64,000 nt of DNA, from the IMG/VR virus record IMGVR_UViG_3300021400_000057, positions 1-64,000 of that record; one strand, written 5' to 3'. Origin of the DNA: a virus (lineage: Duplodnaviria; Caudoviricetes). Shown one piece after another: positions 1 through 64,000 of the stretch (positions are counted from its first letter, which is position 1; every line of letters starts with the position of its first letter). The notes under the pieces were generated by a model. That model searched no databases. It was given only the letters and a program-made list of their open reading frames with translations, and was not told the origin of the DNA. The position numbers were made by a program, and so were the translations under genes.

Positions 1-2
1 TA

Positions 3-257
3 ATTAAGTTTAGGTTTATCCATGAGGAATCCGAGCGTATGAAAGATGATAAGTCGAAACGCTTGACCGAGGAATATCGCAGAGGTTGTATCACTGAAAA
101 CGAGTTCCGCTATCTGATGGGTTATGAACCTAATCCTGACCCGACGTATGCGAATATGACGTATCCCGAAAAGACTGCTCGTATCAATGTGGACTTAGGC
201 ATCGCTGGTGGCTTCAATGGCAATGGCGACATTAAGGACACAGCAGTTGATTCGTGA
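3..257 (+). CDS. Portal protein, C-terminal fragment (5' truncated by window)
   Basis: Frame is open back to the window edge (IKFRFIHEESERMKDDK...); GCITENEFRYLMGYEP resembles the portal G-x-x-T-x-N-E-x-R motif; lies upstream of the protease. Confidence 0.7.
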   Translation: MKFRFIHEESERMKDDKSKRLTEEYRRGCITENEFRYLMGYEPNPDPTYANMTYPEKTARINVDLGIAGGFNGNGDIKDTAVDS

Positions 258-447
258 TAATAAAGTGGCGGTGTCCGTAGGGCGAGACGTATCGGGCTTA
301 AATAAACGCAGTCCCGTAGCGGAGTGGTGTCCGAGTGGGTGAGAGTGTTAGCCGTCATTTTTATTGCAGTTCGCGGCTTTGCCGTTTACTGGTGTCCGTC
401 ATATATCATCGGACACATGATAAATATTTCGTTGTAAGGGGGTGATT

Positions 448-1485
448 ATGACGGACAAGGAAATTTTGAAATGTGGTTTGTCCGATATTAAGGTATCGAG
501 CGAACCTAACAAGATGGTGATTGAGGGGTGTATCACTAAGATTGGCAAGGCTTCTACTGGTGCGCCTTGCGGTTCTGATGGCTTGAAAGTTGTCTTTACC
601 CAAGAGGCGGTTGAGAAGTGTGCCAAGACTTTTGTTGGTATGCCGTTGAACTGCACCTTCCCCGATAGCTTCTGGGGAGGCATGGGTTCTGAGGTATTCA
701 CTGGACATGGGGATACGAACATTGGCTATATCCGTAAGGTGAAGTCAGTCGATGACAACCTTATGGCAGAGCTTGTTGTTTGGAAAGAGAAGTTCCCCGA
801 AGAAGCCTTTATGATTGTCAATGGCATGGATTCGTTGGGCTTCTCTGTTGAGTGGTACGCTACCAAGTATCACGATGAAAATGACTTGCGCTATATGGAT
901 GAGTTTGAAGGAATCGGTTGTGCGCTTCTGTGGAAGAACGTAGCGGCGTTCTCTGAAACCTTTATCTCGAAGTTGGCGGCAAGCAAGCAGAATAGGAGTG
1001 ATAGTATGACCGAGCAGGAAAAGAAAGAGATTCTGGATTCCGTGATGGATTCCGTACAGGAGAAGGTTGATGCCGCTGTCAAGGCGGGAATGGAACAGAT
1101 TACGGCGAAGTTCGACGAGCAGAACAAAGCCAATGAGGAAATCGTTGCAAGTTTTGAGGCGGCTACCAAAGCTCTTGCCGATAGCAAGGCCGAGCTTCAG
1201 GCATCGGTTGACAGTGCTATTGAGCTTTTGAAACAGGAAGCTGAGAAGAAAGAGGCGCTCGAAGCTGAGGCAGAGGCCGAGGAGCAGGAGGAAGATGCAG
1301 TCAAGCCGATGGAGGCTTCTGCGGAAGTGAAAGATATTCCTGCGCCCACGGCTACGCAGAGCGTCGTACCGAACCCGATTGTAAGCGCGGCTGACGAGAA
1401 GGCTCAGAAGATGAGCGAGATTCAGGCTTCGTCCATGACGGGCATCGAGAAGATTCGTGCTATTACGAAGCTCCGCTTCGCGTAA
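448..1485 (+). CDS. Prohead protease with C-terminal scaffold-like coiled region
   Basis: HK97-protease-like GHG and GFSVE motifs; acidic/Ala-rich helical C-terminus; RBS AAGGGGGT before ATG 448; directly precedes the capsid gene. Confidence 0.8.
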   Translation: MTDKEILKCGLSDIKVSSEPNKMVIEGCITKIGKASTGAPCGSDGLKVVFTQEAVEKCAKTFVGMPLNCTFPDSFWGGMGSEVFTGHGDTNIGYIRKVKSVDDNLMAELVVWKEKFPEEAFMIVNGMDSLGFSVEWYATKYHDENDLRYMDEFEGIGCALLWKNVAAFSETFISKLAASKQNRSDSMTEQEKKEILDSVMDSVQEKVDAAVKAGMEQITAKFDEQNKANEEIVASFEAATKALADSKAELQASVDSAIELLKQEAEKKEALEAEAEAEEQEEDAVKPMEASAEVKDIPAPTATQSVVPNPIVSAADEKAQKMSEIQASSMTGIEKIRAITKLRFA

Positions 1486-1521
1486 TACAAAGGCAATAAG
1501 CCAACGAAAGGATGATGTATA

Positions 1522-2574
1522 ATGGGAAACAAATGGAACGCTGTAATGGCAACTGATAACAAGGGGATGCTGGTCAAGGCGGCTACGAATCCCGTATCGG
1601 TCTACAATGAAGACCACATGATTGTCGTGGGTGACTACGACCATGTGTTGCATGATTATCTGAAACGCGACTTTGCGCTTGGCATTAAGGTGAACAGTGT
1701 CAAGGCTATCGGTTATCCGCACGTCTGGAATGAGCAGTTGAACATTCCTGAGAACACGGTTGCGATTGACCCGCAGGCTGGCTTCGGCACGAAGGAGAAT
1801 CCGTCCTACCGTCCGACCACGCTGAAGACGGATTACAACCGTGACAACTGGAAGACGGCTTTCTGCCGCGCCTATGCGACGGGCATTCGCTACGACTACT
1901 TCACTCGTGAAATGGAGAAGAACTACGGCACGTTTGAAGACCTGACGGCGAAGGACTACAACGATATGTTTGTGGATTTCACGCGCAAGACGGCTGACGA
2001 CTTCTGGAACGGCACTACGGCACTTGACGCTACCGATGCGTTCACTTACTGCGGCGTGCTTTCGCAGATTACGGATGTCAGTGCGATTTCCGATGACGTT
2101 ATGATTTCCGATGCTCTGAACACAAAGATGGCGAATCTGATGGCGCGTCTCGACTATACGGAACAGCCGAATGTTATCGCCATGAACCCGGCGACCTATG
2201 ACCTCTTGGTGAAAGAGGAGCAGAAGCGTGAGATTTATCAGCGCCCGGTTGAGGCTGAGATTCTGCCGGGTCAGAAAGTCACGGGCTTCTACACTCCGCT
2301 TGGCATCCTGCCGATTGTCCTCACTCCGTTCATCAAGCCCGATACGACCACTACGGCGGGTAAGACGATTCACAAGATTGTCGCCCTGAACACGTCCATG
2401 ATTGACCGTATCTGGATGTTCAACGATGGCCCGAAGGTCTTTGAGATTGCGAACCCCGAAATGCCGCTTGCTAACGAGCGCCTGCTTACGGATAAGTTCG
2501 TTCTCGACTTCGCCAACTATATCGTGCATGGAGCGCAGACGGGAGCACACTTCATTCTCACGAAGACGGTGTAA
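1522..2574 (+). CDS. Major capsid protein (HK97 fold)
   Basis: 350 aa, position after the protease, strong RBS, strongly biased GC-rich codon usage, P-domain-like VIAMNPATY and LPIVLTPFI segments. Confidence 0.88.
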   Translation: MGNKWNAVMATDNKGMLVKAATNPVSVYNEDHMIVVGDYDHVLHDYLKRDFALGIKVNSVKAIGYPHVWNEQLNIPENTVAIDPQAGFGTKENPSYRPTTLKTDYNRDNWKTAFCRAYATGIRYDYFTREMEKNYGTFEDLTAKDYNDMFVDFTRKTADDFWNGTTALDATDAFTYCGVLSQITDVSAISDDVMISDALNTKMANLMARLDYTEQPNVIAMNPATYDLLVKEEQKREIYQRPVEAEILPGQKVTGFYTPLGILPIVLTPFIKPDTTTTAGKTIHKIVALNTSMIDRIWMFNDGPKVFEIANPEMPLANERLLTDKFVLDFANYIVHGAQTGAHFILTKTV

Positions 2575-2587
2575 TAACCGTTAATAC

Positions 2588-2661
2588 AGGGGTATAGTTC
2601 AATGGAAGAACAGTAGTCTCCAAAACTATAAACGTGGGTTCGATTCCTTCTGCCCCTGCCA
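2588..2661 (+). tRNA. trnW: tRNA-Trp (CCA)
   Basis: Acceptor AGGGGTA/TGCCCCT, D-arm GTTC/GAAC, anticodon loop CTCCAAA, TTCGATT loop, encoded CCA end; one T-T mismatch in the T-stem. Confidence 0.92.
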
Positions 2662-2734
2662 AGACAATAGCTCATCTACCATGTGTAGAAGGAGTTTCGG
2701 AGGACGCGAAAGCGTTTTCTGCTTTAAGGGTTAG

Positions 2735-2769
2735 AGCCGCTGACCGATTGGTTGGCGGCTATTTTATTT
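2735..2769 (+). terminator. Intrinsic terminator after capsid gene and tRNA
   Basis: AGCCGCTGACC-GATT-GGTTGGCGGCT followed by ATTTTATTT. Confidence 0.65.
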
Positions 2770-2788
2770 GAGTAAGAGGGTGAGAATA

Positions 2789-3037
2789 GTGCCGAAGAAA
2801 CCGAAAGAAGTTGTGAAGCAGACTGATGAAGTCGCTGTCGAGAACGCTGTAGTCGAGAAGGAAACTCCAAAGGAGCAGAAGTCTACGGATAATTCGTATG
2901 ATGTTGCTCCTGCGTTCAAGAAGTACAACAGCTTTCTTCTGAGTGGGGGTGTCGTTATTCCTGTCATAGATGGGAAAGTTACGGTAGCCTCTAAAGAAAT
3001 TGTGTCGAAACTGCGGGAGGGTGGGTTTATCAAATGA
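2789..3037 (+). CDS. Small head-associated hypothetical protein
   Basis: GTG start with RBS; ATGA overlap with the next gene; position between capsid and adaptor. Confidence 0.7.
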   Translation: MPKKPKEVVKQTDEVAVENAVVEKETPKEQKSTDNSYDVAPAFKKYNSFLLSGGVVIPVIDGKVTVASKEIVSKLREGGFIK

Positions 3038-3600
3038 ATTACCTAACCGAAGAAGAAATCCCCGAATACTGCGGTTTGTTTATGGGTGTTACCTTAGACC
3101 ATGTTGAGGCGGCAAGCGTATTGATAGACGCATATAAGGGATGTTCCTTTGAGCCGCAAAAGCACATTGAAAAGGTAGAACTGAATTACAAACGCACGAC
3201 ACAAGAAAACAGAGGAAAGTTGGAGCATTTTCCGCGCATTGAAGTAATTTCCGTCAAAGCAAATCTGCAATCTCCGTTTGGATTGGAGAGAGTAGAGCTT
3301 GATACTCATTGTCTCGATTTTGACGATGATGAATCTCACTACTTCACATTTGTCATGCCGCGACAGTTGATGTTCCGTTCTATGCCAAAGAGTCTTATCG
3401 TGACATATACAAGTGGTTACGTTGTGCCGCCCGAACCGATTAAGAGGGCGTGCGGCATCCTTGCTGGTAACATTCAGCAGATGGGCGGCGTACTGCGGTG
3501 GAAGTCGCGTGATGACTACGATATTAAGGTTACGCTTGGCAACGAGGGTATCTTTTCCTCGGAAGTCAAAGCGATTCTTAGGGGCGTGAGTGTGCGATGA
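3034..3600 (+). CDS. Head-tail adaptor (gp6/gp15-like)
   Basis: N-terminal MNYLTEEE; VTYTSGY..PEPIKRACG motif typical of adaptors; gene order. Confidence 0.75.
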   Translation: MNYLTEEEIPEYCGLFMGVTLDHVEAASVLIDAYKGCSFEPQKHIEKVELNYKRTTQENRGKLEHFPRIEVISVKANLQSPFGLERVELDTHCLDFDDDESHYFTFVMPRQLMFRSMPKSLIVTYTSGYVVPPEPIKRACGILAGNIQQMGGVLRWKSRDDYDIKVTLGNEGIFSSEVKAILRGVSVR

Positions 3601-4157
3601 ATGTATTGGGCTTTTACAATGACAGGATTGAAGATATAGCCTTTCGAGATAAGGTTGAAAAAGGATTAGTTCTTCGCCGTGGCAAGACGGAACGTGCCAC
3701 AGTCATTGCTGACCACAAGATTATCGTCACATATTTAAGTACGGAAATCAGAAGCGGCGATGTCGTTGTTCGTGTATCCAGTGGCGAACGAATGTTAATC
3801 ATCGCAATGCAATACTCGGCAGACTGCGTACAGTTTCAAGGAAAGCGTGTAAATGCGGATGTTGAGATTGAACGCATTGTAGATGTGTTTCAGAACCACA
3901 AGAAAGTTGGAACGAAAACAGAAACCGTTGCCAGTAAGATTCCTGTCTTTTTCCAAGACATAAGTGCTGGCATGAAGATGTACGATGCAGGGTTACTTCC
4001 CAAGACGATTAAGAAGATTATTATGCAGGATGATACGCCTGTGAAGATTCTTGACCGTATTGTGTTACAAGGTAGGAACTACCAAATCGACAACATTGAC
4101 TCTGCAAAGTATATCAATCTGTTTGAAGTTCAGGTCAGTGAGGATACAAGGAAATGA
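3597..4157 (+). CDS. Head-closure / neck protein
   Basis: C-terminal LDRIVLQGRNYQIDNID beta-barrel motif; gene order; overlapping starts and stops. Confidence 0.6.
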   Translation: MNVLGFYNDRIEDIAFRDKVEKGLVLRRGKTERATVIADHKIIVTYLSTEIRSGDVVVRVSSGERMLIIAMQYSADCVQFQGKRVNADVEIERIVDVFQNHKKVGTKTETVASKIPVFFQDISAGMKMYDAGLLPKTIKKIIMQDDTPVKILDRIVLQGRNYQIDNIDSAKYINLFEVQVSEDTRK

Positions 4158-4735
4158 AAGCGAAGATTGCTTCTGTATTGAGGCAACTTGCGACAAAAGA
4201 AATGGCAGATGTGCGACGCGAGTGGGGTAAGTATAACGTAGACGGCAACGCTTCAATCAATTTCCACATTACCCAAAACACACCAGACCGCGTAGAAGGC
4301 GAGTATCGTGCACAGGGTATGAAGATGTGGACATTGGAATATGGTTCTGGTTCGCTAATGGACAAATCAAACCCCCTTCTCGAAAAGTACAAGAAAAGCG
4401 AAAAATATAATAAGGCTCGCGGTCAATCGCCTGTAAGCAAAAAGGACAAAGCACTTTATAACCCCGGAGGTACTGAAATTCGTACACGACCAAAAGGAAA
4501 GTATTTCGACCTTGACGGTGAGGAGCAACAAGGTTCTGGTCTTGGGTATAGTAAAGATTGGGAGTACGGACTTAACGCAGAACGCTTAAATCCACCTTAT
4601 GCTGTTACCCCTGTTGAACCACACCATATCATAAAGGATATAGTTCCTCGTAGAGACACTGTGCATAAGCAACAGTTCAGAGCCGACCTTGCGGCGTGTA
4701 TGGCTGAGTTCTTTAGAGGGGTGATGAATAAATGA
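4154..4735 (+). CDS. Tail-completion (HK97 gp10-like) protein
   Basis: LEYGSG motif; position in the neck cluster. Confidence 0.55.
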   Translation: MKAKIASVLRQLATKEMADVRREWGKYNVDGNASINFHITQNTPDRVEGEYRAQGMKMWTLEYGSGSLMDKSNPLLEKYKKSEKYNKARGQSPVSKKDKALYNPGGTEIRTRPKGKYFDLDGEEQQGSGLGYSKDWEYGLNAERLNPPYAVTPVEPHHIIKDIVPRRDTVHKQQFRADLAACMAEFFRGVMNK

Positions 4736-5133
4736 ATAGCTTTGATTACAGCGATACATTATGGGATATTTTCTCTAATGACCGTGAATTGGTTGAGCTA
4801 CTTGGCATTGACCTAGATGATGAAGGGTCTTACGCCTTAAAGCTCCGTCAAGAAGATGTTGTCCCCGAAGAATATGATGCTGACAATCTTCCGTTTGTAG
4901 CGTTTTATTTCTCCGAGGCTAACATAACCCGTAATGATTACATGAACAATGGACTACTTCGTATCGACATTTATAGTACAACAAGAGATGCTGTGAAGCA
5001 TATTCGTAAACGTATTGTTGAACTTGTCCATGAGAATGTCGATGAGAGGATTCGTTCAGAGGGACAGTATTCAAGCGGGATAAGAAATGTCTATAAATAT
5101 AGACTAGAGTTCACACCACTAATATTCACTTAA
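4732..5133 (+). CDS. Tail terminator protein
   Basis: 133 aa; LPFVAFY and LRIDIYS segments; immediately upstream of the tail tube gene. Confidence 0.65.
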   Translation: MNSFDYSDTLWDIFSNDRELVELLGIDLDDEGSYALKLRQEDVVPEEYDADNLPFVAFYFSEANITRNDYMNNGLLRIDIYSTTRDAVKHIRKRIVELVHENVDERIRSEGQYSSGIRNVYKYRLEFTPLIFT

Positions 5134-5150
5134 TGAAAGGATGATGTGTA

Positions 5151-5909
5151 ATGGATAACATCGTAAACAAGGGGCTTCTGCTCCACGGTATCGGCGCTGG
5201 CGTTTTGGAGACGGTTTCGGGTAAGGTTCTCGAAGTCACGACTGGTCAGAGCATGAAGATGGATGTAACGGCAACCACTGAGGACGTGTATGGCGGCGAC
5301 GGTCTGTTCCCCCTCTATACCTACATTTCCAAGAAAGAGGGTTCGATTCAGATTGAGGGCGCTGAGTTCTCGCTCTCGCAGTTGAACATCGCGCAGGATA
5401 CCGAGGTCACCACCACGGGCAACAAGCGTACCTATCGCGTACTCGTCACGAAGGATTCTACGAAGCTGTCCGACCTTACGCTTGCGGGTGTTGAGGTTAT
5501 CTCGATGATTGCCCCGGATGGACAGAAGGTTAAGGTTTCCGCTACGGCGACTGACGATGCTGTGTCGATTGACGCGACTGGTGCGATTACGATTGGCGCT
5601 GACGTGACGATGCAGAACGGCGAGTACGTTGTGTGGTTCAAGGCTGACAGCACCAATACGGTTTCGGCTTCGATGCTGAAGAACGCGATGCCGGAGGTTG
5701 CTTCCTTCAACTGGATGTTCAAGACTGAGGACAGTGCTGGCAACCACTACCAGATTGACATTTACGCACGCCGTACTCGTTGCGACGGTAAGTTCACCAT
5801 CGAGACGGCACGCGACAAGGCTTCTGTCCCGCAGTTGACGGTCAACATTCTTGACCCCGGCGATGGGCATGACGATTTCGCGGTCATCACGATTACGAAG
5901 CTCGACTAA
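5151..5909 (+). CDS. Major tail (tube) protein
   Basis: 252 aa, beta-rich, highly biased codons, same RBS context as the capsid gene (GAAAGGATGATGT-TAATG), precedes chaperone and TMP. Confidence 0.85.
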   Translation: MDNIVNKGLLLHGIGAGVLETVSGKVLEVTTGQSMKMDVTATTEDVYGGDGLFPLYTYISKKEGSIQIEGAEFSLSQLNIAQDTEVTTTGNKRTYRVLVTKDSTKLSDLTLAGVEVISMIAPDGQKVKVSATATDDAVSIDATGAITIGADVTMQNGEYVVWFKADSTNTVSASMLKNAMPEVASFNWMFKTEDSAGNHYQIDIYARRTRCDGKFTIETARDKASVPQLTVNILDPGDGHDDFAVITITKLD

Positions 5910-5988
5910 CAATCACGCTTAGGAAAACCCCTATGGGTTTTGGACGGCGCGTATCCTTTCGGGGGTATGCGCCTTAGTTTTTGAAAGG

Positions 5989-6022
5989 GCGGGGATGGGC
6001 TAACGCCTGTCCCCGTTTTTTT
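5989..6022 (+). terminator. Intrinsic terminator after tail tube gene
   Basis: GCGGGGATGGGC-TAAC-GCCTGTCCCCGT followed by a T tract. Confidence 0.75.
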
Positions 6023-6096
6023 GCTATTAAGAACCACGAATGAAGGTTTTTGGTTCTTATGTTTAGTTAAGAACCAAAATGAAGGAGGAAGTACAG

Positions 6097-6477
6097 GTGG
6101 ATAAGAGCGATTCTGTCAATACGATTGCTATGTATGAAACGGTCACGGATAGGTACAACAAGAAGCACAAAGTTTATTCGGTGCGGTTCAAAGATTTGCA
6201 GACAGTGACATCGTTCACTGAAAAATATAACCCTGATTACTTTGGAGAATATATGCTTGCCCCCGTTATCAACGAGGACGGCAATGTAGATATAGACAGC
6301 GAAGGAAACATCAACTATGACAATGGTTTCCATGATGACCTTATGGAAATTGTGCTGTTGGCGCTGGATAACCGCGAGACAAGGGAACAAGTCGAGGAAT
6401 GGCTTGACCTTGTGATTGCGCGTGAAATCATTTTGAAATTTCTTGGGCTGTCGCAATTCAAAAAAAAACCGATGTAA
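6097..6477 (+). CDS. Tail assembly chaperone (gpG-like)
   Basis: GTG 6097 with AAGGAGG RBS; between tube and TMP; ends at an A9 slippery run. Confidence 0.85.
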   Translation: MDKSDSVNTIAMYETVTDRYNKKHKVYSVRFKDLQTVTSFTEKYNPDYFGEYMLAPVINEDGNVDIDSEGNINYDNGFHDDLMEIVLLALDNRETREQVEEWLDLVIAREIILKFLGLSQFKKKPM

Positions 6478-6686
6478 AGGAACAGACATCATGGAATAGG
6501 CTCTTTGCTTCTTTGGTACAAAACACAAGTATGACCATGCGTGATATTGGTGACTTGCGTATTAACCAGATGGAAGGGCTACTCGAAGGATTGGCTGAAA
6601 ACGCAGAAGAAATGAAGCGAGAGCTTGATGGAGGGCATAAGACGTTGGAAGGTGATGACGCTATCAATGCGCTTCTCGGTTCGTAA
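6460..6686 (+). CDS. Tail chaperone -1 frameshift extension (gpT part of gpGT)
   Basis: A run 6460-6468; -1 frame is open from 6468 to TAA 6684-6686 (TDVKEQTSWNRLFASLVQNTSMT...NALLGS), filling the gap to the TMP RBS. Confidence 0.85.
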
Positions 6687-6698
6687 AGGAGTGATAGT

Positions 6699-9600
6699 AT
6701 GGCAGAGGACAACAATAACATTGAAACCTTATCATACAAGGTAAGCATTGACACAAGCGACGTTACTAAGGCAGAAGAAAGAATCCGTGGCTTAACAGAC
6801 GCTTCTAAAAATTTGAAGGAAGAATTTGGCAAATCTATTAAAACAGGGATTGATGTCGAGTCTGTTAAACAGAGTATTGCGGTTTACAAGCGACTTGGTG
6901 ACACAGCAAAGCAAACTGGTAATGACATCAAGAATATCGGTAGTACAGGTATAGGCAGACTTGCAGATGATATGAAGAATCTTAATAAGGCTATCGAACA
7001 AGTTAAGATGAATTATCAGGGCATAGAGAAACTTTTGCATGGATTGGATAAGGGCGGATTTGACAGGATTGCCCAAGAAGTCGATGGATGGATTGATAAT
7101 TATAAACGCAATGGTGGCGAAAAGAAGTTAATTTCCGTCCAAGAAATGATGAGAAGATATAGGAGTGGTGGTAGCTCGTCGAGGGGTTCTAAACAGGAAC
7201 AAGAATTTCGAGAGCAGTATATAACAAAAACTGTCGCAGAGATTTATAAATTGGGCGGGTCGCTTGAAAATATACAGCGCCTTGCAAGCAAGCCGATGTC
7301 ATTGAATGGTATTGACAAGTCAATTAGTAATATGCAAGCTCTTGGCAAGGCTACTGAAAGAGTAGCCGCGACATTTGAGAATCTTAAAAAAGCTATTGGC
7401 AACTTGGACACGAAGGGTGTTAATGCTCTTACCAAAGAAATGAGTCAGAATCTTAAAGCGCAGGGTGACGATTCCTTTGCTCAAATAATGAAAAACAAAG
7501 ATTTAACAAAGGATGACCGTGTTGATTATTTAGCTTTTGAAGCTGAGAATCTGTATAAGATGGGCGGTCAACTTAAATCTTTGCCGCAGTTCAATGACTC
7601 TGCTAAGTTGCCAGTCCAACCACAAGTTCAGCAGAAAGAGCAAGTACAGACACAACAACAGACAAAGGATTCGTCATGGATAAAAACTATTCAACATTCA
7701 AACGAAGCTCCTGAATCTGTTAGGAAGAATCATTGGCAGTTTTGGGAAAATGTTGGAATAGCTGAACGATTCGCACAGTCGAAAGGTAGACAGCTTACCA
7801 ATGATGAATTGAACAAAATATGGCAACAGACGTTTCACGAAATCAAGGCGGCTCATGGTACTCAGCACGCAGGGGGAGCGCATGAAACTGATAGAACGAG
7901 AGCTATAAAAGAGGTTCAAAGTTCTCAAAAAGAAGAAACGCAAAATATTGAGAAAGCTCGTAGGGTTATAGAAAATTATAAAGAGCAAGCTCAAAAATCT
8001 GCCGAGCAGATTAAGCAGAAAGAAGCTAGGGCTAATCAGATATTAAATAATCTTGAAAAGTGGCAAGCCGAATATAAGGCAACTATTACCAAGCAAAGCA
8101 AGGGTAAAGATAAAGCTCCTAAAGAATTATCTGAGGATGAGAGGCGAAAGTTGCTTGCCAAAGCAAGCGGTCATAAGATAGGTGAAAAGAATTATACAAA
8201 TACTATTAAACACCTTGAAGATAAATATAAGCCTCAAATTGATAACATTATTGGGCGTGACAAATATGATGCCGCTTCCGAGTCTGAGCAAATACAGATG
8301 CTTGCAAACATCGCTAAAGCCGAAAAGAAAATGAGAGACGACGAAAATAAGGTAAAGCGTGATACTCAGCGTGAACGGCGTGCGGCGGCGAAGCAAGAGA
8401 AGAAAGAGGCAGAAGCAAAAGCTGAAGCAGAAAGGAAAGCCGCAGAGGAGCAGATTCAAGCTCAACAGAAGACTACTGAGGCTTCTACGAAGTCGGCTAA
8501 TGAACAAGTTAAGGCACAAGAAAAAGTTGCCGAGGCTTCTACGAAGTCGGCTAATACACAAGTCAAGGCACAAGAGCAAGTTGCCAAAGCTAATAAGAAA
8601 ACTGTTACAAGTAAAGAGGCTGAAAGAGCGGCTAGAGAGAATTTAAGAAAAAAAATATATAGCTCTAGTGAAAGTCAGCTTGAAAAATATGACAAGATAA
8701 CAACCGATTTCCTTAATCAGAGAAAGGGTGCTGGTGCAAGTCTAGTGCAACGGCTTAGTTGGAGCAATACTGCTGACTTCCAACCGCCTCCGGGAACGCC
8801 TAAATGGGAACCTCCTCCAATGAAGGATGCCTTAGTAAGAAGGATACAGGAAGTACAGCGGTTAGGTGGCGTAATTGAAGGACTTAATGATAAGGAAGTT
8901 GAAAGCACTAAGAAAGCCGTCCAAGAGGCTAATGCAAAAGCGGAAGCTAATAAGAAAGCCGCAGAGGAGCAGATTCAAGCTCAACAGACGGTCACGCAGG
9001 ATTCTATTGATTCTGCAAATAAGCAAGTTAAAGCGCAGAAACAAGTTGCTAATGCTACTGAACAGGTGACTGAAAAGACGGCTAATGCTACTGGTAAAGG
9101 CAATGGGACTAAAAAACTTGCTGATGATATGCAGAGTTTTAGTCAAAAGACTGCGACGGCTAATGTAAGCGTTAAAGATTTGCAAGAGCGCATTAAGAAA
9201 ATGAGTAGCAAAGAAATTGATGAGCTTGCCGCAAAGGTAGATAAATTTAAGAATGATAATCGTAAGGAAGGTCAGGCACGCCCTCTTACTGTCGAAGAAC
9301 GGGCAAGATATGTGTCTGATTATGACCCGCCAAAGGGTTCGGATATGTGGTATGACAATAAGCGCGAAGTCCTCATTGATGATGTAAAGCAGATTGCAGA
9401 AATGAAGGGCGGCCTTGAAGCGTTAGGGGTTGCTTCTAAAGAGAGTGCGAATGAAGAAGTAAAGGCTACCGAAGAAGCAACCGAAAAGAAAACCAAGTCA
9501 AGGAAGAAAGCCGCTGAGGAAACTAAAGAATCCGCTAAAGAAGAAGCCCAAGCTGAAAAGAGTGCGGCTCAGGAGGGCGAGGAGGCCGCTAAAAAGTCTT

Positions 9601-12600
9601 CGAGGGGTAAGTCTCAGGCTAAGAAGAAATCGGCTAAGGAAGGGGCTAAAGCGGCTGAACAAGAAGCTGAGGCAGAAAAGAAAGCGGCTAAAGAAAGCGA
9701 AGAAGCCGTAAAGAAATCTTCTGAGGCCAAATCTAGGGGAAGAAGAAAAGCGGCTGAGGATAATGCCAAAGCCGACGATGAAGAAGCCAAAGCTACAAGG
9801 AAGAAACTTTCAGTTATGGATAAACTTCATGCCCAAGCCTTGCGCGAAGATAAGCACGTTGCCAGTCTCAAAAAGAAGTATGAAGATTTGGGTGCGACCT
9901 TGCAACGCAACCTCAATAGTGCACCACATAACGGTACAGCTACGACGTGGGCAACGTATGATAAACGGAGAGCGCAGGAAGAAGAACTGCGTAAGGAACT
10001 TGCAAGCTATGGCATTAACCGTCCTGCTAGGTACACTGGTTACGAGGGATACCGTGAAGCGTTCGATGCAAATTCTTCGAGGGCAAAAGAAGCCGCCCGT
10101 AAAGAAGAAGAAGCGGGTATGAAACGTATAGCTGACGCAACTAAAAATGTCATCAACCAAAAGATGAAACTAGAAAATCAGGATGCGAGAGCCGTTAAAG
10201 AAGCACAAAAGCGATTGAGCGAGTATGAGAAGTTGCATGATAAATACGCTCAGTCCATCGAAAGCGGCAAGGGTATGAGGTATGTTGCATTCCAAGATAT
10301 GCAACGGAAAGCGGCGAACTATGAAAAGTTCTTCCATGAGAATGAAATATCGTATAAGCCTCAAAAGATGGCGGCTAATTATGATGAGTATATGAAATCT
10401 GTTACGGCTGTCCGTGAATTGAAAGTTGCCGAAGCAGATGTAGCAAAGATTATTGAACGACAGAACAAACTTATTGTTCGTGGTAAACAGCTTAGTAAGG
10501 AGCAGTATGAGGCAGTTAAAGCAGAGGGCGAGGAAGCCTTAAAGAAATTGCAAGCGTTACAATCCAAGTATGGTGGTGGTAACGGTGGTGGTGGTAATCC
10601 ACCGGGCGGTGGCAATCCGCCTCACAATGAACCTCCCGATGATAAAGGTGGTAACGGGAATTTGCCTTTTAGTCGCGACCAATATAATACTATTGAGAAA
10701 TTCAATAGAGACATGGTTGCGAGAAATGCTATGGCGTGGCAAGGTCAGGCTGTGGATTCCTATTCTTCTGCGATTGGTCGCTTAAAACACGAGCAAGAAA
10801 CTTTGTTTGCATTGTATCAGCGCGACCCACAACCACGATATTTGAGTATGCTTAGTAAAACCCGTGCTGAATTGTCGCGAGTTACAAAAGAATTTCAGAA
10901 GTACCAAGATGAAATCAATGATACTGGCACAACGTATGATAGGTTTATGATGCGTGCGCGTAGTCATCTTGAATGGATTGCTTCGGGTGCTATGTTGGCG
11001 GCTCTCTTTGAGATACCGATGCGATTTGAAGGCGCTTTGTCGAATATCGAAACAAAGATGGCTGGTATTAAACAGGTTATCCCGATGATTGAAGGTCTTG
11101 AAGATAACCAATATGGTACTGTTCGACAGCAAGTACAGAGGGCAAGTCAAGAGACTGAGGAACTTCTTGGCGTTGCTTCAAAGTATGGTACTACGGTTGA
11201 TGAGGTTATGGAAGCAACTCGCTCGATTGGTCGTATGTACGGTCAAGGAGAGAATGGTGTTGTCAATACGAATCTCATGGTATCACAGGCAACGCGCATG
11301 GCTGTAGCTGACGCATTTGAAGTTGTCGATGCTACTCGCGGTCTTGAATCTGCTATGTCTCAGTGGAATCTACAGACCGAGAATACGCAGGAGCTTCTTG
11401 TTAATACGAACCGTATCCTTGATGTGTGGACGAAAACAGCACATAGAGGCGCGGCTTCTGCACAAGACATCGCAGATGCTATTCAGTTAGCTGGTACTGC
11501 GGCAAATCAAGCGGGCGTATCCTTCGAGTTCTTTAATGCTCTTGTTGCTACTGGTGTTCGTGCTACTGCTCGTACTGGTAATGAAATTGGTACGTCTTTG
11601 AAATCAATGATGGTTTCGATGCAGACTGAGAAAGCAGAGAAAGCATTGAAACAGTGGGGTATCTCTTTGAAAGAGGTAGGCACAGACGGCGTAGAGCGCA
11701 TGAGGAATTTGGAAGATGTTATCCTTGATGTGTCCATGCTTCTTAAATCTACTGATAAAGATACCTCAAAGCTCTTGCTTGCCCTGTCAGGTGGTAAGTT
11801 CCAGTATTCTAAAGTATCCGCAATACTCAAAAATGGTGATGAGCTTTTGCGTATGCTTGCCGAAATCAATGACGCTAGTACGGCAGGATTCACAACTGAA
11901 CAGATTAAGGTACAGTTAGATACCTTGTCTCGTAAGGTAAATACCCTTAAAGATGATTTGCAGGGCTTGGCATTTAACATCGGTGGTCTTGATACTTTGA
12001 AAGGCTTTGCCACACACTTAGATAATGTCGTGGTTGGTTTGTCGAAATTGTCAAAGGGTTTAGGTGGTAATTCACTTGCTGTGGTAACGTGGGCAGTAAA
12101 GATTTATGCGTTTATCCGTGCGGTTAAATATGGTTACACTCAGATTCGTGTAATGATTGAAACCGCCAAGGCTCTAAAGACTGCAACACTAGCGTCGGCT
12201 ACTGCTGAAACTACTGCGGCAAGCATGGTGAAATCCGCATGGGATAGGAAAATAGAAACATTAGCGGTAGCACGGTTGGCTCGTATGGGTTACACCGTAG
12301 AAGAAGCTAAGGCTATGGTGGCTAGTGCAAATGAGACGAAAGCCGAGATTGCTGAATCTGGCGCACACACAGCGAATACTGCCGCCGTTAAAACAGAAAC
12401 AGCCGCTTTGCGCGAGAATACTGCGGCAAAGACTGGTAATGCTATTGCTTCGGCTGAACAAGCCGCAGGACAAGCCGCAGGAACGATTGGTGCTATGGGC
12501 AATGCTATGGGCAAGATGGGTCGGACGGCAGGACTTGTCAGCGGAGCACTTGCTATGTTCGGCGGCGAGATTGGCATGGTTGTTACGTTGTTGTCGATTG

Positions 12601-15600
12601 CTATTCCTATCATCTATACATGGTCAGCCTATATTGGCGATGCAGAGAATGAGCTTAAACGTACTGCTGAAGCTCAGGGAGAGAGTGTTGCTAAAACAGA
12701 GCAACAGCTTGAACAAGTTGCGCGTCAAGCTGATTTAGTCACTCGTTTAGCTAAAGCCTATAATCGTGGTGTAGATTCTTTGAAGGAATGTACTGAGGGT
12801 ACGGAAGAATATAGTAAGAAGCAGAAGTTTCTCGAAGATATGAAGAAAAGCATGATTAGTATTCTTAAAGAAGAAGCTGTGCAGTTCGATGAGACTGGTC
12901 ATGTTCAGCTTGATACTATCAATGAGGTAGCTGAAAAAGAAGCTGAACATTACACGGAAAAATTGAAGGAAGACAAAGAAAATATAGAGAAAGAAAAAGA
13001 AAAGACTCAGGAGTATCTCGATTCGGCTCAGGCGCGTATGGATTCTTTGAAAGCTGAAATGGAAGTTATTAAAGCCAATGGTCAAGCATGGGATTGGCTA
13101 ACAAAAATGCGTAATAGTGCTATCGAAGGATTAGGTACTGGCTTAAAAGCCCTGTCTAATATCAATGTTCCTGATGTTATTACGAGAGCTATGGGGCAAA
13201 AAGGATTCTTTGATTCTGTAGGAGATGAGTTAATTAAGATTGCAAAGGACGAGGCTCTTGGCGAGCATGGTGACCCTGACGCAATGCAAAAAGAAATTGA
13301 GAACGTCGAAGATGAAATAGCAAAGTATCGAGACATTATTACTCAATACAATGGTAACCTTGTAACAATCGAGGAAAAACTTAATGCTAAGACACTTAAT
13401 GATTTGGAGAATAATCCTTCTGACGGCGGTATCATTGAGCCTAAAGATGATGAAGAAGGCGGTAAAGGCCGTGGTAGCGGTGGTAGTGGTTCTGGTGGTA
13501 AGTCTCGCTTGCCTTACGAATCTGATGAACTTGCGGCGGCTATTCATGAAGCGGCACAAACACAATACGCCAAGGACAATAGCTTGACCGAGCCTTTGCT
13601 CCGTGGTCTTGCTGATGTCCAGTCTGGCTTGTCGCAGGACTTTAACGACGGTGTAAGGATTGGCGCGTTTGGTGTTACCGAGGAAATGGGCAAACGGTTC
13701 GGACAAGATGTCTATACTCCGATTGGTAATGCTATGACTGCGGTACTTGCATTGACACAGAAGATTTCTGACGCTGGCGGCGATATGGGTGCGGCTCTTA
13801 ATAGCTTTACTGGTGGTAATGCTAGTGGTGTCTATGCGGCAATGAGAACCCAACAAGATGCTTACAACTATGACGGTACTGATTATATCGGTAGTTCTGA
13901 TTTTGGTGCTGATGTTATTGCGGCGGCTCGTCAACGTCTTGGGCTTCCTTATGGTGGTTCGGATTTGTCTGATGAGTTCCAAGCTGTTTGTACTACGTTT
14001 GTTCAGCGTGCGTTAGTTGATGCAGGAGCAGACGAAGATATTGTTCGTGGTTTAACTGCTGATGCGAATAATTGGGCGGAAAATGCTGGTGCGGCGTTCC
14101 ATCCTTACGGTGATGGTTACGCTCCGAAACCCGGCGATATAGCTTTGACTGGTATTGATGAAAGTGGTCATAGTGGTCATGCCAATATAGTTGATGAAAA
14201 CGGTACTGGTTATTATTCTGCTGGTGGTTCGGCAGGAGTGAGCGCACATTATGACACCCCGATTGAAACTGCCTACGAAGGCGACATTGAGGGGTATATT
14301 GATATTGCCGCATTGACTGGCAAAACGAGAGGGCTTGGACTTCGCTCGAAAGGTAGTAATGCACGCAAGAGTGTCTTTGATTTCCGTCGTAGTGCTTATG
14401 AACGGCTTATGTATCAGATACAGAAAGCTAAAGAGGACTATGAGGATACAGCCAAAGACATTGAGCTTGAACGTGCATTGACTGGTGATTCCTATGAACT
14501 TGCGGCGCGTGAAGAATTGAATGAGCAAGCCAAACTCACAGCAGAGCAGAATAGCTTGAAACTACTTGAAGCAATGTATAAGGGCGTACAAAAGAGCATT
14601 GAGAATACGATTAAGAACGCCCCGGATTTGCAAGTCGCTCTTGGTCAAGAAGGAGCGAAGTGGGCTGACCTTGTGCCTGAAGAAAAGAAACAGTTGGCAA
14701 GCCTCTATAAGAACGATAATGGGGTGTTTGCCGAACTCGTCAATGAAGAAATTAAATTGCACGATGCGTTGCGTGAACAGCATAAGGTAGTGAAGGAACA
14801 AACCTTAAAGGCAAATAAGTATCTCCACATGAGTATTGAAGAAGCGGCGAAGTTTGAGATAGAGCGTTATCAGATGAAGTATGATAATTTTGAATCTAGC
14901 TTGCCAGACGACAATGATTCTTTCTACTTGAATCATGTTAAGTCAAATCGTGCGAAGCAGGAAATGTTGAGAGGACAGATTGCCGCGCAGACAACTTGGC
15001 GCGATTATGCGTACAATCAATACGTTGATTCTGTTGCGAAAGACCAAGAGACATTGACTGAATTGCAAGGGAAAATCCAAGCTGGTCAAGAAAATCTTGC
15101 GGTTCTTAAACAGCAGGAAGAAGCTGGTAATGATGTTGCCTACGCAATCAAACTTCAAAACCTAGAACTTGAACAAAATATTAAGTTGTTTGAGGCTATT
15201 GGAAAATTTGGTAGTAACGCAACAATGCGATTGGAAAAAGGATTCTATGATGCTGATACTGCTCTTAATAAAATGCAAAGGGATTTGGAAAAGGTCGCTA
15301 AACAAGACTTGCAGAATATCCGAAATTATGGAGCGCAGATGTTTACTGACTTGATTGTTGAAGGTAAGAGCTTTGAAGATGTATGGGATTCTTTGTGGAA
15401 AGACCTTGCAAGATATACCATCAATGCGATATTCCAAGTGAATAACTCTGGCAATATTTGGAACTCCTTGTTCAGTTGGTTTGGTGGAGGCAAAGCTACT
15501 GGTGGTGGTCTTGCGAAAGGTGGTCGTATTCCCGGCTATGCACAAGGCGGCGGCATGATTAAAGGTGCTGGTACTGGAACGTCTGATAGTATCTTGGCAT

Positions 15601-15992
15601 ATCTCGCCAATAAGGATAGGTTCGTGTATCTGTCTAACGGTGAGTATGTTATGACTGCGGAAGCTACAAAGCGGCTTGGGGTTAAAAATCTCGACGCTTT
15701 GAATGGCTATGCAGACGGCGGGGCGCTTGCTCCTACACCTTATGTTCCGACGCTCAGTAATCGAGCCACCAAGAGAGCAGGAACGCTCTCGAATAAGAAT
15801 CCTAATGCTCGTATGGAACAACTCATGCAGGAGCAGACAAGTGTGATTCAAGGCATGAGTAATGGTGGTAGTGGCCAGATTGTCGTACTGAATACTAAAG
15901 CCTCGTCTGCCGACATCTTGAAGGCGATGCAGGAAAATCCTCGCCAAGTACAGGCAATTCTTGGACAACAGCGTAGAGCAGGATTCCGATAA
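6699..15992 (+). CDS. Tape measure protein with TP901-type core, SLT-like domain and NlpC/P60-CHAP domain
   Basis: 3097 aa; helical TMP core at about 10950-12700; lysozyme-like segment at about 13530-13815; Cys/His amidase segment at about 13900-14310; C-terminal GGxIxGPGTxxSDSI-like motif. Confidence 0.95.
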   Translation: MAEDNNNIETLSYKVSIDTSDVTKAEERIRGLTDASKNLKEEFGKSIKTGIDVESVKQSIAVYKRLGDTAKQTGNDIKNIGSTGIGRLADDMKNLNKAIEQVKMNYQGIEKLLHGLDKGGFDRIAQEVDGWIDNYKRNGGEKKLISVQEMMRRYRSGGSSSRGSKQEQEFREQYITKTVAEIYKLGGSLENIQRLASKPMSLNGIDKSISNMQALGKATERVAATFENLKKAIGNLDTKGVNALTKEMSQNLKAQGDDSFAQIMKNKDLTKDDRVDYLAFEAENLYKMGGQLKSLPQFNDSAKLPVQPQVQQKEQVQTQQQTKDSSWIKTIQHSNEAPESVRKNHWQFWENVGIAERFAQSKGRQLTNDELNKIWQQTFHEIKAAHGTQHAGGAHETDRTRAIKEVQSSQKEETQNIEKARRVIENYKEQAQKSAEQIKQKEARANQILNNLEKWQAEYKATITKQSKGKDKAPKELSEDERRKLLAKASGHKIGEKNYTNTIKHLEDKYKPQIDNIIGRDKYDAASESEQIQMLANIAKAEKKMRDDENKVKRDTQRERRAAAKQEKKEAEAKAEAERKAAEEQIQAQQKTTEASTKSANEQVKAQEKVAEASTKSANTQVKAQEQVAKANKKTVTSKEAERAARENLRKKIYSSSESQLEKYDKITTDFLNQRKGAGASLVQRLSWSNTADFQPPPGTPKWEPPPMKDALVRRIQEVQRLGGVIEGLNDKEVESTKKAVQEANAKAEANKKAAEEQIQAQQTVTQDSIDSANKQVKAQKQVANATEQVTEKTANATGKGNGTKKLADDMQSFSQKTATANVSVKDLQERIKKMSSKEIDELAAKVDKFKNDNRKEGQARPLTVEERARYVSDYDPPKGSDMWYDNKREVLIDDVKQIAEMKGGLEALGVASKESANEEVKATEEATEKKTKSRKKAAEETKESAKEEAQAEKSAAQEGEEAAKKSSRGKSQAKKKSAKEGAKAAEQEAEAEKKAAKESEEAVKKSSEAKSRGRRKAAEDNAKADDEEAKATRKKLSVMDKLHAQALREDKHVASLKKKYEDLGATLQRNLNSAPHNGTATTWATYDKRRAQEEELRKELASYGINRPARYTGYEGYREAFDANSSRAKEAARKEEEAGMKRIADATKNVINQKMKLENQDARAVKEAQKRLSEYEKLHDKYAQSIESGKGMRYVAFQDMQRKAANYEKFFHENEISYKPQKMAANYDEYMKSVTAVRELKVAEADVAKIIERQNKLIVRGKQLSKEQYEAVKAEGEEALKKLQALQSKYGGGNGGGGNPPGGGNPPHNEPPDDKGGNGNLPFSRDQYNTIEKFNRDMVARNAMAWQGQAVDSYSSAIGRLKHEQETLFALYQRDPQPRYLSMLSKTRAELSRVTKEFQKYQDEINDTGTTYDRFMMRARSHLEWIASGAMLAALFEIPMRFEGALSNIETKMAGIKQVIPMIEGLEDNQYGTVRQQVQRASQETEELLGVASKYGTTVDEVMEATRSIGRMYGQGENGVVNTNLMVSQATRMAVADAFEVVDATRGLESAMSQWNLQTENTQELLVNTNRILDVWTKTAHRGAASAQDIADAIQLAGTAANQAGVSFEFFNALVATGVRATARTGNEIGTSLKSMMVSMQTEKAEKALKQWGISLKEVGTDGVERMRNLEDVILDVSMLLKSTDKDTSKLLLALSGGKFQYSKVSAILKNGDELLRMLAEINDASTAGFTTEQIKVQLDTLSRKVNTLKDDLQGLAFNIGGLDTLKGFATHLDNVVVGLSKLSKGLGGNSLAVVTWAVKIYAFIRAVKYGYTQIRVMIETAKALKTATLASATAETTAASMVKSAWDRKIETLAVARLARMGYTVEEAKAMVASANETKAEIAESGAHTANTAAVKTETAALRENTAAKTGNAIASAEQAAGQAAGTIGAMGNAMGKMGRTAGLVSGALAMFGGEIGMVVTLLSIAIPIIYTWSAYIGDAENELKRTAEAQGESVAKTEQQLEQVARQADLVTRLAKAYNRGVDSLKECTEGTEEYSKKQKFLEDMKKSMISILKEEAVQFDETGHVQLDTINEVAEKEAEHYTEKLKEDKENIEKEKEKTQEYLDSAQARMDSLKAEMEVIKANGQAWDWLTKMRNSAIEGLGTGLKALSNINVPDVITRAMGQKGFFDSVGDELIKIAKDEALGEHGDPDAMQKEIENVEDEIAKYRDIITQYNGNLVTIEEKLNAKTLNDLENNPSDGGIIEPKDDEEGGKGRGSGGSGSGGKSRLPYESDELAAAIHEAAQTQYAKDNSLTEPLLRGLADVQSGLSQDFNDGVRIGAFGVTEEMGKRFGQDVYTPIGNAMTAVLALTQKISDAGGDMGAALNSFTGGNASGVYAAMRTQQDAYNYDGTDYIGSSDFGADVIAAARQRLGLPYGGSDLSDEFQAVCTTFVQRALVDAGADEDIVRGLTADANNWAENAGAAFHPYGDGYAPKPGDIALTGIDESGHSGHANIVDENGTGYYSAGGSAGVSAHYDTPIETAYEGDIEGYIDIAALTGKTRGLGLRSKGSNARKSVFDFRRSAYERLMYQIQKAKEDYEDTAKDIELERALTGDSYELAAREELNEQAKLTAEQNSLKLLEAMYKGVQKSIENTIKNAPDLQVALGQEGAKWADLVPEEKKQLASLYKNDNGVFAELVNEEIKLHDALREQHKVVKEQTLKANKYLHMSIEEAAKFEIERYQMKYDNFESSLPDDNDSFYLNHVKSNRAKQEMLRGQIAAQTTWRDYAYNQYVDSVAKDQETLTELQGKIQAGQENLAVLKQQEEAGNDVAYAIKLQNLELEQNIKLFEAIGKFGSNATMRLEKGFYDADTALNKMQRDLEKVAKQDLQNIRNYGAQMFTDLIVEGKSFEDVWDSLWKDLARYTINAIFQVNNSGNIWNSLFSWFGGGKATGGGLAKGGRIPGYAQGGGMIKGAGTGTSDSILAYLANKDRFVYLSNGEYVMTAEATKRLGVKNLDALNGYADGGALAPTPYVPTLSNRATKRAGTLSNKNPNARMEQLMQEQTSVIQGMSNGGSGQIVVLNTKASSADILKAMQENPRQVQAILGQQRRAGFR
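8430..9000 (+). repeat. Intragenic direct repeats in the TMP N-terminal region
   Basis: GAAAGCCGCAGAGGAGCAGATTCAAGCTCAACAGA occurs at about 8435 and 8953; GAGGCTTCTACGAAGTCGGCTAAT occurs at about 8478 and 8532. Confidence 0.85.
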
Positions 15993-16054
15993 AAAGTTTC
16001 GGAAATTGTGAATAAACAAAGTTGAAAAAAGTATTATAGGTGAGGGAACAAAGT

Positions 16055-16102
16055 GGGTGTTGGACTGGAAACAAAGCCTAGTCCAATACCCTTCTTTGTT
16101 TT
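16055..16102 (+). terminator. Terminator-like hairpin between TMP and tail-tip genes
   Basis: GGGTGTTGGACT...AGTCCAATACCC followed by TTCTTTGTTTT. Confidence 0.6.
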
Positions 16103-16157
16103 GTATAGAGGTCTTTGAATATAAAGGCTTCCATAGAGAGCAAAGGAGGAAAAAATA

Positions 16158-16559
16158 ATGGAGGACATTAGCAGATTTGTAGGTATCCCACATCAGTTTA
16201 ACGGTGACACTTTTGAGAGTTGTGATTGTATTGGTTTGTGTCGTCTCTTTTATAGAGAGCATGGATGGAAGCAGGACTTTACAGATGGCTCTCCCGTCGA
16301 ACCAGATTGGCAGAAGAAAGACCCGTTCCGTTTGGCGCGGTATCTCAATAGTCACTTTACAAAGACAAAGAATGTCGATGATTTGAAGTTTGGTGATGTG
16401 GTTCTTTTCAATATCTATGATGACTTTCATCTGGGGTTGTACTTGGCTTATGGGAAGATGCTTGGTATGCAAGTCCCTGTCAAATATGGAGTAACAATGA
16501 GTACGGTGTATCGCCGTGATTGGTGGATGCCGTTCTTTGTAAGGGGGTATTTAAGATAG
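16158..16559 (+). CDS. NlpC/P60 tail assembly protein (lambda gpK-like)
   Basis: FVGIPHQF, CDCIGL, GDVVLF and HLGLY motifs. Confidence 0.85.
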   Translation: MEDISRFVGIPHQFNGDTFESCDCIGLCRLFYREHGWKQDFTDGSPVEPDWQKKDPFRLARYLNSHFTKTKNVDDLKFGDVVLFNIYDDFHLGLYLAYGKMLGMQVPVKYGVTMSTVYRRDWWMPFFVRGYLR

Positions 16560-18460
16560 ATACGTTCAGCTTTGTTCCGCATAGGGACGTAAAGGTTTCA
16601 TATCAATTCACCAATAACACTACCTCCTTCTTTTCGGGGGCAAAGCAAATCAATCGGCGTAGGATTCATGCCGAGAAATCATTTGCTTTTACGGTGTCTG
16701 GATTGAAAGAAGAAATGGACGCTCTGATAGCGTTTTATAACAAACAGCATGGTATGAAAAAAGAGTTTCTCTTTGTTTACGACGGCATAGAGGAACATTG
16801 TTTCTTTGCCGCGCCTATCTCTGTATCAGCTATTCGTGAGCTTAATAAGGTTGTCGGATATGAGGCAGAAATAAAACTCGCTTGTTCATATCAGACTTCT
16901 CCGTATGAAGGTCGCGCCTTGCCTAGCGATATATTGGACATTACGCCGAAAGATAAGGTTGAGCATAAGATTGATTGGAATACTAATGTCGTGTCTATGA
17001 TATTAAATGCAAGGCAGGAAACTTATAGTGAGCCAACAGAAACATTTACTGTTCGTCTTGTTGGCACAAAAGAAAACCGTGATGAGCTTTGTAGATTGTT
17101 TAATTTACATGGGACTATGCCGTTTACATTCCGCTTTGACGGCAAGGATTATCTTGTACGTTTTCCTGACTCAATCGAGATTACTGATAAGCGGTCAATG
17201 ACGCAGATAATGGGGTTTGAAAGTAGCTTTGATTTGGAAGTTATCAAAACTCCGAATAACGGGACGTACTACCAAGCGCCAACCACAAATATTCCAGCTA
17301 TTGTTGTGAAGGAAGATTTGAGTTTGCGTGATTGGTATGAAAACGGGTGCATGATTAAAGGGGTAAGCTATAAAAATAACTTGGATGCTGGCTTGGCAAA
17401 GTTACAGAACTTCTATATCACTGACTGCACTAACGCATTTTTTGAAGCGCAGGATGTCTACGAGATTCCAGAGCTTGACACTACGAAATGCGAGTTGTTC
17501 AGTGGAATGTTCTATAAGTCTAAAGTCAATCTTGTCAAAGGGCTTGACCTTAGTAAAGCTACTGACACTAATTGTATGTTTGAAGGTTGCGAGATTGAGA
17601 GTTTGAACGCCTCGCTTAATATGCCTTTCAATCAGAACGCACAATGTATGTTCCGTGGGGCTAGGAATATTAAGTCGTTGCCAGACGTTACGATAGGTCT
17701 TGATGAAATGCCTCGTGAGCTTTTCCGTGCGGCGTATAGTTTGGCAAGCGTAAAAAGTATTACGATACCAAATGCGAAAAACTTGAACTATTTGTTTGCA
17801 GGAACAGCGATTGAACGCTTGCCAGCATTGGACTTTCCAAAACTGGAACAAGCGGTTCTCATGTTTGGTGGTTGCAATTCTCTTAAATCAATCTCGTTTA
17901 GGAATAGCGGAGTACCTACAGATGTCTTGGGGATGTTTTTGTATTGCTTTGCATTGACTGATGTAAGCAGATTGAATCTGACTGCTGTTGTCCCTGCGGA
18001 GTATCCGATTATGTCCAAACTTAATCCAGACAGCACAAACAACTGTTTGTACTTTGATTTGTTTATGAACAGCGGCGACGATTATTACAATATGTTTGCT
18101 GAAAATCCTTCTGACGCTCATAACTATCCGTATATTGGTTCTCATCCAGACGGTCAGGTTCACCTTTACGGTAGTGCTTTGAAGTCAATGACTATCATTG
18201 AGGATGCTAAAAAATCATGGCAGGAGCTATTCGATAAGTATTATGGTGCTTTAAGTGTTGGCGGCATGATAGAAGGGGAGCGCAATAATAGCGGCGACCT
18301 TGTAGCGGAACATTATTACCATTACCACAATTCAATCGACACATTGACTATCATAGATAGCGATGGCAAAAGCCTTGTTCGATTTAAGAGTAGCGATAAA
18401 TACGATGGGTACGATTGGATTGAGGATTACAGACAATCTCATTATGGAAGTGGGGGATAA
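16556..18460 (+). CDS. Distal-tail gpM/DUF2460-like tandem domains fused to BspA/DUF285-like leucine-rich repeats
   Basis: Two gpM-like repeats (LxAFY..xG..xxFxF.xDG), then about 8 repeats of LDxSxxT..xxMF.GC type; RBS at 16541-16548 points to ATA 16556 (ORF track start is TTG 16520). Confidence 0.75.
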   Translation: MDTFSFVPHRDVKVSYQFTNNTTSFFSGAKQINRRRIHAEKSFAFTVSGLKEEMDALIAFYNKQHGMKKEFLFVYDGIEEHCFFAAPISVSAIRELNKVVGYEAEIKLACSYQTSPYEGRALPSDILDITPKDKVEHKIDWNTNVVSMILNARQETYSEPTETFTVRLVGTKENRDELCRLFNLHGTMPFTFRFDGKDYLVRFPDSIEITDKRSMTQIMGFESSFDLEVIKTPNNGTYYQAPTTNIPAIVVKEDLSLRDWYENGCMIKGVSYKNNLDAGLAKLQNFYITDCTNAFFEAQDVYEIPELDTTKCELFSGMFYKSKVNLVKGLDLSKATDTNCMFEGCEIESLNASLNMPFNQNAQCMFRGARNIKSLPDVTIGLDEMPRELFRAAYSLASVKSITIPNAKNLNYLFAGTAIERLPALDFPKLEQAVLMFGGCNSLKSISFRNSGVPTDVLGMFLYCFALTDVSRLNLTAVVPAEYPIMSKLNPDSTNNCLYFDLFMNSGDDYYNMFAENPSDAHNYPYIGSHPDGQVHLYGSALKSMTIIEDAKKSWQELFDKYYGALSVGGMIEGERNNSGDLVAEHYYHYHNSIDTLTIIDSDGKSLVRFKSSDKYDGYDWIEDYRQSHYGSGG

Positions 18461-18465
18461 TTCTT

Positions 18466-19260
18466 ATGACGATTCCAGTTTCATTACAACAGATGAAGGA
18501 TAAGGGAGAAACCTTCTTCATCGAATTGTATGAGATTGCTTTGCGAACAGGAACAATTTACCTTGCCGCTTGCGACGAGGATATTGAGTTTAACGGGCAA
18601 ACCTATATAGCCGTCCCGTTTGAGCGCGGAGAAATCTCAAAGTCTATCGACCAAGTAACAGACCAATGCACTATCAGTATTGGTGATGTTGATGAAGATA
18701 GGCTTGCTTATATTATGAATGGCTTTGATTTTCGAGGGTGTGCGGCGGCAATTACGCGCATAGCATACCCCGATAGCCTAGAAACCAATCAAGGGTTTTA
18801 TGTGTTTGGTGGATACCTTGATAACCCTGCTTATGAGGACGGAGTGTTCTCTTGTACGATTAAGAGTTATTTCCCGAATATCCAAGCCCCTTCTCGTTCA
18901 TATCAACTATCGTGCAATAGCGCGTTTGGTGATTGCGTATGCGGTCAAAGCAAAGACAGGACAACGCTTAAAGTGACTGCCGTGCATACTGACGGCTCGT
19001 TCCGTGTAGGTAAGAGCTATGCCACTAATTACTGGAAGGACGGACTCGTATCAATCTCTGGTGAGTCTAGGCTTATCACTGGTTCTGACGATACTATAAT
19101 CCGTGTCAATTATGGTTTCATACAGGACAACCTTGTTGGCAAGACTGCGGTATTGGAGCGCGGCTGTGATAAAACCTATGAGACGTGCAAGAACCGCTAT
19201 AATAACCTGAAAAAATTTTCTGGCTTTCCAGCGATTCCGTTTGAAAGTCAATACAGATAA
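18466..19260 (+). CDS. Tail hub protein (gpL / DUF2163-BR0599-like)
   Basis: C-terminal GCDKTYETCKNRYNNLKKFSGFPAIP; CNSAFGDCVC Fe-S-type cysteines. Confidence 0.88.
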   Translation: MTIPVSLQQMKDKGETFFIELYEIALRTGTIYLAACDEDIEFNGQTYIAVPFERGEISKSIDQVTDQCTISIGDVDEDRLAYIMNGFDFRGCAAAITRIAYPDSLETNQGFYVFGGYLDNPAYEDGVFSCTIKSYFPNIQAPSRSYQLSCNSAFGDCVCGQSKDRTTLKVTAVHTDGSFRVGKSYATNYWKDGLVSISGESRLITGSDDTIIRVNYGFIQDNLVGKTAVLERGCDKTYETCKNRYNNLKKFSGFPAIPFESQYR

Positions 19261-19272
19261 GGGGGTGAAATC

Positions 19273-22242
19273 TTGGGTAAGGACGGTAAGAGAGGAAAGA
19301 CTACTTGGAGTCTTATTGGTTTTGTTATCGGCGCGGCTTTCTTCGGTGGTGTTGCTGGCTCTGCAATCAAAGCAGGACTTATGGGCGCGTCATTGTTTGG
19401 CACAATATGGACGGCGTTAAATAAGGATAACCAAAATAGAGACAACGGCTCAGCTACGGTAGCCCGTTTCAGTCGTTCGCAAGAAACGATGACATCCAAT
19501 GGTTCGATACCACTGGTGTATGGGTTAAGGCAAGTTACTGGTAACCAGACATACCACATGACCGATGCCGATGCCAACACTCTGTATAAACATATAGTAT
19601 TGTGTGAAGGCGGCATCAAAGGGATTCAAGGTTTGACTGCGAGTGATTTACTTGTCCCCGGCAATGGGTTTGACAATAACGTAGTATTTACAATTCAGAA
19701 TACGAAGTACGCAGATGCGAGAGTGTGGAAGGAAGGACAAACCTTAAACCTGTATTGTAACGGGAGCACAAAAAGTATCCACCTTTGCAATAAGAATGAC
19801 TTTGAGACAGAGAACGATGTAGAGTATTGGGAATGGCAAACATCAATCTCTGCCTTAATAGCGTACATTAACCGCCTACATCAAGGGTGGGAGTGCTTTC
19901 CTATTGCGACTACAAGTAAATACCCCGGCGACATTTCTATCGCCTACGCAAAGCGTGTGTTTGACAAACACTTAGTTAAAGGTGTGTCGGTTTCGCCCGA
20001 TGGCTCTCGTCATTCTGGGTATTTAGGTATCAACATCATTGCTCCGTCTGGCAAGGCTGTTGCGTTCAAGAGTAGTGACAACGTAACTATGTATTGCATG
20101 GCGGCTGTCAAGGATGATATTCCTGCATGGAGAGAGAAACTTGCACATAGCGATGACCCAGATTCTCTTGACGAATACCATTTCATCAAGAGTGGTAGTG
20201 GGGCTTGGTTTCGTGGACACGATGCTCAACCGGGCGAGTTAATCAATGATGCGAACCGTATTGATACTCAGATTGTTTGGGTATGGCGTGAAGAAAGTTC
20301 TTCGGTTTCATGCTATAAAAACCCTGCAATGGCAACCGCTGAAACCGTAACTGGCGGTACAAAGTACACGTTCCATGATGGAGCTTTGCCAAGTAACTAT
20401 ACAGAGGTTGGTGCGTATCCGAACATGGCATGGATAGAAATGACCTGCTGTGTTGCTGACGAGCTTAGTGGTAACCCGTCGATTTCTTGTGAGGTCTTTG
20501 GCAAGAAGGTATATGACACACGCACTGGTAAGACTGAATACAGTACGAATCCTGCAATGTGTTTGCGAGATTTCTTATTGTCGCCCGTATATGGTCTTGG
20601 AAACTTCCTCGATGCAAGTGACTTGGACGAGGATTCTTTTAAGGAAGCGGCTGACTACTGCGATGAAGTTATTGAGTTTGAAGCGTCTGACGATGTGATT
20701 TCACGGGCAAAGCGTTATGAATTGAATATCGTCATTGATTCCCAACGTAATGCTTGGGATTGGGTTAGCGATATTCTTGCTTCGTTTGGCGCGTACATTG
20801 TCATCACGCAAGGCAAGCTCATGTTGAAGATGGAGCGCGAAGCTCCAATCATCTATTCGTTTGACGAAACAAACTGTAGTGATTTGAAGATAGCTCCTAT
20901 CGAGCTAGAGCAAGTGCCGAATAGGTACGAGGTTAGCTTTGTTGACCCGTTGAATAATTGGGATGCGGTTAAAGCAATCGTGGAAGATTCCGCTGACCAG
21001 CATACGAGAGGCAAGATAATCACGAAGGACGTACAGCTTGAAGGTGTCACTTCGCAGAACCAAGCATTGCGCTTGGCGCGGTTCTATCGTGATTATAATG
21101 CGTCGTGCGTTATCAATGTGTCATTCAAGACTGGCTATCAAGCATTGCATTTACAACCGGGCGACGTGGTGAAGCTCACTTATAAATGTTTTGCAGATTT
21201 TCCATTGCGTATCAATGAGATTCGAGAGGATGCAGAGGGCGGTTTTGAAATTACTGGTCGCCAATACAATCCAACGATTTATAATGATACGCTTGGCGCT
21301 CCGCTTAGAGCGTATAACTATGCTACGAAAGACGTGCCGCTTGGCTCTGTTCCTAATGTCATCAACCTTGCTTTCAAGCAATTCTTCTACACAGATAGCA
21401 ACGGCACGATTCATAACGAAATACAGGGAACATGGACACCGCCACCGCAATACGATTACGTTAAGGAGTTTGCCATTTACAAGAAGTCCAACGACGGACA
21501 GTGGGTTCATTTGCTGAATACCAGCGGCACATCGTTTAAGACTAATGTAATGATTGGTGATGTTGTCCAGTTCAAAGTGTGTACTGTCAGCACGAATGAT
21601 GATATGTCGAGTGGTGTTATTTCCCGTGAAATGGAAATTGACGGTATCGACCATCCGCCCGATGACGTTTCTGGGTTGGTAGCGGACTACAAGGACGGTC
21701 AATTACATATCACTTGGGATAAGAGTACCGAGCTTGATTTTAAGCAGTATATCGTGGCTGTAAACGGTTCACTTTTTACTACTACAAACACTTCCATAGA
21801 TGCCCCTGCTGTCGATGGGACGAATAACATCTCTATCAAGGCAGAGGATTTCGGCGGCAATCAGTCTAATGAGGTTTCGATGAAGCTGGATTTAGACCTT
21901 GCACCAACCAATGTAATGAAGTTCAATGCTGTATATTCTGGTAATTACGTTGTTCTGTCATGGCTTCCCTCTGATAGAGCAGAGTATTATAAGATAGGCG
22001 GCGCAACGTATAAAGAAGTGTATGGTGGGTGTAGCTTACTCATTCCAGTTACGACAACAGGAATGTACTCGTATACCATTAAGGCTGTCAACAGCTTTGG
22101 CGAAAGCGATGTATCCGAGTGTTCGGTAGTGGTTTCCTCTATCGAAGAACGAAATACCGTTACGACGGTAAATCTTTTGAGTGACCTTACTTGCGACGAT
22201 GCTTGTAAGATTGAAGATGGTTCCCTAGTTTTGATTCCATAA
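19273..22242 (+). CDS. Tail tip / host-specificity protein (gpJ-like) with fibronectin III domains
   Basis: IPLVYG, GKKVYDTRT, YSTNPAMCLRDFL and PNRYEVSFVDP motifs; FN3 repeats (PPDDVSGL, PTNVMKF). Confidence 0.9.
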   Translation: MGKDGKRGKTTWSLIGFVIGAAFFGGVAGSAIKAGLMGASLFGTIWTALNKDNQNRDNGSATVARFSRSQETMTSNGSIPLVYGLRQVTGNQTYHMTDADANTLYKHIVLCEGGIKGIQGLTASDLLVPGNGFDNNVVFTIQNTKYADARVWKEGQTLNLYCNGSTKSIHLCNKNDFETENDVEYWEWQTSISALIAYINRLHQGWECFPIATTSKYPGDISIAYAKRVFDKHLVKGVSVSPDGSRHSGYLGINIIAPSGKAVAFKSSDNVTMYCMAAVKDDIPAWREKLAHSDDPDSLDEYHFIKSGSGAWFRGHDAQPGELINDANRIDTQIVWVWREESSSVSCYKNPAMATAETVTGGTKYTFHDGALPSNYTEVGAYPNMAWIEMTCCVADELSGNPSISCEVFGKKVYDTRTGKTEYSTNPAMCLRDFLLSPVYGLGNFLDASDLDEDSFKEAADYCDEVIEFEASDDVISRAKRYELNIVIDSQRNAWDWVSDILASFGAYIVITQGKLMLKMEREAPIIYSFDETNCSDLKIAPIELEQVPNRYEVSFVDPLNNWDAVKAIVEDSADQHTRGKIITKDVQLEGVTSQNQALRLARFYRDYNASCVINVSFKTGYQALHLQPGDVVKLTYKCFADFPLRINEIREDAEGGFEITGRQYNPTIYNDTLGAPLRAYNYATKDVPLGSVPNVINLAFKQFFYTDSNGTIHNEIQGTWTPPPQYDYVKEFAIYKKSNDGQWVHLLNTSGTSFKTNVMIGDVVQFKVCTVSTNDDMSSGVISREMEIDGIDHPPDDVSGLVADYKDGQLHITWDKSTELDFKQYIVAVNGSLFTTTNTSIDAPAVDGTNNISIKAEDFGGNQSNEVSMKLDLDLAPTNVMKFNAVYSGNYVVLSWLPSDRAEYYKIGGATYKEVYGGCSLLIPVTTTGMYSYTIKAVNSFGESDVSECSVVVSSIEERNTVTTVNLLSDLTCDDACKIEDGSLVLIP

Positions 22243-22260
22243 AAGAAAGGAAGATGCGAT

Positions 22261-22710
22261 ATGGCAAATTATTTGAAGGCTTACATGGGTTCTGTAACGA
22301 ATGGTGCGAAGGACGGTACGGAGATTAGTTCCGAACATACCATGACGAACCCCATTTCTGTGATTCTTGATTCTGCAAAGTCGGAAACGAAGTGTGTCAA
22401 GTGTGCTGTACGTTGCGATACTGGATACAAGACAAGTGGAGCAACGACGATTTGTTTCATGTATTGGGATGGAACTGCGTATAAAACTACTGGTGGTTCG
22501 ATTGATAAGTTCAAGGTTGCAGAGGATAATGGTTACACGCAGGACAATGTTGAAAACAACGCAAGCTGGCAGGACTCCATCAGTATCAATGACGAGATTG
22601 GCGACACGAATAAGGTGTTCTGGATTAAGGTGGCAAGCGAGGAAGATGAGACTCCTGCTCAATATACTGACGTTGCATTGACTATTAAAGGCATTGTTGT
22701 GGAGGGATAA
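22261..22710 (+). CDS. Tail-associated structural protein
   Basis: 149 aa beta-rich protein with RBS, between tip and fibre genes. Confidence 0.7.
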   Translation: MANYLKAYMGSVTNGAKDGTEISSEHTMTNPISVILDSAKSETKCVKCAVRCDTGYKTSGATTICFMYWDGTAYKTTGGSIDKFKVAEDNGYTQDNVENNASWQDSISINDEIGDTNKVFWIKVASEEDETPAQYTDVALTIKGIVVEG

Positions 22711-22713
22711 GCT

Positions 22714-25700
22714 GTGGAGCGTTCTATTGGTTCATGGCGTTATGAAGACCCCGGCGATGGTCGGTTGCTTTCTGTTGATAAAACAGTAGCGCGTTGTAAC
22801 TTTGCGTCGCGTACTGGTGTTGCGTTCTTTCAGACACAGAGAATACCGTGCTTTAATATTCCAGAGTTGGAGTCGGCAAAAGAAGTTTGGATAAAGTTTG
22901 ACGCATATTTATATCATCCAAGTGATAGTAAGAGTGCAGTAATTCGTTGTTATGATGAAACAAGCGGGCAGACTGGTCTTGCTATAAACCCATATCGTTA
23001 CGTTGGTTCAAATTGTGTTAATGTTTGGGTTAATGGTACTGCCATTAAAAATGAAAGTCGTACATTTTTTGGCTTCCATTCTATCAAAATTCATCTTGTA
23101 TCAGATGCAACGAATGGTTTAATGGAAGTGTTTTTGGATAACAATACTCCGTACTTTACTTATAAAGGCAATGTAAACAATGGCAACCTATTTACTAAGC
23201 TCTATATTCAGTGCGATAGGAAGTATGTCCTTGTAAGTAATTTGATTATTGGTAGCGATGATATTGATATACATGAGCTTGTACCATACGAGGCTAAACC
23301 ATATAGATATGTCAATCTTGGTACGGCAGATGGATTGACTGTTGCTGGTACGACTGTTGAATCTACCGAATATTCAAGGACGGGTACGGCATTTTATCAG
23401 ACGCAACGTGTTGGTTGTTTTGGCGTACCAATGATGGATGAGGTATGGATTAAATTCGACCTTTATCATAAGGCAGGAACAAGTAGATTTCGTTGCTATG
23501 TAAATCCTGATAGCACTTCTGGGATTTGTCTATCGCAAAATACATCAAGTATAATTGCTATATTTCACAACAATGTAAGTACAAGTTCTAACGTAGATTG
23601 TGTTAAAGCAAATACGATTCAAACTTATATTGTTCATATTGCTTCTGGTTATCGGAGGCGTGGAGTGTATGGGTATGTTGTCGAATATTATGTAGATGGT
23701 GTGTTGAAAAAGAGTTATACTCCTACGAATATAATACCACCATTAGAGGGGCTATATTTACAATCGGATGACGAGAATAATTTATTTTCTAATATTGTTA
23801 TTGCAAGTACAAAAGACGCTTTAGAAGATGCACAAGTTGGGGCATTTGAATTTCATGCTGATATACAACGGACATCTGCTCGTTATTGGCGATATGAAAA
23901 TGCTGGCATTATAGAAGCGTTCCCTGCTTCCGAGAATTTGTCACAGTACGGAAGGAATGTGCGTTGTAATTTTGCCTCTCGTACAGGAGTAGGTTTTTAT
24001 ATTACGCAAACTTTTTCTTTGCTTCCAGTCGTGCAAGAAAAAGAGTTGTGGGTAAAGTTTGATATATATGCAGGGAAAAGTTCGCGTACAGGCAATACGA
24101 CTGAAAGTTATTGTATTCGTTGTTTTGATTGGGAGAACAGGACTGGTATAGTAATTAAGCCAAATAGTACGATAGAAATGTATATAAACGATAACCGAGT
24201 AACTTATTATTCTCCTCAAATCTGGGGCTTTCATAGTATTAAACTACATTATGTCTCTAATAAAACCAATGGCTTGTTTGAGGTATATTTGGATAGCGAT
24301 GATGTACGGTATTACAGCTATAAAGGTAATGTTTGTAATGGCAATGTCTTAAAGAATTTTTACTTTCAGAGCGATGATAATAGAGGAATTTTTAGTAATG
24401 TCATTATTAGTACATTTGAGCCTAGTGTAAATGAGGTTGTCCCATATAATAAAGGATTGTATTCATATACAAATAAAGGCGAAATAGATGCGTATATGAC
24501 GAATGGTGTGGTTGTTGAAACGCCTACAAAATCAAGGACAGGTACAGCATTTTATCAACCAGAGTGGAAGATAGGGCTTAATCTACCAGAAATGGACGAG
24601 ATGTGGGTACAGTTTGACTTGTATCATCATGGAACTCGTTTTTGGGCAGAAGCGGCTTCGATTGGTAACAAAGAAACGATGCGTGTTACGGGTGTATGTA
24701 TAAAGAAGGATACAGTTAATACCTTAATACCCGTAATAGAAGACCGTGCTTGGTCACTGTCGAAGAATATTCAAGAAGATAAGATTCAGACATATTTGCT
24801 TCATTTGGTGTCTGGTGCTAACGATGGTAAGGTAGAAGTTTGGGTAGATGATGTAAAGCAGTTTGTTGAATACCAAACAGGCTTTGTTACACCTTCATTC
24901 CAAGGATTCCTGTTCTATTCTAAGACTGACGACAACTTGTTTTCTAATATTGCTATTTCAGATAAGCGAGAGAATTTGGCACTCGATGTGTATAATGTAG
25001 AGTATCACGCAGATATAAGTTGTGAGATTAAATCCTCTAAACATGAAGTCGATGAACATTTTGATATTATGCGAGAGTTGATTGAGCTTACGAAAAGTCA
25101 TCACTTTGATATATTACGCAATGTTCAGCAGAGCTTTGAGCAACATAGCGATATAAAACGTCGTATTGTTGGTAGCGATTACACATTAGCTCATTATGAG
25201 AATCGTGGCTATACTGATTATAGCTATGCTGTTAATATGTTGTGTCGGTCAACTTCTAGGACTGGCGTTGGCATGACGCATGATGTGTGGCAATTTCCCG
25301 GTTGGGATGCAGATGTATGCCATGTTAATTCAAACGAGATGTGGGTAAAGATTGATGTGTTTGCATGGGATGAACGGACACTGTGTCAACCGTCTATCGA
25401 AATTAGTTTTCATACGGAAAATTCTTATTGTAAAACATCCGTGTTGCTCTGTGCTGTAAAAGGCTCTATTCGAGCAGGAGTTGAGTTATGGCGATATAAG
25501 GACGGTACTACTCCTTCTATGCAATATGATATGGATAAGTATATTGGATTCCATACTATAAAGGCTCATGTAATTACCGACAAAACAAATGGAGTCATCG
25601 AGTGTTTCCTTGATAATAGTGCCACTCCGTGCTGTGTGTTTCATGGCGATGTCTGTGAAGGCGAAATTATTAAGACTATCAGCGTATTTGGTAATTACTT

Positions 25701-28700
25701 TGTTACTATTAGTAATATGATTGTTGACGCAGTTTCAATAGACTCTGATGACGTAGTTGCTTATGACGGTAACAATGAATTTGCTTGGTCTAGTGAAGGT
25801 AGAATAGAGGATTTGAATAACAATCCTATCGTACTTATTGACAATGGTGTTTTTACTGGTGGCGTAGCAAGCGAAAAAACAATCACGGTTGCTGGCTCAA
25901 CAGTTGTGGATGCTACGAAATCGCATACTGGTGTTGCATTTTACCAAACTCAACAGGATGCTAATTGCGTGAGTATGCCAGTCGTTGACGAAATGTGGGT
26001 GCAGTTTGACTTATATCATCATGGAACAACATACTTCTCTTGCTTCATAAGTCCAGATAGTGACGCAACCAATGGTAGTGGAGTTGGTTCTGAACCATGT
26101 CGCAACTTTGGTATTCGTCTAAAGGATGGAACATCGGATAAGATAGAGGTAATTATTGGTAAATGGATTTTAACAACTGTCGATATTGTACCAGATACGA
26201 TTCAGACATATCGTATGCACGTTATGGCTTACGCAGAGAGTGCAAGGATTAAGTTATGGATAGACGGGGAACAAGTAGCATACCGTGGAATTGACCGTGG
26301 CGTTGGTTACTTTGCAAGTCCATGTTTCTATTCTTCTAACGCTGATAACTTATTCTCAAATGTCACAGTTTCTAATAACGAAGAAGCCGTAAATTCTTTT
26401 GTCATACATCGTAGGTTTGAAGAACATTTTGATATTATGCGAGAGTTGATTGAGCTTACGAAAAGCCATCACTTTGATATATTACGCGATGTCCAGTATG
26501 GCTTTGAACACCACAACGATATAAAACGTCGTATTGTTGGTAGTGATTATGCATTAACTCATTATGAGAATCGTGGTTATACTGACGAGAGTTATGCTGT
26601 AAATTTGCTGTGTCGGTCAACTTCAAGAACTTGCGTTGGGATGTCGTATTTTATATTAAATGGTATGCGGTATATCCCACTTCTTGATATGGATGTACGT
26701 CCTGCGAATACGAAGGAAATGTGGGTAAAGTTTGATGTGTTCGCATGGGACGACAGGTCATCCTATCAACCGTGGGTTGATGTCCAGTTTTACACAGAAA
26801 ACTCTAATTGTATAACAACAACGTATTTCTGTGCTGTAAAAAATCCAATCAAAGCAGGAGTTCAAATAGCGCGGTATGAAGATGGTATTGACTCTGCCGC
26901 TGAGTATAGTATGGATAAGTACATCGGTTTCCATACTGTAAAAGTCCATGTGATTGCTAGTAAGTCAACTGGCGTAATTGAATGTTTCCTTGATAACAGC
27001 ATTACTCCATGTTGTGTGTTCAATGGTAGTGTTTGTGAAGGCGAGAATATTGAACTTATTAGAGTGTCTGGTCATAACGCTGTCACAATAAGCAATATAA
27101 TTGCTGATACATTTGAGGTAGACACCAACGAGGTAATTGCCTCGGATGGCAGAAATAAATTCGCGTGGTCTACCGAAGGCATGGTAGAGGATTTGGACAA
27201 TAATACTATCACGCTTATCAACAATGGTGTTGCTACTAGCGGTATGGTGCAGACAGGTATATTGAGAGTTGCTGGTTCGACGGTCAGTGACAATACAAAG
27301 TCACGCACTGGCGTTGGATTTTACCAAACTCAACAGAAAATGAATTGTGTACCTATGCCAGTTGTTGATGAAATGTGGGTACAGTTTGACTTGTATCATC
27401 ATGGGACGACGGATTTCTCTTGCTTCGTAAGTCCAAATAGTGATAACGCTATTGGTGTTCGTCGAAAGAGTGATGCGTCGGACAAGATAGAAATAGTTAT
27501 TGGTACATCAGTTTTGACGACTATTGATATTGTGCCAGATACGATTCAAACATATCGTATGTACGTTATAGCCAATGCAGAAAGTACGAAGATTAAATTG
27601 TGGATAGACGGGGAACAAGTAGCATATCATGGGGTTAGTCGTGGTGTTGGTTACTTTACGAGTCCGTGCTTCTATTCTCCTAACTCCGATAACCTATTCT
27701 CAAATGTCATGGTTTCTAATAATGAGGAAGCAGTAAACTCTTTTGCCATACATCGTAGGTTTGAAGAACACTTCGATATAAGTAGAGAGGTTATAGACGG
27801 AGGCACTCAAAATATAATTCAAAATCATTTTGATATAAGCCGCGAAGTAGAGTTTGTAAAGCCCCCGCATAAGCTGTGGCGTTATGAAAACCCCGGCGTT
27901 ATTGACGGTGAGTGGGGTACGAGTTCTGATAAACAGTATTGGAGTGACAGGCATTTATTTGAAATACATGGCGCTGTATCCAAGACTGGTACGGCTATCG
28001 CGCAGAAAAACCCAGACGCTTACCCTCATCTATACTTTAAGCTACCGGATGAAGCGAAGTATTTTGATGAATTGTGGGTAAAGTTTGACTGGTGTATTTG
28101 CGCTCACGGCGGTTATGAGTTTCCGTATCTTTGGATGAGTGGTTATGCTATTGACATAAATGGAGCTTCTAATTTAAGGAATGTATCGGAAGATGGAGAG
28201 GTACTTATAGCCCCTGATGGTAGGAGCATACCAGCGCGTGTTCCTCCTAATAATAATCCGTATGAGGACGATACTACATGGGTAGATACAACGATTCCAT
28301 TTAGCGTTCATACATTGATGCTCCATTATGCCTTTGATTATACGGATGGCTTGTTTGAGGCTTATCTTGATGACGATAGTGTGCCAATATACAGTGCAAG
28401 TGGTCGTATGCGTCCGATTGATGAAGTCACTATGGAAATAGCTGATATAGGTATTAGTAACATAGTTATCAGCAACGAGAAAGTGGACTTCAATGAAGTT
28501 ATTGGACGTGTTCATATTCCTAATACAGAAGGTGTAGCAACGCACAAAACTATTGACTTGGAGAAGGAATTGACCGTTGGCATTGGTATCAGTATTGAGG
28601 GCGAAGGATATGCCATGATACGGACTGCTGGCGAAGATGGTCATTATACTGCATGGGAAAATTATATTCCTTGTGAACGCCTGTGCCGATACATTGATGT

Positions 28701-28977
28701 ACGGCTTCATGTGCGTAATAAGATTACAAGCGCGACGTTGACGGTTGATAAGCGCACAGTAAGCAAAACGATTTCCAAACATTTAACGGCAGGAGATAAC
28801 ACTGTGGAATATGGTGAAGTGTTCTATAATATCCCTGCTGTGATTCCTACTGCTATTGGTGACGGTGTGACGGCTCACGTTATCAGTAAAGATACGGGGT
28901 CGTGTGTTATCAAAATTACTGATAATAATAATAACGCCGTCGAGGGCGATGTAGATATTTTGATACGGGGGTGGTAA
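22714..28977 (+). CDS. Giant modular tail fibre / receptor-binding protein with about nine lectin (LamG)-like modules
   Basis: 2087 aa; recurring YxNxG...SRTGxxF...ExWVxFD...LFSN module; C-terminus resembles tail-tip C-termini. Confidence 0.8.
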   Translation: MERSIGSWRYEDPGDGRLLSVDKTVARCNFASRTGVAFFQTQRIPCFNIPELESAKEVWIKFDAYLYHPSDSKSAVIRCYDETSGQTGLAINPYRYVGSNCVNVWVNGTAIKNESRTFFGFHSIKIHLVSDATNGLMEVFLDNNTPYFTYKGNVNNGNLFTKLYIQCDRKYVLVSNLIIGSDDIDIHELVPYEAKPYRYVNLGTADGLTVAGTTVESTEYSRTGTAFYQTQRVGCFGVPMMDEVWIKFDLYHKAGTSRFRCYVNPDSTSGICLSQNTSSIIAIFHNNVSTSSNVDCVKANTIQTYIVHIASGYRRRGVYGYVVEYYVDGVLKKSYTPTNIIPPLEGLYLQSDDENNLFSNIVIASTKDALEDAQVGAFEFHADIQRTSARYWRYENAGIIEAFPASENLSQYGRNVRCNFASRTGVGFYITQTFSLLPVVQEKELWVKFDIYAGKSSRTGNTTESYCIRCFDWENRTGIVIKPNSTIEMYINDNRVTYYSPQIWGFHSIKLHYVSNKTNGLFEVYLDSDDVRYYSYKGNVCNGNVLKNFYFQSDDNRGIFSNVIISTFEPSVNEVVPYNKGLYSYTNKGEIDAYMTNGVVVETPTKSRTGTAFYQPEWKIGLNLPEMDEMWVQFDLYHHGTRFWAEAASIGNKETMRVTGVCIKKDTVNTLIPVIEDRAWSLSKNIQEDKIQTYLLHLVSGANDGKVEVWVDDVKQFVEYQTGFVTPSFQGFLFYSKTDDNLFSNIAISDKRENLALDVYNVEYHADISCEIKSSKHEVDEHFDIMRELIELTKSHHFDILRNVQQSFEQHSDIKRRIVGSDYTLAHYENRGYTDYSYAVNMLCRSTSRTGVGMTHDVWQFPGWDADVCHVNSNEMWVKIDVFAWDERTLCQPSIEISFHTENSYCKTSVLLCAVKGSIRAGVELWRYKDGTTPSMQYDMDKYIGFHTIKAHVITDKTNGVIECFLDNSATPCCVFHGDVCEGEIIKTISVFGNYFVTISNMIVDAVSIDSDDVVAYDGNNEFAWSSEGRIEDLNNNPIVLIDNGVFTGGVASEKTITVAGSTVVDATKSHTGVAFYQTQQDANCVSMPVVDEMWVQFDLYHHGTTYFSCFISPDSDATNGSGVGSEPCRNFGIRLKDGTSDKIEVIIGKWILTTVDIVPDTIQTYRMHVMAYAESARIKLWIDGEQVAYRGIDRGVGYFASPCFYSSNADNLFSNVTVSNNEEAVNSFVIHRRFEEHFDIMRELIELTKSHHFDILRDVQYGFEHHNDIKRRIVGSDYALTHYENRGYTDESYAVNLLCRSTSRTCVGMSYFILNGMRYIPLLDMDVRPANTKEMWVKFDVFAWDDRSSYQPWVDVQFYTENSNCITTTYFCAVKNPIKAGVQIARYEDGIDSAAEYSMDKYIGFHTVKVHVIASKSTGVIECFLDNSITPCCVFNGSVCEGENIELIRVSGHNAVTISNIIADTFEVDTNEVIASDGRNKFAWSTEGMVEDLDNNTITLINNGVATSGMVQTGILRVAGSTVSDNTKSRTGVGFYQTQQKMNCVPMPVVDEMWVQFDLYHHGTTDFSCFVSPNSDNAIGVRRKSDASDKIEIVIGTSVLTTIDIVPDTIQTYRMYVIANAESTKIKLWIDGEQVAYHGVSRGVGYFTSPCFYSPNSDNLFSNVMVSNNEEAVNSFAIHRRFEEHFDISREVIDGGTQNIIQNHFDISREVEFVKPPHKLWRYENPGVIDGEWGTSSDKQYWSDRHLFEIHGAVSKTGTAIAQKNPDAYPHLYFKLPDEAKYFDELWVKFDWCICAHGGYEFPYLWMSGYAIDINGASNLRNVSEDGEVLIAPDGRSIPARVPPNNNPYEDDTTWVDTTIPFSVHTLMLHYAFDYTDGLFEAYLDDDSVPIYSASGRMRPIDEVTMEIADIGISNIVISNEKVDFNEVIGRVHIPNTEGVATHKTIDLEKELTVGIGISIEGEGYAMIRTAGEDGHYTAWENYIPCERLCRYIDVRLHVRNKITSATLTVDKRTVSKTISKHLTAGDNTVEYGEVFYNIPAVIPTAIGDGVTAHVISKDTGSCVIKITDNNNNAVEGDVDILIRGW
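25054..27765 (+). repeat. About 1.35-kb diverged tandem duplication inside the fibre gene
   Basis: GAACATTTTGATATTATGCGAGAGTTGATTGAGCTTACGAAAAG at 25054 and 26422; a third linker start at 27766. Confidence 0.9.
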
Positions 28978-28978
28978 G

Positions 28979-29224
28979 GTGAATGATGAACAGGTTATGA
29001 AACTTATGGATAAGTTGTCCGAGTTATCAGAGCGTATCGCCCGTGTCGAAACAATGCTTCGTGAACGTGCATCAGAGCTTGAAGAAATCAACTGCATCCT
29101 AAAGCAACACAATGACCGTATTGCTGTGCTGGAACAGAACAAAGCTAGTATGCGCGAAATCATTGGCTTTATCGGCTGGGCAATAGCTATGCTGGTTGCG
29201 ATTTGGAGTGTGATAGCTAAATGA
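28979..29224 (+). CDS. XhlA-like holin/hemolysin-family protein
   Basis: N-terminal coiled coil plus C-terminal TM helix (IIGFIGWAIAMLVAIWSVI). Confidence 0.65.
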   Translation: MNDEQVMKLMDKLSELSERIARVETMLRERASELEEINCILKQHNDRIAVLEQNKASMREIIGFIGWAIAMLVAIWSVIAK

Positions 29225-29544
29225 GTAGATTCAAAGAATGGGTTGTAGATTTCGGGGAATGGTCGAAAGACAATTATATGGTGTTGGTGTACGGAGCAGG
29301 AGTTGTCCTGCTCCCCTTTTTATTTGTCTTGGCTTTTTCTCTCATCTATGGCTATTGGAGCAATGGTCTTTACGGAACTCATTTTGAGTTGTCCGTTGGA
29401 TTCAGTGGTGTGACTGTCCTCGCTACGGCGGCGGCTACCATTTATGGTATCGCCAATCAAGCGGCAAAGCAGTACAGCATTGATAGTGAGTTGAATAGTG
29501 AGCATGGTAAAGCGCCAACTAGGGCGGGAAAGGTTAAAGGGTGA
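29221..29544 (+). CDS. Holin
   Basis: Two TM helices; directly upstream of the endolysin. Confidence 0.7.
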   Translation: MSRFKEWVVDFGEWSKDNYMVLVYGAGVVLLPFLFVLAFSLIYGYWSNGLYGTHFELSVGFSGVTVLATAAATIYGIANQAAKQYSIDSELNSEHGKAPTRAGKVKG

Positions 29545-29550
29545 TGTGTA

Positions 29551-30126
29551 ATGATGAAGGGTATTGATGTCAGCGAAAACAATGGTGTTGTCGATTGGGA
29601 GAAGGTTGCGGCGGCAGGGTATAAGTTTGCTATTGTCCGTTGTTCCTATGGACAGCATGAGTGGGACGAGATGTTTGCGGCGAATGTGCAGGGTGCAAAG
29701 GAGGCTGGACTTCTTGTTGGAGCTTATCACTATGGTTATGGGCTTTCCGTAGAGGACGCAAAGCGCGAAGCTGAGAACTGTATGTCTGCCCTTGATTATG
29801 CAGGGGTAGAGCTTGACCTTCCGTTGTTCTATGATATGGAGGACGCAGACGGCTATAAGGCTGAACGTGGTTTTGCCTTTGACCCGCAGGAAATGACGGA
29901 AATGTGTAAGGCATTTATCGACGTTTTCAAGGGTGTTCTTGATGTCGGCGTGTATGCAAGCTACAGTTGGTTCGAGGATTACCTTGATTGGCGCGAACTG
30001 AACTGCCCCATTTGGAATGCTCAGTGGGATGAAACTGATGACCTGAAGGGGTATATGTGGCAGTACACGGATAGTGCTGTGATTGGTGGTAAATACTTTG
30101 ACGCTAACGTAATCTATGGGGAGTGA
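29551..30126 (+). CDS. Endolysin, GH25 muramidase (catalytic domain only)
   Basis: GIDVSENNG, GAYHY, DMED and WQYT motifs. Confidence 0.95.
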   Translation: MMKGIDVSENNGVVDWEKVAAAGYKFAIVRCSYGQHEWDEMFAANVQGAKEAGLLVGAYHYGYGLSVEDAKREAENCMSALDYAGVELDLPLFYDMEDADGYKAERGFAFDPQEMTEMCKAFIDVFKGVLDVGVYASYSWFEDYLDWRELNCPIWNAQWDETDDLKGYMWQYTDSAVIGGKYFDANVIYGE

Positions 30127-30662
30127 GTGACTTGTGGAAAAATGTATCTGTGAAAATCGTCTGCTTGTCGCTGTTATTGTTGTCATGCTTGGCATTGCCG
30201 TCGCGTGGTTTTTGTTCGCAGACCACAGACCAGACCGTGACAATATCGGTGCAGGATTTCAACAGGTTGATGACCAACTTGGCAGAGTCCGAGACGGCAT
30301 TGACAGAAGCGAAGCAACAGTTGAACGACTCGAACGAAGCATTGATGATAGCACAAGAACAGCTATCGCTGTCGGGGATGGAATCGACAGAGCTTATGAA
30401 TCAGCTAGTCGAATCGAGGATGCAAGTGAAGAAGCTACAAGAGCAGTTGGCACAGCAATCGAGGGAAACAATGTTGCTCAAACAGCAGTTGAACGAAGCC
30501 TCGACAGACTTAGAGAAAGCCAATCAATTCTTGCAAAATACCAAACAGGAAGTCGAAAAGACGATTAAGGAGCATGAAAAGGTTGAGCGAAGTTTGCGAA
30601 GGCAAGTGACTGGTTGGCAGATAGCTACGGCTGTCGGTACTATTATTGGTTGTCTTTTGTAA
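30123..30662 (+). CDS. Spanin-like protein A (signal or lipoprotein N-terminus, coiled coil, C-terminal hydrophobic tail)
   Basis: GTG overlaps the endolysin stop; KIVCLSLLLLSCLALPS leader; long heptad region; WQIATAVGTIIGCLL end. Confidence 0.7.
   Translation: MSDLWKNVSVKIVCLSLLLLSCLALPSRGFCSQTTDQTVTISVQDFNRLMTNLAESETALTEAKQQLNDSNEALMIAQEQLSLSGMESTELMNQLVESRMQVKKLQEQLAQQSRETMLLKQQLNEASTDLEKANQFLQNTKQEVEKTIKEHEKVERSLRRQVTGWQIATAVGTIIGCLL
30134..30568 (+). CDS. Spanin-like protein B (i-spanin-like) nested in +2 frame
   Basis: N-terminal TM helix LLVAVIVVMLGIAVAWFLFA plus coiled coil; lies fully inside 30123-30662. Confidence 0.65.
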   Translation: MEKCICENRLLVAVIVVMLGIAVAWFLFADHRPDRDNIGAGFQQVDDQLGRVRDGIDRSEATVERLERSIDDSTRTAIAVGDGIDRAYESASRIEDASEEATRAVGTAIEGNNVAQTAVERSLDRLRESQSILAKYQTGSRKDD

Positions 30663-30667
30663 TTTTT

Positions 30668-30711
30668 GGTGGGGGTACATGGATTATTCTGTGTACCCCC
30701 ATTATTTTTTT
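30668..30711 (+). terminator. Late operon terminator
   Basis: GGTGGGGGTACAT...GTGTACCCCCATT followed by a T tract. Confidence 0.85.
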
Positions 30712-30721
30712 CTCTAATTGC

Positions 30722-30750
30722 TTGACTCAAATTTGGGACTAGGTTACACT
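30722..30750 (+). promoter_or_regulatory. Sigma70-type early promoter with operator-like palindrome
   Basis: TTGACT-17 bp-TACACT; GACTC-N6-GGGAC at 30724-30739. Confidence 0.75.
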
Positions 30751-30797
30751 GGCACAGTAAGACGCATATTCAAATATGAGACGAAGGGGGTGACATT

Positions 30798-31040
30798 ATG
30801 AAGTACATTGGATTCAAGGTAGAGCCTATGCGTGGTGAATCTGTCATCGTCGTTAAGAAGTACAAGAACAGCGAGAAGGGCGTGCCGCTAAATCATACTT
30901 GGAAATTGCGCGACTACCTGTATCAAGGTTTTGATGTCAATGTGGATATCACATCGTTTCCTGCTACACATCAGGAATATGTGAATTACACCCGCAGACG
31001 ATTCACTCCGTATTCGAGAATCGTCAATGAGCTTCGTTAG
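30798..31040 (+). CDS. Hypothetical protein
   Basis: RBS AAGGGGGTG; first gene after the promoter. Confidence 0.75.
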   Translation: MKYIGFKVEPMRGESVIVVKKYKNSEKGVPLNHTWKLRDYLYQGFDVNVDITSFPATHQEYVNYTRRRFTPYSRIVNELR

Positions 31041-31192
31041 ATAAAAAAGTGAGCATTTCACAGGGGCGCTATGGGTTGTTCAAAGTAGGGGGAATGTAAA
31101 CCCTTGCATTATATATGAAAATCCTGCCATGCCCTGCGTATCGAAGCGACAGCAAAGATTATGTCAAAAACAATGCAAAAGGAGGACTCTTA

Positions 31193-31417
31193 ATGACAAG
31201 GTTGTGTATCGACATTGCTTTTAATGTAAAAGCAACAGAGGTTATTGACAATGGAGTTGAAGCGGGAGATTTTGAAATCCCTCCTGCCGCCGTTGAAGAA
31301 GCGAAGAAGTTGATACGGACTATGATTACTAACGATAATCCAGATGTTGATTGTGATGTTCAGTGTGTGGTTTATCGTTCCGAAGTTACTAAATTGAATA
31401 ACGCTGATAAGGCGTAA
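31193..31417 (+). CDS. Hypothetical protein
   Basis: AAGGAGG RBS before ATG 31193. Confidence 0.75.
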   Translation: MTRLCIDIAFNVKATEVIDNGVEAGDFEIPPAAVEEAKKLIRTMITNDNPDVDCDVQCVVYRSEVTKLNNADKA

Positions 31418-31437
31418 TTATTAAGGAGGTTTTATTT

Positions 31438-31854
31438 ATGTTGGAAGGTTTCAAGAAAGTTGCTCCGTCGCGTGGTGTGCCGACTGTGGCTATTGTCAAG
31501 GACGGACTGGTATTTAACAAGAACGTCGCCAAGTATTTCGGTGAGCGTAACCGTGTTCTGTTCCTTGTAAATAAAGACGAGAAGAAGATTGCCCTGCAAA
31601 AGATTGACGGCAGGGATGAGCAGTCTATCACATTCTTCCGCCGCATGAGTGGTGCGCGTTTCACCTATCGTGAGTTGATTCGACAGGTCTTGGCTCTTGG
31701 CGACTTTGACTTGGATAACTACTATTATAAGGTCAAAGGCACTGTTATCGAGGAAGAAAAGGCAATCATCTTTGACATCACGGAAGCCTTACAGAAGGAT
31801 AGGATTTTCCGTCACAAGGGGTACTATGAAGATGCAAGCGAAAGCGGCGAGTAA
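31438..31854 (+). CDS. Hypothetical protein
   Basis: 138 aa; AAGGAGG RBS. Confidence 0.8.
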   Translation: MLEGFKKVAPSRGVPTVAIVKDGLVFNKNVAKYFGERNRVLFLVNKDEKKIALQKIDGRDEQSITFFRRMSGARFTYRELIRQVLALGDFDLDNYYYKVKGTVIEEEKAIIFDITEALQKDRIFRHKGYYEDASESGE

Positions 31855-32101
31855 TGAATCGACAATGATTAGGCGCTTTGCTCTACACGTCCAGCAATTC
31901 ATTAAGGATATTGAGTGGAATGGCTACGATTGTGAGCTTGACTACGATTGGGACGAAGAACCAGAAGAAGAATATTACCCTGCCTGTCCGTCATGTGGTG
32001 GACAGACGTATCACCATGATGGGTGCAAGCTCGTAGCTTTAAGAGCAGAGGCGAACGCCGTATTGAAAAAGATGACGAAAAAGAAAGGAGCAAGGAAATG
32101 A
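31826..32101 (+). CDS. Hypothetical CxxC protein
   Basis: Probable start ATG 31826 with RBS; CPSCGG..H...C motif. Confidence 0.6.
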   Translation: MKMQAKAASNESTMIRRFALHVQQFIKDIEWNGYDCELDYDWDEEPEEEYYPACPSCGGQTYHHDGCKLVALRAEANAVLKKMTKKKGARK

Positions 32102-32205
32102 ATGTCGTATGCTGGCAATTTACAGTTGGCATGGTTATCGGACTCGCCATTGGCGGTCTGATAGCCACCTGTATTGAGCTTATGAGGTTCAAAGATAATA
32201 AGTAG
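32098..32205 (+). CDS. Small membrane protein
   Basis: 35 aa with one TM helix; ATGA coupling. Confidence 0.6.
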   Translation: MNVVCWQFTVGMVIGLAIGGLIATCIELMRFKDNK

Positions 32206-32216
32206 GGGTGATTGTA

Positions 32217-32342
32217 ATGGATGGTGTTGGAGTTGGGCTGGTAATCTCTATGGTGATATTTGCCGCCGTCATTTGTCTCGCCGCTAAATTTGCCGATGTT
32301 TTCTATATGAATAACGGTGATAACGATGATATATTGCGGTGA
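32217..32342 (+). CDS. Small membrane protein (not in ORF track)
   Basis: MDGVGVGLVISMVIFAAVICLAAKF..., 41 aa; RBS AGGGGTG. Confidence 0.6.
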   Translation: MDGVGVGLVISMVIFAAVICLAAKFADVFYMNNGDNDDILR

Positions 32343-32553
32343 CATAGAGATACAGTCTTGCCCCGTCTGCGGCAATGAAATGGAGCTTGTCGAGGAACAG
32401 GGGCTTCACGGTATCAGGTGTAATCATTGCGATTATGAATACGGTTATTTCAAAAATAAAGGCTACATGATAGGAGCGTGGAACGCATTGGCTACGGTGT
32501 TCCCAAGAAGTGTCCACATGATAGCGAATAGTAATATGAAAGGAGCGTTTTGA
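32317..32553 (+). CDS. Lar-like (restriction alleviation) zinc-finger protein
   Basis: SCPVCG...IRCNHC...AWN motif. Confidence 0.65.
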   Translation: MITMIYCGDIEIQSCPVCGNEMELVEEQGLHGIRCNHCDYEYGYFKNKGYMIGAWNALATVFPRSVHMIANSNMKGAF

Positions 32554-32556
32554 GAT

Positions 32557-32967
32557 GTGAATACGAACAAGAAAGTTTTTGACGAGGGTATTCAATTCTT
32601 ATATAAGAACCTGTGTAATCATATTGTCATCCAAGCAGTCCACGACTACGTTGTGTGTGCTGTGTGTGTTTGGAAGATAAGGATAGGTGGTCAGAAATGC
32701 AAGGAGTCTGTAAGGTATTATCTTGGGGAAATGGACAGGATAAAGAAGTTTATTTTCTCTGATTGGTTCGATGTAATATGCGACGCTGACCCTGACGTTG
32801 TGTGGAAAAACACAATGATTCGCGCCGCGAAAGCCGTACAAAACCTAGAGAAACAAAAGAAAAGAAAGGAGATTCAATATGGAAGCGAAGAAGCTCGACA
32901 AGAAGAACGAGAAGATGCTGGCAAATCTGACAACGCTCATAGGGTTGGAAGCTGTGGCCTTGCATGA
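32557..32967 (+). CDS. Hypothetical protein
   Basis: 136 aa; RBS AGGAG. Confidence 0.65.
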   Translation: MNTNKKVFDEGIQFLYKNLCNHIVIQAVHDYVVCAVCVWKIRIGGQKCKESVRYYLGEMDRIKKFIFSDWFDVICDADPDVVWKNTMIRAAKAVQNLEKQKKRKEIQYGSEEARQEEREDAGKSDNAHRVGSCGLA

Positions 32968-33121
32968 TTGCGTGAAACGAGGGGCAGAGTTCTCTTACAG
33001 TGGATATACTTGCGATGGTGACAAGGCGGCTACTGTCGAGAGTATTCATCGTCAAGTAGTAACTCTCCGTGCGAGGCTTTTGGAGCTTGACAAGAAAGTT
33101 AGGAGTGTCAGCGGATGGTAA
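32879..33121 (+). CDS. Hypothetical protein
   Basis: RBS AAGGAG; overlaps the dnaE start. Confidence 0.65.
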   Translation: MEAKKLDKKNEKMLANLTTLIGLEAVALHDCVKRGAEFSYSGYTCDGDKAATVESIHRQVVTLRARLLELDKKVRSVSGW

Positions 33122-36100
33122 ATCTGCACACACATTCAGAGCATAGCACTGGCTTTGACGGTTACCAAACGATTCCAGAAATGGTAGGCCGTGCGAAAGA
33201 GCTTGGCTATCCCGCATTAGCATTGACTGACCACGGGACAATGGGTGGTATTTTGGATTTCTCTGCGGAGTGCGAGAAGCAAGGTGTCAAGCCTATCTAT
33301 GGCATGGAAGCGTATTTCTGCGCTAACCATACTGTCAAGGACAAAACCTTGACACACCACCTTGTCCTACTGGCAATGAATGAACAGGGCTATTACAATC
33401 TCAAAAAGATGGATTCCATTAGCTATACTGAGGATTACTATTACTATAAGGGTCGGATTGATAGAGGTTTGTTATCTCAATATCACGAAGGTCTTATCTG
33501 TCTGTCGGCGTGCATGGCTTCCATTGTAAATACGGCAGATGGTGAAAGCTGGTTTAGTTGGTTCAAGGATTTGTTTGGTGATAGATTCTATGCCGAGATT
33601 CAGCCATTGAACCTCATGGAACAGCAGGAGTACAATGCCAAAGTTATCGCTTTAGCAAAGCAGTATGACGTTCCACTTGTCGTTACTACTGATGCTCACT
33701 TCGCAAGGAAAGAGGATTTGCCTTACCACAAGCTATGGGTGAGCCTTCGTGGTGGCAATGGTTACCATGATGACGAGAACTATTTATGGAGTGAAGATGA
33801 AATCAGGGATACGTTGTGGATTCCAGATGATGTCAAGGATGAGTGTATTGCCAATACTCATGCCATTGCTGAACGATGCAATGTGTCGCTGAAAATGGAA
33901 GGTAATCATTATCCGAAGTTTGAGACTGACGATGATGAAAAGCAGATTCGCGACATTTGCCGCAAGGCATGGAAAGCTAAAGTTCCGAAGGGAAAGTACA
34001 AGGAATACGGCGAACGCTTTGAAGCTGAAATCAAGACCCTAAAGCAAGTAGGCTATCTCAACTATCTTTTGATTACTTGGGATATGCTGAATTGGTGTCA
34101 CGACAATGACATTATGACTGGTTGGGGGCGTGGCTCTGTTGGTGGTAGCCTTGTAGCGTATCTTATGGGACTCCACAAGATTGACCCAATCAAGTTTGGC
34201 ACGAAGTTCTTTAGGTTTGTCAATCCTTATCGGGTAAGTCCACCTGATATTGATGACGACGTATCAACGCGACATCGCGGTAAAGTAATTGATTACCTCA
34301 AAGAGAAGTATGGCAACGTGTCCAAGATTTTCACGCTGAACAGATTGGGCGACCCGGACAAGGGCGGTATAGGAAAGTCTGCGATACAGCGTGCAGGACA
34401 GGCTTTGCAGATTGAACCGTCTGTCATTGATGAGATTACAAAGCAAGTGTACGCTTCTATTGACGATGTGCTGGCTATTGATAGCGTATTGTCAACAGAG
34501 GAACGTGAGCGCCTTGCTGATGTAGCTAAACACTTCTATGGACGGCTTGAAAAGCGCGGTATTCATGCAAGTGCAATCCTTATCACGCCGGACGAAATCG
34601 AGAACTACTGCCCATTGGAAGGGTGTTATTCCACCGATACTTCTACTGGTAAGCGCGTTTGGATTCGTGCCGCCGCCTATGACTGGCACAAGCTGGAAAG
34701 CGAGTTTGGGCTTTTGAAAGAGGATATTCTTGGGCTGAATACCCTTGACCTTATCAGTGATACGATTGAGGGCGTAAAAAAATCCACAGGCGAAACTGTG
34801 GACATTGAGAATATTCCTCTTGATGATGCCGAAGTTTATAAGCTGTACTCCGAAGGACACCTTGACGGCGTGTTCCAAATGGAATCTAGGGGTATGCGCG
34901 GGACAGCGAAGGAACTTGGTGTGACTTGCTTTGATGATGTGGCGGCTCTCGTTGCGCTTTTTAGACCCGGCCCGATAGACAGCGGTATGCTTCAACAGTA
35001 TATCGACGGTAAGCATGGTGCTGAAATCCAGTATCCTTGTGAAGTCATGCAGAAGGTTACGGAAAAGACATACGGTGTTATTGTTTACCAAGAGGAAGCT
35101 ATGCTGATTGCAATGCAGATGGCAGGGTATAATCTTGGCGAGGCAGACGCTCTCCGTAAAGTCATTGGACGTAAGGAATTGACTAAAGTTGATGCCGCAG
35201 TCAAGGACTTTATTGCCGCCGCAGTAAAAAGAGGGCATACCAGAGAGGCGGCAGAAGCCGTTGGTGAGCAGTTGAAGGCGGCAGGACGCTATATTTTTAA
35301 TCTCGCCCACAGCGTCGAATACGGTTTAACCTCTTACGTTACCGCTTGGTTAAAGGTTCATTACCCCGTACATTTCATGTGCGCTCTGATGAACTCAAAG
35401 GACAAGCAAGCCGATATACTTCCATACCTTGACGAGTGTAAACGTCTTGGGATAGAGATATTGCCCCCCGATGCAAAGCGTGGTAATACGCTCTGGGAAG
35501 TCGAGGACGGCGACAAAATCCGTGTAGGGTTGACTTATATCAGCGGCATAGGAAACAACCTAAAAACCGCCTTTACGGACGTTTGGGAAGATATTGTGGC
35601 TACCAATAACAAAAAGGTAACCATGAACCTCATCAAAGCAGGGGCATTGGACTATCTTGGCAAGTCCCGTGGGTGGATGTTAGCCAATCTTGAAAGCACG
35701 CAGGGCTATTTGCGTCGTCGTGAACAGTGTTTGCAGAAGGTTCGAGAGAATCAAGAAGGACTGGACAACGCTACTGACGATAAAGCACGCAAGAAATATC
35801 AGCGTCAGCTTGATAGTTGGCAAGTAAAGCTCGATGAAGTCCAGTTGCTTGAAAGTGCCGAGGAAGGTTATGACGAAATTGCTGGTGAAATCGAAGTGTT
35901 ATCGTTTTCCTTTAAGTCCATGCCGAAAATCCTGACAGGCATAGCGAAGTCTGTCAACGAATTTCAAGACAAGAAGGGTAATACTATGGCTAGGATTACC
36001 TTTTCAACGCCCTACGGCAATAAGGACGGTCTTGTTTTTGCGTCGGCATGGAAGAAGGAGAAGTACCGCCACAGGGATAGAGGTATGGTACGTGGCATTA

Positions 36101-36177
36101 CGATTGAACAGGGCAAGCAGTATGAGTTTATGATAGAGAAAGGGGTGATTGTCGATGCCAGAGAACGAGACGGATAA
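33115..36177 (+). CDS. dnaE: DNA polymerase III alpha subunit (family C)
   Basis: PHP domain (LHTHSEHS, ALTDHG), GWGRGSVGGSL, SPPDIDDD, IHASAIL, GVFQMES, FRPGP and FNLAHS motifs. Confidence 0.97.
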   Translation: MVNLHTHSEHSTGFDGYQTIPEMVGRAKELGYPALALTDHGTMGGILDFSAECEKQGVKPIYGMEAYFCANHTVKDKTLTHHLVLLAMNEQGYYNLKKMDSISYTEDYYYYKGRIDRGLLSQYHEGLICLSACMASIVNTADGESWFSWFKDLFGDRFYAEIQPLNLMEQQEYNAKVIALAKQYDVPLVVTTDAHFARKEDLPYHKLWVSLRGGNGYHDDENYLWSEDEIRDTLWIPDDVKDECIANTHAIAERCNVSLKMEGNHYPKFETDDDEKQIRDICRKAWKAKVPKGKYKEYGERFEAEIKTLKQVGYLNYLLITWDMLNWCHDNDIMTGWGRGSVGGSLVAYLMGLHKIDPIKFGTKFFRFVNPYRVSPPDIDDDVSTRHRGKVIDYLKEKYGNVSKIFTLNRLGDPDKGGIGKSAIQRAGQALQIEPSVIDEITKQVYASIDDVLAIDSVLSTEERERLADVAKHFYGRLEKRGIHASAILITPDEIENYCPLEGCYSTDTSTGKRVWIRAAAYDWHKLESEFGLLKEDILGLNTLDLISDTIEGVKKSTGETVDIENIPLDDAEVYKLYSEGHLDGVFQMESRGMRGTAKELGVTCFDDVAALVALFRPGPIDSGMLQQYIDGKHGAEIQYPCEVMQKVTEKTYGVIVYQEEAMLIAMQMAGYNLGEADALRKVIGRKELTKVDAAVKDFIAAAVKRGHTREAAEAVGEQLKAAGRYIFNLAHSVEYGLTSYVTAWLKVHYPVHFMCALMNSKDKQADILPYLDECKRLGIEILPPDAKRGNTLWEVEDGDKIRVGLTYISGIGNNLKTAFTDVWEDIVATNNKKVTMNLIKAGALDYLGKSRGWMLANLESTQGYLRRREQCLQKVRENQEGLDNATDDKARKKYQRQLDSWQVKLDEVQLLESAEEGYDEIAGEIEVLSFSFKSMPKILTGIAKSVNEFQDKKGNTMARITFSTPYGNKDGLVFASAWKKEKYRHRDRGMVRGITIEQGKQYEFMIEKGVIVDARERDG

Positions 36178-36364
36178 GGTCATGTTGACTGAAAAGGAAT
36201 GTGCGAAGCGTCTTGGGCTATCATTTTGGACATTAAGACAGATGAGGATATACGGCAACGCCCCTCATATTCGTCTTGGACAGCGCATTTACTATGTGTA
36301 TGATTCCGTGGTTGCTTGGCTGTCTCAACAGGCAGTAAGCGGAAAGTGGATACGAACTTCATAA
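36149..36364 (+). CDS. xis: Excisionase-like HTH protein
   Basis: MLTEKECAKRLGLS..TL.......P.IRLG.RIYY HTH_17 pattern; adjacent to attP. Confidence 0.75.
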   Translation: MSMPENETDKVMLTEKECAKRLGLSFWTLRQMRIYGNAPHIRLGQRIYYVYDSVVAWLSQQAVSGKWIRTS

Positions 36365-36391
36365 GAGCCTCATAAGAGCTTCATAAGAGCT
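36359..36391 (+). repeat. Three tandem 11-bp repeats TCATAAGAGC(C/T), candidate arm-type sites
   Basis: Copies at 36359, 36370 and 36381; a fourth ATAAGAGCTT at 36626 on the other side of the att core. Confidence 0.8.
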
Positions 36392-36455
36392 TTTGGGGCG
36401 TTTAGGCAACAAAAATGGCTTCGAGGAATTACCCCCGAAGCCTTGATTTTACTGA

Positions 36456-36500
36456 TGGTGACCTGGGAGGGACTCGAACCCCCGACCCTTTGGTTCGTAG
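36456..36500 (-). other. attP core identical in form to the 3' half of tRNA-Arg(ACG)
   Basis: Reverse complement CTACGAACCAAAGGGTCGGGGGTTCGAGTCCCTCCCAGGTCACCA gives anticodon loop, T-arm and CCA; no 5' half present. Confidence 0.9.
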
Positions 36501-36637
36501 GAATGACAAGCGTGTTTGTTACGACTATATGATTGTTACGAACCGTTGGTTTGACTGCGTTTTGAAGCCCTTATCCTTTACGAACATTTGTGAGGATTGG
36601 TTACATTTGTAAGAGATTGAATCTAATAAGAGCTTAT

Positions 36638-37795
36638 TCATTTTTTAATGAGCATATCTTGAAGTACGTCGGCGGTCTTGTGTTCGCTTGATTGTAGTAG
36701 GTGACTGTATATAGCTTGGGTTGTCATTGTGTTGGCGTGACCTAGCTTTCCTGCAATGGTTTGTAGGTCTATTCCTGCGGCAAGTAGATACGAGGCTACC
36801 ATGTGTCTAAAGGTATGCGGGGTAATCCGTCTGAATCCATGCTTCTTTGTGAACCTGTCAAGCCAAGCATTGAATTGGTCTGCGTGACCAAGCCGCCCGT
36901 CGAAAGAACCAAACACATAATCGTCCTTGATATTCTCCGCGCCTTTCCATTCGTGACGGGTTCGGAGAATTTTTTTACGTTCCTGTGTTTCCTTTTGATA
37001 TGTGGCAAGGAGCTTACATACACTGTCAGGGATAGAGATTGTACGACCAGCGCCGCCCTTTGTGCGCGGTACGATATGATTACCTATCCCGACATTGTAT
37101 TGGCACTCTTGCTCGACGGTAATGGTCTTTGCTTTAAGGTCAACGTGCTTCCATTGAAGTCCAAAGATTTCTCCGCGCCTCATGCCTGTGAAAATCGTAA
37201 GGTTAATTAAGGCTTGGTGCTTGGTATCTTCTTGACTCAATGCCTCGATGATAGCTTGGCACTCTGACGTGTCTAGGATTTCCATAGGTGCTTTGGTTTT
37301 CTTTGGCTTGTCAATGTGGGCGGCAGGGTTGTCATTGATAAACTGCCATTGTACTGCCTTTTCAAGCATGGCATGAAGGAAAGCATAGTGCTTCTGAATC
37401 GTATTTTGCGATAGCTTTTCTTCATTAGTATTTGATAGGTGTTCAATAAATTCCATTACATGAAATGGGCGTAGTCGTTGAAGCGCGTACTGTCCCAAGT
37501 ATTTATCTATGCGGCGAAATAAGTAGTTATCATATTGAATTGTATTTATTGTAACGTGTTTCTTTGCGTAATGCGTAATGTAGTAATCAAAGAATTGTCG
37601 TAGCGTGAGTTGTCCTTCGGTTGCGGTGGTATCTCCATGTACTTCCATCGCAAATTGCTCCCATGCCCTTTGTGCGGCACGCTGACTGGTAACATTAACT
37701 GTCCGTCCTACGTTCAGTTGTTTCCCTGTGCTGTCATATCCAAGCGATACTGTCAGCCGATATGTGCCGTCTTTTTGCTTCTTTATTTTTCGCAT
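36638..37795 (-). CDS. int: Tyrosine integrase
   Basis: N-terminal arm-binding domain, SAM-like domain, TGMRRGE, HTFRH and LGH..Y catalytic motifs; probable start ATG 37795. Confidence 0.96.
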   Translation of the reverse strand: MRKIKKQKDGTYRLTVSLGYDSTGKQLNVGRTVNVTSQRAAQRAWEQFAMEVHGDTTATEGQLTLRQFFDYYITHYAKKHVTINTIQYDNYLFRRIDKYLGQYALQRLRPFHVMEFIEHLSNTNEEKLSQNTIQKHYAFLHAMLEKAVQWQFINDNPAAHIDKPKKTKAPMEILDTSECQAIIEALSQEDTKHQALINLTIFTGMRRGEIFGLQWKHVDLKAKTITVEQECQYNVGIGNHIVPRTKGGAGRTISIPDSVCKLLATYQKETQERKKILRTRHEWKGAENIKDDYVFGSFDGRLGHADQFNAWLDRFTKKHGFRRITPHTFRHMVASYLLAAGIDLQTIAGKLGHANTMTTQAIYSHLLQSSEHKTADVLQDMLIKK

Positions 37796-37908
37796 CGGAC
37801 AGACCCCCATTGATAGAAAAGAGGCTCTATGTATGAGCCTCTCCATAATCATTTTTGTGCGGCGTACTATATTCGGGTGGTTTTATCATCTTAACTTATT
37901 ACTTTATG

Positions 37909-38322
37909 TTATGTTTTTTCTTTCACTTGAAACCGAGTTTTTTGTTTTATACCCTTGCGTGTTAATTGAAGGTCATTACTTCTTTTCTTTGGTAGTCTCG
38001 CATCATTTGTTAGCCTTGTCACTCTACTTGTTGCTTGTATTCGCACTGGTAATTCCGACATAAGACGTTGAATTTCTAGCCTTGTTTCCACCACCTTCTT
38101 TGATTGTTCGTCAAGTTCTTCATTTTTGTCTGGTAGTTCGTGCATCATTAAGTAGTCAATAGTAACGTGATAGTAGTCTGCTAATCTCTCTACGGCGTAA
38201 TACGATGGTTCACCAATCTCTGTCTCAATTCTTTGTAGGCTTGAACGGGAGATTCCAGTATCGGCTTCAACATCTCGTAGTGTCCTGTTGAATGACTCTC
38301 GCAAAGCCTTCGCTCTATTCAT
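37909..38322 (-). CDS. XRE-family HTH repressor
   Basis: LRESFNRTLRDVEADTGISRSSLQRIE...LADYYHVTIDYL; divergent from the early promoter and next to int. Confidence 0.88.
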   Translation of the reverse strand: MNRAKALRESFNRTLRDVEADTGISRSSLQRIETEIGEPSYYAVERLADYYHVTIDYLMMHELPDKNEELDEQSKKVVETRLEIQRLMSELPVRIQATSRVTRLTNDARLPKKRSNDLQLTRKGIKQKTRFQVKEKT

Positions 38323-38401
38323 TTTGTTCTCTCCTTTCCCTTGATATTCGTGGGTTTCGCGACGATTGAAAAAATTTTTTGAAAAAAATACTTCAATTTG
38401 C

Positions 38402-38430
38402 TTGACTCATTATGGAGACTAGGTTAAGAT
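38402..38430 (+). promoter_or_regulatory. Sigma70-type early promoter with operator-like palindrome
   Basis: TTGACT-17 bp-TAAGAT; GACTC-N6-GAGAC at 38404-38419; near-identical to the 30722 promoter. Confidence 0.75.
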
Positions 38431-38529
38431 GTGTACGCTGGTCTTGGAAAACCACCCTTGTTCTCATATTATAACATGGGGTGTCAAGTACAGGACAAAT
38501 AATAATATTTTTTATAGGAGGTCATGTAA

Positions 38530-39147
38530 ATGGCAAAGGTAATCAAGAAGTCTATGTCGGCAAAGTCTCTGGTCAGTCCGAAGGGTTACGCTCTTTGGGC
38601 AAAGGTCGGAAAGCGTATTGACGAATACGAGGGCAAGAAGAAGCTCGTCGTCAATATGTACTTCGATGACGAAACCGAGGCGAAGATGAAGAAACTCTGC
38701 GACAAGTATCTTGCTGACGCAAAGAAGTCCGAGGAGTTTCAGGGCAAGAACTGGCGTCCCGGCAATGACCGCTGTGGGTACGAGATTCGGAACATCAAGG
38801 TGGACGGCGAGGAAAAGGAAAAGGCGCTGTTCAAGTTCTGGACTGGTGCAACCACCACGGATGATTCTGGGAACACGCACAAGAAGATTCTGCCTATCTT
38901 CTCCGTTGAGCAGAACAAGACTATCAATCCCTATGAGACAGAGATTGGTAACGGGTCTGAAATTCGCGTATCCTTCCGCCCCGAAGCGTACTGGACGAGC
39001 CGCGACAGCAATGGTATCTCCCTCTATCTGAACAAGATGGTGGTTGATAAGCTGGTCACGTTCAGTAGCGACGGCTTTAGCGAGTTCGGTATCGAAGCCG
39101 ACAGTAACAATGGATTCAGCGATGACGAAGAAGATGTCCCTATCTGA
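38530..39147 (+). CDS. Single-stranded DNA-binding protein (T7 gp2.5-like)
   Basis: SPKG.A.WA, EIGNGSEIRV and ISLYLNKMVV motifs; acidic tail DDEEDVPI. Confidence 0.8.
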   Translation: MAKVIKKSMSAKSLVSPKGYALWAKVGKRIDEYEGKKKLVVNMYFDDETEAKMKKLCDKYLADAKKSEEFQGKNWRPGNDRCGYEIRNIKVDGEEKEKALFKFWTGATTTDDSGNTHKKILPIFSVEQNKTINPYETEIGNGSEIRVSFRPEAYWTSRDSNGISLYLNKMVVDKLVTFSSDGFSEFGIEADSNNGFSDDEEDVPI

Positions 39148-39163
39148 TTGGCGGTGAACGACG

Positions 39164-39355
39164 TTGCATGAAGTTGATGTGATACGACTTACAGCTTGTA
39201 AGAGGCGGCTTGAAGGAATCTTGGTGCTAATTGGCAATATCGCCGATGTCAATGATTGCCCAGAATTGGAAATCGTGCATGATTCTTTGATGAATACGAT
39301 TACCGAAATGAGAGCCGCATTGCGTACAAATGGCGAAGACTTGGAGCAACTGTAA
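39164..39355 (+). CDS. Hypothetical protein
   Basis: TTG start; tightly packed. Confidence 0.55.
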   Translation: MHEVDVIRLTACKRRLEGILVLIGNIADVNDCPELEIVHDSLMNTITEMRAALRTNGEDLEQL

Positions 39356-39647
39356 GAAAGGCGCGTGGCTGGCAAAGGAGTTTTTCAGCAAGCGCGGCGA
39401 GAATGTGTTTGCGGGTGGTAAGCCGTCACAACAATATTGGAGAGTCAAGAAATTCTTTGACGGACAGTCAGAGGAACATCTTGACCTTATCCATGAATAC
39501 TTGGAGAGTGTGACGGCTCTCTCCCCAAGCATAAGCATGACTGATTTATTCCAGTTAGCTAAACGGTGGTCTTTCGAGAGTAAGAAAACGAAGGTTCGCG
39601 AAACTGAAACCTATGACTATCTTAAAGCATTGGAGGAAATACCATGA
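39330..39647 (+). CDS. Hypothetical protein
   Basis: 105 aa; ATGA coupling to the next gene. Confidence 0.65.
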   Translation: MAKTWSNCKKGAWLAKEFFSKRGENVFAGGKPSQQYWRVKKFFDGQSEEHLDLIHEYLESVTALSPSISMTDLFQLAKRWSFESKKTKVRETETYDYLKALEEIP

Positions 39648-39829
39648 ACAACGAAAAGATGTGGGCAGTCTTGGACGTAATCAAGGCAACAGCTACCCTG
39701 CTTGGCGTTTGCGGTGCAATTCTTTTTTCGGTGGATGTCCTGTTTGGTACGGATTTACTTTCCATCGAAAAAGTGGTTGCATTGGCGATTCTTCTTGAAT
39801 CGACTTACGCATTGCGCTTTGTAGTGTAG
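39644..39829 (+). CDS. Small membrane protein
   Basis: Two hydrophobic helices; GGAGG RBS. Confidence 0.65.
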   Translation: MNNEKMWAVLDVIKATATLLGVCGAILFSVDVLFGTDLLSIEKVVALAILLESTYALRFVV

Positions 39830-39847
39830 TTTTTTTATTGCCTAAAT

Positions 39848-39867
39848 GTCCCATAATAGGGACTAGG
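39848..39867. promoter_or_regulatory. Third operator-like palindrome
   Basis: GTCCC-ATAATA-GGGAC-TAGG in an intergenic gap. Confidence 0.6.
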
Positions 39868-39880
39868 CACACGAAAGGAA

Positions 39881-40237
39881 GTGGTGATTATAGTTAAGGA
39901 GTTGATTCTTGCAGGGTTATTGGTAGGTTATCATGCGATAGCCAGTGCTGAATGTGTCACGCAAGTCATGGAGATTAGCGCATACACATCAAACTATGAC
40001 GAATGTGGTGATGATGAAGGAGTTACGGCAAGCGGAGAGGTAGCAATACCTTATCTGACCTGTGCCGCAGACCATTTGCCATTCGGTACGGTGGTTATTG
40101 TAGACGGGCAAGAGTGGATAGTAATGGATAGGTTTGGCGCTGGATACGAAGATAAACTAGACCTTCACATGACCACAAAAGATGAGTGCTTTGAGTTCGG
40201 TAGGCAAATTAAGGAGGTTTTAATTTGCTATGAGTAA
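39881..40237 (+). CDS. 3D (Asp-Asp-Asp) domain protein
   Basis: SAYT, TASG, AAD.LPFGT and DR.G....KLDL motifs; hydrophobic N-terminus. Confidence 0.88.
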   Translation: MVIIVKELILAGLLVGYHAIASAECVTQVMEISAYTSNYDECGDDEGVTASGEVAIPYLTCAADHLPFGTVVIVDGQEWIVMDRFGAGYEDKLDLHMTTKDECFEFGRQIKEVLICYE

Positions 40238-40385
40238 GGACACGCTAAAAGGATACTTTGATGAAGTTGGGGGATACCACGAAGACGGTTGTGGTAACGC
40301 CCCAGACGGCGAGTTCTGTGGTGAATGTTCCAAGCTATCGTGTGCAGATTGCCCGGTTTGGAAGAAAGGTAGTGACAACAAATGA
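40230..40385 (+). CDS. Small Cys-rich protein (not in ORF track)
   Basis: MSKDTLKGYF...CGECSKLSCADCPVW, 51 aa; AAGGAGG RBS; ATGA overlap. Confidence 0.65.
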   Translation: MSKDTLKGYFDEVGGYHEDGCGNAPDGEFCGECSKLSCADCPVWKKGSDNK

Positions 40386-40834
40386 ATAAGTACAAAGACA
40401 TTTTGAAGATTCTTGGTATCAAGTTCAACGCGCCGTATACGCTGAAGATGGCTGATACAGGACTTGTCATTGCAAAGAGCGTTGTGTTTCAGCGCGATGG
40501 AAAGATTGTCGATGAGAATAACGCTGATTGTACGGTACAGCTTGCAGGGATTGTGCGTGGCGACATCTTGGCAATCTCGCTTTTGCCAGACGCGCCATTC
40601 CCGAATTATGGCGACGAGTATTGGTACGTCCGAATCAAGGACGGTGGACAGAAGTTGTCTACGTTCATTGAAACCTTCGATGGATTCAATCTTGACTACG
40701 AGCATTTTATGACAGGTAATTGCTTCCGTACCAAAGAGGAAGCGGAGAAACACAAAGAGGAAATTGCACGAAAGCTCATTTCCTTCTACGAGAAACGTGG
40801 TGAATCATGCGTTAACGAGGGTGAGGCTGTATGA
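40382..40834 (+). CDS. Hypothetical phage protein
   Basis: P.YGDEYWY...GNCFRTKEEAE motif common in phages. Confidence 0.7.
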   Translation: MNKYKDILKILGIKFNAPYTLKMADTGLVIAKSVVFQRDGKIVDENNADCTVQLAGIVRGDILAISLLPDAPFPNYGDEYWYVRIKDGGQKLSTFIETFDGFNLDYEHFMTGNCFRTKEEAEKHKEEIARKLISFYEKRGESCVNEGEAV

Positions 40835-42831
40835 ATATCGTAGATGCCCTGCGTGGGAAAAGCCTTATTGAGTACATACCAGACCTAAAGGCTTACTCTG
40901 ACGGGACATACCGATGCCCATGCCCGATTCACGAAGGACACAACGAGAGTGCGTTTGCTGTATTCCCGGACAGTAATCGGTTTTACTGCTTCGCTTGCGG
41001 TGCGTCAGGCGACATTATTCGGTTCGTCATGGAAAGGGATAAGGTTTCTTTTGATATGGCGATACAGACGCTTGCAGATGACTTCAATTTGACTATCGAA
41101 GTCGATGACAAGTACACCAGTATCAAGCAACTGTCTGACCGAAATTTATCATGGGCTAGGCAGATGCGTAGACAGACAGAGAAAGTCAAAGGTTACCTGT
41201 ATGAACGTGGTTTGACTGACGAGACAATCAATAACTATTTCATTGGGTACACAGAGAAGAAGTCGGCAATCGCAATACCGATGTTCGACCAGTACAAACG
41301 TATCGCAGGGTTCTTGTATCGGTTCTTTGAGCAGAAACCCAAGTATAAGAACAGCAAGAACGTCGATGGTTTGTTTGTAAAAGGCGAGTTCCTATTTGGG
41401 ATACCGCAAGCTATCAAGCATTTGAAGGAAACTAACACGCTTATGCTTTGCGAGGGTGCATTTGATTGTATGAGTGCGGTACAGCAAGGATTATGTTGCG
41501 TAGCCTATTGCGGTATCAGCGTCACAGCAAAGCATATTGAAGCAATTAAGAGGCTCATAGCGCCGATTAAAAACGCTAAGGTAGTGTTATGCCCGGATGC
41601 AGACGGAAAAGCCTCCAAGTTCGTTCTACGGGCGCGAGAATTATTCCGTAAGCACGCTCCAAAGGTGGTCGTAAAGGTTGCGGTTATCCCTGAAGGATAC
41701 AAAGATTTCAACGATATGTTGGTGGGCGGCAAGGATATAGCCAAAGATTGCACATACGAGAATCTTGACTTGTATTGTGCAAAGCAAGTTATAGCCGAAG
41801 TAGACGATACAGAGGTTCAAGAACGTAATGCGATAGAGTTTTGCAGGACAGTAGCTAATCCTGTCGTTAAAGCTGATATTGCAGAGTACCTCGCAAACCT
41901 TTGGAAACGCTCTACATCAATCGTCAAGGAGCTTTTGAGCGTACAGGACGATACGACAGAGGAAAAGCTAAGTCACATTCAGACGATTGACAAGGCTTAT
42001 ACGGCATTAGAAAGGAAACAGGTAGAGGAAACCTTTGGGATAGGCTTTCAGCACATCGACGAGACGGTGCAATTTGCACGGAAATCAGTGGTTATCTTGG
42101 GAGCGTATAGCTTCTCTGGTAAGAGCGATAATCTGATTGAATGGCTTTTGTACTGGTGCATTATCCTCAAAAAGAAATGCTTGTTCTTTTCTCTGGAAAT
42201 GCCAGTCGAAGATGTGATGAAGATAATCATTGCGAAGGTCTGTCAGATTCCTAGATATACGGTGCAAACCTACATCAAGGAACATACGGATACCTACCAA
42301 ATGATTATCGACAAGTTGAAAGAGTACCTCTACATCGTAGATGAGAACACATTGTCTCTTGACGAGATTGCGGATTACACAAGGCTTATTAAGGGGCGTG
42401 GGGTAGACATCGACATCGTTGCCGTTGATTATTTCCAGTATCTCAAACGCACACAGAGCGTCGAGGAACAGGAAAACACAGCGAAGCAAATGAAAGCTAT
42501 CGCTAAATCCCTTGACGTTACGCTTGTTATGTTGAGTCAGCTTCGGAAATCCTCACAAAGCAAAGAAGCAAATGGGAAGTTCCATGAGCCGACGCAAGCT
42601 GACCTTGCAGGAGCAGGGGGTATCGGAAACAGTGGCGACTATATTTTCCTGATATGGCGACCAGCATTAAACTCGGAGCTTTCGCCTATCGACAGGGAGA
42701 AAACCAAGTACGATACGATGCTAAAAATTACGAAAGCAAGGGAAGTACGCAACGGCAATACGATATTTACATTGCGGTATGACCCTAATACGTCGCGGAT
42801 TACAGAAAAGGTAGAACAGGAGGAGTCATAA
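40831..42831 (+). CDS. Primase-helicase (zf-CHC2 + TOPRIM + DnaB-like)
   Basis: CPCPIH...YCFACG, CEGAFD, DADGK, Walker A GAYSFSGKS, VDYFQ and LSQL motifs. Confidence 0.95.
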   Translation: MNIVDALRGKSLIEYIPDLKAYSDGTYRCPCPIHEGHNESAFAVFPDSNRFYCFACGASGDIIRFVMERDKVSFDMAIQTLADDFNLTIEVDDKYTSIKQLSDRNLSWARQMRRQTEKVKGYLYERGLTDETINNYFIGYTEKKSAIAIPMFDQYKRIAGFLYRFFEQKPKYKNSKNVDGLFVKGEFLFGIPQAIKHLKETNTLMLCEGAFDCMSAVQQGLCCVAYCGISVTAKHIEAIKRLIAPIKNAKVVLCPDADGKASKFVLRARELFRKHAPKVVVKVAVIPEGYKDFNDMLVGGKDIAKDCTYENLDLYCAKQVIAEVDDTEVQERNAIEFCRTVANPVVKADIAEYLANLWKRSTSIVKELLSVQDDTTEEKLSHIQTIDKAYTALERKQVEETFGIGFQHIDETVQFARKSVVILGAYSFSGKSDNLIEWLLYWCIILKKKCLFFSLEMPVEDVMKIIIAKVCQIPRYTVQTYIKEHTDTYQMIIDKLKEYLYIVDENTLSLDEIADYTRLIKGRGVDIDIVAVDYFQYLKRTQSVEEQENTAKQMKAIAKSLDVTLVMLSQLRKSSQSKEANGKFHEPTQADLAGAGGIGNSGDYIFLIWRPALNSELSPIDREKTKYDTMLKITKAREVRNGNTIFTLRYDPNTSRITEKVEQEES

Positions 42832-43038
42832 GTGGACGGTCAACGAGTAGTTATTAAAATCCAACGCCCACGAGGGGTAAAGTTTTTTTCGACGGACTTG
42901 CGGAATACACAAGGAACAATCGTTGCTTCTATCAGCACTGGCGGGGCGATGATTTTGTGTGACGCAGACCATAACCCGTGGGCTTTTTCCGAAGAAGAAT
43001 ATGAAATTATTGACGACGAGAAAAAGGTGGTGTCGTAA
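42832..43038 (+). CDS. Small SH3/KOW-like protein, paralog 1
   Basis: GQRVVIKIQRP...GTIV...LCDAD..WAF..EYEI. Confidence 0.7.
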   Translation: MDGQRVVIKIQRPRGVKFFSTDLRNTQGTIVASISTGGAMILCDADHNPWAFSEEEYEIIDDEKKVVS

Positions 43039-43248
43039 GTGAGGAGAGGGCAACGTGTAGTTATCAAAGTTGAGAGGCCGCAAGGAGATTTTGATTTTCC
43101 GATAAACCTCAAAGACACAAAGGGCATAATTATCCGAGAGATTTTGTCAGACACTATTGATGGCGCTCTCATTCTGTGTGAGGCTGACGATTGTATTTGG
43201 GCGTTCAAGCCGTCAGAGTACGAGGTTATAAGCGAGGAGGATAGTTAA
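43039..43248 (+). CDS. Small SH3/KOW-like protein, paralog 2
   Basis: Clear paralog of the preceding gene. Confidence 0.7.
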   Translation: MRRGQRVVIKVERPQGDFDFPINLKDTKGIIIREILSDTIDGALILCEADDCIWAFKPSEYEVISEEDS

Positions 43249-43485
43249 ATGTCATACGGTAACTTATTTCATGAACTTCGCGATAACGCTTTCGATAGTG
43301 TCTTGGATGACTATGCTGTGTGGGATAGGACAGGCGTTATCCCGGATGGAGGAGTTCTTGCTAAGATTCGGGATAATTACTGCGGACAATTTGACGTACA
43401 TGGCTTAATGGTTATGGAACGACATCTTCTCAATGAGTGTGTTATTCGTTTGCAGAGACAGTATAAACAGCAGAAAGGAGTGTAA
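43249..43485 (+). CDS. Hypothetical protein
   Basis: 78 aa; RBS GGAGG. Confidence 0.65.
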   Translation: MSYGNLFHELRDNAFDSVLDDYAVWDRTGVIPDGGVLAKIRDNYCGQFDVHGLMVMERHLLNECVIRLQRQYKQQKGV

Positions 43486-43487
43486 CG

Positions 43488-44429
43488 ATGCCAGCAGTAG
43501 GTTTCAAATGCCCGAATGATATGGGCTTTGCTTATTGGAAGAATGATTATGCAGAGCAGAAATGTAGCCATTGCCCGAATCCTTGTATGGCGCGTCCTGC
43601 ATTACAGGCGGCGGCACAGCAAAGACCGTGGAAGGGGAAGCCGAGCGTGACGCAGTTGATTCAGCCAACACTTCCTACTTATCTTGCTATCGTCAAGGAT
43701 TACTTCATTGAGCCGATGGGGACAATCGCTTCGATGATTGGCACAAACAGCCACCAAGCGTTTGAAAACGCACAGCCTAACAACTGGCTTGCCGAGGTAC
43801 GGCTTGAAGATGACATTACAAGTGGTCAGTTCGATGCCTATGACACTACGACGAAAACCCTTTGGGACTGGAAATTCTTTGGAGCTTTCCGCATTGCGAA
43901 AGCTCTTGGGTATACCCCTCGATGGACGAAGAAAATCATTACGAGAGGCAAGAACAAAGGGCAGGAAAAGTGGGAACAAGTCTTTGAGTATGGCGGTGTC
44001 CGTGATATTCGAGAGATTGCGATACAGTTGAATTACTACCGCTATCTTATGGAGAAGCAGGGGCTTGAAGTCAAGAACATCAAGGTCAATATGTTTATCC
44101 GTGGCGGTCTTGATGCAACTGCAAAGCGTTATGGACTGACACAGCCAGCCTATATCGTTCCTATCAATTTCATCAGCAAGCAATGGGTACGCAAGTACAT
44201 GGTGATGAAGTACGATGCGCTTATGAGGGCGCTAGAGGAATACGAGCGTGAAGGCGTTGGCGTGCCGGACTTCATTCCAAGCTGTCTGTCCACTTGCAAC
44301 AAGCGTGACAGGTGGGATAACTCCAAGACTTATCCTGATAGGAAGTGCCGTGACTGGTGTAACGTCCATGAGTTCTGTCCATACTGGCAGGAGAATTATG
44401 GCGGTGCGGCGGGTTTCCTTGCCGATTAG
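43488..44429 (+). CDS. PD-(D/E)XK Cas4-like exonuclease
   Basis: GQFDAYD..LWDWK and QLNYY motifs; C-terminal C..C.....C cluster. Confidence 0.8.
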   Translation: MPAVGFKCPNDMGFAYWKNDYAEQKCSHCPNPCMARPALQAAAQQRPWKGKPSVTQLIQPTLPTYLAIVKDYFIEPMGTIASMIGTNSHQAFENAQPNNWLAEVRLEDDITSGQFDAYDTTTKTLWDWKFFGAFRIAKALGYTPRWTKKIITRGKNKGQEKWEQVFEYGGVRDIREIAIQLNYYRYLMEKQGLEVKNIKVNMFIRGGLDATAKRYGLTQPAYIVPINFISKQWVRKYMVMKYDALMRALEEYEREGVGVPDFIPSCLSTCNKRDRWDNSKTYPDRKCRDWCNVHEFCPYWQENYGGAAGFLAD

Positions 44430-44456
44430 TCTCACATTGAGGACGGTGATGATTAA

Positions 44457-44714
44457 ATGATTGAACGTACAGATTTGACCGTTACAATCTTTGCCTTGCG
44501 CTATGCGGCAAACAGATTGTCGTATGCTCCCGGTCTTGTATGCGACTATATCATTGGTCGTATTCCACAGATGGATGAGCAACAGCGAGAGCAGATGCAA
44601 AAAGAAGTTGAAACAATCATACGTTACCATGAGTACGCCGACAACATAGCACTCATGGATTTGATGAAGTTACAGACGGCACTAAAGGAGAGTGACAAAC
44701 GTGAAGGAGATTAA
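44457..44714 (+). CDS. Hypothetical protein (FALRYA family)
   Basis: Paralog of 44954-45205. Confidence 0.7.
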   Translation: MIERTDLTVTIFALRYAANRLSYAPGLVCDYIIGRIPQMDEQQREQMQKEVETIIRYHEYADNIALMDLMKLQTALKESDKREGD

Positions 44715-44949
44715 ACGCTGTCCGTTTTGCGGCGGTACAGCAAAGTTGAGTGTGCGTGAGCGTAGTTTCAATGGATACAACGCAGATGGCACAAGGAAAA
44801 GAACACACTTCATTCAGGTCATTTGCAACAAATGTCATGCACGGGGCGGCACATTGGCTATCAACCTTGAAAAGAGTAGGTGGTACGAAGTGCCAAGCAA
44901 AGAGGATGAGGATAAGGCAATCGACCTCTGGAATCGAAGGGCGGTGTAG
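44701..44949 (+). CDS. Lar-like restriction alleviation protein
   Basis: KRCPFCGG.A...ICNKC...AIDLWNRR. Confidence 0.8.
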   Translation: MKEIKRCPFCGGTAKLSVRERSFNGYNADGTRKRTHFIQVICNKCHARGGTLAINLEKSRWYEVPSKEDEDKAIDLWNRRAV

Positions 44950-44953
44950 TTCA

Positions 44954-45205
44954 GTGTCGATACCAAAAAATGAGCGTGACGTGCTTGCTTTTGCATTGCG
45001 ATACGCACTTCCGCGCCGCACAGGTGTAGCCAGAACAGTGTGTGAATACATCGCACAGCAGATACCACGCATGGACGACATAGACAAACAAGATATGAAA
45101 GAGGAAGTTCATGGCTTGTTCAAGTCGTGTGCCGATGATTACGCCAGAATATGTGCTATGAATCTTTTGAAAGACTTGGAAAAATCACGAATAAAGGAGA
45201 GATAA
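44954..45205 (+). CDS. Hypothetical protein (FALRYA family)
   Basis: VLAFALRYALPRRTG..VCEYI; probable GTG start. Confidence 0.65.
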   Translation: MSIPKNERDVLAFALRYALPRRTGVARTVCEYIAQQIPRMDDIDKQDMKEEVHGLFKSCADDYARICAMNLLKDLEKSRIKER

Positions 45206-45207
45206 AG

Positions 45208-45807
45208 ATGAATTTCAAAGTTGGCGATGATGTTTATTTTTACGACGGCAACGCAAAGACGCATGGAACTGTCGTGAATATCGAAGGGATTTTTGCGAAG
45301 GTTCGTGTGTGTTCCGCTGTCTATAAAAAGCCTATCTTCAAGGTGATACTGATGTCCAATCTTGTGCTTAATGATAAAGCCACGAAGCCCAAGCCGACGA
45401 AGCTGGAAGAAATGATTGACCACCAAGCCGAGCAAGATGCAAAGGAACGCCGTTCCAAAGATTTGCGTGGCGGCACGGCAAAGGACGCTACGCATTATCA
45501 GAGGGCGGCAATGCAACCGATTGAGATAATGCAACGCTTCCTGACCCGCGAGGAGTTTATCGGATTCCTGAAAGGTAACATCATCAAGTACAAAGCACGG
45601 GCGGCTTTTAAGGGAAGCAGGAAAGAGGATATGCAGAAAACCAAACAGTATGCGTACTGGTTGGCAATGGCAGAAGCAGGAGTTTCGATTGATGCCAAGC
45701 GTGATAGCGTACCCGACAACTTTCACATGAAAACTACGTTTGACATCAGCCATAACTACTCTGATAGACAACTGATTATGGGAGGTAAATACGATGGCAA
45801 TGAGTAA
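45208..45807 (+). CDS. KOW-like domain + DUF3310 (T7 gp1.7-like) protein
   Basis: HYQ....PIE........FLKGNIIKYK.RA..KG...D motif. Confidence 0.8.
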   Translation: MNFKVGDDVYFYDGNAKTHGTVVNIEGIFAKVRVCSAVYKKPIFKVILMSNLVLNDKATKPKPTKLEEMIDHQAEQDAKERRSKDLRGGTAKDATHYQRAAMQPIEIMQRFLTREEFIGFLKGNIIKYKARAAFKGSRKEDMQKTKQYAYWLAMAEAGVSIDAKRDSVPDNFHMKTTFDISHNYSDRQLIMGGKYDGNE

Positions 45808-46399
45808 AACACGACAGATGTTCCCTGCTGGAACATGGGTAAAGGCAAAGTATAATGGCGGTATCTTCATTGGCACTGTCAAGGTTGCTCCGCCGACTGG
45901 CGAGAATAGCAACAAACGATATGTGTACTTCAACAAGATGTTTGACAAGCAAAGCGGTAAGTTTGAGCGAATCAGCACGCACGGAGAATGGGTGTATGTC
46001 AATAACCTCAAAGAAGTGGATGTCGAAACGGAGACTGATAATACACTTGTCATTACAGTCAATGATACTACGCGCAAGACCACGTTGCGGGACAGTAACA
46101 ATCGCAAGGTTGTAGCTCGTTGCCATCCTGATGATAAGTTCTCTGAAAAGATTGGCGTATCCGTTGTTTTGTCTAGGTACTATGACGGCTTTGCTGATGG
46201 CGACCATATTTATTCTGTCGAAGCGAATGGACAAATCGGAGACATTGTGTACCACAAAGACAAGATGAATCCCAAACTGAAATCCGAGCTTGAAACGCGC
46301 TTGGCTCTTGGCAATGTGTTTGCCAACAGGCGCAATGCGGAGGTAGCCGCTAAAAAAATCGCAAGCGTATTCAGCGACAATGCGAGGACGTTGCCATGA
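45794..46399 (+). CDS. Hypothetical protein
   Basis: 201 aa; ARCHPDDKF motif; GGAGG RBS. Confidence 0.7.
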   Translation: MAMSKTRQMFPAGTWVKAKYNGGIFIGTVKVAPPTGENSNKRYVYFNKMFDKQSGKFERISTHGEWVYVNNLKEVDVETETDNTLVITVNDTTRKTTLRDSNNRKVVARCHPDDKFSEKIGVSVVLSRYYDGFADGDHIYSVEANGQIGDIVYHKDKMNPKLKSELETRLALGNVFANRRNAEVAAKKIASVFSDNARTLP

Positions 46400-46653
46400 G
46401 AAACGCCATGAAAGTCAGGTGGGACAGCGAGAAAGACGCTTGGCTTGTTGCGAGGCTTCACAAACAAAGCTGTATCAACTGGACTACGGTATCTGATGAG
46501 TTCCATAAAGCGTTCAATGTTTGCTATCCTGTCGGGCGGCTGATGAGGCGATGGCGCGAATTGAAGTGTCAGATAGGTTTCGACATTCAAAAGCGGAGAG
46601 GGGGTAGATGCTGTGGAATTACGCTTGACAGTTCCCATTGCTCCGAGTGTTAA
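46396..46653 (+). CDS. Small Myb/HTH-like protein
   Basis: WDSEKD.WL...NWT.V...RW pattern. Confidence 0.5.
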   Translation: MRNAMKVRWDSEKDAWLVARLHKQSCINWTTVSDEFHKAFNVCYPVGRLMRRWRELKCQIGFDIQKRRGGRCCGITLDSSHCSEC

Positions 46654-47002
46654 TGCCATGTACTTCACGACCAAATTTGGGAAACGTGTGCGTACAAAGA
46701 AGGCAAAGGAATGGTTTGAAGAAGCCGAGGCGATTACGCGAAAGGCTATCGAAGAACAGGGCTGGAAAAAGACGGAAGGTCAGAAGGTCGTAGTCAATGT
46801 GTTGACTATGTGGGGCGATAAGAGACGGAGAGACACTAACAATCTTTCCAAAAGCCTTGCAGATATGCTTGAACACGCAGGGGTTTACGACGATGATTTC
46901 TATGCCCTTATCAGATACATCGACTTCGGCGTTGACAAAGACAATCCGCGAATGGAAATGGTTATCAAACCGTTTACAAAAAAAGAAAGATGGAAGGGGT
47001 GA
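46613..47002 (+). CDS. rusA: RusA-like Holliday junction resolvase
   Basis: PSVN; RRDTNNLSKSLADML..GVY.DD motif. Confidence 0.9.
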   Translation: MELRLTVPIAPSVNAMYFTTKFGKRVRTKKAKEWFEEAEAITRKAIEEQGWKKTEGQKVVVNVLTMWGDKRRRDTNNLSKSLADMLEHAGVYDDDFYALIRYIDFGVDKDNPRMEMVIKPFTKKERWKG

Positions 47003-47006
47003 TAGC

Positions 47007-47252
47007 ATGAAGGAGCTTGCGGTCAATGAGTTGGCTAAATTTGCAAAGATGAGGAATACGGCTGTCAAGAAAGATGCCGATTATCACGTTGTCGATTACA
47101 TGGCTGAACGTCAGCGCAAAGAAGCCCAAAGGAAAGCGAAGTACGACAACAGTGGGAAGGAATACTACGAAGCAAAAGCGCGTAGGCGTAACTTACAGGA
47201 GGCAGACGATGACGAAGAAGGAAGCGACAGCACTGATACAAGCACTGTCTAA
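47007..47252 (+). CDS. Hypothetical protein
   Basis: Probable ATG 47007 with RBS. Confidence 0.6.
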   Translation: MKELAVNELAKFAKMRNTAVKKDADYHVVDYMAERQRKEAQRKAKYDNSGKEYYEAKARRRNLQEADDDEEGSDSTDTSTV

Positions 47253-47391
47253 AGCGCGTAATATTTGCGCGTCGAATATCAAGAACGATTGCGCTGGGTG
47301 TCCATTGAAATTGAGTAACGAAGAAGAAAAATACAACTGTATGATTCGTTACGATGACCGCCCGTGTGATTGGATTCTTGCAATATATTAA
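47209..47391 (+). CDS. Small Cys-rich hypothetical protein
   Basis: AGGAGG RBS; C...CAGCPL...C motif. Confidence 0.6.
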   Translation: MTKKEATALIQALSKARNICASNIKNDCAGCPLKLSNEEEKYNCMIRYDDRPCDWILAIY

Positions 47392-47403
47392 GGAGTGATG
47401 CTA

Positions 47404-49488
47404 ATGAAGGTAGAAAAGCGAGACGGCAGGATTGAGAACTACAATCCTCAAAAGGTAGCAAAGGCAGTAGCGGCGGCGGCAAATGAGGTAGACGAACCGT
47501 GTCCGTCAATCCGATTGTCCTTTGACAAAGATGTTGTAACTGTCGATGAGATTCACGACGAGGTTGAACGGCACTTGATGAAAGCTAATCCTGCGGTAGC
47601 AAAGGCTTACATTCTCTATCGCCAACATCGCACGGATATTCGCGAAGGTAAGAGCGAACTCATGGGGAAGGTTGGTAAGCTGGTTGCAGAAATGAACCAT
47701 GACAATGCCAACACTGGAAACAGTGCGGCAAGCAAGATGTATGGCATTGCAGAGGCCGCAAGCAAGACTTACTTCCTCGCGCATGAACCGAAACGTATGG
47801 CAGAGAATCACAAGAAGGGACGTATTTATCAGCACGATTTGGGTTATCGTTCCCTTACATTCAACTGTTTTTTCAATCCTCTTGGGAAAATGCTGGAACA
47901 TGGCTTTGACAACGGGGTAGGACGTATCCGTACTCCGAAACGGATTGGAAGTGCAGTAGCTTTGGCGGCGATTATCCTGCAATCCAGTCAGAACGATATG
48001 TTTGGCGGTCAAGGCTTCCTTCACTTCGACACAGACCTTGTGCCGTATGTCAAGAAAGAGTTTGACTATCAGTGGGGGCAGATTATTAAGACGTTAGGCG
48101 CGTTCAAAGCTGATGCCTCTGACGAAGATATTGACAAACTTGCATGGAAACGCACGGACAAGGCTGTGTTTCAAGCAATGGAAGCGTTTGTGTATAACAT
48201 GAACACGATGCGGTCAAGGAGTGGAGCACAAGTAACCTTCTCGTCTGTCAACTTCGGCACGGATACGGGCGAAGAAGCGCGTATGATTTCCAAGAATCTG
48301 CTGAAAGCCTACATCGCAGGACTTGGTGACGGCGAGAATCCTATCTTCCCGAACCTCTGCTATCGAGTACAAAAAGGTGTGAACCTCAATCCGGGCGACC
48401 CGAACTTTGACCTTACGGAGCTTGCCATTGAGTGCGTCGGAAAGCGTATCCAGCCTAGATTTGTATTCGTTGATAGCCCTGCATATCCCGATAAGTGGGA
48501 AGCAGGAACGATGGGATGTAGAACGGCTATCCGTTCCAACGTCAACGGCGATGCTTCGCCCGATGCCCGTGGCAATCTTGCTTTTAACACAATCAATCTT
48601 CCATATCTTGCGCTGGAAGCGAATCGAAAAGCCGAAAAGACTGGCGAAAACAATGTGGTGACGTTCTTCCGAATCCTTGATATGGCAATATCCGATGCCA
48701 TTGCAGAGCTTCGTGAACGCTACGGTATCATCAAGGAATTGAAAGTTAAAGACATTCCTTTTATTGGTCAGTGGTACATGGGGCATGAAGGTTTGACTTC
48801 AGAAGATACGATTGAGCCGATGGTGAAAAACGGGACGCTTTCGGTAGGGTTTATCGGGCTTGCGGAAACTCTTATGGTACTTCGCGGCGAACATCACGGA
48901 CAGTCACAGACAGCGCAGGAGCTTGGGCTTGAAATTGTTGGGCGTATTCGTGAGCGTACCGACAAAGCCACGAAAGATTACAGCCTAAACTTCTCGACAT
49001 TCGCTACTCCTGCGGAGAGTGCTTGCTACACACTTCTCAAAGCTATCCGCAAAGAGTTTGGCTACGTCGAGGGCGTGACGGATAAAGAGTATCTGACAAA
49101 CTCTTTCCATTTGCCTGTAGGCTTTGAGTGCGATATGAAAACAAAGATTGACATTGAAGCTCCGTATCATCTGCTCTGCAACGCAGGAGCTATCATGTAC
49201 GTCGAGGCTCCTTCATCGCCCAAGTTCAATCCCGAAGGTATGTTGAAGCTGATTCAGTACATGGCTGAAAGCGGCGCTGTATATGGCGGCTTGAACTTCG
49301 AGCAATCCTTCTGCCGCGAGTGCCACTACACAGGTACTTATGGGGACACTTGCCCGAAATGCGGAAGCAAGAACGTGAGAACAGTGCGGATTGTCACAGG
49401 CTACCTTTCCGAAGTACAGCGGTTTAACCCCGGAAAGATTGCAGAATCGAGCGAAAGGTATGCTCATGCGGGAGGCGGATTGCATTGA
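47404..49488 (+). CDS. nrdD: Anaerobic (class III) ribonucleotide reductase with ATP cone
   Basis: VEKRDG ATP cone, MGCRT, FATPAES, YLTNSFH, CxxC..CPxC and TGYL motifs. Confidence 0.96.
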   Translation: MKVEKRDGRIENYNPQKVAKAVAAAANEVDEPCPSIRLSFDKDVVTVDEIHDEVERHLMKANPAVAKAYILYRQHRTDIREGKSELMGKVGKLVAEMNHDNANTGNSAASKMYGIAEAASKTYFLAHEPKRMAENHKKGRIYQHDLGYRSLTFNCFFNPLGKMLEHGFDNGVGRIRTPKRIGSAVALAAIILQSSQNDMFGGQGFLHFDTDLVPYVKKEFDYQWGQIIKTLGAFKADASDEDIDKLAWKRTDKAVFQAMEAFVYNMNTMRSRSGAQVTFSSVNFGTDTGEEARMISKNLLKAYIAGLGDGENPIFPNLCYRVQKGVNLNPGDPNFDLTELAIECVGKRIQPRFVFVDSPAYPDKWEAGTMGCRTAIRSNVNGDASPDARGNLAFNTINLPYLALEANRKAEKTGENNVVTFFRILDMAISDAIAELRERYGIIKELKVKDIPFIGQWYMGHEGLTSEDTIEPMVKNGTLSVGFIGLAETLMVLRGEHHGQSQTAQELGLEIVGRIRERTDKATKDYSLNFSTFATPAESACYTLLKAIRKEFGYVEGVTDKEYLTNSFHLPVGFECDMKTKIDIEAPYHLLCNAGAIMYVEAPSSPKFNPEGMLKLIQYMAESGAVYGGLNFEQSFCRECHYTGTYGDTCPKCGSKNVRTVRIVTGYLSEVQRFNPGKIAESSERYAHAGGGLH

Positions 49489-49946
49489 GAATAGCAGGGT
49501 TTCGGGAAACGTCACTCTTTGACGGCAAAGGAATTAACTTTGTTATCTTCTTTCAAGGCTGTGAACACCATTGCGAGGGCTGTCAGAACCCTCAAACATG
49601 GGACAAGAATGGTGGAGTATCCGTCAGCTTGAAAGGTATCAAGAAGATTATTGAACCGTATATCGGATTCATTGACGGAATTACCTTTTCAGGTGGTGAC
49701 CCTGTATTGCAGATTGGTGATGTGCTTGACTTGGCTTGGTGGGCTAAGTCAAAGCACCTTACCACAACGCTTTACACAGGCTATACGCTTGACGAATTAC
49801 AGAAACGATACATTGACCTTACCCCTTTTGATTTTATTATCGACGGACGCTACGAAAAATCCAAGCACTCTGTTGATACGCCGTTCAGAGGGTCGGAGAA
49901 TCAGTCGATGTATTGCTATGAGAATCACAAGTGGGTAGCAATATGA
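49485..49946 (+). CDS. nrdG: Anaerobic RNR activating enzyme
   Basis: GCEHHCEGCQNP radical-SAM motif; SGGDP; FRGSENQ. Confidence 0.96.
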   Translation: MRIAGFRETSLFDGKGINFVIFFQGCEHHCEGCQNPQTWDKNGGVSVSLKGIKKIIEPYIGFIDGITFSGGDPVLQIGDVLDLAWWAKSKHLTTTLYTGYTLDELQKRYIDLTPFDFIIDGRYEKSKHSVDTPFRGSENQSMYCYENHKWVAI

Positions 49947-50143
49947 AAGGCGAAAGGATTACTGATGAAGCCGCATTGAAGGCGGCATTTACTCTAAAAA
50001 AATACTGCGACCAGCATGGTTATAGAGAATGTAAGGGGTGCTATTTCCATGACAACGACTTCTTTTGCAGGGTCAACTGTATGCCGTATAGCTACAACCT
50101 TACTGATTGCACTGACGAAGAAATATTAAAGGAGGAATTGTAA
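49943..50143 (+). CDS. Small Cys-rich hypothetical protein
   Basis: YC...ECKGCYF...C; coupled starts and stops. Confidence 0.65.
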   Translation: MKGERITDEAALKAAFTLKKYCDQHGYRECKGCYFHDNDFFCRVNCMPYSYNLTDCTDEEILKEEL

Positions 50144-50451
50144 TGGCAACGCTATATTTTGCCATGTATTATCCAACGCCTACGCAGAGGATTATCCTTA
50201 TGAAGCGAGAGGCTGATTTGATTGACGGCACTATTTACAAGTTCTCTCATGTTAGCGGGCTTCGCTCCCGCATTATGGCTGACGAGGTTGATACTTGTAT
50301 CGGCAATGATTGTGCAGTATCCACAAATCCAAATCAAGCCGTTCGACTTTTGCGTGGACAGTTCAACCGCAGGGCGGCAAAGCTGGAACGCAAGGCAGAA
50401 CGGCTCCGATGTGCGGCAACTCTGATTGCAGATTGGGAGGAAGATGTATGA
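50143..50451 (+). CDS. Hypothetical protein
   Basis: AAGGAGG RBS. Confidence 0.7.
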   Translation: MATLYFAMYYPTPTQRIILMKREADLIDGTIYKFSHVSGLRSRIMADEVDTCIGNDCAVSTNPNQAVRLLRGQFNRRAAKLERKAERLRCAATLIADWEEDV

Positions 50452-50606
50452 AAACATATTGGGTTACATACAGTTACAAGGGTATTACGGCAGTCACAGC
50501 GCCTTCGCAGGACGACGCGATTGAGAAGCTCCTAGAAACAAAGGATGACGATGATTGTTTGAGTATCCATATTGACGATGTTGAGGAAGCATACGAGGAG
50601 GATTAA
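50448..50606 (+). CDS. Small acidic protein (MKTYWVTY.. family)
   Basis: GGAGG RBS; ATGA overlap. Confidence 0.65.
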   Translation: MKTYWVTYSYKGITAVTAPSQDDAIEKLLETKDDDDCLSIHIDDVEEAYEED

Positions 50607-50607
50607 G

Positions 50608-50814
50608 ATGGATAAGTATGAAGTTTTGCAGGAACGCCCTAAGAAGACGTTTCGTATTGCGTTTTCGGGGACAGCATATATTACTGCTCATTGTGAGCTT
50701 GAAGCGAAAGCAATTCTTCAAGGTATTACCTTTAACGAAATTCCTTTCCGTGCGATTGACTCTATTCGAGAGCTTGACGAGGATGAGGAAACGCCATCTT
50801 ATGCAGTATCTTAA
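50608..50814 (+). CDS. Small hypothetical protein
   Basis: GGAGG RBS; resembles the preceding gene. Confidence 0.6.
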   Translation: MDKYEVLQERPKKTFRIAFSGTAYITAHCELEAKAILQGITFNEIPFRAIDSIRELDEDEETPSYAVS

Positions 50815-50902
50815 AAAACAATGCAATTCAGAGAGGCAAGGGGCGTCACATTTTGTTACCCCCTTGTCCCACATATCAGACTAGACGCAAGGAGGAACAA
50901 CG

Positions 50903-51505
50903 ATGAAGATTTTTAACGAGCAAGTACATGGGGTCGATACCGCATTAGCGAGAGCAGGGTATCCACTCATGGCAGAAATCCCTAATATCGGTGAATTGTT
51001 GAGGGAATTTCACCCGCTATATCTGCGAGGCAAGCGGCTTGGCAATTCCCCCATTGCCCACGGCGATGACAAATTCCTTCGCATGATTACGGTGGATTTC
51101 GATGTAACCGCCCCTCGATATTGGTGGCAGGAGTTCGATACCTACCATTACACCGTCAAGATGAGTCAAAGCACGATGCACAGGTTGGTAAAGATGGACA
51201 TAAAGAACATGGTAAATCCCTATGTTCTTCCCGATGTAGTCAGGATTGTGGAGAATCTTGCAGACGCATACAGGGTTCATCCTACCGAAGAAAACTTTCT
51301 GAAACTCAAATCCAATCTCCCGGAGGGGATGGAATTGACGGCTGGAATTACCACAAACTACGCACAGTTGAAAACTATGTACTATCAGCGGCGTAATCAT
51401 CGCCTTCCCGAATGGAAAGTCTTTTGCAGTTGGATAACCACGCTTCCGTTTACCAAAGACTTCGGGGTGGTTGACAATGGAAACATGAAAGGAGAGAACG
51501 CATAA
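50903..51505 (+). CDS. thyX: Divergent ThyX-like (flavin-dependent thymidylate synthase) protein
   Basis: [20 protein letters not shown]...SQSTMH and [10 protein letters not shown] motifs; next to dUTPase. Lacks canonical RHRxxxxxxxS. Confidence 0.6.
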
Positions 51506-52101
51506 TGAGCAAAGCATTTAATACAGGTGATACGGTTGAGGTTATAAGCGGTGGCACGGATTATCCGAAAGGATTCCGTGGGATTGTCACAGATTACGAT
51601 GAGTCAAATGGGCGGCGGCAATACGCTCTCAATCATGGCTTTTGGATTAACGAGGACGCTCTGGAATTGTGCAAGAGCGACCACCCTGTTATCAAAGTGA
51701 AGTACCACGACAAGGCTTGTTGCCTCGAACAGCACGGCGACTGGATTGACCTGAAAAGCCGAGTGGATATTACGTTCATGCAAAACGGTTTCTTCCTGAT
51801 TCCTCTCGGTGTGTCCATTGAATTGCCACAAGGCTACGAAGCACACGTCCTGCCTCGTTCCTCTACCTTCAAACGCTATGGAATTATCATGGCAAACAGT
51901 ATGGGTATCATTGACCATGATTACTGCGGAGATAATGACGAGTGGATGTTCCCAGCCTACTCCCTTGAAGGTGGTCAGATTAAGAAAGGCGACAGAATTG
52001 CACAGTTCCGCATCGTACCGACAATGGGAAAAGTAAATCTTATGGCGGTACAGAGACTTGGCAATGAGAATCGCGGTGGATTGGGGAGTACGGGCGTATG
52101 A
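51505..52101 (+). CDS. dut: Trimeric dUTPase with N-terminal KOW-like extension
   Basis: [23 protein letters not shown] and RGGLGSTG motifs. Confidence 0.93.
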
Positions 52102-52388
52102 TTTTGTCATTACTGGTTGACTTTAACGACAAAGGAAGCCTGTACTCAATGACAGTTGAAACCGCGAATAAGACCAGATTATTCAAGACCCTGCATAAAT
52201 ATTCAAACGACGTTCGATTTATCGAGGAAAAGGAAGAACGTGGCGCGAAAGATAAAGGCGAAAGGGTTTTGTCAGACGGCTCTATTGTTCTGCGGTGTAA
52301 ATACTTTGGCGACAAGGTTTCCTCTGTGTATGCCTTTGGCAAATCTCCGGGAAAGATGAATGTCCTGAAAATGGGAGTGGTCGTATGA
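52098..52388 (+). CDS. Hypothetical protein
   Basis: Coupled by ATGA overlaps. Confidence 0.65.
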
Positions 52389-52891
52389 AAGACAAGTTGG
52401 CAGAGTTCATAGATGACTATAACTGTGGGCGTGTCACTGTCGAGGATACTTTCAGACGGCTCGATTTTGAACGGTGGAAAGAGGACAAAGCGCCACTCCC
52501 GCAGGATTATATTGAATTACCACGCGACCCGCTGGATATTGTACTGGAAAAAGAGCGTGTAAGCACGCTCATCGAAACGATTAAGTGGCTAAAACAGAAC
52601 ATATCCGACGAGCTTTGGCGGATTTTCTGTATGGTTGCAAGGGGATATACCCAAGAGAGGATAGCGAAAGCCCTGAATATATCGCAACCTACCGTAAGTC
52701 GTAGGCTACAAACCCTACGGGCTTTGACGGAAGGGAACCTCCACGAATTATTGTACCGTATAGAGAAGCAATATACCGCAGTTCATCCACGGCAATCAGT
52801 ACAGAAACACGACGACGAGGACATGAGCCACGTCAACGGTGAAGTCCGTACTGAAAAGATTGTCGGCTGGAAAAAGTCAGACGCTAGATGA
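52385..52891 (+). CDS. Sigma70 region-4-like HTH regulator (putative late activator)
   Basis: GYTQERIAKALNISQPTVSRRL; last gene of the operon. Confidence 0.75.
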   Translation: MKDKLAEFIDDYNCGRVTVEDTFRRLDFERWKEDKAPLPQDYIELPRDPLDIVLEKERVSTLIETIKWLKQNISDELWRIFCMVARGYTQERIAKALNISQPTVSRRLQTLRALTEGNLHELLYRIEKQYTAVHPRQSVQKHDDEDMSHVNGEVRTEKIVGWKKSDAR

Positions 52892-52991
52892 AAACCCATA
52901 TATGATTTTCTTCCTGCTTGTGTGCCAGACTAGCAGAAAGGGGTCAAGGAGCGTCGAATAGTACCTCGTGCACAAGTTTATATGCGTAAAT

Positions 52992-53047
52992 AAAAAAAGA
53001 CCGTGAAGCACCCTCTTTGGAAGTTTGAGGATACTTCACGGTTTTTT
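52992..53047 (+). terminator. Bidirectional terminator-like hairpin 1
   Basis: A tract-ACCGTGAAG...CTTCACGGT-T tract. Confidence 0.8.
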
Positions 53048-53110
53048 CTGCGTTATTACAGGAGCTTTAAGCTGTCAAGTTATCCTACTTGATAGATAGG
53101 AATTAAAGAC

Positions 53111-53170
53111 AAAATAAATCCACGAACTATCCTCAAATTGCAAACGAGGGTGGTTCGTGGGTTTGTTTTT
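53111..53170 (-). terminator. Bidirectional terminator-like hairpin 2
   Basis: CCACGAAC...GTTCGTGG flanked by A and T tracts; ends the leftward block. Confidence 0.75.
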
Positions 53171-53263
53171 ATTTATAGCTCTTTATCTGACGAAGGGCGT
53201 ATCGAATAGCTAGTATCGTTGGCACATGATACTAGCATATATCAATTCACTAGATACGAACAT
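53169..53263 (-). pseudogene. Possible frameshifted type I toxin-like peptide
   Basis: MFVSSELIYASIM and VPTILAIRYALRQIKSYK lie in adjacent frames, joined by restoring one base. Confidence 0.35.
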
Positions 53264-53274
53264 ACCTCCTTTTT

Positions 53275-53337
53275 TCAGTAGTGTTTTTCAGTAAGCAACA
53301 TAAGCAATACGAATAAAACTATCATGGTGACGAGCAT
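53275..53337 (-). CDS. 20-aa hydrophobic peptide (type I toxin-like)
   Basis: AAGGAGAGG RBS; MLVTMIVLFVLLMLLTEKHY. Confidence 0.5.
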   Translation of the reverse strand: MLVTMIVLFVLLMLLTEKHY

Positions 53338-53358
53338 GATAAACCTCTCCTTGCGGTA

Positions 53359-53547
53359 TCACCCGCCTGTTACTTCATGCTCATTATACCACTCCTTAAA
53401 TTTTGTTGTAAAGATTTCCATATCCGCAGGAGCTTTTATCGCCGCAATAGCACGCTCGATTTTCACCATTGCCTCAAAATCATCGAGTGCATTTGCTCCG
53501 ACATAGCTCATTTCCAGATATTCCAGTACGTCATCCATTTGTGTCAT
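53359..53547 (-). CDS. Hypothetical protein
   Basis: AAGGAGG RBS; 62 aa. Confidence 0.7.
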   Translation of the reverse strand: MTQMDDVLEYLEMSYVGANALDDFEAMVKIERAIAAIKAPADMEIFTTKFKEWYNEHEVTGG

Positions 53548-53553
53548 ACCTCC

Positions 53554-54342
53554 TTATCCATACACAGCGGCAAGCGTATTCTTCACCGTCCCTTCTCCGA
53601 AATTCAAATACTTCATCGTGGTTGTGATAGTTTTATGTCGTAAGCATTGCTGAATATCCTCGATAGGCACACCCGCTTTCTTCAATGTGTTTGCAAAGAA
53701 CCGTCTGAAAGAATGGCAATGGAAATCCAAACCATTCATAGTACACTCGTTCTGAATGAACCTCTGAATATCCCGAATCCCAAGAGGCTTCCCGCCCTCT
53801 GTCAAAAACAAGACATCAGAGAGGCCACTTCCTGCCGTTTTCTGACGCACCTTGATATAAGACTGCAAGGCATCACGCACTCTCCCGTGAACGAGGGGGA
53901 TAACAGCGTCCTGCTTACCTTTTGTGTGCCGAATTAGGATTGCATCGTCGGAAACGTCCTGCATTTTGATGGACGCAATCTCACCTACACGCAATCCATT
54001 GTAACACATTAGCGCGAATATCGCTTTGTCCCTCGGCTTCGACAAGCCTTTCCACAAAAGCTCTACGTTTGCAGGGGTAGGGCATGGTTCTACCTTTTCC
54101 TCTGCCCGATAGCCCTTGATAACTCGCGTAATGTCACGGTCATTTACGCCGTACCATTCAAGCGCAGAACGAAAAACTTGCAGATACAATCGCTTTGTAG
54201 TATCTGCAAGTCCACTGGAAATTACGTTGATAGCTTCTTGGCGTGTCCCTTCTGGGAAGAAGCCAAGCGCACGCTGATAAGTCTTAAACGTGTTTACTGA
54301 TTTCGTCTGCCTGATTTCTTCCAGAAAATCCGTGTAGTTCAT
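53554..54342 (-). CDS. Second tyrosine recombinase (compact, XerC/D-like)
   Basis: NGLRVGE, K, HSFRR, LRH and Y catalytic residues; no arm-binding domain. Confidence 0.92.
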   Translation of the reverse strand: MNYTDFLEEIRQTKSVNTFKTYQRALGFFPEGTRQEAINVISSGLADTTKRLYLQVFRSALEWYGVNDRDITRVIKGYRAEEKVEPCPTPANVELLWKGLSKPRDKAIFALMCYNGLRVGEIASIKMQDVSDDAILIRHTKGKQDAVIPLVHGRVRDALQSYIKVRQKTAGSGLSDVLFLTEGGKPLGIRDIQRFIQNECTMNGLDFHCHSFRRFFANTLKKAGVPIEDIQQCLRHKTITTTMKYLNFGEGTVKNTLAAVYG

Positions 54343-54515
54343 TATTGTGTCTCCCTTCTAAACTCATCCTCAAAGCGTTTGATTGCGTCCTCTTTCGTTT
54401 CCCCTTTATAAACTATGATGGGGACATATCGCCTCAGTTTCCCGACCGGGGTATCCTCGACGAAATTATGAAGAATCACATCAAAGTCCTTGTCAGTACG
54501 GCAATCACAAATCAT
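54342..54515 (-). CDS. Small hypothetical protein
   Basis: AAAGGAGG RBS; stop overlaps the recombinase ATG. Confidence 0.65.
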   Translation of the reverse strand: MICDCRTDKDFDVILHNFVEDTPVGKLRRYVPIIVYKGETKEDAIKRFEDEFRRETQ

Positions 54516-54706
54516 TTCCGTACCTCCTTTTCCTCCTTTATTGCCTCGTCTAAAACTGTATTGAAGCATCCGCACTGCATATCAGTGTCCATGTGGCAAT
54601 GGTCGCTCACACCACAACACCGCGAACAATATGCACTTATAAAACCACACAACGCGGCTTTTGCCTCCGCCTCTGTCAGTTCGTCAATCCGTTCCTTTAT
54701 GTCCAT
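54512..54706 (-). CDS. MDIK..EAEAKAAL family cassette D
   Basis: Shared N-terminus; Cys-rich middle. Confidence 0.8.
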   Translation of the reverse strand: MDIKERIDELTEAEAKAALCGFISAYCSRCCGVSDHCHMDTDMQCGCFNTVLDEAIKEEKEVRK

Positions 54707-54887
54707 GTTGTGCCTCCTTTAGTGCATCATCTAAAATGTAGCTCATGTGCACATTTATTTCGCGCTCATACTGTAATTCGTTTTCAAACGGTGTAGCGAG
54801 GTTTTCTGCGTTATTTTCAAGCAAATAATACAGCGCGGCTTTCGCCTCCGCCTCGGTTAATTCGTTAATTCGCGTTTTTATATCCAT
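54684..54887 (-). CDS. MDIK..EAEAKAAL family cassette C
   Basis: Shared N-terminus; C-terminus DDALKEAQHGHKGTD. Confidence 0.8.
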   Translation of the reverse strand: MDIKTRINELTEAEAKAALYYLLENNAENLATPFENELQYEREINVHMSYILDDALKEAQHGHKGTD

Positions 54888-55044
54888 CTGAAATCTCCTT
54901 TCCGTCTTCCGTATACCATGTATTTGAGCCGTTCATATAGTTATATACTCGACAATCATGCCTTTTGGCATAATCCAATGCCCGCGCTCTTGCGGCTTTA
55001 GCCTCTGCTTCGCTCAGTTCGTCAATCCGTTCCTTTATGTCCAT
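54865..55044 (-). CDS. MDIK..EAEAKAA family cassette B (59 aa, not in ORF track)
   Basis: MDIKERIDELSEAEAKAARARALDY...DGYKNAN; AAGGAGG RBS. Confidence 0.75.
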   Translation of the reverse strand: MDIKERIDELSEAEAKAARARALDYAKRHDCRVYNYMNGSNTWYTEDGKEISDGYKNAN

Positions 55045-55258
55045 GTTGTGCCTCCTTTAGTGCATCGTCAAGCAACATATTTGCACAATTCCACGGTGTC
55101 GTACACTTATCTATTGTCCCATCCGGAAGTATCTCAGAATGCCGACAGTCACCACAGTGTATGTTTTCGTACATTGTTTTAATGCACTGTTCCAGCGCGG
55201 CTTTCGCCTCCGACTCGCTCAGCGCGTCGATTTTCGCTTTTATGTCGTCCATCGTCAA
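55022..55258 (-). CDS. MDDIK..ESEAKAAL family cassette A
   Basis: Shared N-terminus; CGDC...C...C middle; C-terminus DDALKEAQHGHKGTD. Confidence 0.8.
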   Translation of the reverse strand: MTMDDIKAKIDALSESEAKAALEQCIKTMYENIHCGDCRHSEILPDGTIDKCTTPWNCANMLLDDALKEAQHGHKGTD

Positions 55259-55482
55259 TCAGTCCTCCATGTTCTATTTTGCCCTTGATTGATTAACCAC
55301 CCACTTACATTAGCGCCGACACCAACAGGTAGTTTTTCTTTCGGAATTAACTCCTTCGCAAATGTTAAGGCACTTTCAAGCCTATCATTTCGCGCCCTCA
55401 ACCGTTGAATCTCTCTGTCTTGATACTGTAATTTCTCCTTCAACGATGAGAGTTCTCCATACTCTATTTTAACTTTTCCCAT
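55255..55482 (-). CDS. Hypothetical coiled-coil protein
   Basis: GGAGG RBS before MGKVK. Confidence 0.65.
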   Translation of the reverse strand: MGKVKIEYGELSSLKEKLQYQDREIQRLRARNDRLESALTFAKELIPKEKLPVGVGANVSGWLINQGQNRTWRTD

Positions 55483-55522
55483 CGTCAGCCCTCCAATTTC
55501 CACTTAATTCGTTGCTTCACTC

Positions 55523-55720
55523 TTATATCCACATCGGCGGATGCTTACCGACACACCTTTCACACACGCAAAAAAATCTATATTTTTTATGATGCGTGCG
55601 TGCTTCCGCACGTTCTCCCGTATATTCGTAATCATAAAACCCACGCCTCGCTGGAACTGTTACGCCACAGTATTTGCAAGTACCGCTATAGCGATTTCTA
55701 TGACGTTCGTTGCGCTTCAT
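55523..55720 (-). CDS. Small zinc-binding protein
   Basis: NRYSGTCKYCG...CERC; AGGAGG RBS. Confidence 0.7.
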   Translation of the reverse strand: MKRNERHRNRYSGTCKYCGVTVPARRGFYDYEYTGERAEARTHHKKYRFFCVCERCVGKHPPMWI

Positions 55721-55721
55721 T

Positions 55722-55982
55722 TTATACCTCCTTCGTCAACCATTCATGACCCTCCTCACTACCTTCCACGAAGTTATCTTCCTTCCACCGCCTTATCTGT
55801 GTGTAAACCCTTTCATTATTCCACTCCGCAATAGCTCGTTCCGCCAGAGACGGCGGAATGGAAACATGAGTATTGCATTGCGTACACCGTACATCATATA
55901 CTTCTTGCCCGTCCCGTGTTGTATAGTGTGATAGTTTTGCTTCGGCTCCGCAATGACATCGCCTAATTTTTTCCATTGTCAA
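55722..55982 (-). CDS. Lar-like protein
   Basis: CHCGAEA...VRCTQC...AIAEWN. Confidence 0.7.
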   Translation of the reverse strand: MTMEKIRRCHCGAEAKLSHYTTRDGQEVYDVRCTQCNTHVSIPPSLAERAIAEWNNERVYTQIRRWKEDNFVEGSEEGHEWLTKEV

Positions 55983-56157
55983 TCACCCTCATCCACTTAT
56001 CTGTCGCTTCTTTTTTTGTATCTCCAAGCGGCCCTCTTGCACAACAATCATTGCAATAAACATAGAATTGCCCATACTCGCCGGGGTCAGTGCTATTCAC
56101 GATTTCAACATTCTTGCTTTTGCAAAATAGGCACACACTAAGTTTCTTCATTGTCAT
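55963..56157 (-). CDS. Lar-like protein
   Basis: CLFCKS...VYCNDC.ARGP...A...W. Confidence 0.75.
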   Translation of the reverse strand: MTMKKLSVCLFCKSKNVEIVNSTDPGEYGQFYVYCNDCCARGPLGDTKKEATDKWMRVIDNGKN

Positions 56158-56762
56158 ACCCCCTGTTCCATTTTGTAAGTCTTTCCCTTTTTCTTTCCTT
56201 CGCCTTTCTTAAACTCCTGAATCCACACCACCTTTCCACTCTTATACCTACGGTAATGTCCTCGTACTGTGAAGATTCCTTTCGGGCTTGCATGATGACC
56301 GCCCAAAGAAGGTCGTATCACTCTCCTTTTCAAGATGTATGTCACTCTGTCTTTACTGTAAACCTTATCACGTTTTTTGGTTTTCGTTTCTTGCTGGACT
56401 TGCCGAGGCTCTGCTTTGACTAACTCTGGCTTCTCGTACACCATGTACGCCATGAGAGCGCAATAACAAGTAAGAATATCGTTAAAGCTATCCCTCGCTA
56501 ATACTGTATCCCCCTTTCGTTTGATAAGCATACCGTCATACCTAATCTCGAACACTACTTTGCAGATTTTTTGATAGCCCTTATGGGCGTAAAGCGTCAG
56601 CCACCTTCCTTCTCGAATCCCTTTAATGCGTAAATCGAAATAGACAAAGGCTATCTCCACAGCTTTCAACGGCATCGGCATCGTGTGTATCAATGGTTTG
56701 TTTTCTTTCGCCCAATCAAATAACGCTTTTACGTCGTCCTGCGTCAATAGCACTTTGTCCAT
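56154..56762 (-). CDS. Hypothetical phage protein
   Basis: 202 aa; C-terminal VRGHYRRYKSGKVVWI motif. Confidence 0.75.
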   Translation of the reverse strand: MDKVLLTQDDVKALFDWAKENKPLIHTMPMPLKAVEIAFVYFDLRIKGIREGRWLTLYAHKGYQKICKVVFEIRYDGMLIKRKGDTVLARDSFNDILTCYCALMAYMVYEKPELVKAEPRQVQQETKTKKRDKVYSKDRVTYILKRRVIRPSLGGHHASPKGIFTVRGHYRRYKSGKVVWIQEFKKGEGKKKGKTYKMEQGV

Positions 56763-56775
56763 TCCTTATCACTCC

Positions 56776-57129
56776 TTATTTGCCTTTATATTCATCGACC
56801 ATTGCCGCGACAAAAACTTCCAATAATTCTTTTACCACATTATCGCTTTGCCCTCTGAGCATTATGCCCATTGCAGACCCCAATGCGATAGTGGTGTCAA
56901 GCAAGTGCATCTTCCCATCAAGTCCAACTGTAACTTCATCATTCTTCAGTGTGATTTCGATTTTTCCATCGTTCATGTGTGCTTTCTCCTCCTTTTCCAG
57001 ACGTTCCTTTTCCTCTTTGCATTTCGGGCATTCCTTCGGAATCTTTTGGCTATCAGCTACATAGCCACACTTCTCGCATTTCACCACAAGCTGTCCACCA
57101 TTGTCAGCAACTACCCATTTCGTATCCAT
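56776..57129 (-). CDS. Zinc-ribbon hypothetical protein
   Basis: CEKCG...CPKC. Confidence 0.7.
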   Translation of the reverse strand: MDTKWVVADNGGQLVVKCEKCGYVADSQKIPKECPKCKEEKERLEKEEKAHMNDGKIEITLKNDEVTVGLDGKMHLLDTTIALGSAMGIMLRGQSDNVVKELLEVFVAAMVDEYKGK

Positions 57130-57342
57130 TTACATCGCTCCCTTCTGTTTTTCCAGTTCTTCAATGCGTGCAATCAAAAGCTCTACTGCATCATCGCGTA
57201 GATACACAATGCCATACCGTAACTCACTGGCTATTTCAACATCTTCTCTGGTCTGACACTTATGCTCTCGTAAATACTCGTCACTTAACGCTCGCTCATT
57301 TGAGACATTATCAAATGCCTTGATTACATCTTTGTATGTCAC
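57130..57342 (-). CDS. Hypothetical protein
   Basis: Probable GTG start; RBS. Confidence 0.6.
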   Translation of the reverse strand: MTYKDVIKAFDNVSNERALSDEYLREHKCQTREDVEIASELRYGIVYLRDDAVELLIARIEELEKQKGAM

Positions 57343-57644
57343 TACATTTCCCCCTCTTTCTTCAAGCAATCTGTAAGCGGCTTCCTACCATGTAAGCCAC
57401 GACCTTCCTCGTATTGCTTTAAGGTTCTCTTGGCTTCTTGGTGCGCTCGAATCAACGCTTGCCCGTGCCGCCCATCGCTAAGAACTCTCTCCATACTTTC
57501 AACGTCGCGGGTAAGGTATCCCCACCGTTCGTACTGGTCTAACGATAGTCCGAAATGATGGGCTTCGTGCTTCCTTGCTTCAGCCTTTTTCCCATATTCT
57601 GCTCCGCAAATTTCACAACGATAAATTGTTTTCACTGGCATCAC
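57342..57644 (-). CDS. C2H2-like zinc-finger protein
   Basis: YRCEICG.....A.KHE..H. Confidence 0.7.
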   Translation of the reverse strand: MMPVKTIYRCEICGAEYGKKAEARKHEAHHFGLSLDQYERWGYLTRDVESMERVLSDGRHGQALIRAHQEAKRTLKQYEEGRGLHGRKPLTDCLKKEGEM

Positions 57645-57652
57645 CCCCTCTC

Positions 57653-58063
57653 TTATCTCCGAATCACACCGCCGAAAGTAGGACGCAAACCTACGCTTCC
57701 ATACTCTGAAAATGCTGGCTCGGTCTTGTTGATGCTGTATGCAAACTGTGTGAAGTACACAGAATCATCCTTGTTCAATGCCCACTCGCTTTTGTCTGGC
57801 TCAACAAACAGGATAGTCAGCAATTCCATATCATCGAAGTAGCTACGAATTAAGTGATACGGCAGATTTCCCGTTTTCTTTGCCCAATCATCGACCAGTT
57901 TCTTGTCATCATCTTCAAGCCAATACAACGCTCCCATGTGTTCGGATACATTTAACACTCCTTTCTTGAAATCCCTTACCACATTCGGGTGGAGTTTCCA
58001 CCAACCCATACGCCTGATTGCTTCTTCCTTCATTTGCTCCATTGTTGCTTTTGCCATTGTCAT
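57653..58063 (-). CDS. Hypothetical protein
   Basis: AAGGAGG RBS. Confidence 0.7.
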   Translation of the reverse strand: MTMAKATMEQMKEEAIRRMGWWKLHPNVVRDFKKGVLNVSEHMGALYWLEDDDKKLVDDWAKKTGNLPYHLIRSYFDDMELLTILFVEPDKSEWALNKDDSVYFTQFAYSINKTEPAFSEYGSVGLRPTFGGVIRR

Positions 58064-58073
58064 TTCCTCCTTC

Positions 58074-58547
58074 TCATGAATAGTAAAAGCTAATATCAAA
58101 TTCAATCTTCATACCTTTTGGCAAAGTCTCCTTACCATCTATAAACTCCATCAAAGCGCATTTATTACATCTGCACCGCACATCACCATGATTGTCGGGA
58201 TACCAACCATTCACAGGCACGTCGTCGGAGCATGATGTCCTGCCATGCTTAAATAATTTCAGTACAACTTCCCGATTTTTTCGGAGAAAGGCAATGAAGT
58301 CTAATTGTTCTTGGTATGCCAAATCCTCTGCTTCTTTCTTCAACTTGTTAGCCTCGGCTATATCTGCCGCAATACTATCTTCAAAAGCCTTTTGCTTTTC
58401 TGCGATAGATTGTAGTAACGTCGCTCTTTTTTCCTCCATTTCCTCAATGGTACGATTGCCTTTCTTTGACATCGTCGCTTCCCTCCTTACCTTGTCCATA
58501 ACAACATCAACGCAAACATCGTCATCATAATTAACAACATAAGCCAT
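58074..58547 (-). CDS. Hypothetical protein
   Basis: 157 aa; coiled coil plus C-terminal Cys motif. Confidence 0.7.
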   Translation of the reverse strand: MAYVVNYDDDVCVDVVMDKVRREATMSKKGNRTIEEMEEKRATLLQSIAEKQKAFEDSIAADIAEANKLKKEAEDLAYQEQLDFIAFLRKNREVVLKLFKHGRTSCSDDVPVNGWYPDNHGDVRCRCNKCALMEFIDGKETLPKGMKIEFDISFYYS

Positions 58548-58553
58548 ACCCCC

Positions 58554-58823
58554 TTAAAACGTCGGCGCTTTTGCCAAAATCTTCAATGTCTGACTGTAAT
58601 CAAATTTTGCTTCGTCCATAATAAGCGCCAATGCTACTGCCTTATCCTGTGCTCTATATTCATCACCCCCATGAATAACATAAGCCGCCGTGAGAACGTC
58701 GGCGGCTCTGTATAGCTTGTCTTTCCGATAGCGGTTTTGTTTTTCCCAAAACAGCTTCAATCGCTTGATATACTCTTGTGCCATAGGCAATATCATGTTG
58801 AACAGTTCTCGTGTTACCGTCAT
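58554..58823 (-). CDS. Hypothetical protein
   Basis: Probable start MTVTRE with RBS. Confidence 0.6.
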   Translation of the reverse strand: MTVTRELFNMILPMAQEYIKRLKLFWEKQNRYRKDKLYRAADVLTAAYVIHGGDEYRAQDKAVALALIMDEAKFDYSQTLKILAKAPTF

Positions 58824-59137
58824 GACTTCACCTTCTTGACAAGAAGGTAGCAGTAGTCTACCTTCCAGCCGTCCTTGCCGCCCTTTTCGTCCCGCATATA
58901 GCGTTCCAATCGGACGTTGCAATCCGACTTATCAATCGACGTGCCGAAGATTGAGTAGCCGCCCATATTCGGCTTATATGCTTTGTTGTTGCTGGAAACG
59001 TAGTAGCTACGGGCTTCCAGTGAATATTCTTGATTCCACGAATCAGGCGTGAATACAATCACGCCCTCAATATGTTTCCCATTTTTCTCGCTTTCCTGAA
59101 AGAGCTTTTTCATTTCCTGATATGTCATCTTTTTCAT
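58820..59137 (-). CDS. Hypothetical phage protein
   Basis: GVIVFT..SW..EYSLEARSY..SS.NKAY motif. Confidence 0.75.
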   Translation of the reverse strand: MKKMTYQEMKKLFQESEKNGKHIEGVIVFTPDSWNQEYSLEARSYYVSSNNKAYKPNMGGYSIFGTSIDKSDCNVRLERYMRDEKGGKDGWKVDYCYLLVKKVKS

Positions 59138-59140
59138 GCG

Positions 59141-59347
59141 TTATTCCTCCTCGTCATCTACTGAAATACCCATGTCAAGGAACAGGATTTTTTGACAGAT
59201 TTCACTTGCTTTCCTACGCAAATCTATCTTGCTTTCTTCGCGTCGCGCATCTTTCGCGCTACGGGCTTCATCAGCAAATACCTTTTCCAGTTTTCTGATA
59301 GCGTCGTATGCTTGATTGCACAAATCCAATTTGTCATCACAAGTCAT
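59141..59347 (-). CDS. Hypothetical protein
   Basis: GGAGG RBS; coupled. Confidence 0.65.
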   Translation of the reverse strand: MTCDDKLDLCNQAYDAIRKLEKVFADEARSAKDARREESKIDLRRKASEICQKILFLDMGISVDDEEE

Positions 59348-59685
59348 GCTTGTTCCCTCCTTTTCTTTGCTTCCCTTTCCATAAGGACATTGTGGATTAC
59401 GTTATTCACTTGCTCGAAACGCTGTATAGCGCGATAAAGATTTTCAAACTTTTCCACCTTGTCAATAACGATTTCGGATATAAACCCGTTCCTTTCGTAA
59501 TGGAAAAACTGAACACGATACTCGTTCATATTCGTGTCTGCATTGATGAAAACTACTAATGCACTATTGGTACTTTCGGGCGAATCCGCATAAGAGTAAC
59601 GCTCGGCAAAGAAAATCGTGCGCGTAATCCCATGCGTTTCTTCAAGTTCTTCAAAGTAATCGTTGTAGATTTTCATGCTTAACAT
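59344..59685 (-). CDS. Hypothetical protein
   Basis: AGGAGG RBS. Confidence 0.7.
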   Translation of the reverse strand: MLSMKIYNDYFEELEETHGITRTIFFAERYSYADSPESTNSALVVFINADTNMNEYRVQFFHYERNGFISEIVIDKVEKFENLYRAIQRFEQVNNVIHNVLMEREAKKRREQA

Positions 59686-60020
59686 TCTCCTCCTTTCTCG
59701 TCTATTTCATCGGTCACATAATCAAAGATTACGTTCCCGCTTGCGGTGTAATGATACTCGCAGTATGCGAAACGCTTGGGAACATCGACCTTTCGCTCCC
59801 AAATTTTCCCATCAACTTCCTTGCGCTCTGTTTTCATGTATGACTCGTAATTCGTGAAGCCCCAAGCGGAGCCGCTATTTGTTGCGGTTTTGCCTAAGAT
59901 TGTTGTGCCATCAGGCAACACCATTTCACCTTGGTATTTCGGGTTTCCGTAGTAGGAACACCCGCATGATTTTACATGACGGAAGTAAACATGGTTTACC
60001 TTGATGCGTTTGCTTGCCAT
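59679..60020 (-). CDS. Hypothetical protein
   Basis: AAGGAGG RBS; S.YGNP motif. Confidence 0.7.
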   Translation of the reverse strand: MASKRIKVNHVYFRHVKSCGCSYYGNPKYQGEMVLPDGTTILGKTATNSGSAWGFTNYESYMKTERKEVDGKIWERKVDVPKRFAYCEYHYTASGNVIFDYVTDEIDEKGGEC

Positions 60021-60037
60021 TACCTATGCCTCCTTCA

Positions 60038-60220
60038 TCAGATAAACGCTTGCCAGTCTTGAACCGGGTCAGCGTTTTCGCAATGCTGTTTAATCATATC
60101 CTCGATATTCCCATGCTCCCCGTAATTCATAGCCATGAGGAGTAGCACATCGTACCATTTCTTTTGTTTGTACTTCGCCAGTATTGCGTTCTTCCATGCC
60201 TCGCGCTCTGTTACTGCCAT
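60038..60220 (-). CDS. Hypothetical protein
   Basis: RBS; 60 aa. Confidence 0.6.
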   Translation of the reverse strand: MAVTEREAWKNAILAKYKQKKWYDVLLLMAMNYGEHGNIEDMIKQHCENADPVQDWQAFI

Positions 60221-60221
60221 A

Positions 60222-60527
60222 TCACTTCAACTCCTTCGCACCTTCGCGCTTCATAATCCTGACATTCTCCTTGTATTCTGCTTTGCTCTCATACACGTCT
60301 ATATATTCCCACCACCTATCTCCATACTTGGTTTCCCTCATGTGTACTTCCTCTTTCGGCGGCATGACTGCCCTTACCACTTCCAATAGCTTGTAATACA
60401 AGCCTCCTTTCTCGTCTTCTCGGACGTACACCTTGTAATAATCACGCTTTCTTGACCGATTTACCGCCCCTCTATGCGAAGGGCGGCGTGCTGGTATCGT
60501 TGGTTGTGACTGCGGCTGTGACTGCAA
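60222..60527 (-). CDS. Hypothetical protein
   Basis: AAGGAG RBS. Confidence 0.65.
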   Translation of the reverse strand: MQSQPQSQPTIPARRPSHRGAVNRSRKRDYYKVYVREDEKGGLYYKLLEVVRAVMPPKEEVHMRETKYGDRWWEYIDVYESKAEYKENVRIMKREGAKELK

Positions 60528-60552
60528 TGGAATCTACTCCTTTCGTCCAATC

Positions 60553-60578
60553 AAAAAGCCGCCCGATTTTCAGGCGGC
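60553..60578 (-). terminator. Internal terminator in the leftward block
   Basis: AGCCGCCTG-AAAT-CGGGCGGCT-TTTT on the minus strand. Confidence 0.7.
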
Positions 60579-60847
60579 TATACTTCCGTATCCTCGATTC
60601 CTCCCGTCCACAATTCCCCAAGCTCCGAGGCTTTCTTCCATGACGTGAGAATCGTTTTGGGATTGTAATGCGGCTTATTCAGGCAGATATTCACATACTT
60701 CATTTCGCTTCGCTTCTTTGCGGCATCGTAAATCTGCTTTGCCATTTTCCGTGAGTTACATTCAACGACGTACTTGTTTGTCTTTCCTTCTGCCTGACCC
60801 CATCCGCTCATGAATGTGTCAGTCATTGTTACCCAATATTTTGCCAT
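60578..60847 (-). CDS. Hypothetical phage protein
   Basis: YWVTMTDTFMSGWG.A.GK.NK motif. Confidence 0.75.
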   Translation of the reverse strand: MAKYWVTMTDTFMSGWGQAEGKTNKYVVECNSRKMAKQIYDAAKKRSEMKYVNICLNKPHYNPKTILTSWKKASELGELWTGGIEDTEV

Positions 60848-60852
60848 TTATG

Positions 60853-61014
60853 TTATCCCTCCTTACGTTTTTGTGCGTCGAATTCTTGTCTCATATCGTC
60901 CCAAGTTTTTCGGACTGGACAAGTCTCGCAAGTGTCCTCTGAACGATAATTGCAATCGCCGCAAACAATATCAACGGCATCGTCAAACTTTCTAAACCCA
61001 TCATTCGTAATCAT
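60853..61014 (-). CDS. Small Cys-rich protein (not in ORF track)
   Basis: MITNDGF..IVCGDC....CETCPV, 53 aa; GGAGG RBS. Confidence 0.6.
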   Translation of the reverse strand: MITNDGFRKFDDAVDIVCGDCNYRSEDTCETCPVRKTWDDMRQEFDAQKRKEG

Positions 61015-61238
61015 GCTGTCGCCTCCTCAAAATGCTTGTCATATTCCACCAGCGAATCCAAGTATGTTTCCGCTGTTTGTCCCAAATATTTCAAAAGGCT
61101 TCGGCTGTCGCGGCTGTCATGTTGTTCGTCATACTTTGCCATAAGCCGTGATACTACGCATACCAGAAGGAAGCTGTGCCCTTCGTAGATTATCCACTTG
61201 CCTTGCACCTTGATTTTCCTGTTTCCAAAAGCGTACAT
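61011..61238 (-). CDS. Hypothetical protein
   Basis: AAGGAG RBS before MYAFGNR. Confidence 0.55.
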   Translation of the reverse strand: MYAFGNRKIKVQGKWIIYEGHSFLLVCVVSRLMAKYDEQHDSRDSRSLLKYLGQTAETYLDSLVEYDKHFEEATA

Positions 61239-61257
61239 CTGAACCACTCCTTCTCCT

Positions 61258-61905
61258 TTATCCCAACCGTTTACGACTTGCGGCGCTCTTACCATCACGG
61301 TATCCCATCTGACTTGCCATGTAGGACGCTCCCGTGTTTACCTTATACGAAATATGCTTCTTGGAAAGTTTCGGGAATTTTGCAGATACCGCATTGTCAA
61401 CATCTTCGGGAACTACCAGTGCCAATGCCCTGCACTGTTCGCCCATTTCCTCTTTGATTGCCTGAATATACCTGATTGCATACGCACCCTCTACCTTCTG
61501 GGAATGTCCGTACCTCGCCATTGCCGCCTGCCTTGCAGAGCGCACCCCTTCCGCAATCAGCTTCGCGAACATCCGCCACAATCCTATGGCGTTCTTCCTG
61601 TCCGAATCCCGCCCGAAAAACATGACGGAAGCACGGCGATGATTGCCAGTCGTCCGTACCACACGGCAACAAGTGTTATCTGCAATGACTTTCGCAAGGG
61701 ACAACTGCCAGTTTCGCGTAACGTCAACGCTCTCGTTGTCTACATCCTCGGTTTTCTCCCGCAATTCCACGGCTTCTACATGGTACTTTGCCATAAGGCG
61801 TTGTGCCAGCTTCGCCGCCGCGATTGCTTCCTGTTCGGAAGCCCCGTTTTCAACCGTTTTCGACAACAATGCCGCGATTTTGTCCATGATTTTCGAGTTT
61901 GCCAT
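61258..61905 (-). CDS. DUF2786-domain protein
   Basis: MDKIAALL......EQEA.AA...AQRLMAKY N-terminus. Confidence 0.8.
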   Translation of the reverse strand: MANSKIMDKIAALLSKTVENGASEQEAIAAAKLAQRLMAKYHVEAVELREKTEDVDNESVDVTRNWQLSLAKVIADNTCCRVVRTTGNHRRASVMFFGRDSDRKNAIGLWRMFAKLIAEGVRSARQAAMARYGHSQKVEGAYAIRYIQAIKEEMGEQCRALALVVPEDVDNAVSAKFPKLSKKHISYKVNTGASYMASQMGYRDGKSAASRKRLG

Positions 61906-61927
61906 AGTAATTCCACCTTTCATTTCT

Positions 61928-62215
61928 TCACTGGTTATCCAATGCTTCCGTCATAACTTTTGCGGCTTTTGCTTCCCACTGATTTCTTCCGTCTGTCATC
62001 CCCTCTCTGTCGTTTATTACAAGCTGGCGGAGCCAGTCGATAAACAAATCCGTCATCCATGCTTGGAGCGTCCTGTGTTCCAGTGTCATCAGGGCGCAGA
62101 AATTCTGCGGTTTGTATCCTGCGTTGACATAATCCGACAGGGCTTTTACTGCCGCCCTTGCACGCTCGTCCTTTCGTGCATCTCTGTAATCCTTCTCTGT
62201 CAAAATCTTCGGCAT
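61928..62215 (-). CDS. Hypothetical protein
   Basis: EHRTLQ...YDGRN-like motif; RBS. Confidence 0.7.
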   Translation of the reverse strand: MPKILTEKDYRDARKDERARAAVKALSDYVNAGYKPQNFCALMTLEHRTLQAWMTDLFIDWLRQLVINDREGMTDGRNQWEAKAAKVMTEALDNQ

Positions 62216-62227
62216 CGTGATTCCCCC

Positions 62228-62440
62228 TTATCTCATTAACCAGCGAAGCTCCTCGTCAATCTGACGGGAGTATTCCTCAATCCAGCTTTGCGGGGATTCT
62301 TCCCAATGCGTGCTGGAAAGCCCGATAAAATCAACAACGACGTTTCCTTTGTCAATCCATTCGAGCGTGCTGTTCTCGTAATTGTAGCGGAAGCACCGTT
62401 TCCCATAGCGTCGCACTCTCGAATATTGCTTTTCAGCCAT
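62228..62440 (-). CDS. Hypothetical protein
   Basis: GGGAG RBS. Confidence 0.65.
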   Translation of the reverse strand: MAEKQYSRVRRYGKRCFRYNYENSTLEWIDKGNVVVDFIGLSSTHWEESPQSWIEEYSRQIDEELRWLMR

Positions 62441-62452
62441 TGCTCTCCCTCC

Positions 62453-62530
62453 CTATCCTGCTATACCTGCGAAGTGTACGACCAAACCAATCAGCGTCAG
62501 TGACCAAATCACACCGATTAGCGTGTTCAT
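62453..62530 (-). CDS. 25-aa membrane peptide
   Basis: MNTLIGVIWSLTLIGLVVHFAGIAG; AGGAGG RBS. Confidence 0.5.
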   Translation of the reverse strand: MNTLIGVIWSLTLIGLVVHFAGIAG

Positions 62531-62817
62531 TATCCTGCCTCCTTTCTCAATTCCCCGAAGGATTCCAACTCGTCGTGGTAATCCCCGCTTTCGTCCGTAA
62601 ACTCCACGGGAAGTTGCAACCATATCACATCTTCCGAATAGCAAGCGTTATCGACAACCACATCAGCCCCGACTTCCTGCTTAATAGCCTTGATAACCTT
62701 TGACGCTTCCGGATTGTCAGGCAAATCCAAAACCAAATCCGTGCGATAAACGTCGTTTACCCACGAATCATAGCCACGTCCCCATACGTCATAGCTATAA
62801 AATCTCCATTTCGCCAT
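62530..62817 (-). CDS. Hypothetical protein
   Basis: YDVWG...WVND motif. Confidence 0.7.
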   Translation of the reverse strand: MAKWRFYSYDVWGRGYDSWVNDVYRTDLVLDLPDNPEASKVIKAIKQEVGADVVVDNACYSEDVIWLQLPVEFTDESGDYHDELESFGELRKEAG

Positions 62818-62834
62818 TTGCAATCGCTCCTCTC

Positions 62835-63266
62835 TTATTTTTTTACCCATCGCGTTTCCATTTTGACGAATCCATGTTTTCGCAGAAACTCCTCACCAAA
62901 AAGATTGCAGGATTTCGGATTGTTTATCAGATACTCAATATATATGTTACGTACATCTTCAAGTTTTTCTATCGCGTCGGCGCAGAATTGCCAGTAATAC
63001 TGAACCGTAACCATCGGCGTATCCTCGTGCCTATGCCACTCTTTACACCCGCTACAAAACCAAATTTCCTCGTCGAAATATACGGGAATGTCCCGCACAC
63101 CCTCTACGTCAAAGCCATTCAAAGCCTCTCGCACTTTTTCGTACATTGACCAATCGCCATCAATAATGATAGATTCAGCGCCGTCAACCATTACCGTGTT
63201 GACGCTTGGTTTGGTCATACATTTCGTTGGTATCGCTAGTATAGCGTTCCTGATTTCAGGTTTCAT
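62835..63266 (-). CDS. Hypothetical protein
   Basis: Probable start MKPEIRN; CSGC..WH motif. Confidence 0.6.
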   Translation of the reverse strand: MKPEIRNAILAIPTKCMTKPSVNTVMVDGAESIIIDGDWSMYEKVREALNGFDVEGVRDIPVYFDEEIWFCSGCKEWHRHEDTPMVTVQYYWQFCADAIEKLEDVRNIYIEYLINNPKSCNLFGEEFLRKHGFVKMETRWVKK

Positions 63267-63376
63267 TCTTTCACGTCCTTTCGTTTTGCCAAAACAAAAG
63301 GGCGACTTCACGTCGCCCATGCCAGTCTCCTTGTGTAATTACCCCCCTTTCGTCATGGATTCTCTGACATTCCGCC

Positions 63377-64000
63377 TCATTTCTTGACGGTATCTTCGTC
63401 CTCCTTTCCCGTTTCGTTCGGAGTTTCCAAGTTTTCTTTGTCATCGCAATCATACAAGCCCATGATTTCTTCATCGTAAAGCTCCTGAATTACAGCGTCT
63501 CCGTACTGTCTACGCCATTCTTCCAGTTCATCAATTTCCATAATCTCACAAAGTTCGTCATACATTTGACGATATTTTGGCGGTACTGGCTGAAGTTCGT
63601 CAGAACTCATGCCGAGTCTTGCTTGTTCCGTAGCAGTCAATGTGCTATCATATCCTCCCCAACCATCACCATAATATCCTCCGTAGTAATCGTAGGATTT
63701 TCGCGGATAATTCCATAGGGATTTGTAATTCTCGTTGAGTTTCGTCCAGACGTGCACTTTTTCGATATACTCATACCTCGGAAAATCTTTGCTTGCAGTA
63801 TCCGCAACCATTTCCTTAACCTTCTCAATCGTTGCGGATAAGTGCTTCCTGTTTATGTATTCGTGCTGAGTATGGGCGTAGTAATATCCGCTTGACAGAT
63901 TGACGGCGGCTACTCCCATATCAGGAGCAATGAAGGAAATATCGCTGAAGCTCCCGTATTCTGTGCGAAAGCCCTTTGATGTTACATAATCCTCAAAGTC
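63377..64000 (-). CDS. M28/M20-like Zn-dependent peptidase, C-terminal part (5' truncated)
   Basis: Frame open to the window edge: DFEDYVTSKGFRTEYGSFSDISFIAPDMGVAAVNLSSGYYYAHTQHEY. Confidence 0.7.
   Translation of the reverse strand, partial: DFEDYVTSKGFRTEYGSFSDISFIAPDMGVAAVNLSSGYYYAHTQHEYINRKHLSATIEKVKEMVADTASKDFPRYEYIEKVHVWTKLNENYKSLWNYPRKSYDYYGGYYGDGWGGYDSTLTATEQARLGMSSDELQPVPPKYRQMYDELCEIMEIDELEEWRRQYGDAVIQELYDEEIMGLYDCDDKENLETPNETGKEDEDTVKK

Follow-up and report, generated by a model that had tools for sequence, protein, structure and literature searches.

A dual-coded gene pair at the end of a phage lysis operon, probably a new means of disrupting the host envelope without a lipoprotein

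Two overlapping reading frames behind an endolysin gene

Spanin genes of the embedded type (Rz/Rz1 of phage lambda) and of the overlapped type (LysB/LysC of phage P2) have been surveyed previously (Kongari et al. 2018, PMC6139136). A locus in a tailed-phage genome raises the question of whether the DNA that follows an endolysin gene encodes two long proteins in different frames and, if it does, what these proteins would do at lysis. We analyzed this locus in a 64,000-nt stretch of the genome (the window, to which all positions refer). The initial annotation had reported two long helical membrane proteins encoded by the same 435 bp right after the endolysin, and both open reading frames are as it described them. 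We call the shorter one inner and the longer one outer. The features of the region are as follows.

28979..29224, + strand: 81-aa coiled-coil protein with a C-terminal transmembrane (TM) segment, XhlA/holin-like by weak matches only; opens the lysis cassette
29221..29544, + strand: 107-aa membrane protein, presumed holin (phrog_28789, E 2.8e-16, function unknown)
29551..30126, + strand: GH25 muramidase endolysin, 191 aa (PF01183, E 1.5e-26, residues 5-180; phrog_291, endolysin)
30118..30123, + strand: Shine-Dalgarno sequence GGGGAG, common to TTG 30132 (8 nt) and GTG 30134 (10 nt), read from the sequence
30123..30662, + strand: outer frame, 179 aa from GTG 30123 or 176 aa from TTG 30132
30134..30568, + strand: inner frame, 144 aa from GTG, a member of phrog_18860
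30213..30215, + strand: codon of outer Cys31, which closes the c-region of the signal peptide (G-x-C↓S)
30569..30662, + strand: outer-only 3' tail past the inner stop, 94 nt, with a basic cluster and the hydrophobic C-terminus (30612-30659)
30667..30714, + strand: intrinsic terminator, 17-bp stem and T run, 5 nt past the outer stop

This order shows the pair to be the last cistrons of the late lysis operon (XhlA-like gene, holin-like gene, GH25 endolysin, pair, terminator), and the terminator is the end of that operon. The product of 28979..29224 has weak matches to PF10779 (E 0.0085) and to the holin family phrog_689 (E 0.0025), and a gene for 80-81 aa occupies the equivalent position in loci L002, L013, L017 and L018. 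The gene at 29221..29544 is presumed to encode the holin from its placement between the XhlA-like gene and the endolysin. The endolysin consists of the catalytic domain alone, without a wall-binding domain. The same is true of all endolysins linked to the pair (GH25, Amidase_2 or VgrG3-like), which are short, single-domain and without a wall-binding module.

Gene order also bears on the idea that the pair has an envelope role apart from lysis, for example in superinfection or surface exclusion. An Atlas cluster neighbouring an outer homologue is auto-labelled 'SEC10/PgrA surface exclusion', a lead only, and exclusion systems often have membrane-anchored exported coils. Such a role is nevertheless unlikely, given that the pair sits in the late operon beside whichever endolysin family is present: it adjoins the GH25 gene directly, or a VgrG3-like lysin in L010, and lies ~200 nt downstream of an Amidase_2 gene in L024. 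The operon terminator comes right after the pair, and the lysogenic or early region is where exclusion genes are normally expressed.

The inner and outer frames lie on the same strand with 435 nt in common, outer being in the +1 frame of inner. The upstream outer start codon, GTG 30123, overlaps the TGA of the endolysin. Because the outer protein of relatives starts with Met-Trp (ATGTGG), the start used in the window is, from this comparison, probably TTG 30132, 2 nt ahead of the inner GTG, which gives 176 aa. Relatives keep a GGAGG-N6-7-ATGTGG arrangement, and one Shine-Dalgarno site lies upstream of the interleaved starts ATGTG or TTGTG. In other clades the outer start is 4-16 nt downstream of the inner start, and across clades outer runs 70-127 nt 3' of inner. 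The pair had been described as fully nested, in an order reversed from that of lambda. Full nesting does hold in the window, but it is not a family-wide trait, because outer starts after inner elsewhere; the reversed order is not supported, the starts being interleaved or swapped between clades. As judged by these alignments, the pair is better described as co-initiating with a 3' extension of 70-127 nt.

We infer that initiation takes place at both starts. One ribosome-binding site would feed TTG 30132 and GTG 30134 (ATGTG in relatives), and ribosomes would translate two proteins off the same 435 nt. A likeness exists to S105/S107 of lambda, in that two nearby starts share one ribosome-binding site and could fix how much of each lysis protein is made relative to the other. 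However, S105 and S107 start in the same frame, and the resulting holin and antiholin differ by just two residues, whereas the starts here lie 2-16 nt from each other in different frames and yield proteins of unrelated sequence.

Dual coding of the overlap

The initial annotation had named conservation of both frames in homologues as a point on which its proposal could fall. Neither frame has a stop within the overlap in the window or in 22 of 23 related loci, against 7-11 stops predicted by synonymous resampling. The loci range from 25 to 86% in protein identity and from 0.32 to 0.53 in locus GC; the exception is L031, which is broken. Resampling of synonymous codons with outer held fixed gave an expectation of 7-12 inner-frame stops (P(open) ≤0.0005); with inner held fixed, the expectation was 5-10 outer-frame stops (P ≤0.004). 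In its third frame the overlap contains 12-26 stops. Scored against the phage's own codon usage, the two frames both rated as coding, at +0.10 and +0.18, and off-frames of real genes scored by the same usage gave -0.23 and -0.15.

Substitution patterns point the same way. Variation at wobble sites is 3-5 times lower in the overlap than in the adjacent endolysin. Between the window and its closest relative (L001), wobble differences number 85/191 in the endolysin and 13/32 in the outer tail, and within the overlap 19/143 for the outer frame (p=6e-10) and 12/144 for the inner frame (p=6e-14). The outer-only tail, read in the outer frame in the same comparison, has the third-position excess of a coding sequence (13/32 vs 4/31 and 5/31 at the other positions). 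A second clade repeats this, with differences by codon position of 0.21/0.21/0.51 in the tail vs 0.29/0.36/0.36 in the overlap. Furthermore, changes that are non-synonymous in one frame are enriched for those synonymous in the other, in L001 (p=0.014 and 5e-5) as in L002 (p=0.02 and 0.006). Mean column identity is 47% in the outer alignment vs 42% in the inner one, with 12 vs 1 invariant columns; the outer alignment conserves Leu 53, 60, 67, 74 and 81. The open frames, the suppression of wobble changes in the overlap and the normal third-position excess in the outer tail indicate that purifying selection acts on both frames.

These results were weighed against the view that one frame alone is functional and that base composition keeps the second one open as a mere shadow, untranslated or without function. 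Gene finders do call one frame alone per locus, the outer frame stays open fairly often when inner's own codons are permuted (P 0.03-0.89), and the +1 frame of a TM-coding stretch readily yields hydrophobic N-termini. A shadow frame would nonetheless have to account for wobble suppression in both frames and conditional synonymous enrichment both ways, for an outer-only tail that evolves like coding sequence, and for the ~5 stops that permuting outer's own codons gives in the inner frame (P ≤0.0035). Moreover, the start codons, positive n-region, cleavage-site pattern, Leu heptads and C-tail are kept from 0.32 to 0.53 GC. We regard a single functional frame as extremely improbable; at the level of sequence comparison, a true dual-coded gene pair is shown.

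Two further readings of the frames were rejected. L003 carries a 1-nt deletion in the outer tail and might be taken for a truncated outer, but relative to other members such as P0107 it has lost one G from a TGG codon; reading on in the shifted frame recovers the whole hydrophobic tail. A programmed frameshift fusing the inner N-terminus to the outer C-tail was dismissed, since outer has a conserved start and a signal peptide of its own and its frame is open from that start.

Predicted properties of the two proteins

The 144-aa inner protein had been credited with an i-spanin-like N-terminal TM anchor, and this holds. A TM signal-anchor spans residues 9-29 (30158-30220); in 11 inner proteins the hydrophobic segment is 22-29 aa long (KD 2.5-3.3), with Lys or Arg ahead of it in most. 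The AF2 model has a helix at 3-29 and a single helix at 38-143 (pLDDT 80-94). Inner is thus predicted, on this modelling, to be a type II inner-membrane protein with an acidic helix of ~106 residues facing outward. Like i-spanins, it has a predicted N-in/C-out N-terminal TM segment and a helical periplasmic domain, whose predicted length falls in the i-spanin range of ~100-130 residues. All 11 scanned members match phrog_18860, a family of unknown function (best E 1.5e-8). Weaker matches link 4/11 to each of two Rz-like spanin families, phrog_214 (best E 4e-5) and phrog_89 (best 7.9e-4), although these could come from TM-plus-coil composition alone. Inner has no Pfam match. Its profile finds 93 proteins, mostly of 120-170 aa, with full-length matches. 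The sole match in a scan of GTDB genomes, in an Armatimonadota MAG, fell in a spurious frame on the strand opposite a HAD-like gene and was set aside as chance.

Outer combines a Sec signal peptide, a long Leu-heptad helix, a hinge at 85-88, a basic cluster and a hydrophobic C-tail. Its AF2 model is helical at 43-84 and 89-178, and the mature part has ~145 residues. Gene finders never call it in the window's clade, and its profile finds 12 independently called proteins of 113-190 aa. It is absent from PHROGs and Pfam, homologues giving generic coiled-coil noise below the Pfam cut-off. The C-terminal hydrophobic tail that had been claimed for it is present but short (15-17 aa), Gly/Ala-rich and moderately hydrophobic, falling under the 1.6 Kyte-Doolittle threshold in 4/9 relatives with an in-frame C-terminus present. 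Basic residues lie mostly on its N-terminal side, a poor fit to a classic stop-transfer anchor.

The initial annotation had further taken outer for a lipoprotein of the u-spanin kind, on the strength of a near-lipobox, LLSC. The reading at issue is a lipoprotein with its lipid in the outer membrane and a C-terminal TM domain in the inner membrane, plus an embedded i-spanin. A Cys does end the signal peptide in 11/11 loci of alignment A4, a PROSITE-type lipobox (PS51257-type rule) is found at this Cys in L002, L003 and L013, and the C-terminus is hydrophobic. Yet these three of 11 are the only passes at the conserved Cys, and the residue preceding it is F, I or T in most members. The window's own lipobox match lies elsewhere, at Cys22, and is absent even from L001. 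The conserved Cys, whose codon (30213..30215) lies also within the inner motif WFLF, is replaced by Ala in P0110 and P0111 and is missing from L025 and L030, both with a textbook ARA↓E site. The G-x-C↓S pattern agrees with the signal peptidase I rule for positions -3 and -1. Helices rather than beta structure are predicted for the periplasmic part, and the host, if a Negativicute, would have no Lol route for an outer-membrane lipoprotein. The u-spanin topology therefore appears very unlikely. From its residues, the outer signal is of the signal peptidase I type, since the Cys rarely passes the lipobox rule and is Ala or ARA↓E elsewhere.

By the same features, outer is neither an o-spanin nor a u-spanin. 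It shares with o-spanins an out-of-frame +1 overlap, complete in 22/23 relatives, and lacks their lipobox Cys and short, Pro-rich, unstructured domain; from u-spanins it is set apart by the failing lipobox and the weakly hydrophobic C-terminal segment. Neither protein has an evident outer-membrane targeting element, and we found no conserved lipoprotein candidate anywhere in the 75-kb genome, the overlapping partner included.

The shared DNA links the two helices. TTR Leu codons of outer necessarily give Ile, Leu, Val or Phe in the inner frame (xTT), and therefore both helices share hydrophobic periodicity. An AlphaFold heterodimer, suggested earlier as a check, gave an inner-outer score of 0.34 (runs 0.37, 0.34 and 0.32; best of 3 controls, 0.00), which points weakly to binding between the modelled partners. 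Contact agreement across runs was at least 91%, and partner pLDDT at least 82. In benchmarking, the score mark was reached by 58/80 solved complexes and 2/110 mismatched pairs, with 7 of the 80 solved complexes and both mismatches at 0.60 or under; these counts hold roughly only, because the complex prediction used our own 11-row alignments. Foldseek searches of BFVD returned generic helices alone for both models.

Host and role at lysis

By their alignments, both proteins are conserved across a whole group of uncultured phages. Among 50,697 phage records, no blastn or tblastn match was found to the cassette, to either protein or to two distant inner homologues, and scans of IMG/VR and JGI by the first alignments returned no matches. 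A diderm Firmicute host, as had been proposed, is plausible: the tail-tip proteins match phages of diderm hosts only, among the matches listed of 1381 and 130 records, and the polymerase and GH25 domain are closest to Firmicute phages. To our knowledge, diderm Firmicutes are without Lol and Braun's lipoprotein, and canonical spanins cannot work there. Among diderm Firmicutes, Negativicutes are without lolA-E (PMC5491611). We found no relevant literature on spanins or phage lysis in Negativicutes or diderm Firmicutes.

A monoderm Firmicute host would call for a different role, in which the cytoplasmic membrane would be the target and the pair would serve, for example, as a holin accessory, a timing or antiholin device, or an XhlA-like lesion factor. 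Phages of monoderm Firmicutes are the nearest relatives by GH25 domain and polymerase, an XhlA-like gene opens the cassette, neither protein has an outer-membrane signal, and the nearest Atlas clusters are labelled Bacillota. We nevertheless consider this role doubtful. Single-domain endolysins without a wall-binding module are unusual for monoderm hosts, the listed tail-tip matches are to phages of diderm hosts only, inner has the predicted i-spanin topology and weak Rz-like matches, and helices of periplasm length (~16-18 nm) have no obvious use on a monoderm surface.

Comparison with known systems places the pair near the spanins. Like Rz/Rz1 and LysB/LysC, it occupies the last genes of a holin-endolysin cassette and comprises a predicted i-spanin-like type II protein of ~140-150 aa with a helical periplasmic domain and a partner in the +1 frame of the same DNA that gene finders miss; as in LysB/LysC of P2, the partner extends beyond the i-spanin stop. 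Known o-spanins, in contrast, start at ~0.4-0.5 of the i-spanin length and are short, Pro-rich, unstructured outer-membrane lipoproteins, whereas outer co-initiates with the i-spanin-like gene, overlaps all of it, is longer than its partner and is helical, with a signal peptidase I signal and a hydrophobic end. Lambda Rz contains a linker besides its two coils, and none is predicted for inner. The u-spanin gp11 of T1 resembles outer in being exported, in having a signal at its N-terminus and a hydrophobic segment at its C-terminus, and in coming last in the lysis cassette. However, gp11 depends on a lipoprotein signal for the outer membrane, has a predicted beta-rich structure and acts alone, whereas outer fails the lipobox rule, is helical and is always paired with an i-spanin-like protein.

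Taken together, these results confirm what the initial annotation observed and partly support its interpretation. We favour, with a rough probability of 0.55, a dual-coded, co-initiated pair that associates in the periplasm as a lipoprotein-free spanin equivalent. Inner would be anchored in the inner membrane with its ~106-residue acidic helix pointing outward, and outer (~176 aa), with its Leu-heptad helix and one hinge, would be exported by its signal peptidase I type signal. The two would meet in the periplasm and carry out the final lysis step after holin and endolysin, by disrupting the outer membrane or fusing with it without an outer-membrane lipoprotein. A spanin equivalent of this kind would be expected for a diderm Firmicute host without the Lol pathway. 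We infer the spanin-equivalent function; at lysis the pair probably breaks the host envelope by a new route that involves no lipoprotein.

More tentatively, phages of Lol-less diderms, Negativicutes and their relatives, may possess a two-frame, co-initiated, lipoprotein-free envelope-fusion machine made of an inner-anchored helix and an exported Leu-zipper helix. Here the Gly/Ala-rich end of outer, or its conserved mature N-terminal strand, would engage the second membrane like a viral fusion peptide. We see this as a possibility on the doubtful side.

If this last reading is true, the pair would be an independent solution to outer-membrane disruption and would rank with the longest conserved overlaps between same-strand genes of tailed phages. 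With ~145 shared codons, two long conserved helices and co-encoded heptads, it goes well past the Rz/Rz1 paradigm of a short, disordered second product. How two proteins might be co-expressed in a fixed ratio has a simple model in the interleaved ATGTG start. In addition, gene finders have overlooked a conserved protein family in most loci because all its DNA is shared with another gene, which makes a case for overlap-aware phage annotation. The pair is a testable candidate for how phages lyse diderm Firmicutes.

Two overlapping frames and the evidence that both are coding

The initial annotation placed two same-strand ORFs sharing 435 nt after the endolysin, an arrangement that was borne out here and extended to a family. 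The inner ORF lies within the outer one, whose frame is +1 of it, and a terminator with a 17-bp stem begins 5 nt past the outer stop and ~100 nt past the inner stop.

Features of the locus
Upstream of the endolysin: XhlA-like coil with a TM segment, 81 aa
Upstream of the pair: membrane protein phrog_28789, 107 aa
29551-30126, +: GH25 endolysin, 191 aa, without a wall-binding domain
30118-30123, +: Shine-Dalgarno GGGGAG
30123-30662, +: outer ORF, 179 aa from a GTG overlapping the endolysin stop
30134-30568, +: inner ORF, 144 aa

Synonymous codons were resampled by the phage's own codon usage with one protein held constant. With the outer protein constant, ~12 stops were predicted in the inner frame (P of an open frame <0.0005); with the inner protein constant, 5-7 stops were predicted in the outer frame (P 0.0005-0.004). 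GC-matched resampling of 11 loci gave 7-11 expected stops versus 0 observed in both directions, and the third frame of 11 loci carries 12-26 stops. Scored against the phage codon table, the two frames reached +0.10 and +0.18 per codon, compared to -0.23 (sd 0.07) and -0.15 (sd 0.09) for the corresponding off-frames of real genes.

Public gene calls for this clade contain the inner protein only. An inner-protein profile search returned 93 proteins, mostly of 120-170 aa and matched over their full length, and DNA was retrieved for family members at 25-85% identity; an outer-frame profile search returned 12 independently called outer-type proteins and 12 further metagenome loci. Openness of both frames in homologues had been set beforehand as a test of the claim, and neither frame is interrupted over the entire overlap in 22 of the 23 related loci (GC 0.32-0.53). 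The exception, L031 (527-1271), sits on a low-coverage contig, has frame breaks, a replaced 5' end without TM and signal peptide, and two frames fused near the 3' end; it is either a degenerate or a mis-assembled copy. In L003, a locus on a 1.1-kb contig, a TGG codon (~820-830) is short of one G, judged by relatives such as P0107, and the one-base shift moves the outer hydrophobic tail into the inner frame; the missing G reflects either a misassembly or a genuine inactivating mutation.

Differences by outer codon position (position 2 is the inner wobble, position 3 the outer wobble)
Comparison, region: position 1; position 2; position 3
Window vs related locus L001, endolysin: 14/191; 8/191; 85/191
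Window vs L001, outer-only tail: 4/31; 5/31; 13/32
Window vs L001, overlap: 5/144; 12/144; 19/143
Second clade (L020-L029), tail: 0.21; 0.21; 0.51
Second clade (L020-L029), overlap: 0.29; 0.36; 0.36

In the outer-only tail, differences follow the periodicity seen in translated genes. Compared to the endolysin wobble, differences in the overlap are depleted at both the outer (p=6e-10) and the inner wobble (p=6e-14). Between the window and L001, outer-altering changes are enriched for those silent in the inner frame (10/18 vs 28% expected, p=0.014), as are inner-altering changes for those silent in the outer frame (16/24 vs 27% expected, p=5e-5); the more distant L002 gave the same enrichments (p=0.02 and 0.006). 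Mean column identity is 47% for the outer and 42% for the inner alignment, with 12 invariant outer columns (including five leucines at seven-residue spacing) versus 1 inner column; conservation of the outer alignment is at least equal to that of the inner. We conclude from the sequences that both frames are protein-coding, demonstrating dual coding under selection.

Properties of the two proteins

The sequences show membrane and export signals in the pair, and both proteins are predicted to be helical. The inner protein, acidic in net charge, begins with a Lys/Arg-rich stretch and continues with a strongly hydrophobic segment of 22-29 aa ending WFLF, a short disordered linker, and a single predicted helix over residues 38-143. 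All 11 inner members scanned matched phrog_18860 (no known function), and 4 of the 11 weakly matched Rz-like spanin PHROGs.

The outer protein has a positive n-region, an h-region of 15-20 aa and a c-region P/S-x-x-G-x-C|S, then predicted helices 43-84 and 89-178 separated by a hinge; its C-terminal part holds a basic cluster followed by a Gly/Ala-rich hydrophobic end of 15-17 aa. Its earlier reading as a lipoprotein or u-spanin with a near-lipobox did not hold: the PROSITE-type lipobox rule is passed at the signal-peptide Cys by 3 of 11 members, Ala replaces this Cys in two homologues (P0110, P0111), and in loci L025 and L030 a plain ARA|E site stands instead, which rules it out as a lipobox Cys. 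The residue ahead of it is usually F, I or T. These features assign the outer signal to the signal peptidase I type. Across all six frames of the entire 75-kb genome, a lipobox scan yielded just two candidates, namely the outer ORF's own non-conserved Cys22 site and a 45-50 aa ORF (13435-13587, +) whose lipoprotein signal is of textbook form (Lys-rich start, Val/Ala-rich core, SLAC lipobox); this ORF lies within the tape-measure gene (3097 aa) but in another frame.

Leucine codons of the outer coil are TTR in 66% of cases, versus 45% across the phage's genes. An outer TTR codon makes I/L/V/F obligatory in the inner frame, and hydropathy is correlated between the two frames (r = 0.32-0.51); thus, one heptad pattern is common to both helices. 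Outer-type proteins start Met-Trp. In the second clade, GGAGG and a gap of 6-7 nt precede ATGTGG, in which ATG is the outer start and the overlapping GTG the inner start; because TTGTGG occupies the equivalent place in the window, the outer start here is probably TTG 30132. In other clades the inner ATG comes first, with the outer ATG 4-16 nt downstream. Co-expression of the two proteins would likely rely on a single ribosome-binding site from which both starts, in different frames, are used.

Lysis cassette and host

Linkage to the endolysin was also demonstrated. All long contigs share one order (gpJ-like tail tip, fibres, XhlA-like gene, holin-like gene, endolysin, pair), followed by the terminator and early genes with PolIII alpha. 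The pair lies immediately 3' of a GH25 or VgrG3-like lysin, the latter a C-terminal lysozyme domain (PF21277) in locus L010 (1-711), and in L024 (2171-2782) an Amidase_2 (PF01510) is found ~200 nt upstream; all these enzymes are short and single-domain. Because different muralytic enzymes adjoin it across clades, the pair moves as a module independent of endolysin type. An antisense ORF (29320-30243, -, 307 aa) spans the whole endolysin gene and reaches into the pair; such ORFs are likewise open in L001 (250 aa) and L010 (309 aa, over a different lysin), probably a compositional effect.

The genome is mosaic, the tail-tip module (18466-22242) differing in affinity from the polymerase (33115-36177) and lysin (29551-30126). 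There are 1381 and 130 matching phage records for the tail-tip proteins (PF13550; PF09931 with PF09356), those listed being diderm-host phages throughout (Proteobacteria phages and one cyanobacterium phage). The closest relatives of the polymerase and GH25 domain belong to Firmicute phages, and the inner protein's Atlas neighbours carry Bacillota labels. This mix of a diderm-type tail tip and Firmicute-like polymerase and lysin fits the diderm Firmicute host proposed initially. Negativicutes are without lolA-E, and in Veillonella outer-membrane lipoproteins were not detected (PMC5491611). A host of this Lol-less kind could not deliver canonical o-spanins or u-spanins to its outer membrane. A literature search on phage lysis in Negativicutes found no paper.

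PolIII alpha is 1020 aa in the window. In the near-identical phage of L005 (4130-4581), a relative whose inner protein is identical, the gene was called as 1284 aa and gave intein-splicing and HNH matches; the size difference is an intein presence/absence polymorphism. The phage also carries a tRNA-Trp (anticodon CCA; 2588-2661, +).

Relation to two-component spanins

We infer that the two proteins would meet in the periplasm and carry out a post-endolysin step. A heterodimer prediction, proposed initially as a check, scored 0.34 (runs 0.37, 0.34, 0.32) against 0.00 for the best of 3 controls, with contact agreement between runs of at least 91% and partner pLDDT of at least 82, lending weak support to inner-outer binding. 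The score mark was reached by 58/80 solved complexes and 2/110 mismatches, and at scores of 0.60 or below by only 7 of those 80 complexes and by both mismatches, counts that hold only roughly here as the inner and outer alignments were self-made. Contact with the outer membrane may involve the outer protein's hydrophobic C-terminus or the conserved strand at its mature N-terminus.

Among known systems, two-component spanins of the overlapped and embedded kinds (PMC6139136) come nearest, and the pair resembles them in cassette position, i-spanin topology and a +1-frame partner missed by annotation. Unlike in those systems, the outer and the i-spanin-like genes are co-initiated and the overlap takes in the whole of the latter; the outer product is longer than its partner, helical and not a lipoprotein, failing the defining test of o-spanins and of u-spanins alike. 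The initial spanin-pair reading stands for dual coding and the inner protein's i-spanin topology, and falls for the outer protein's identity. The pair is a new variation on the overlapping-spanin theme, with a putative function in lysis.

Follow-up and report, generated by a model that had tools for sequence, protein, structure and literature searches.

Judged by their sequences, four overlapping small phage genes (A–D) are tandem paralogues in a family of small phage proteins that had not been described before, and comparison of the array with related loci supports the shuffling of such genes as cassettes over evolutionary time. We consider it reasonably probable that the conserved gene ends act as homology patches through which general homologous recombination shuffles self-contained cassettes, with the adjacent tyrosine recombinase taking no part in the process.

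The array and its genome setting

The window, that is, the whole stretch of 64,000 nt that we analyzed, corresponds to positions 1–64000 of a 75,333-bp IMG/VR record with direct terminal repeats (107 bp) and 45% G+C; a near-identical contig of 75,399 bp also exists. The genome has genes for a primase-helicase, a dUTPase, an anaerobic ribonucleotide reductase together with its activase and, at 36638–37852, a full-length integrase. From ~67.9 kb down to 53.4 kb there is a minus-strand series of small genes, mostly orphans, at the far end of which the A–D array is found (Table 1). The scanned stretch 52800–58000 had no terminator-like sites and three weak promoter-like matches, versus 9.3 expected by chance; one weak promoter-like match is at the start of A (55258–55230). 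The DNA of 53500–56200 had no matches in 50,697 GenBank phages, and a scan of GTDB genomes returned a single match, to a contig of a Selenomonadales MAG, because of which the host assignment is weak. The public samples with the family appear to be from ruminant gut for a large part.

Table 1. Positions of the array genes, their junction repeats, neighboring genes and a second insertion site, in window coordinates (asterisk, stop codon).
Feature	Position	Strand	Description
Cassette A	55022..55252	minus	Cys4 class; 76 aa from ATG 55252, 78 aa from TTG 55258; family HMM E 7.8e-25
Cassette B	54865..55044	minus	59 aa; family leader and orphan body; HMM E 1.7e-16, leader contributing most
Cassette C	54684..54887	minus	67 aa; Cys-free helical class
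Cassette D	54512..54706	minus	64 aa; Cys-rich, 7 Cys; trailer ..LDEAIKEEKEVRK*
Small gene E	54342..54515	minus	57 aa, MICDC...; not in the family
Xer-like tyrosine recombinase	53554..54342	minus	262 aa, short; last gene of the chain; PF00589 2e-25
82-aa coiled-coil gene	55255..55503	minus	upstream of A; anchor for same-locus comparison with L041 and L042
Two Lar-like zinc-ribbon genes	55963..56157 and 55722..55982	minus	upstream, same operon as the array
Junction repeat R1 (A/B)	55014..55066	minus	53 bp; A trailer and tail, SD AAGGAGG, 10 first codons of the B leader
Junction repeat R2 (C/D)	54676..54728	minus	identical to R1
Second site	63331..63380	minus	in L006, two cassettes inserted exactly at 63376/63377; window without a cassette there

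Much of the layout given in the preliminary description of this DNA was borne out. The four minus-strand genes are all present and overlap by 23 nt (A/B at 55022–55044, B/C at 54865–54887 and C/D at 54684–54706), as is the chain that had been traced from the array through gene E into an Xer-like recombinase gene, with D joined to E by an ATGA overlap and with E and the recombinase gene having one base in common. Gene A, which had been drawn at 55022–55258, is likewise present, but its start is more likely to be the ATG than the TTG based on family homology. No homologues of E were found outside this phage, including in IMG/VR.

The claim of a perfect 53-bp repeat that is read in two frames at two junctions was also correct. 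This repeat codes for DALKEAQHGHKGTD*, an AAGGAGG Shine-Dalgarno (SD) sequence and MDIKERIDEL, is found at two positions only in the genome and is, the terminal repeat aside, its longest exact internal repeat. Gene A ends in ..LLDDALKEAQHGHKGTD*, the tail of which is encoded in the next leader in another frame. B ends in DGKEISDGYKNAN and has no family trailer, its TAA stop being provided by a variant (..RINEL..) of the C leader. A has orthologues with 78–88% identity (P0014 and P0017), C has orthologues with 75–87% identity, and B is known from this phage only, with P0019 coming from two contigs of this genome alone. With four cassettes, the array is the largest seen among the loci of the family.

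A family with constant ends and variable middles

A profile search with the paralogues matched 234 proteins, and the 120 of these that were listed are 36–121 aa long and carry no recorded Pfam domain. When 1.84 billion representatives were scanned exhaustively with HMMER, 100 clusters at 50% identity were identified, in a family of 55–80 aa proteins. Nearly all members have the consensus leader MDIKxRIDxLTEAEAKAAL and the consensus end LDEALKEARK. The leader motif MDIKxRIDxL(T/S)ExEAKAAL is present in A–D, which account for its only four occurrences in the genome, and the family HMM matched all four genes (E 1.7e-16 to 7.8e-25). The trailer, (L/I)LDxALKEA(R/Q)K with its embedded SD, is present in A, C and D but not in B. 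The constant N-terminus that had been described was therefore genuine, but it is not the only constant end, as A, C and D share the C-terminal motif LDDALKEA / LDEAIKE as well. Fused, duplicated and broken forms of the genes exist (P0029, P0016 and P0071), and the third leader in the related locus L035 is broken.

In the 125 members that were parsed, pairs are on average 80% identical in the leader and 72% in the trailer, versus 20% in the middle. The preliminary description had proposed that the leader be followed across databases to count distinct middles; in the 125 members there are 45 types of middle at ≥40% identity, with lengths of 24–48 aa. At least four cysteines are present in 63% of the members, and 33% have 0 or 1. 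In the Cys-rich class there are four aligned cysteines, each at least 90% conserved, and because these align across the class it is probable that A and D share a zinc knuckle. The view that the middles of the four array genes are unrelated consequently holds for the orphan B and the Cys-free helical C but not for A and D, which belong to one Cys4 class. Diversification of the DGR type was considered for these middles and dropped, as their differences extend to length and run through the whole of the sequence, and as they are stable between orthologues.

Pfam, PHROGs and NCBIfam contained no significant family for A–D or E, a profile search of PDB had no hit with E below 0.5, and the ESM Atlas returned unnamed clusters only, with scores of ≤0.87. 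A sizeable protein family has thus been defined here that is absent from Pfam, PHROGs and NCBIfam. AlphaFold2 (AF2) models based on family alignments were of high confidence, with the model of A (pLDDT 84) having helices at residues 3–11, 15–32 and 55–71 and a small hairpin between, and that of C (pLDDT 91) having helices at 3–8, 12–30 and 37–61. The models suggest an antiparallel hairpin in which the conserved beginning of helix 2 would be placed beside the conserved final part of helix 3, and the variable portion would form the distant tip. Foldseek searches with both models against PDB and a fold search of BFVD returned no informative match, and the best hits in a VIA-wide fold search (best Z 6.5) were generic helical hairpins. 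Their small size and high-confidence models make these proteins suited to structural work and as a display scaffold.

A constant leader, a hypervariable Cys-rich core and tandem copies are features that resemble arrays of precursor peptides, and there were weak, sub-threshold Pfam matches to Cys-rich motifs. Possibly, then, the genes encode RiPP-type precursors, with the leader and follower held constant for a modifying enzyme. We regard this as extremely improbable, since no Pfam family of modifying enzymes was found among the neighbors in the window or in relatives, the sole radical-SAM gene here being the NrdG activase beside NrdD. In addition, the Cys-poor third of the members and the compact, confident folds predicted by AF2 argue against it.

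Gene ends and cassette variation among relatives

The ends of the cassettes are conserved in their nucleotides as well as their residues. The 5' end, which consists of the SD, the ATG and ~19 leader codons, has pronounced synonymous bias, with ATA for Ile3 in 27/28 (26% background), ATT for Ile7 in 28/29, GAC for Asp8 in 27/28 and GCC for Ala17 in 21/24 (19% background). In the trailer, Leu is CTA in 6/6 (5% background). The 5' end closes both other reading frames through TGA at -5, from the usual 5' flank GGAGGGCTGACG, TAA at +8, from ACATAAA, and TGA at +21, from ATTGAC, so that any gene upstream stops no more than a few bases from the cassette start. The 3' end, GCA CTA AAG GAG GCG CGG AAA TGA, codes for the trailer helix and supplies the following gene with an SD and with an ATGA overlap of stop and start.

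A survey of the junctions of 47 distinct cassettes revealed that the upstream ORF stops exactly 23 nt inside the leader in 28 of them, and ~15 of those 28 upstream genes are not members of the family. The non-family genes come from four or more unrelated families and have the tails WEG* or ..ADDGHKxxD* in common, and one and the same 5' flank, TGGGAGGGCTGACG, is found ahead of cassettes that follow upstream genes of at least four unrelated families. Since non-family genes end in the leader too, the dual-frame junction is a general trait of the cassette 5' end and not a special joint of the array. That is, the 23-nt overlap had been rightly noted, but it is not particular to junctions between cassettes. 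On the 3' side, 22 of the 47 cassettes have an ATGA overlap onto an unrelated gene and 12 run 23 nt into another cassette. A scan of IMG/VR for the junction pattern gave no matches; a looser pattern applied to JGI metagenomes found 114 loci, three with family genes, two of which were duplicates of earlier loci. Conserved RNA structure as the cause of leader conservation was rejected, as 39 aligned leaders had two pairs and no covariation.

The conservation of the ends at synonymous sites could result from overlapping-frame and translation-initiation constraints alone, with no need for a role in recombination. It is part of the main rival explanation, in which the array arose by plain tandem duplication and divergence, the ends being held by the needs of the protein and by the overlapping-frame and ribosome-binding constraint, and the middles diverging quickly in an arms race. 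One recent patch of gene conversion, of no continuing importance, would then explain the 53-bp identity, and relatives would differ because accessory genes are gained and lost in the normal course. In agreement with duplication, the stops in the upstream frames need exactly the conserved codons (ATA-A giving TAA and ATT-GA giving TGA), and the Cys4 class can be aligned end to end. Orthologous middles are also stable, with 78–97% amino-acid identity, and therefore not subject to hypermutation.

It is the loci of relatives, found by an alignment-based search (a single-protein IMG/VR search with A gave nothing), that make simple duplication rather unlikely in our view. According to the preliminary description, a fixed number and order of cassettes in relatives would count against its model. 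The relatives have instead one, two or three cassettes in other orders, with the middle types of the window beside other neighbors and with breakpoints at the cassette ends, which agrees with the description of the genes as cassette-like units that vary in number, order and location. A single C-type cassette is found among RusA, Lar-like and MazG-like genes in L005 and L007–9, and in L006 a C-type cassette is followed by a new Cys4 type. Two independent contigs (L033/L034) have a Cys-free type, a D-type and then a third type, with the D-type of L033, second of three, having 92% DNA identity to D of the window. L010, L020 and L039 have two cassettes each, and L035–38 have two cassettes and a third leader that is broken and adjoins AT-rich DNA with a tRNA-like sequence. 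L044 has an A-type followed by another Cys4 type, the two being joined by a 10-nt overlap via a TAA stop.

L041 and L042 represent the same locus as the window, and in them the 82-aa gene's orthologue is followed by an A-type cassette only. Position 55050, within the SD of the trailer, is where their homology to the window ends, with an unrelated gene beyond it. Across relatives, the edges of homology to the window are at 55246–56, 55050, 54992, 54888, 54725–31, 54712, 54641–50 and 54530–32, and breakpoints are at leader/trailer borders in 8/8 relatives that have DNA alignable to the array. Duplication and divergence do not readily account for these breakpoints, for the presence of the same middle types in different arrays and positions, or for the recurrence of the shared 5' flank behind unrelated upstream genes. 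Furthermore, variants of the leader are uncoupled from the type of middle to which they are attached, and between orthologous cassettes leaders are less conserved than middles (the same codon in 50–86% versus 64–96%, mostly ≥80%). Most relatives are short, low-coverage metagenome contigs (coverage 2.3 for L006), and some of their junctions could be assembly chimeras on the shared leader, but the independent contigs L041/L042 and L033/L034 agree with each other.

The one clear relocation is that of the two cassettes of L006 at the second site. Their block has brought along 23 nt that match perfectly the terminal part of the 82-aa gene's orthologue as in L041, from which it follows that it was moved from the home locus via joints outside the cassette ends. 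Its left and right joints are both non-homologous, a point in favor of duplication with ordinary gene gain and loss. As read from these sequences, at least some cassette moves appear to be illegitimate and not events of end homology.

Proposed mechanism, possible role and known systems

Each family gene is a complete unit, with constant 5' and 3' ends and between them a variable insert that is either a Cys4 knuckle or helical. In the explanation that we favor, shuffling through the conserved ends, these ends would double as homology patches, which could be recombined by RecA of the host or by an annealing protein of the phage, so that cassettes are added, deleted, swapped or relocated and translational coupling would be kept through every rearrangement. 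The identical R1 and R2 would be the present substrate in this phage, with a crossover between them predicted to yield either A-D or A-B-C-B-C-D. At the protein level, the constant N- and C-terminal helices may pack as one base that presents the variable tip, and the proteins might act early against host targets that vary, together with the Lar-like genes for restriction alleviation.

The preliminary description had instead coupled the array to the neighboring recombinase. In an integron-like form of this idea, the co-transcribed recombinase would cut and join the junction repeats to shuffle the cassettes. In its favor, the chain from the array through E to the recombinase gene has overlapping stops and starts, and the recombinase is short and Xer-like (its best NCBIfam match is XerA-like, at 117 bits, below the cut-off). 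Nevertheless, we consider this explanation very unlikely. Integron-integrase models scored far below their cut-offs (40.8 and 19.9 bits versus 265 and 435), no inverted-repeat core sites were found at the junctions, and the arms of a dif-like site at 53070–53097 do not recur in the array, the sole short-spacer inverted repeat of which is at the D/E boundary (54495–54523) and does not recur. The claim of coupling is not supported among relatives either, as no tyrosine recombinase (PF00589) was found within 8 kb of the cassettes in any of ten records, and arrays of two to three cassettes occur with no recombinase on the same contig. An integrase-sized gene (ORFs of 354–379 aa) is 8–12 kb away in five of the ten records and there is none in the other five, with one terminally repeated record among those that have no recombinase at all. 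Same-locus relatives were not found via the recombinase (which had one distant match in IMG/VR, at 28% identity), a 202-aa gene or E, and the same-locus comparison came from the orthologues of A in L041/L042. The linkage of array and recombinase in this phage is best read as positional only.

Indications of function come from the genes that surround the cassettes, which in the window and relatives include Lar-like, RusA, MazG-like and methylase genes and small ORFans. In five loci of relatives, a Lar_restr_allev gene that scores above the cut-off is directly upstream with the 23-nt overlap, and Lar-like genes are near cassettes in several further loci and in the window, where the two genes match PF14354 (2e-5 and 0.015, both below the cut-off) and phrog_599 (7e-8 and 1.8e-4). 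A–D themselves have no match to PF14354 (Lar_restr_allev). An early anti-defence role for the family, suggested by how often its genes come directly after Lar-like ones, is a moderate guess, and this tight association makes the family a source of concrete candidates for anti-defence screens.

A broader reading, which we put forward tentatively and consider doubtful, is that the ends are at once a portable adaptor and a homology arm, and that phages of anaerobes share ~50–100 hypervariable mini-effectors that are swapped by general recombination and always remain coupled to their neighbors in translation, an integron-like economy that would do without an integrase and serve a Lar-linked anti-restriction island. 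If the cassette reading holds, the family would be a natural example of tiny exchangeable accessory proteins that are kept expressed wherever they land, and of gene ends that are simultaneously protein scaffold, translation-coupling signal and recombination arm.

Among known systems, we see the array as a form of conserved-linker modular shuffling. The PeSL (promoter-early stem-loop) cassettes of T4-type phages, in which small ORFan genes undergo modular shuffling (PMC2839356, PMC4122927), similarly have short conserved repeats around small non-essential early genes, and recombination explains insertions, deletions and replacements between relatives. However, a PeSL is an intergenic promoter and terminator, whereas the repeats described here are inside coding sequence and carry translation signals. 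The array repeats have no promoter, terminator or stem-loop, and the combination of a sigma-70-type promoter and a stem-loop terminator was not found in them. Moreover, the genomes that carry the cassettes here belong to phages of anaerobes and not to T4-like phages.

The internal proteins of T4 are diverse anti-restriction proteins in which only the N-terminal capsid-targeting sequence is conserved (PMC3012670), and they thus share with the array proteins a short constant leader on diverse small phage proteins and a link to anti-restriction. They differ in that the C-terminus is constant here too, and in that the array genes are in an early accessory operon and not in the head module; this early-type operon position argues against the array genes encoding packaged internal proteins of the T4 type.

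T4 tifA is a counter-defence gene that is amplified by recombination as an "accordion" (bioRxiv 10.1101/2022.04.14.488369). As is proposed for the array, the copy number of a small anti-defence locus shifts there via recombination at short flanking homologies, although the tifA copies are identical and arose under laboratory selection, whereas A–D are long-diverged paralogues known from sequence comparison. The mechanism proposed here, exchange at short imperfect patches of homology between dissimilar genomes, is the same as the relaxed homologous recombination by which phage Rad52-like recombinases are a source of mosaicism (PMC3945230), with the difference that no annealing recombinase was identified among the genes scanned in this genome. 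Finally, integrons (IntI + attC) resemble the array in having promoterless, co-oriented cassettes beside a tyrosine recombinase. The array differs from them in having no attC-like inverted repeats and in being next to a recombinase that is unlike IntI and that relatives do not keep beside their cassettes.

Gene ends flanking the cassettes

Unrelated genes that precede cassettes in relatives (loci L011, L019, L023, L024, L030 and others) all have a shared tail, either WEG* or ..ADDGHKxxD*. They include Lar-like genes, resembling Lar_restr_allev (restriction alleviation), as well as an '...ELIERREAAGEW' family, an '...LIDELRDEW' family and an HExxH-type family. The final codons of these genes fall within the conserved 5' flank of the cassette, and the switch between the two tails consists of one-base differences within a GGGAGGG run. 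The three Lar-like genes lying in tandem immediately 5' of a cassette in L011 suggest that, in these phages, Lar-like genes form small arrays too.

Compared with the window, locus L006 carries an extra block of two cassettes, either inserted there or deleted from the window, which directly abuts the stop codon of the gene at 63377-64468. The C-terminus of the last L006 cassette (..AERQRIHDERGVITQR) is drawn from flanking DNA, the counterpart of which is non-coding in the window. In L035, and likewise in L036-L038, a third cassette is interrupted by stop codons right behind its leader, the constant 5' end. Beyond it lie AT-rich DNA containing tRNA-like sequences and, farther off, HNH endonuclease genes. 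This broken cassette may stem from a replacement at the edge of the leader.

Recombinases and the D/E boundary

The phage encodes two tyrosine recombinases, the smaller of which is a candidate for dimer resolution or for the partner of the dif-like site at 53070-53097. At the boundary between cassette D and the small non-family gene E, an inverted repeat (arms GTACGGCAAT ... ATTTCCGTAC, one mismatch) contains both the D stop codon and the E start codon and is absent from the remaining array junctions. This repeat might form a fold in the mRNA that gates translation of E.

Features in the window and in related loci
Feature	Position	Size	Remark
Very large ORF	window 6699-15992	3097 aa	
Very large ORF	window 22714-28977	2087 aa	internal exact repeats 25054-25097 = 26422-26465 and 24601-24632 = 27373-27404
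Integrase	window 36638-37852	404 aa	SAM-like N-terminal domains
NrdD and radical-SAM activase	window 47395-49946		
Xer-like tyrosine recombinase	window 53554-54342	262 aa	
Inverted repeat	window 54495-54523	10-8-10	
Two-cassette block	L006:752-1141 versus window 63331-63380	390 bp	
Lar-like tandem	L011:4451-5040		
Broken third cassette	L035:4188-4640		

Large ORFs and host indications

Two very large ORFs are present in the window, the shorter of which is internally repetitive. In a scan of GTDB genomes, the sole match for the cassette family was the contig L032 from a Selenomonadales MAG. Since the phage encodes NrdD, an anaerobic ribonucleotide reductase, together with its radical-SAM activase, its gene content points to a strictly anaerobic host.
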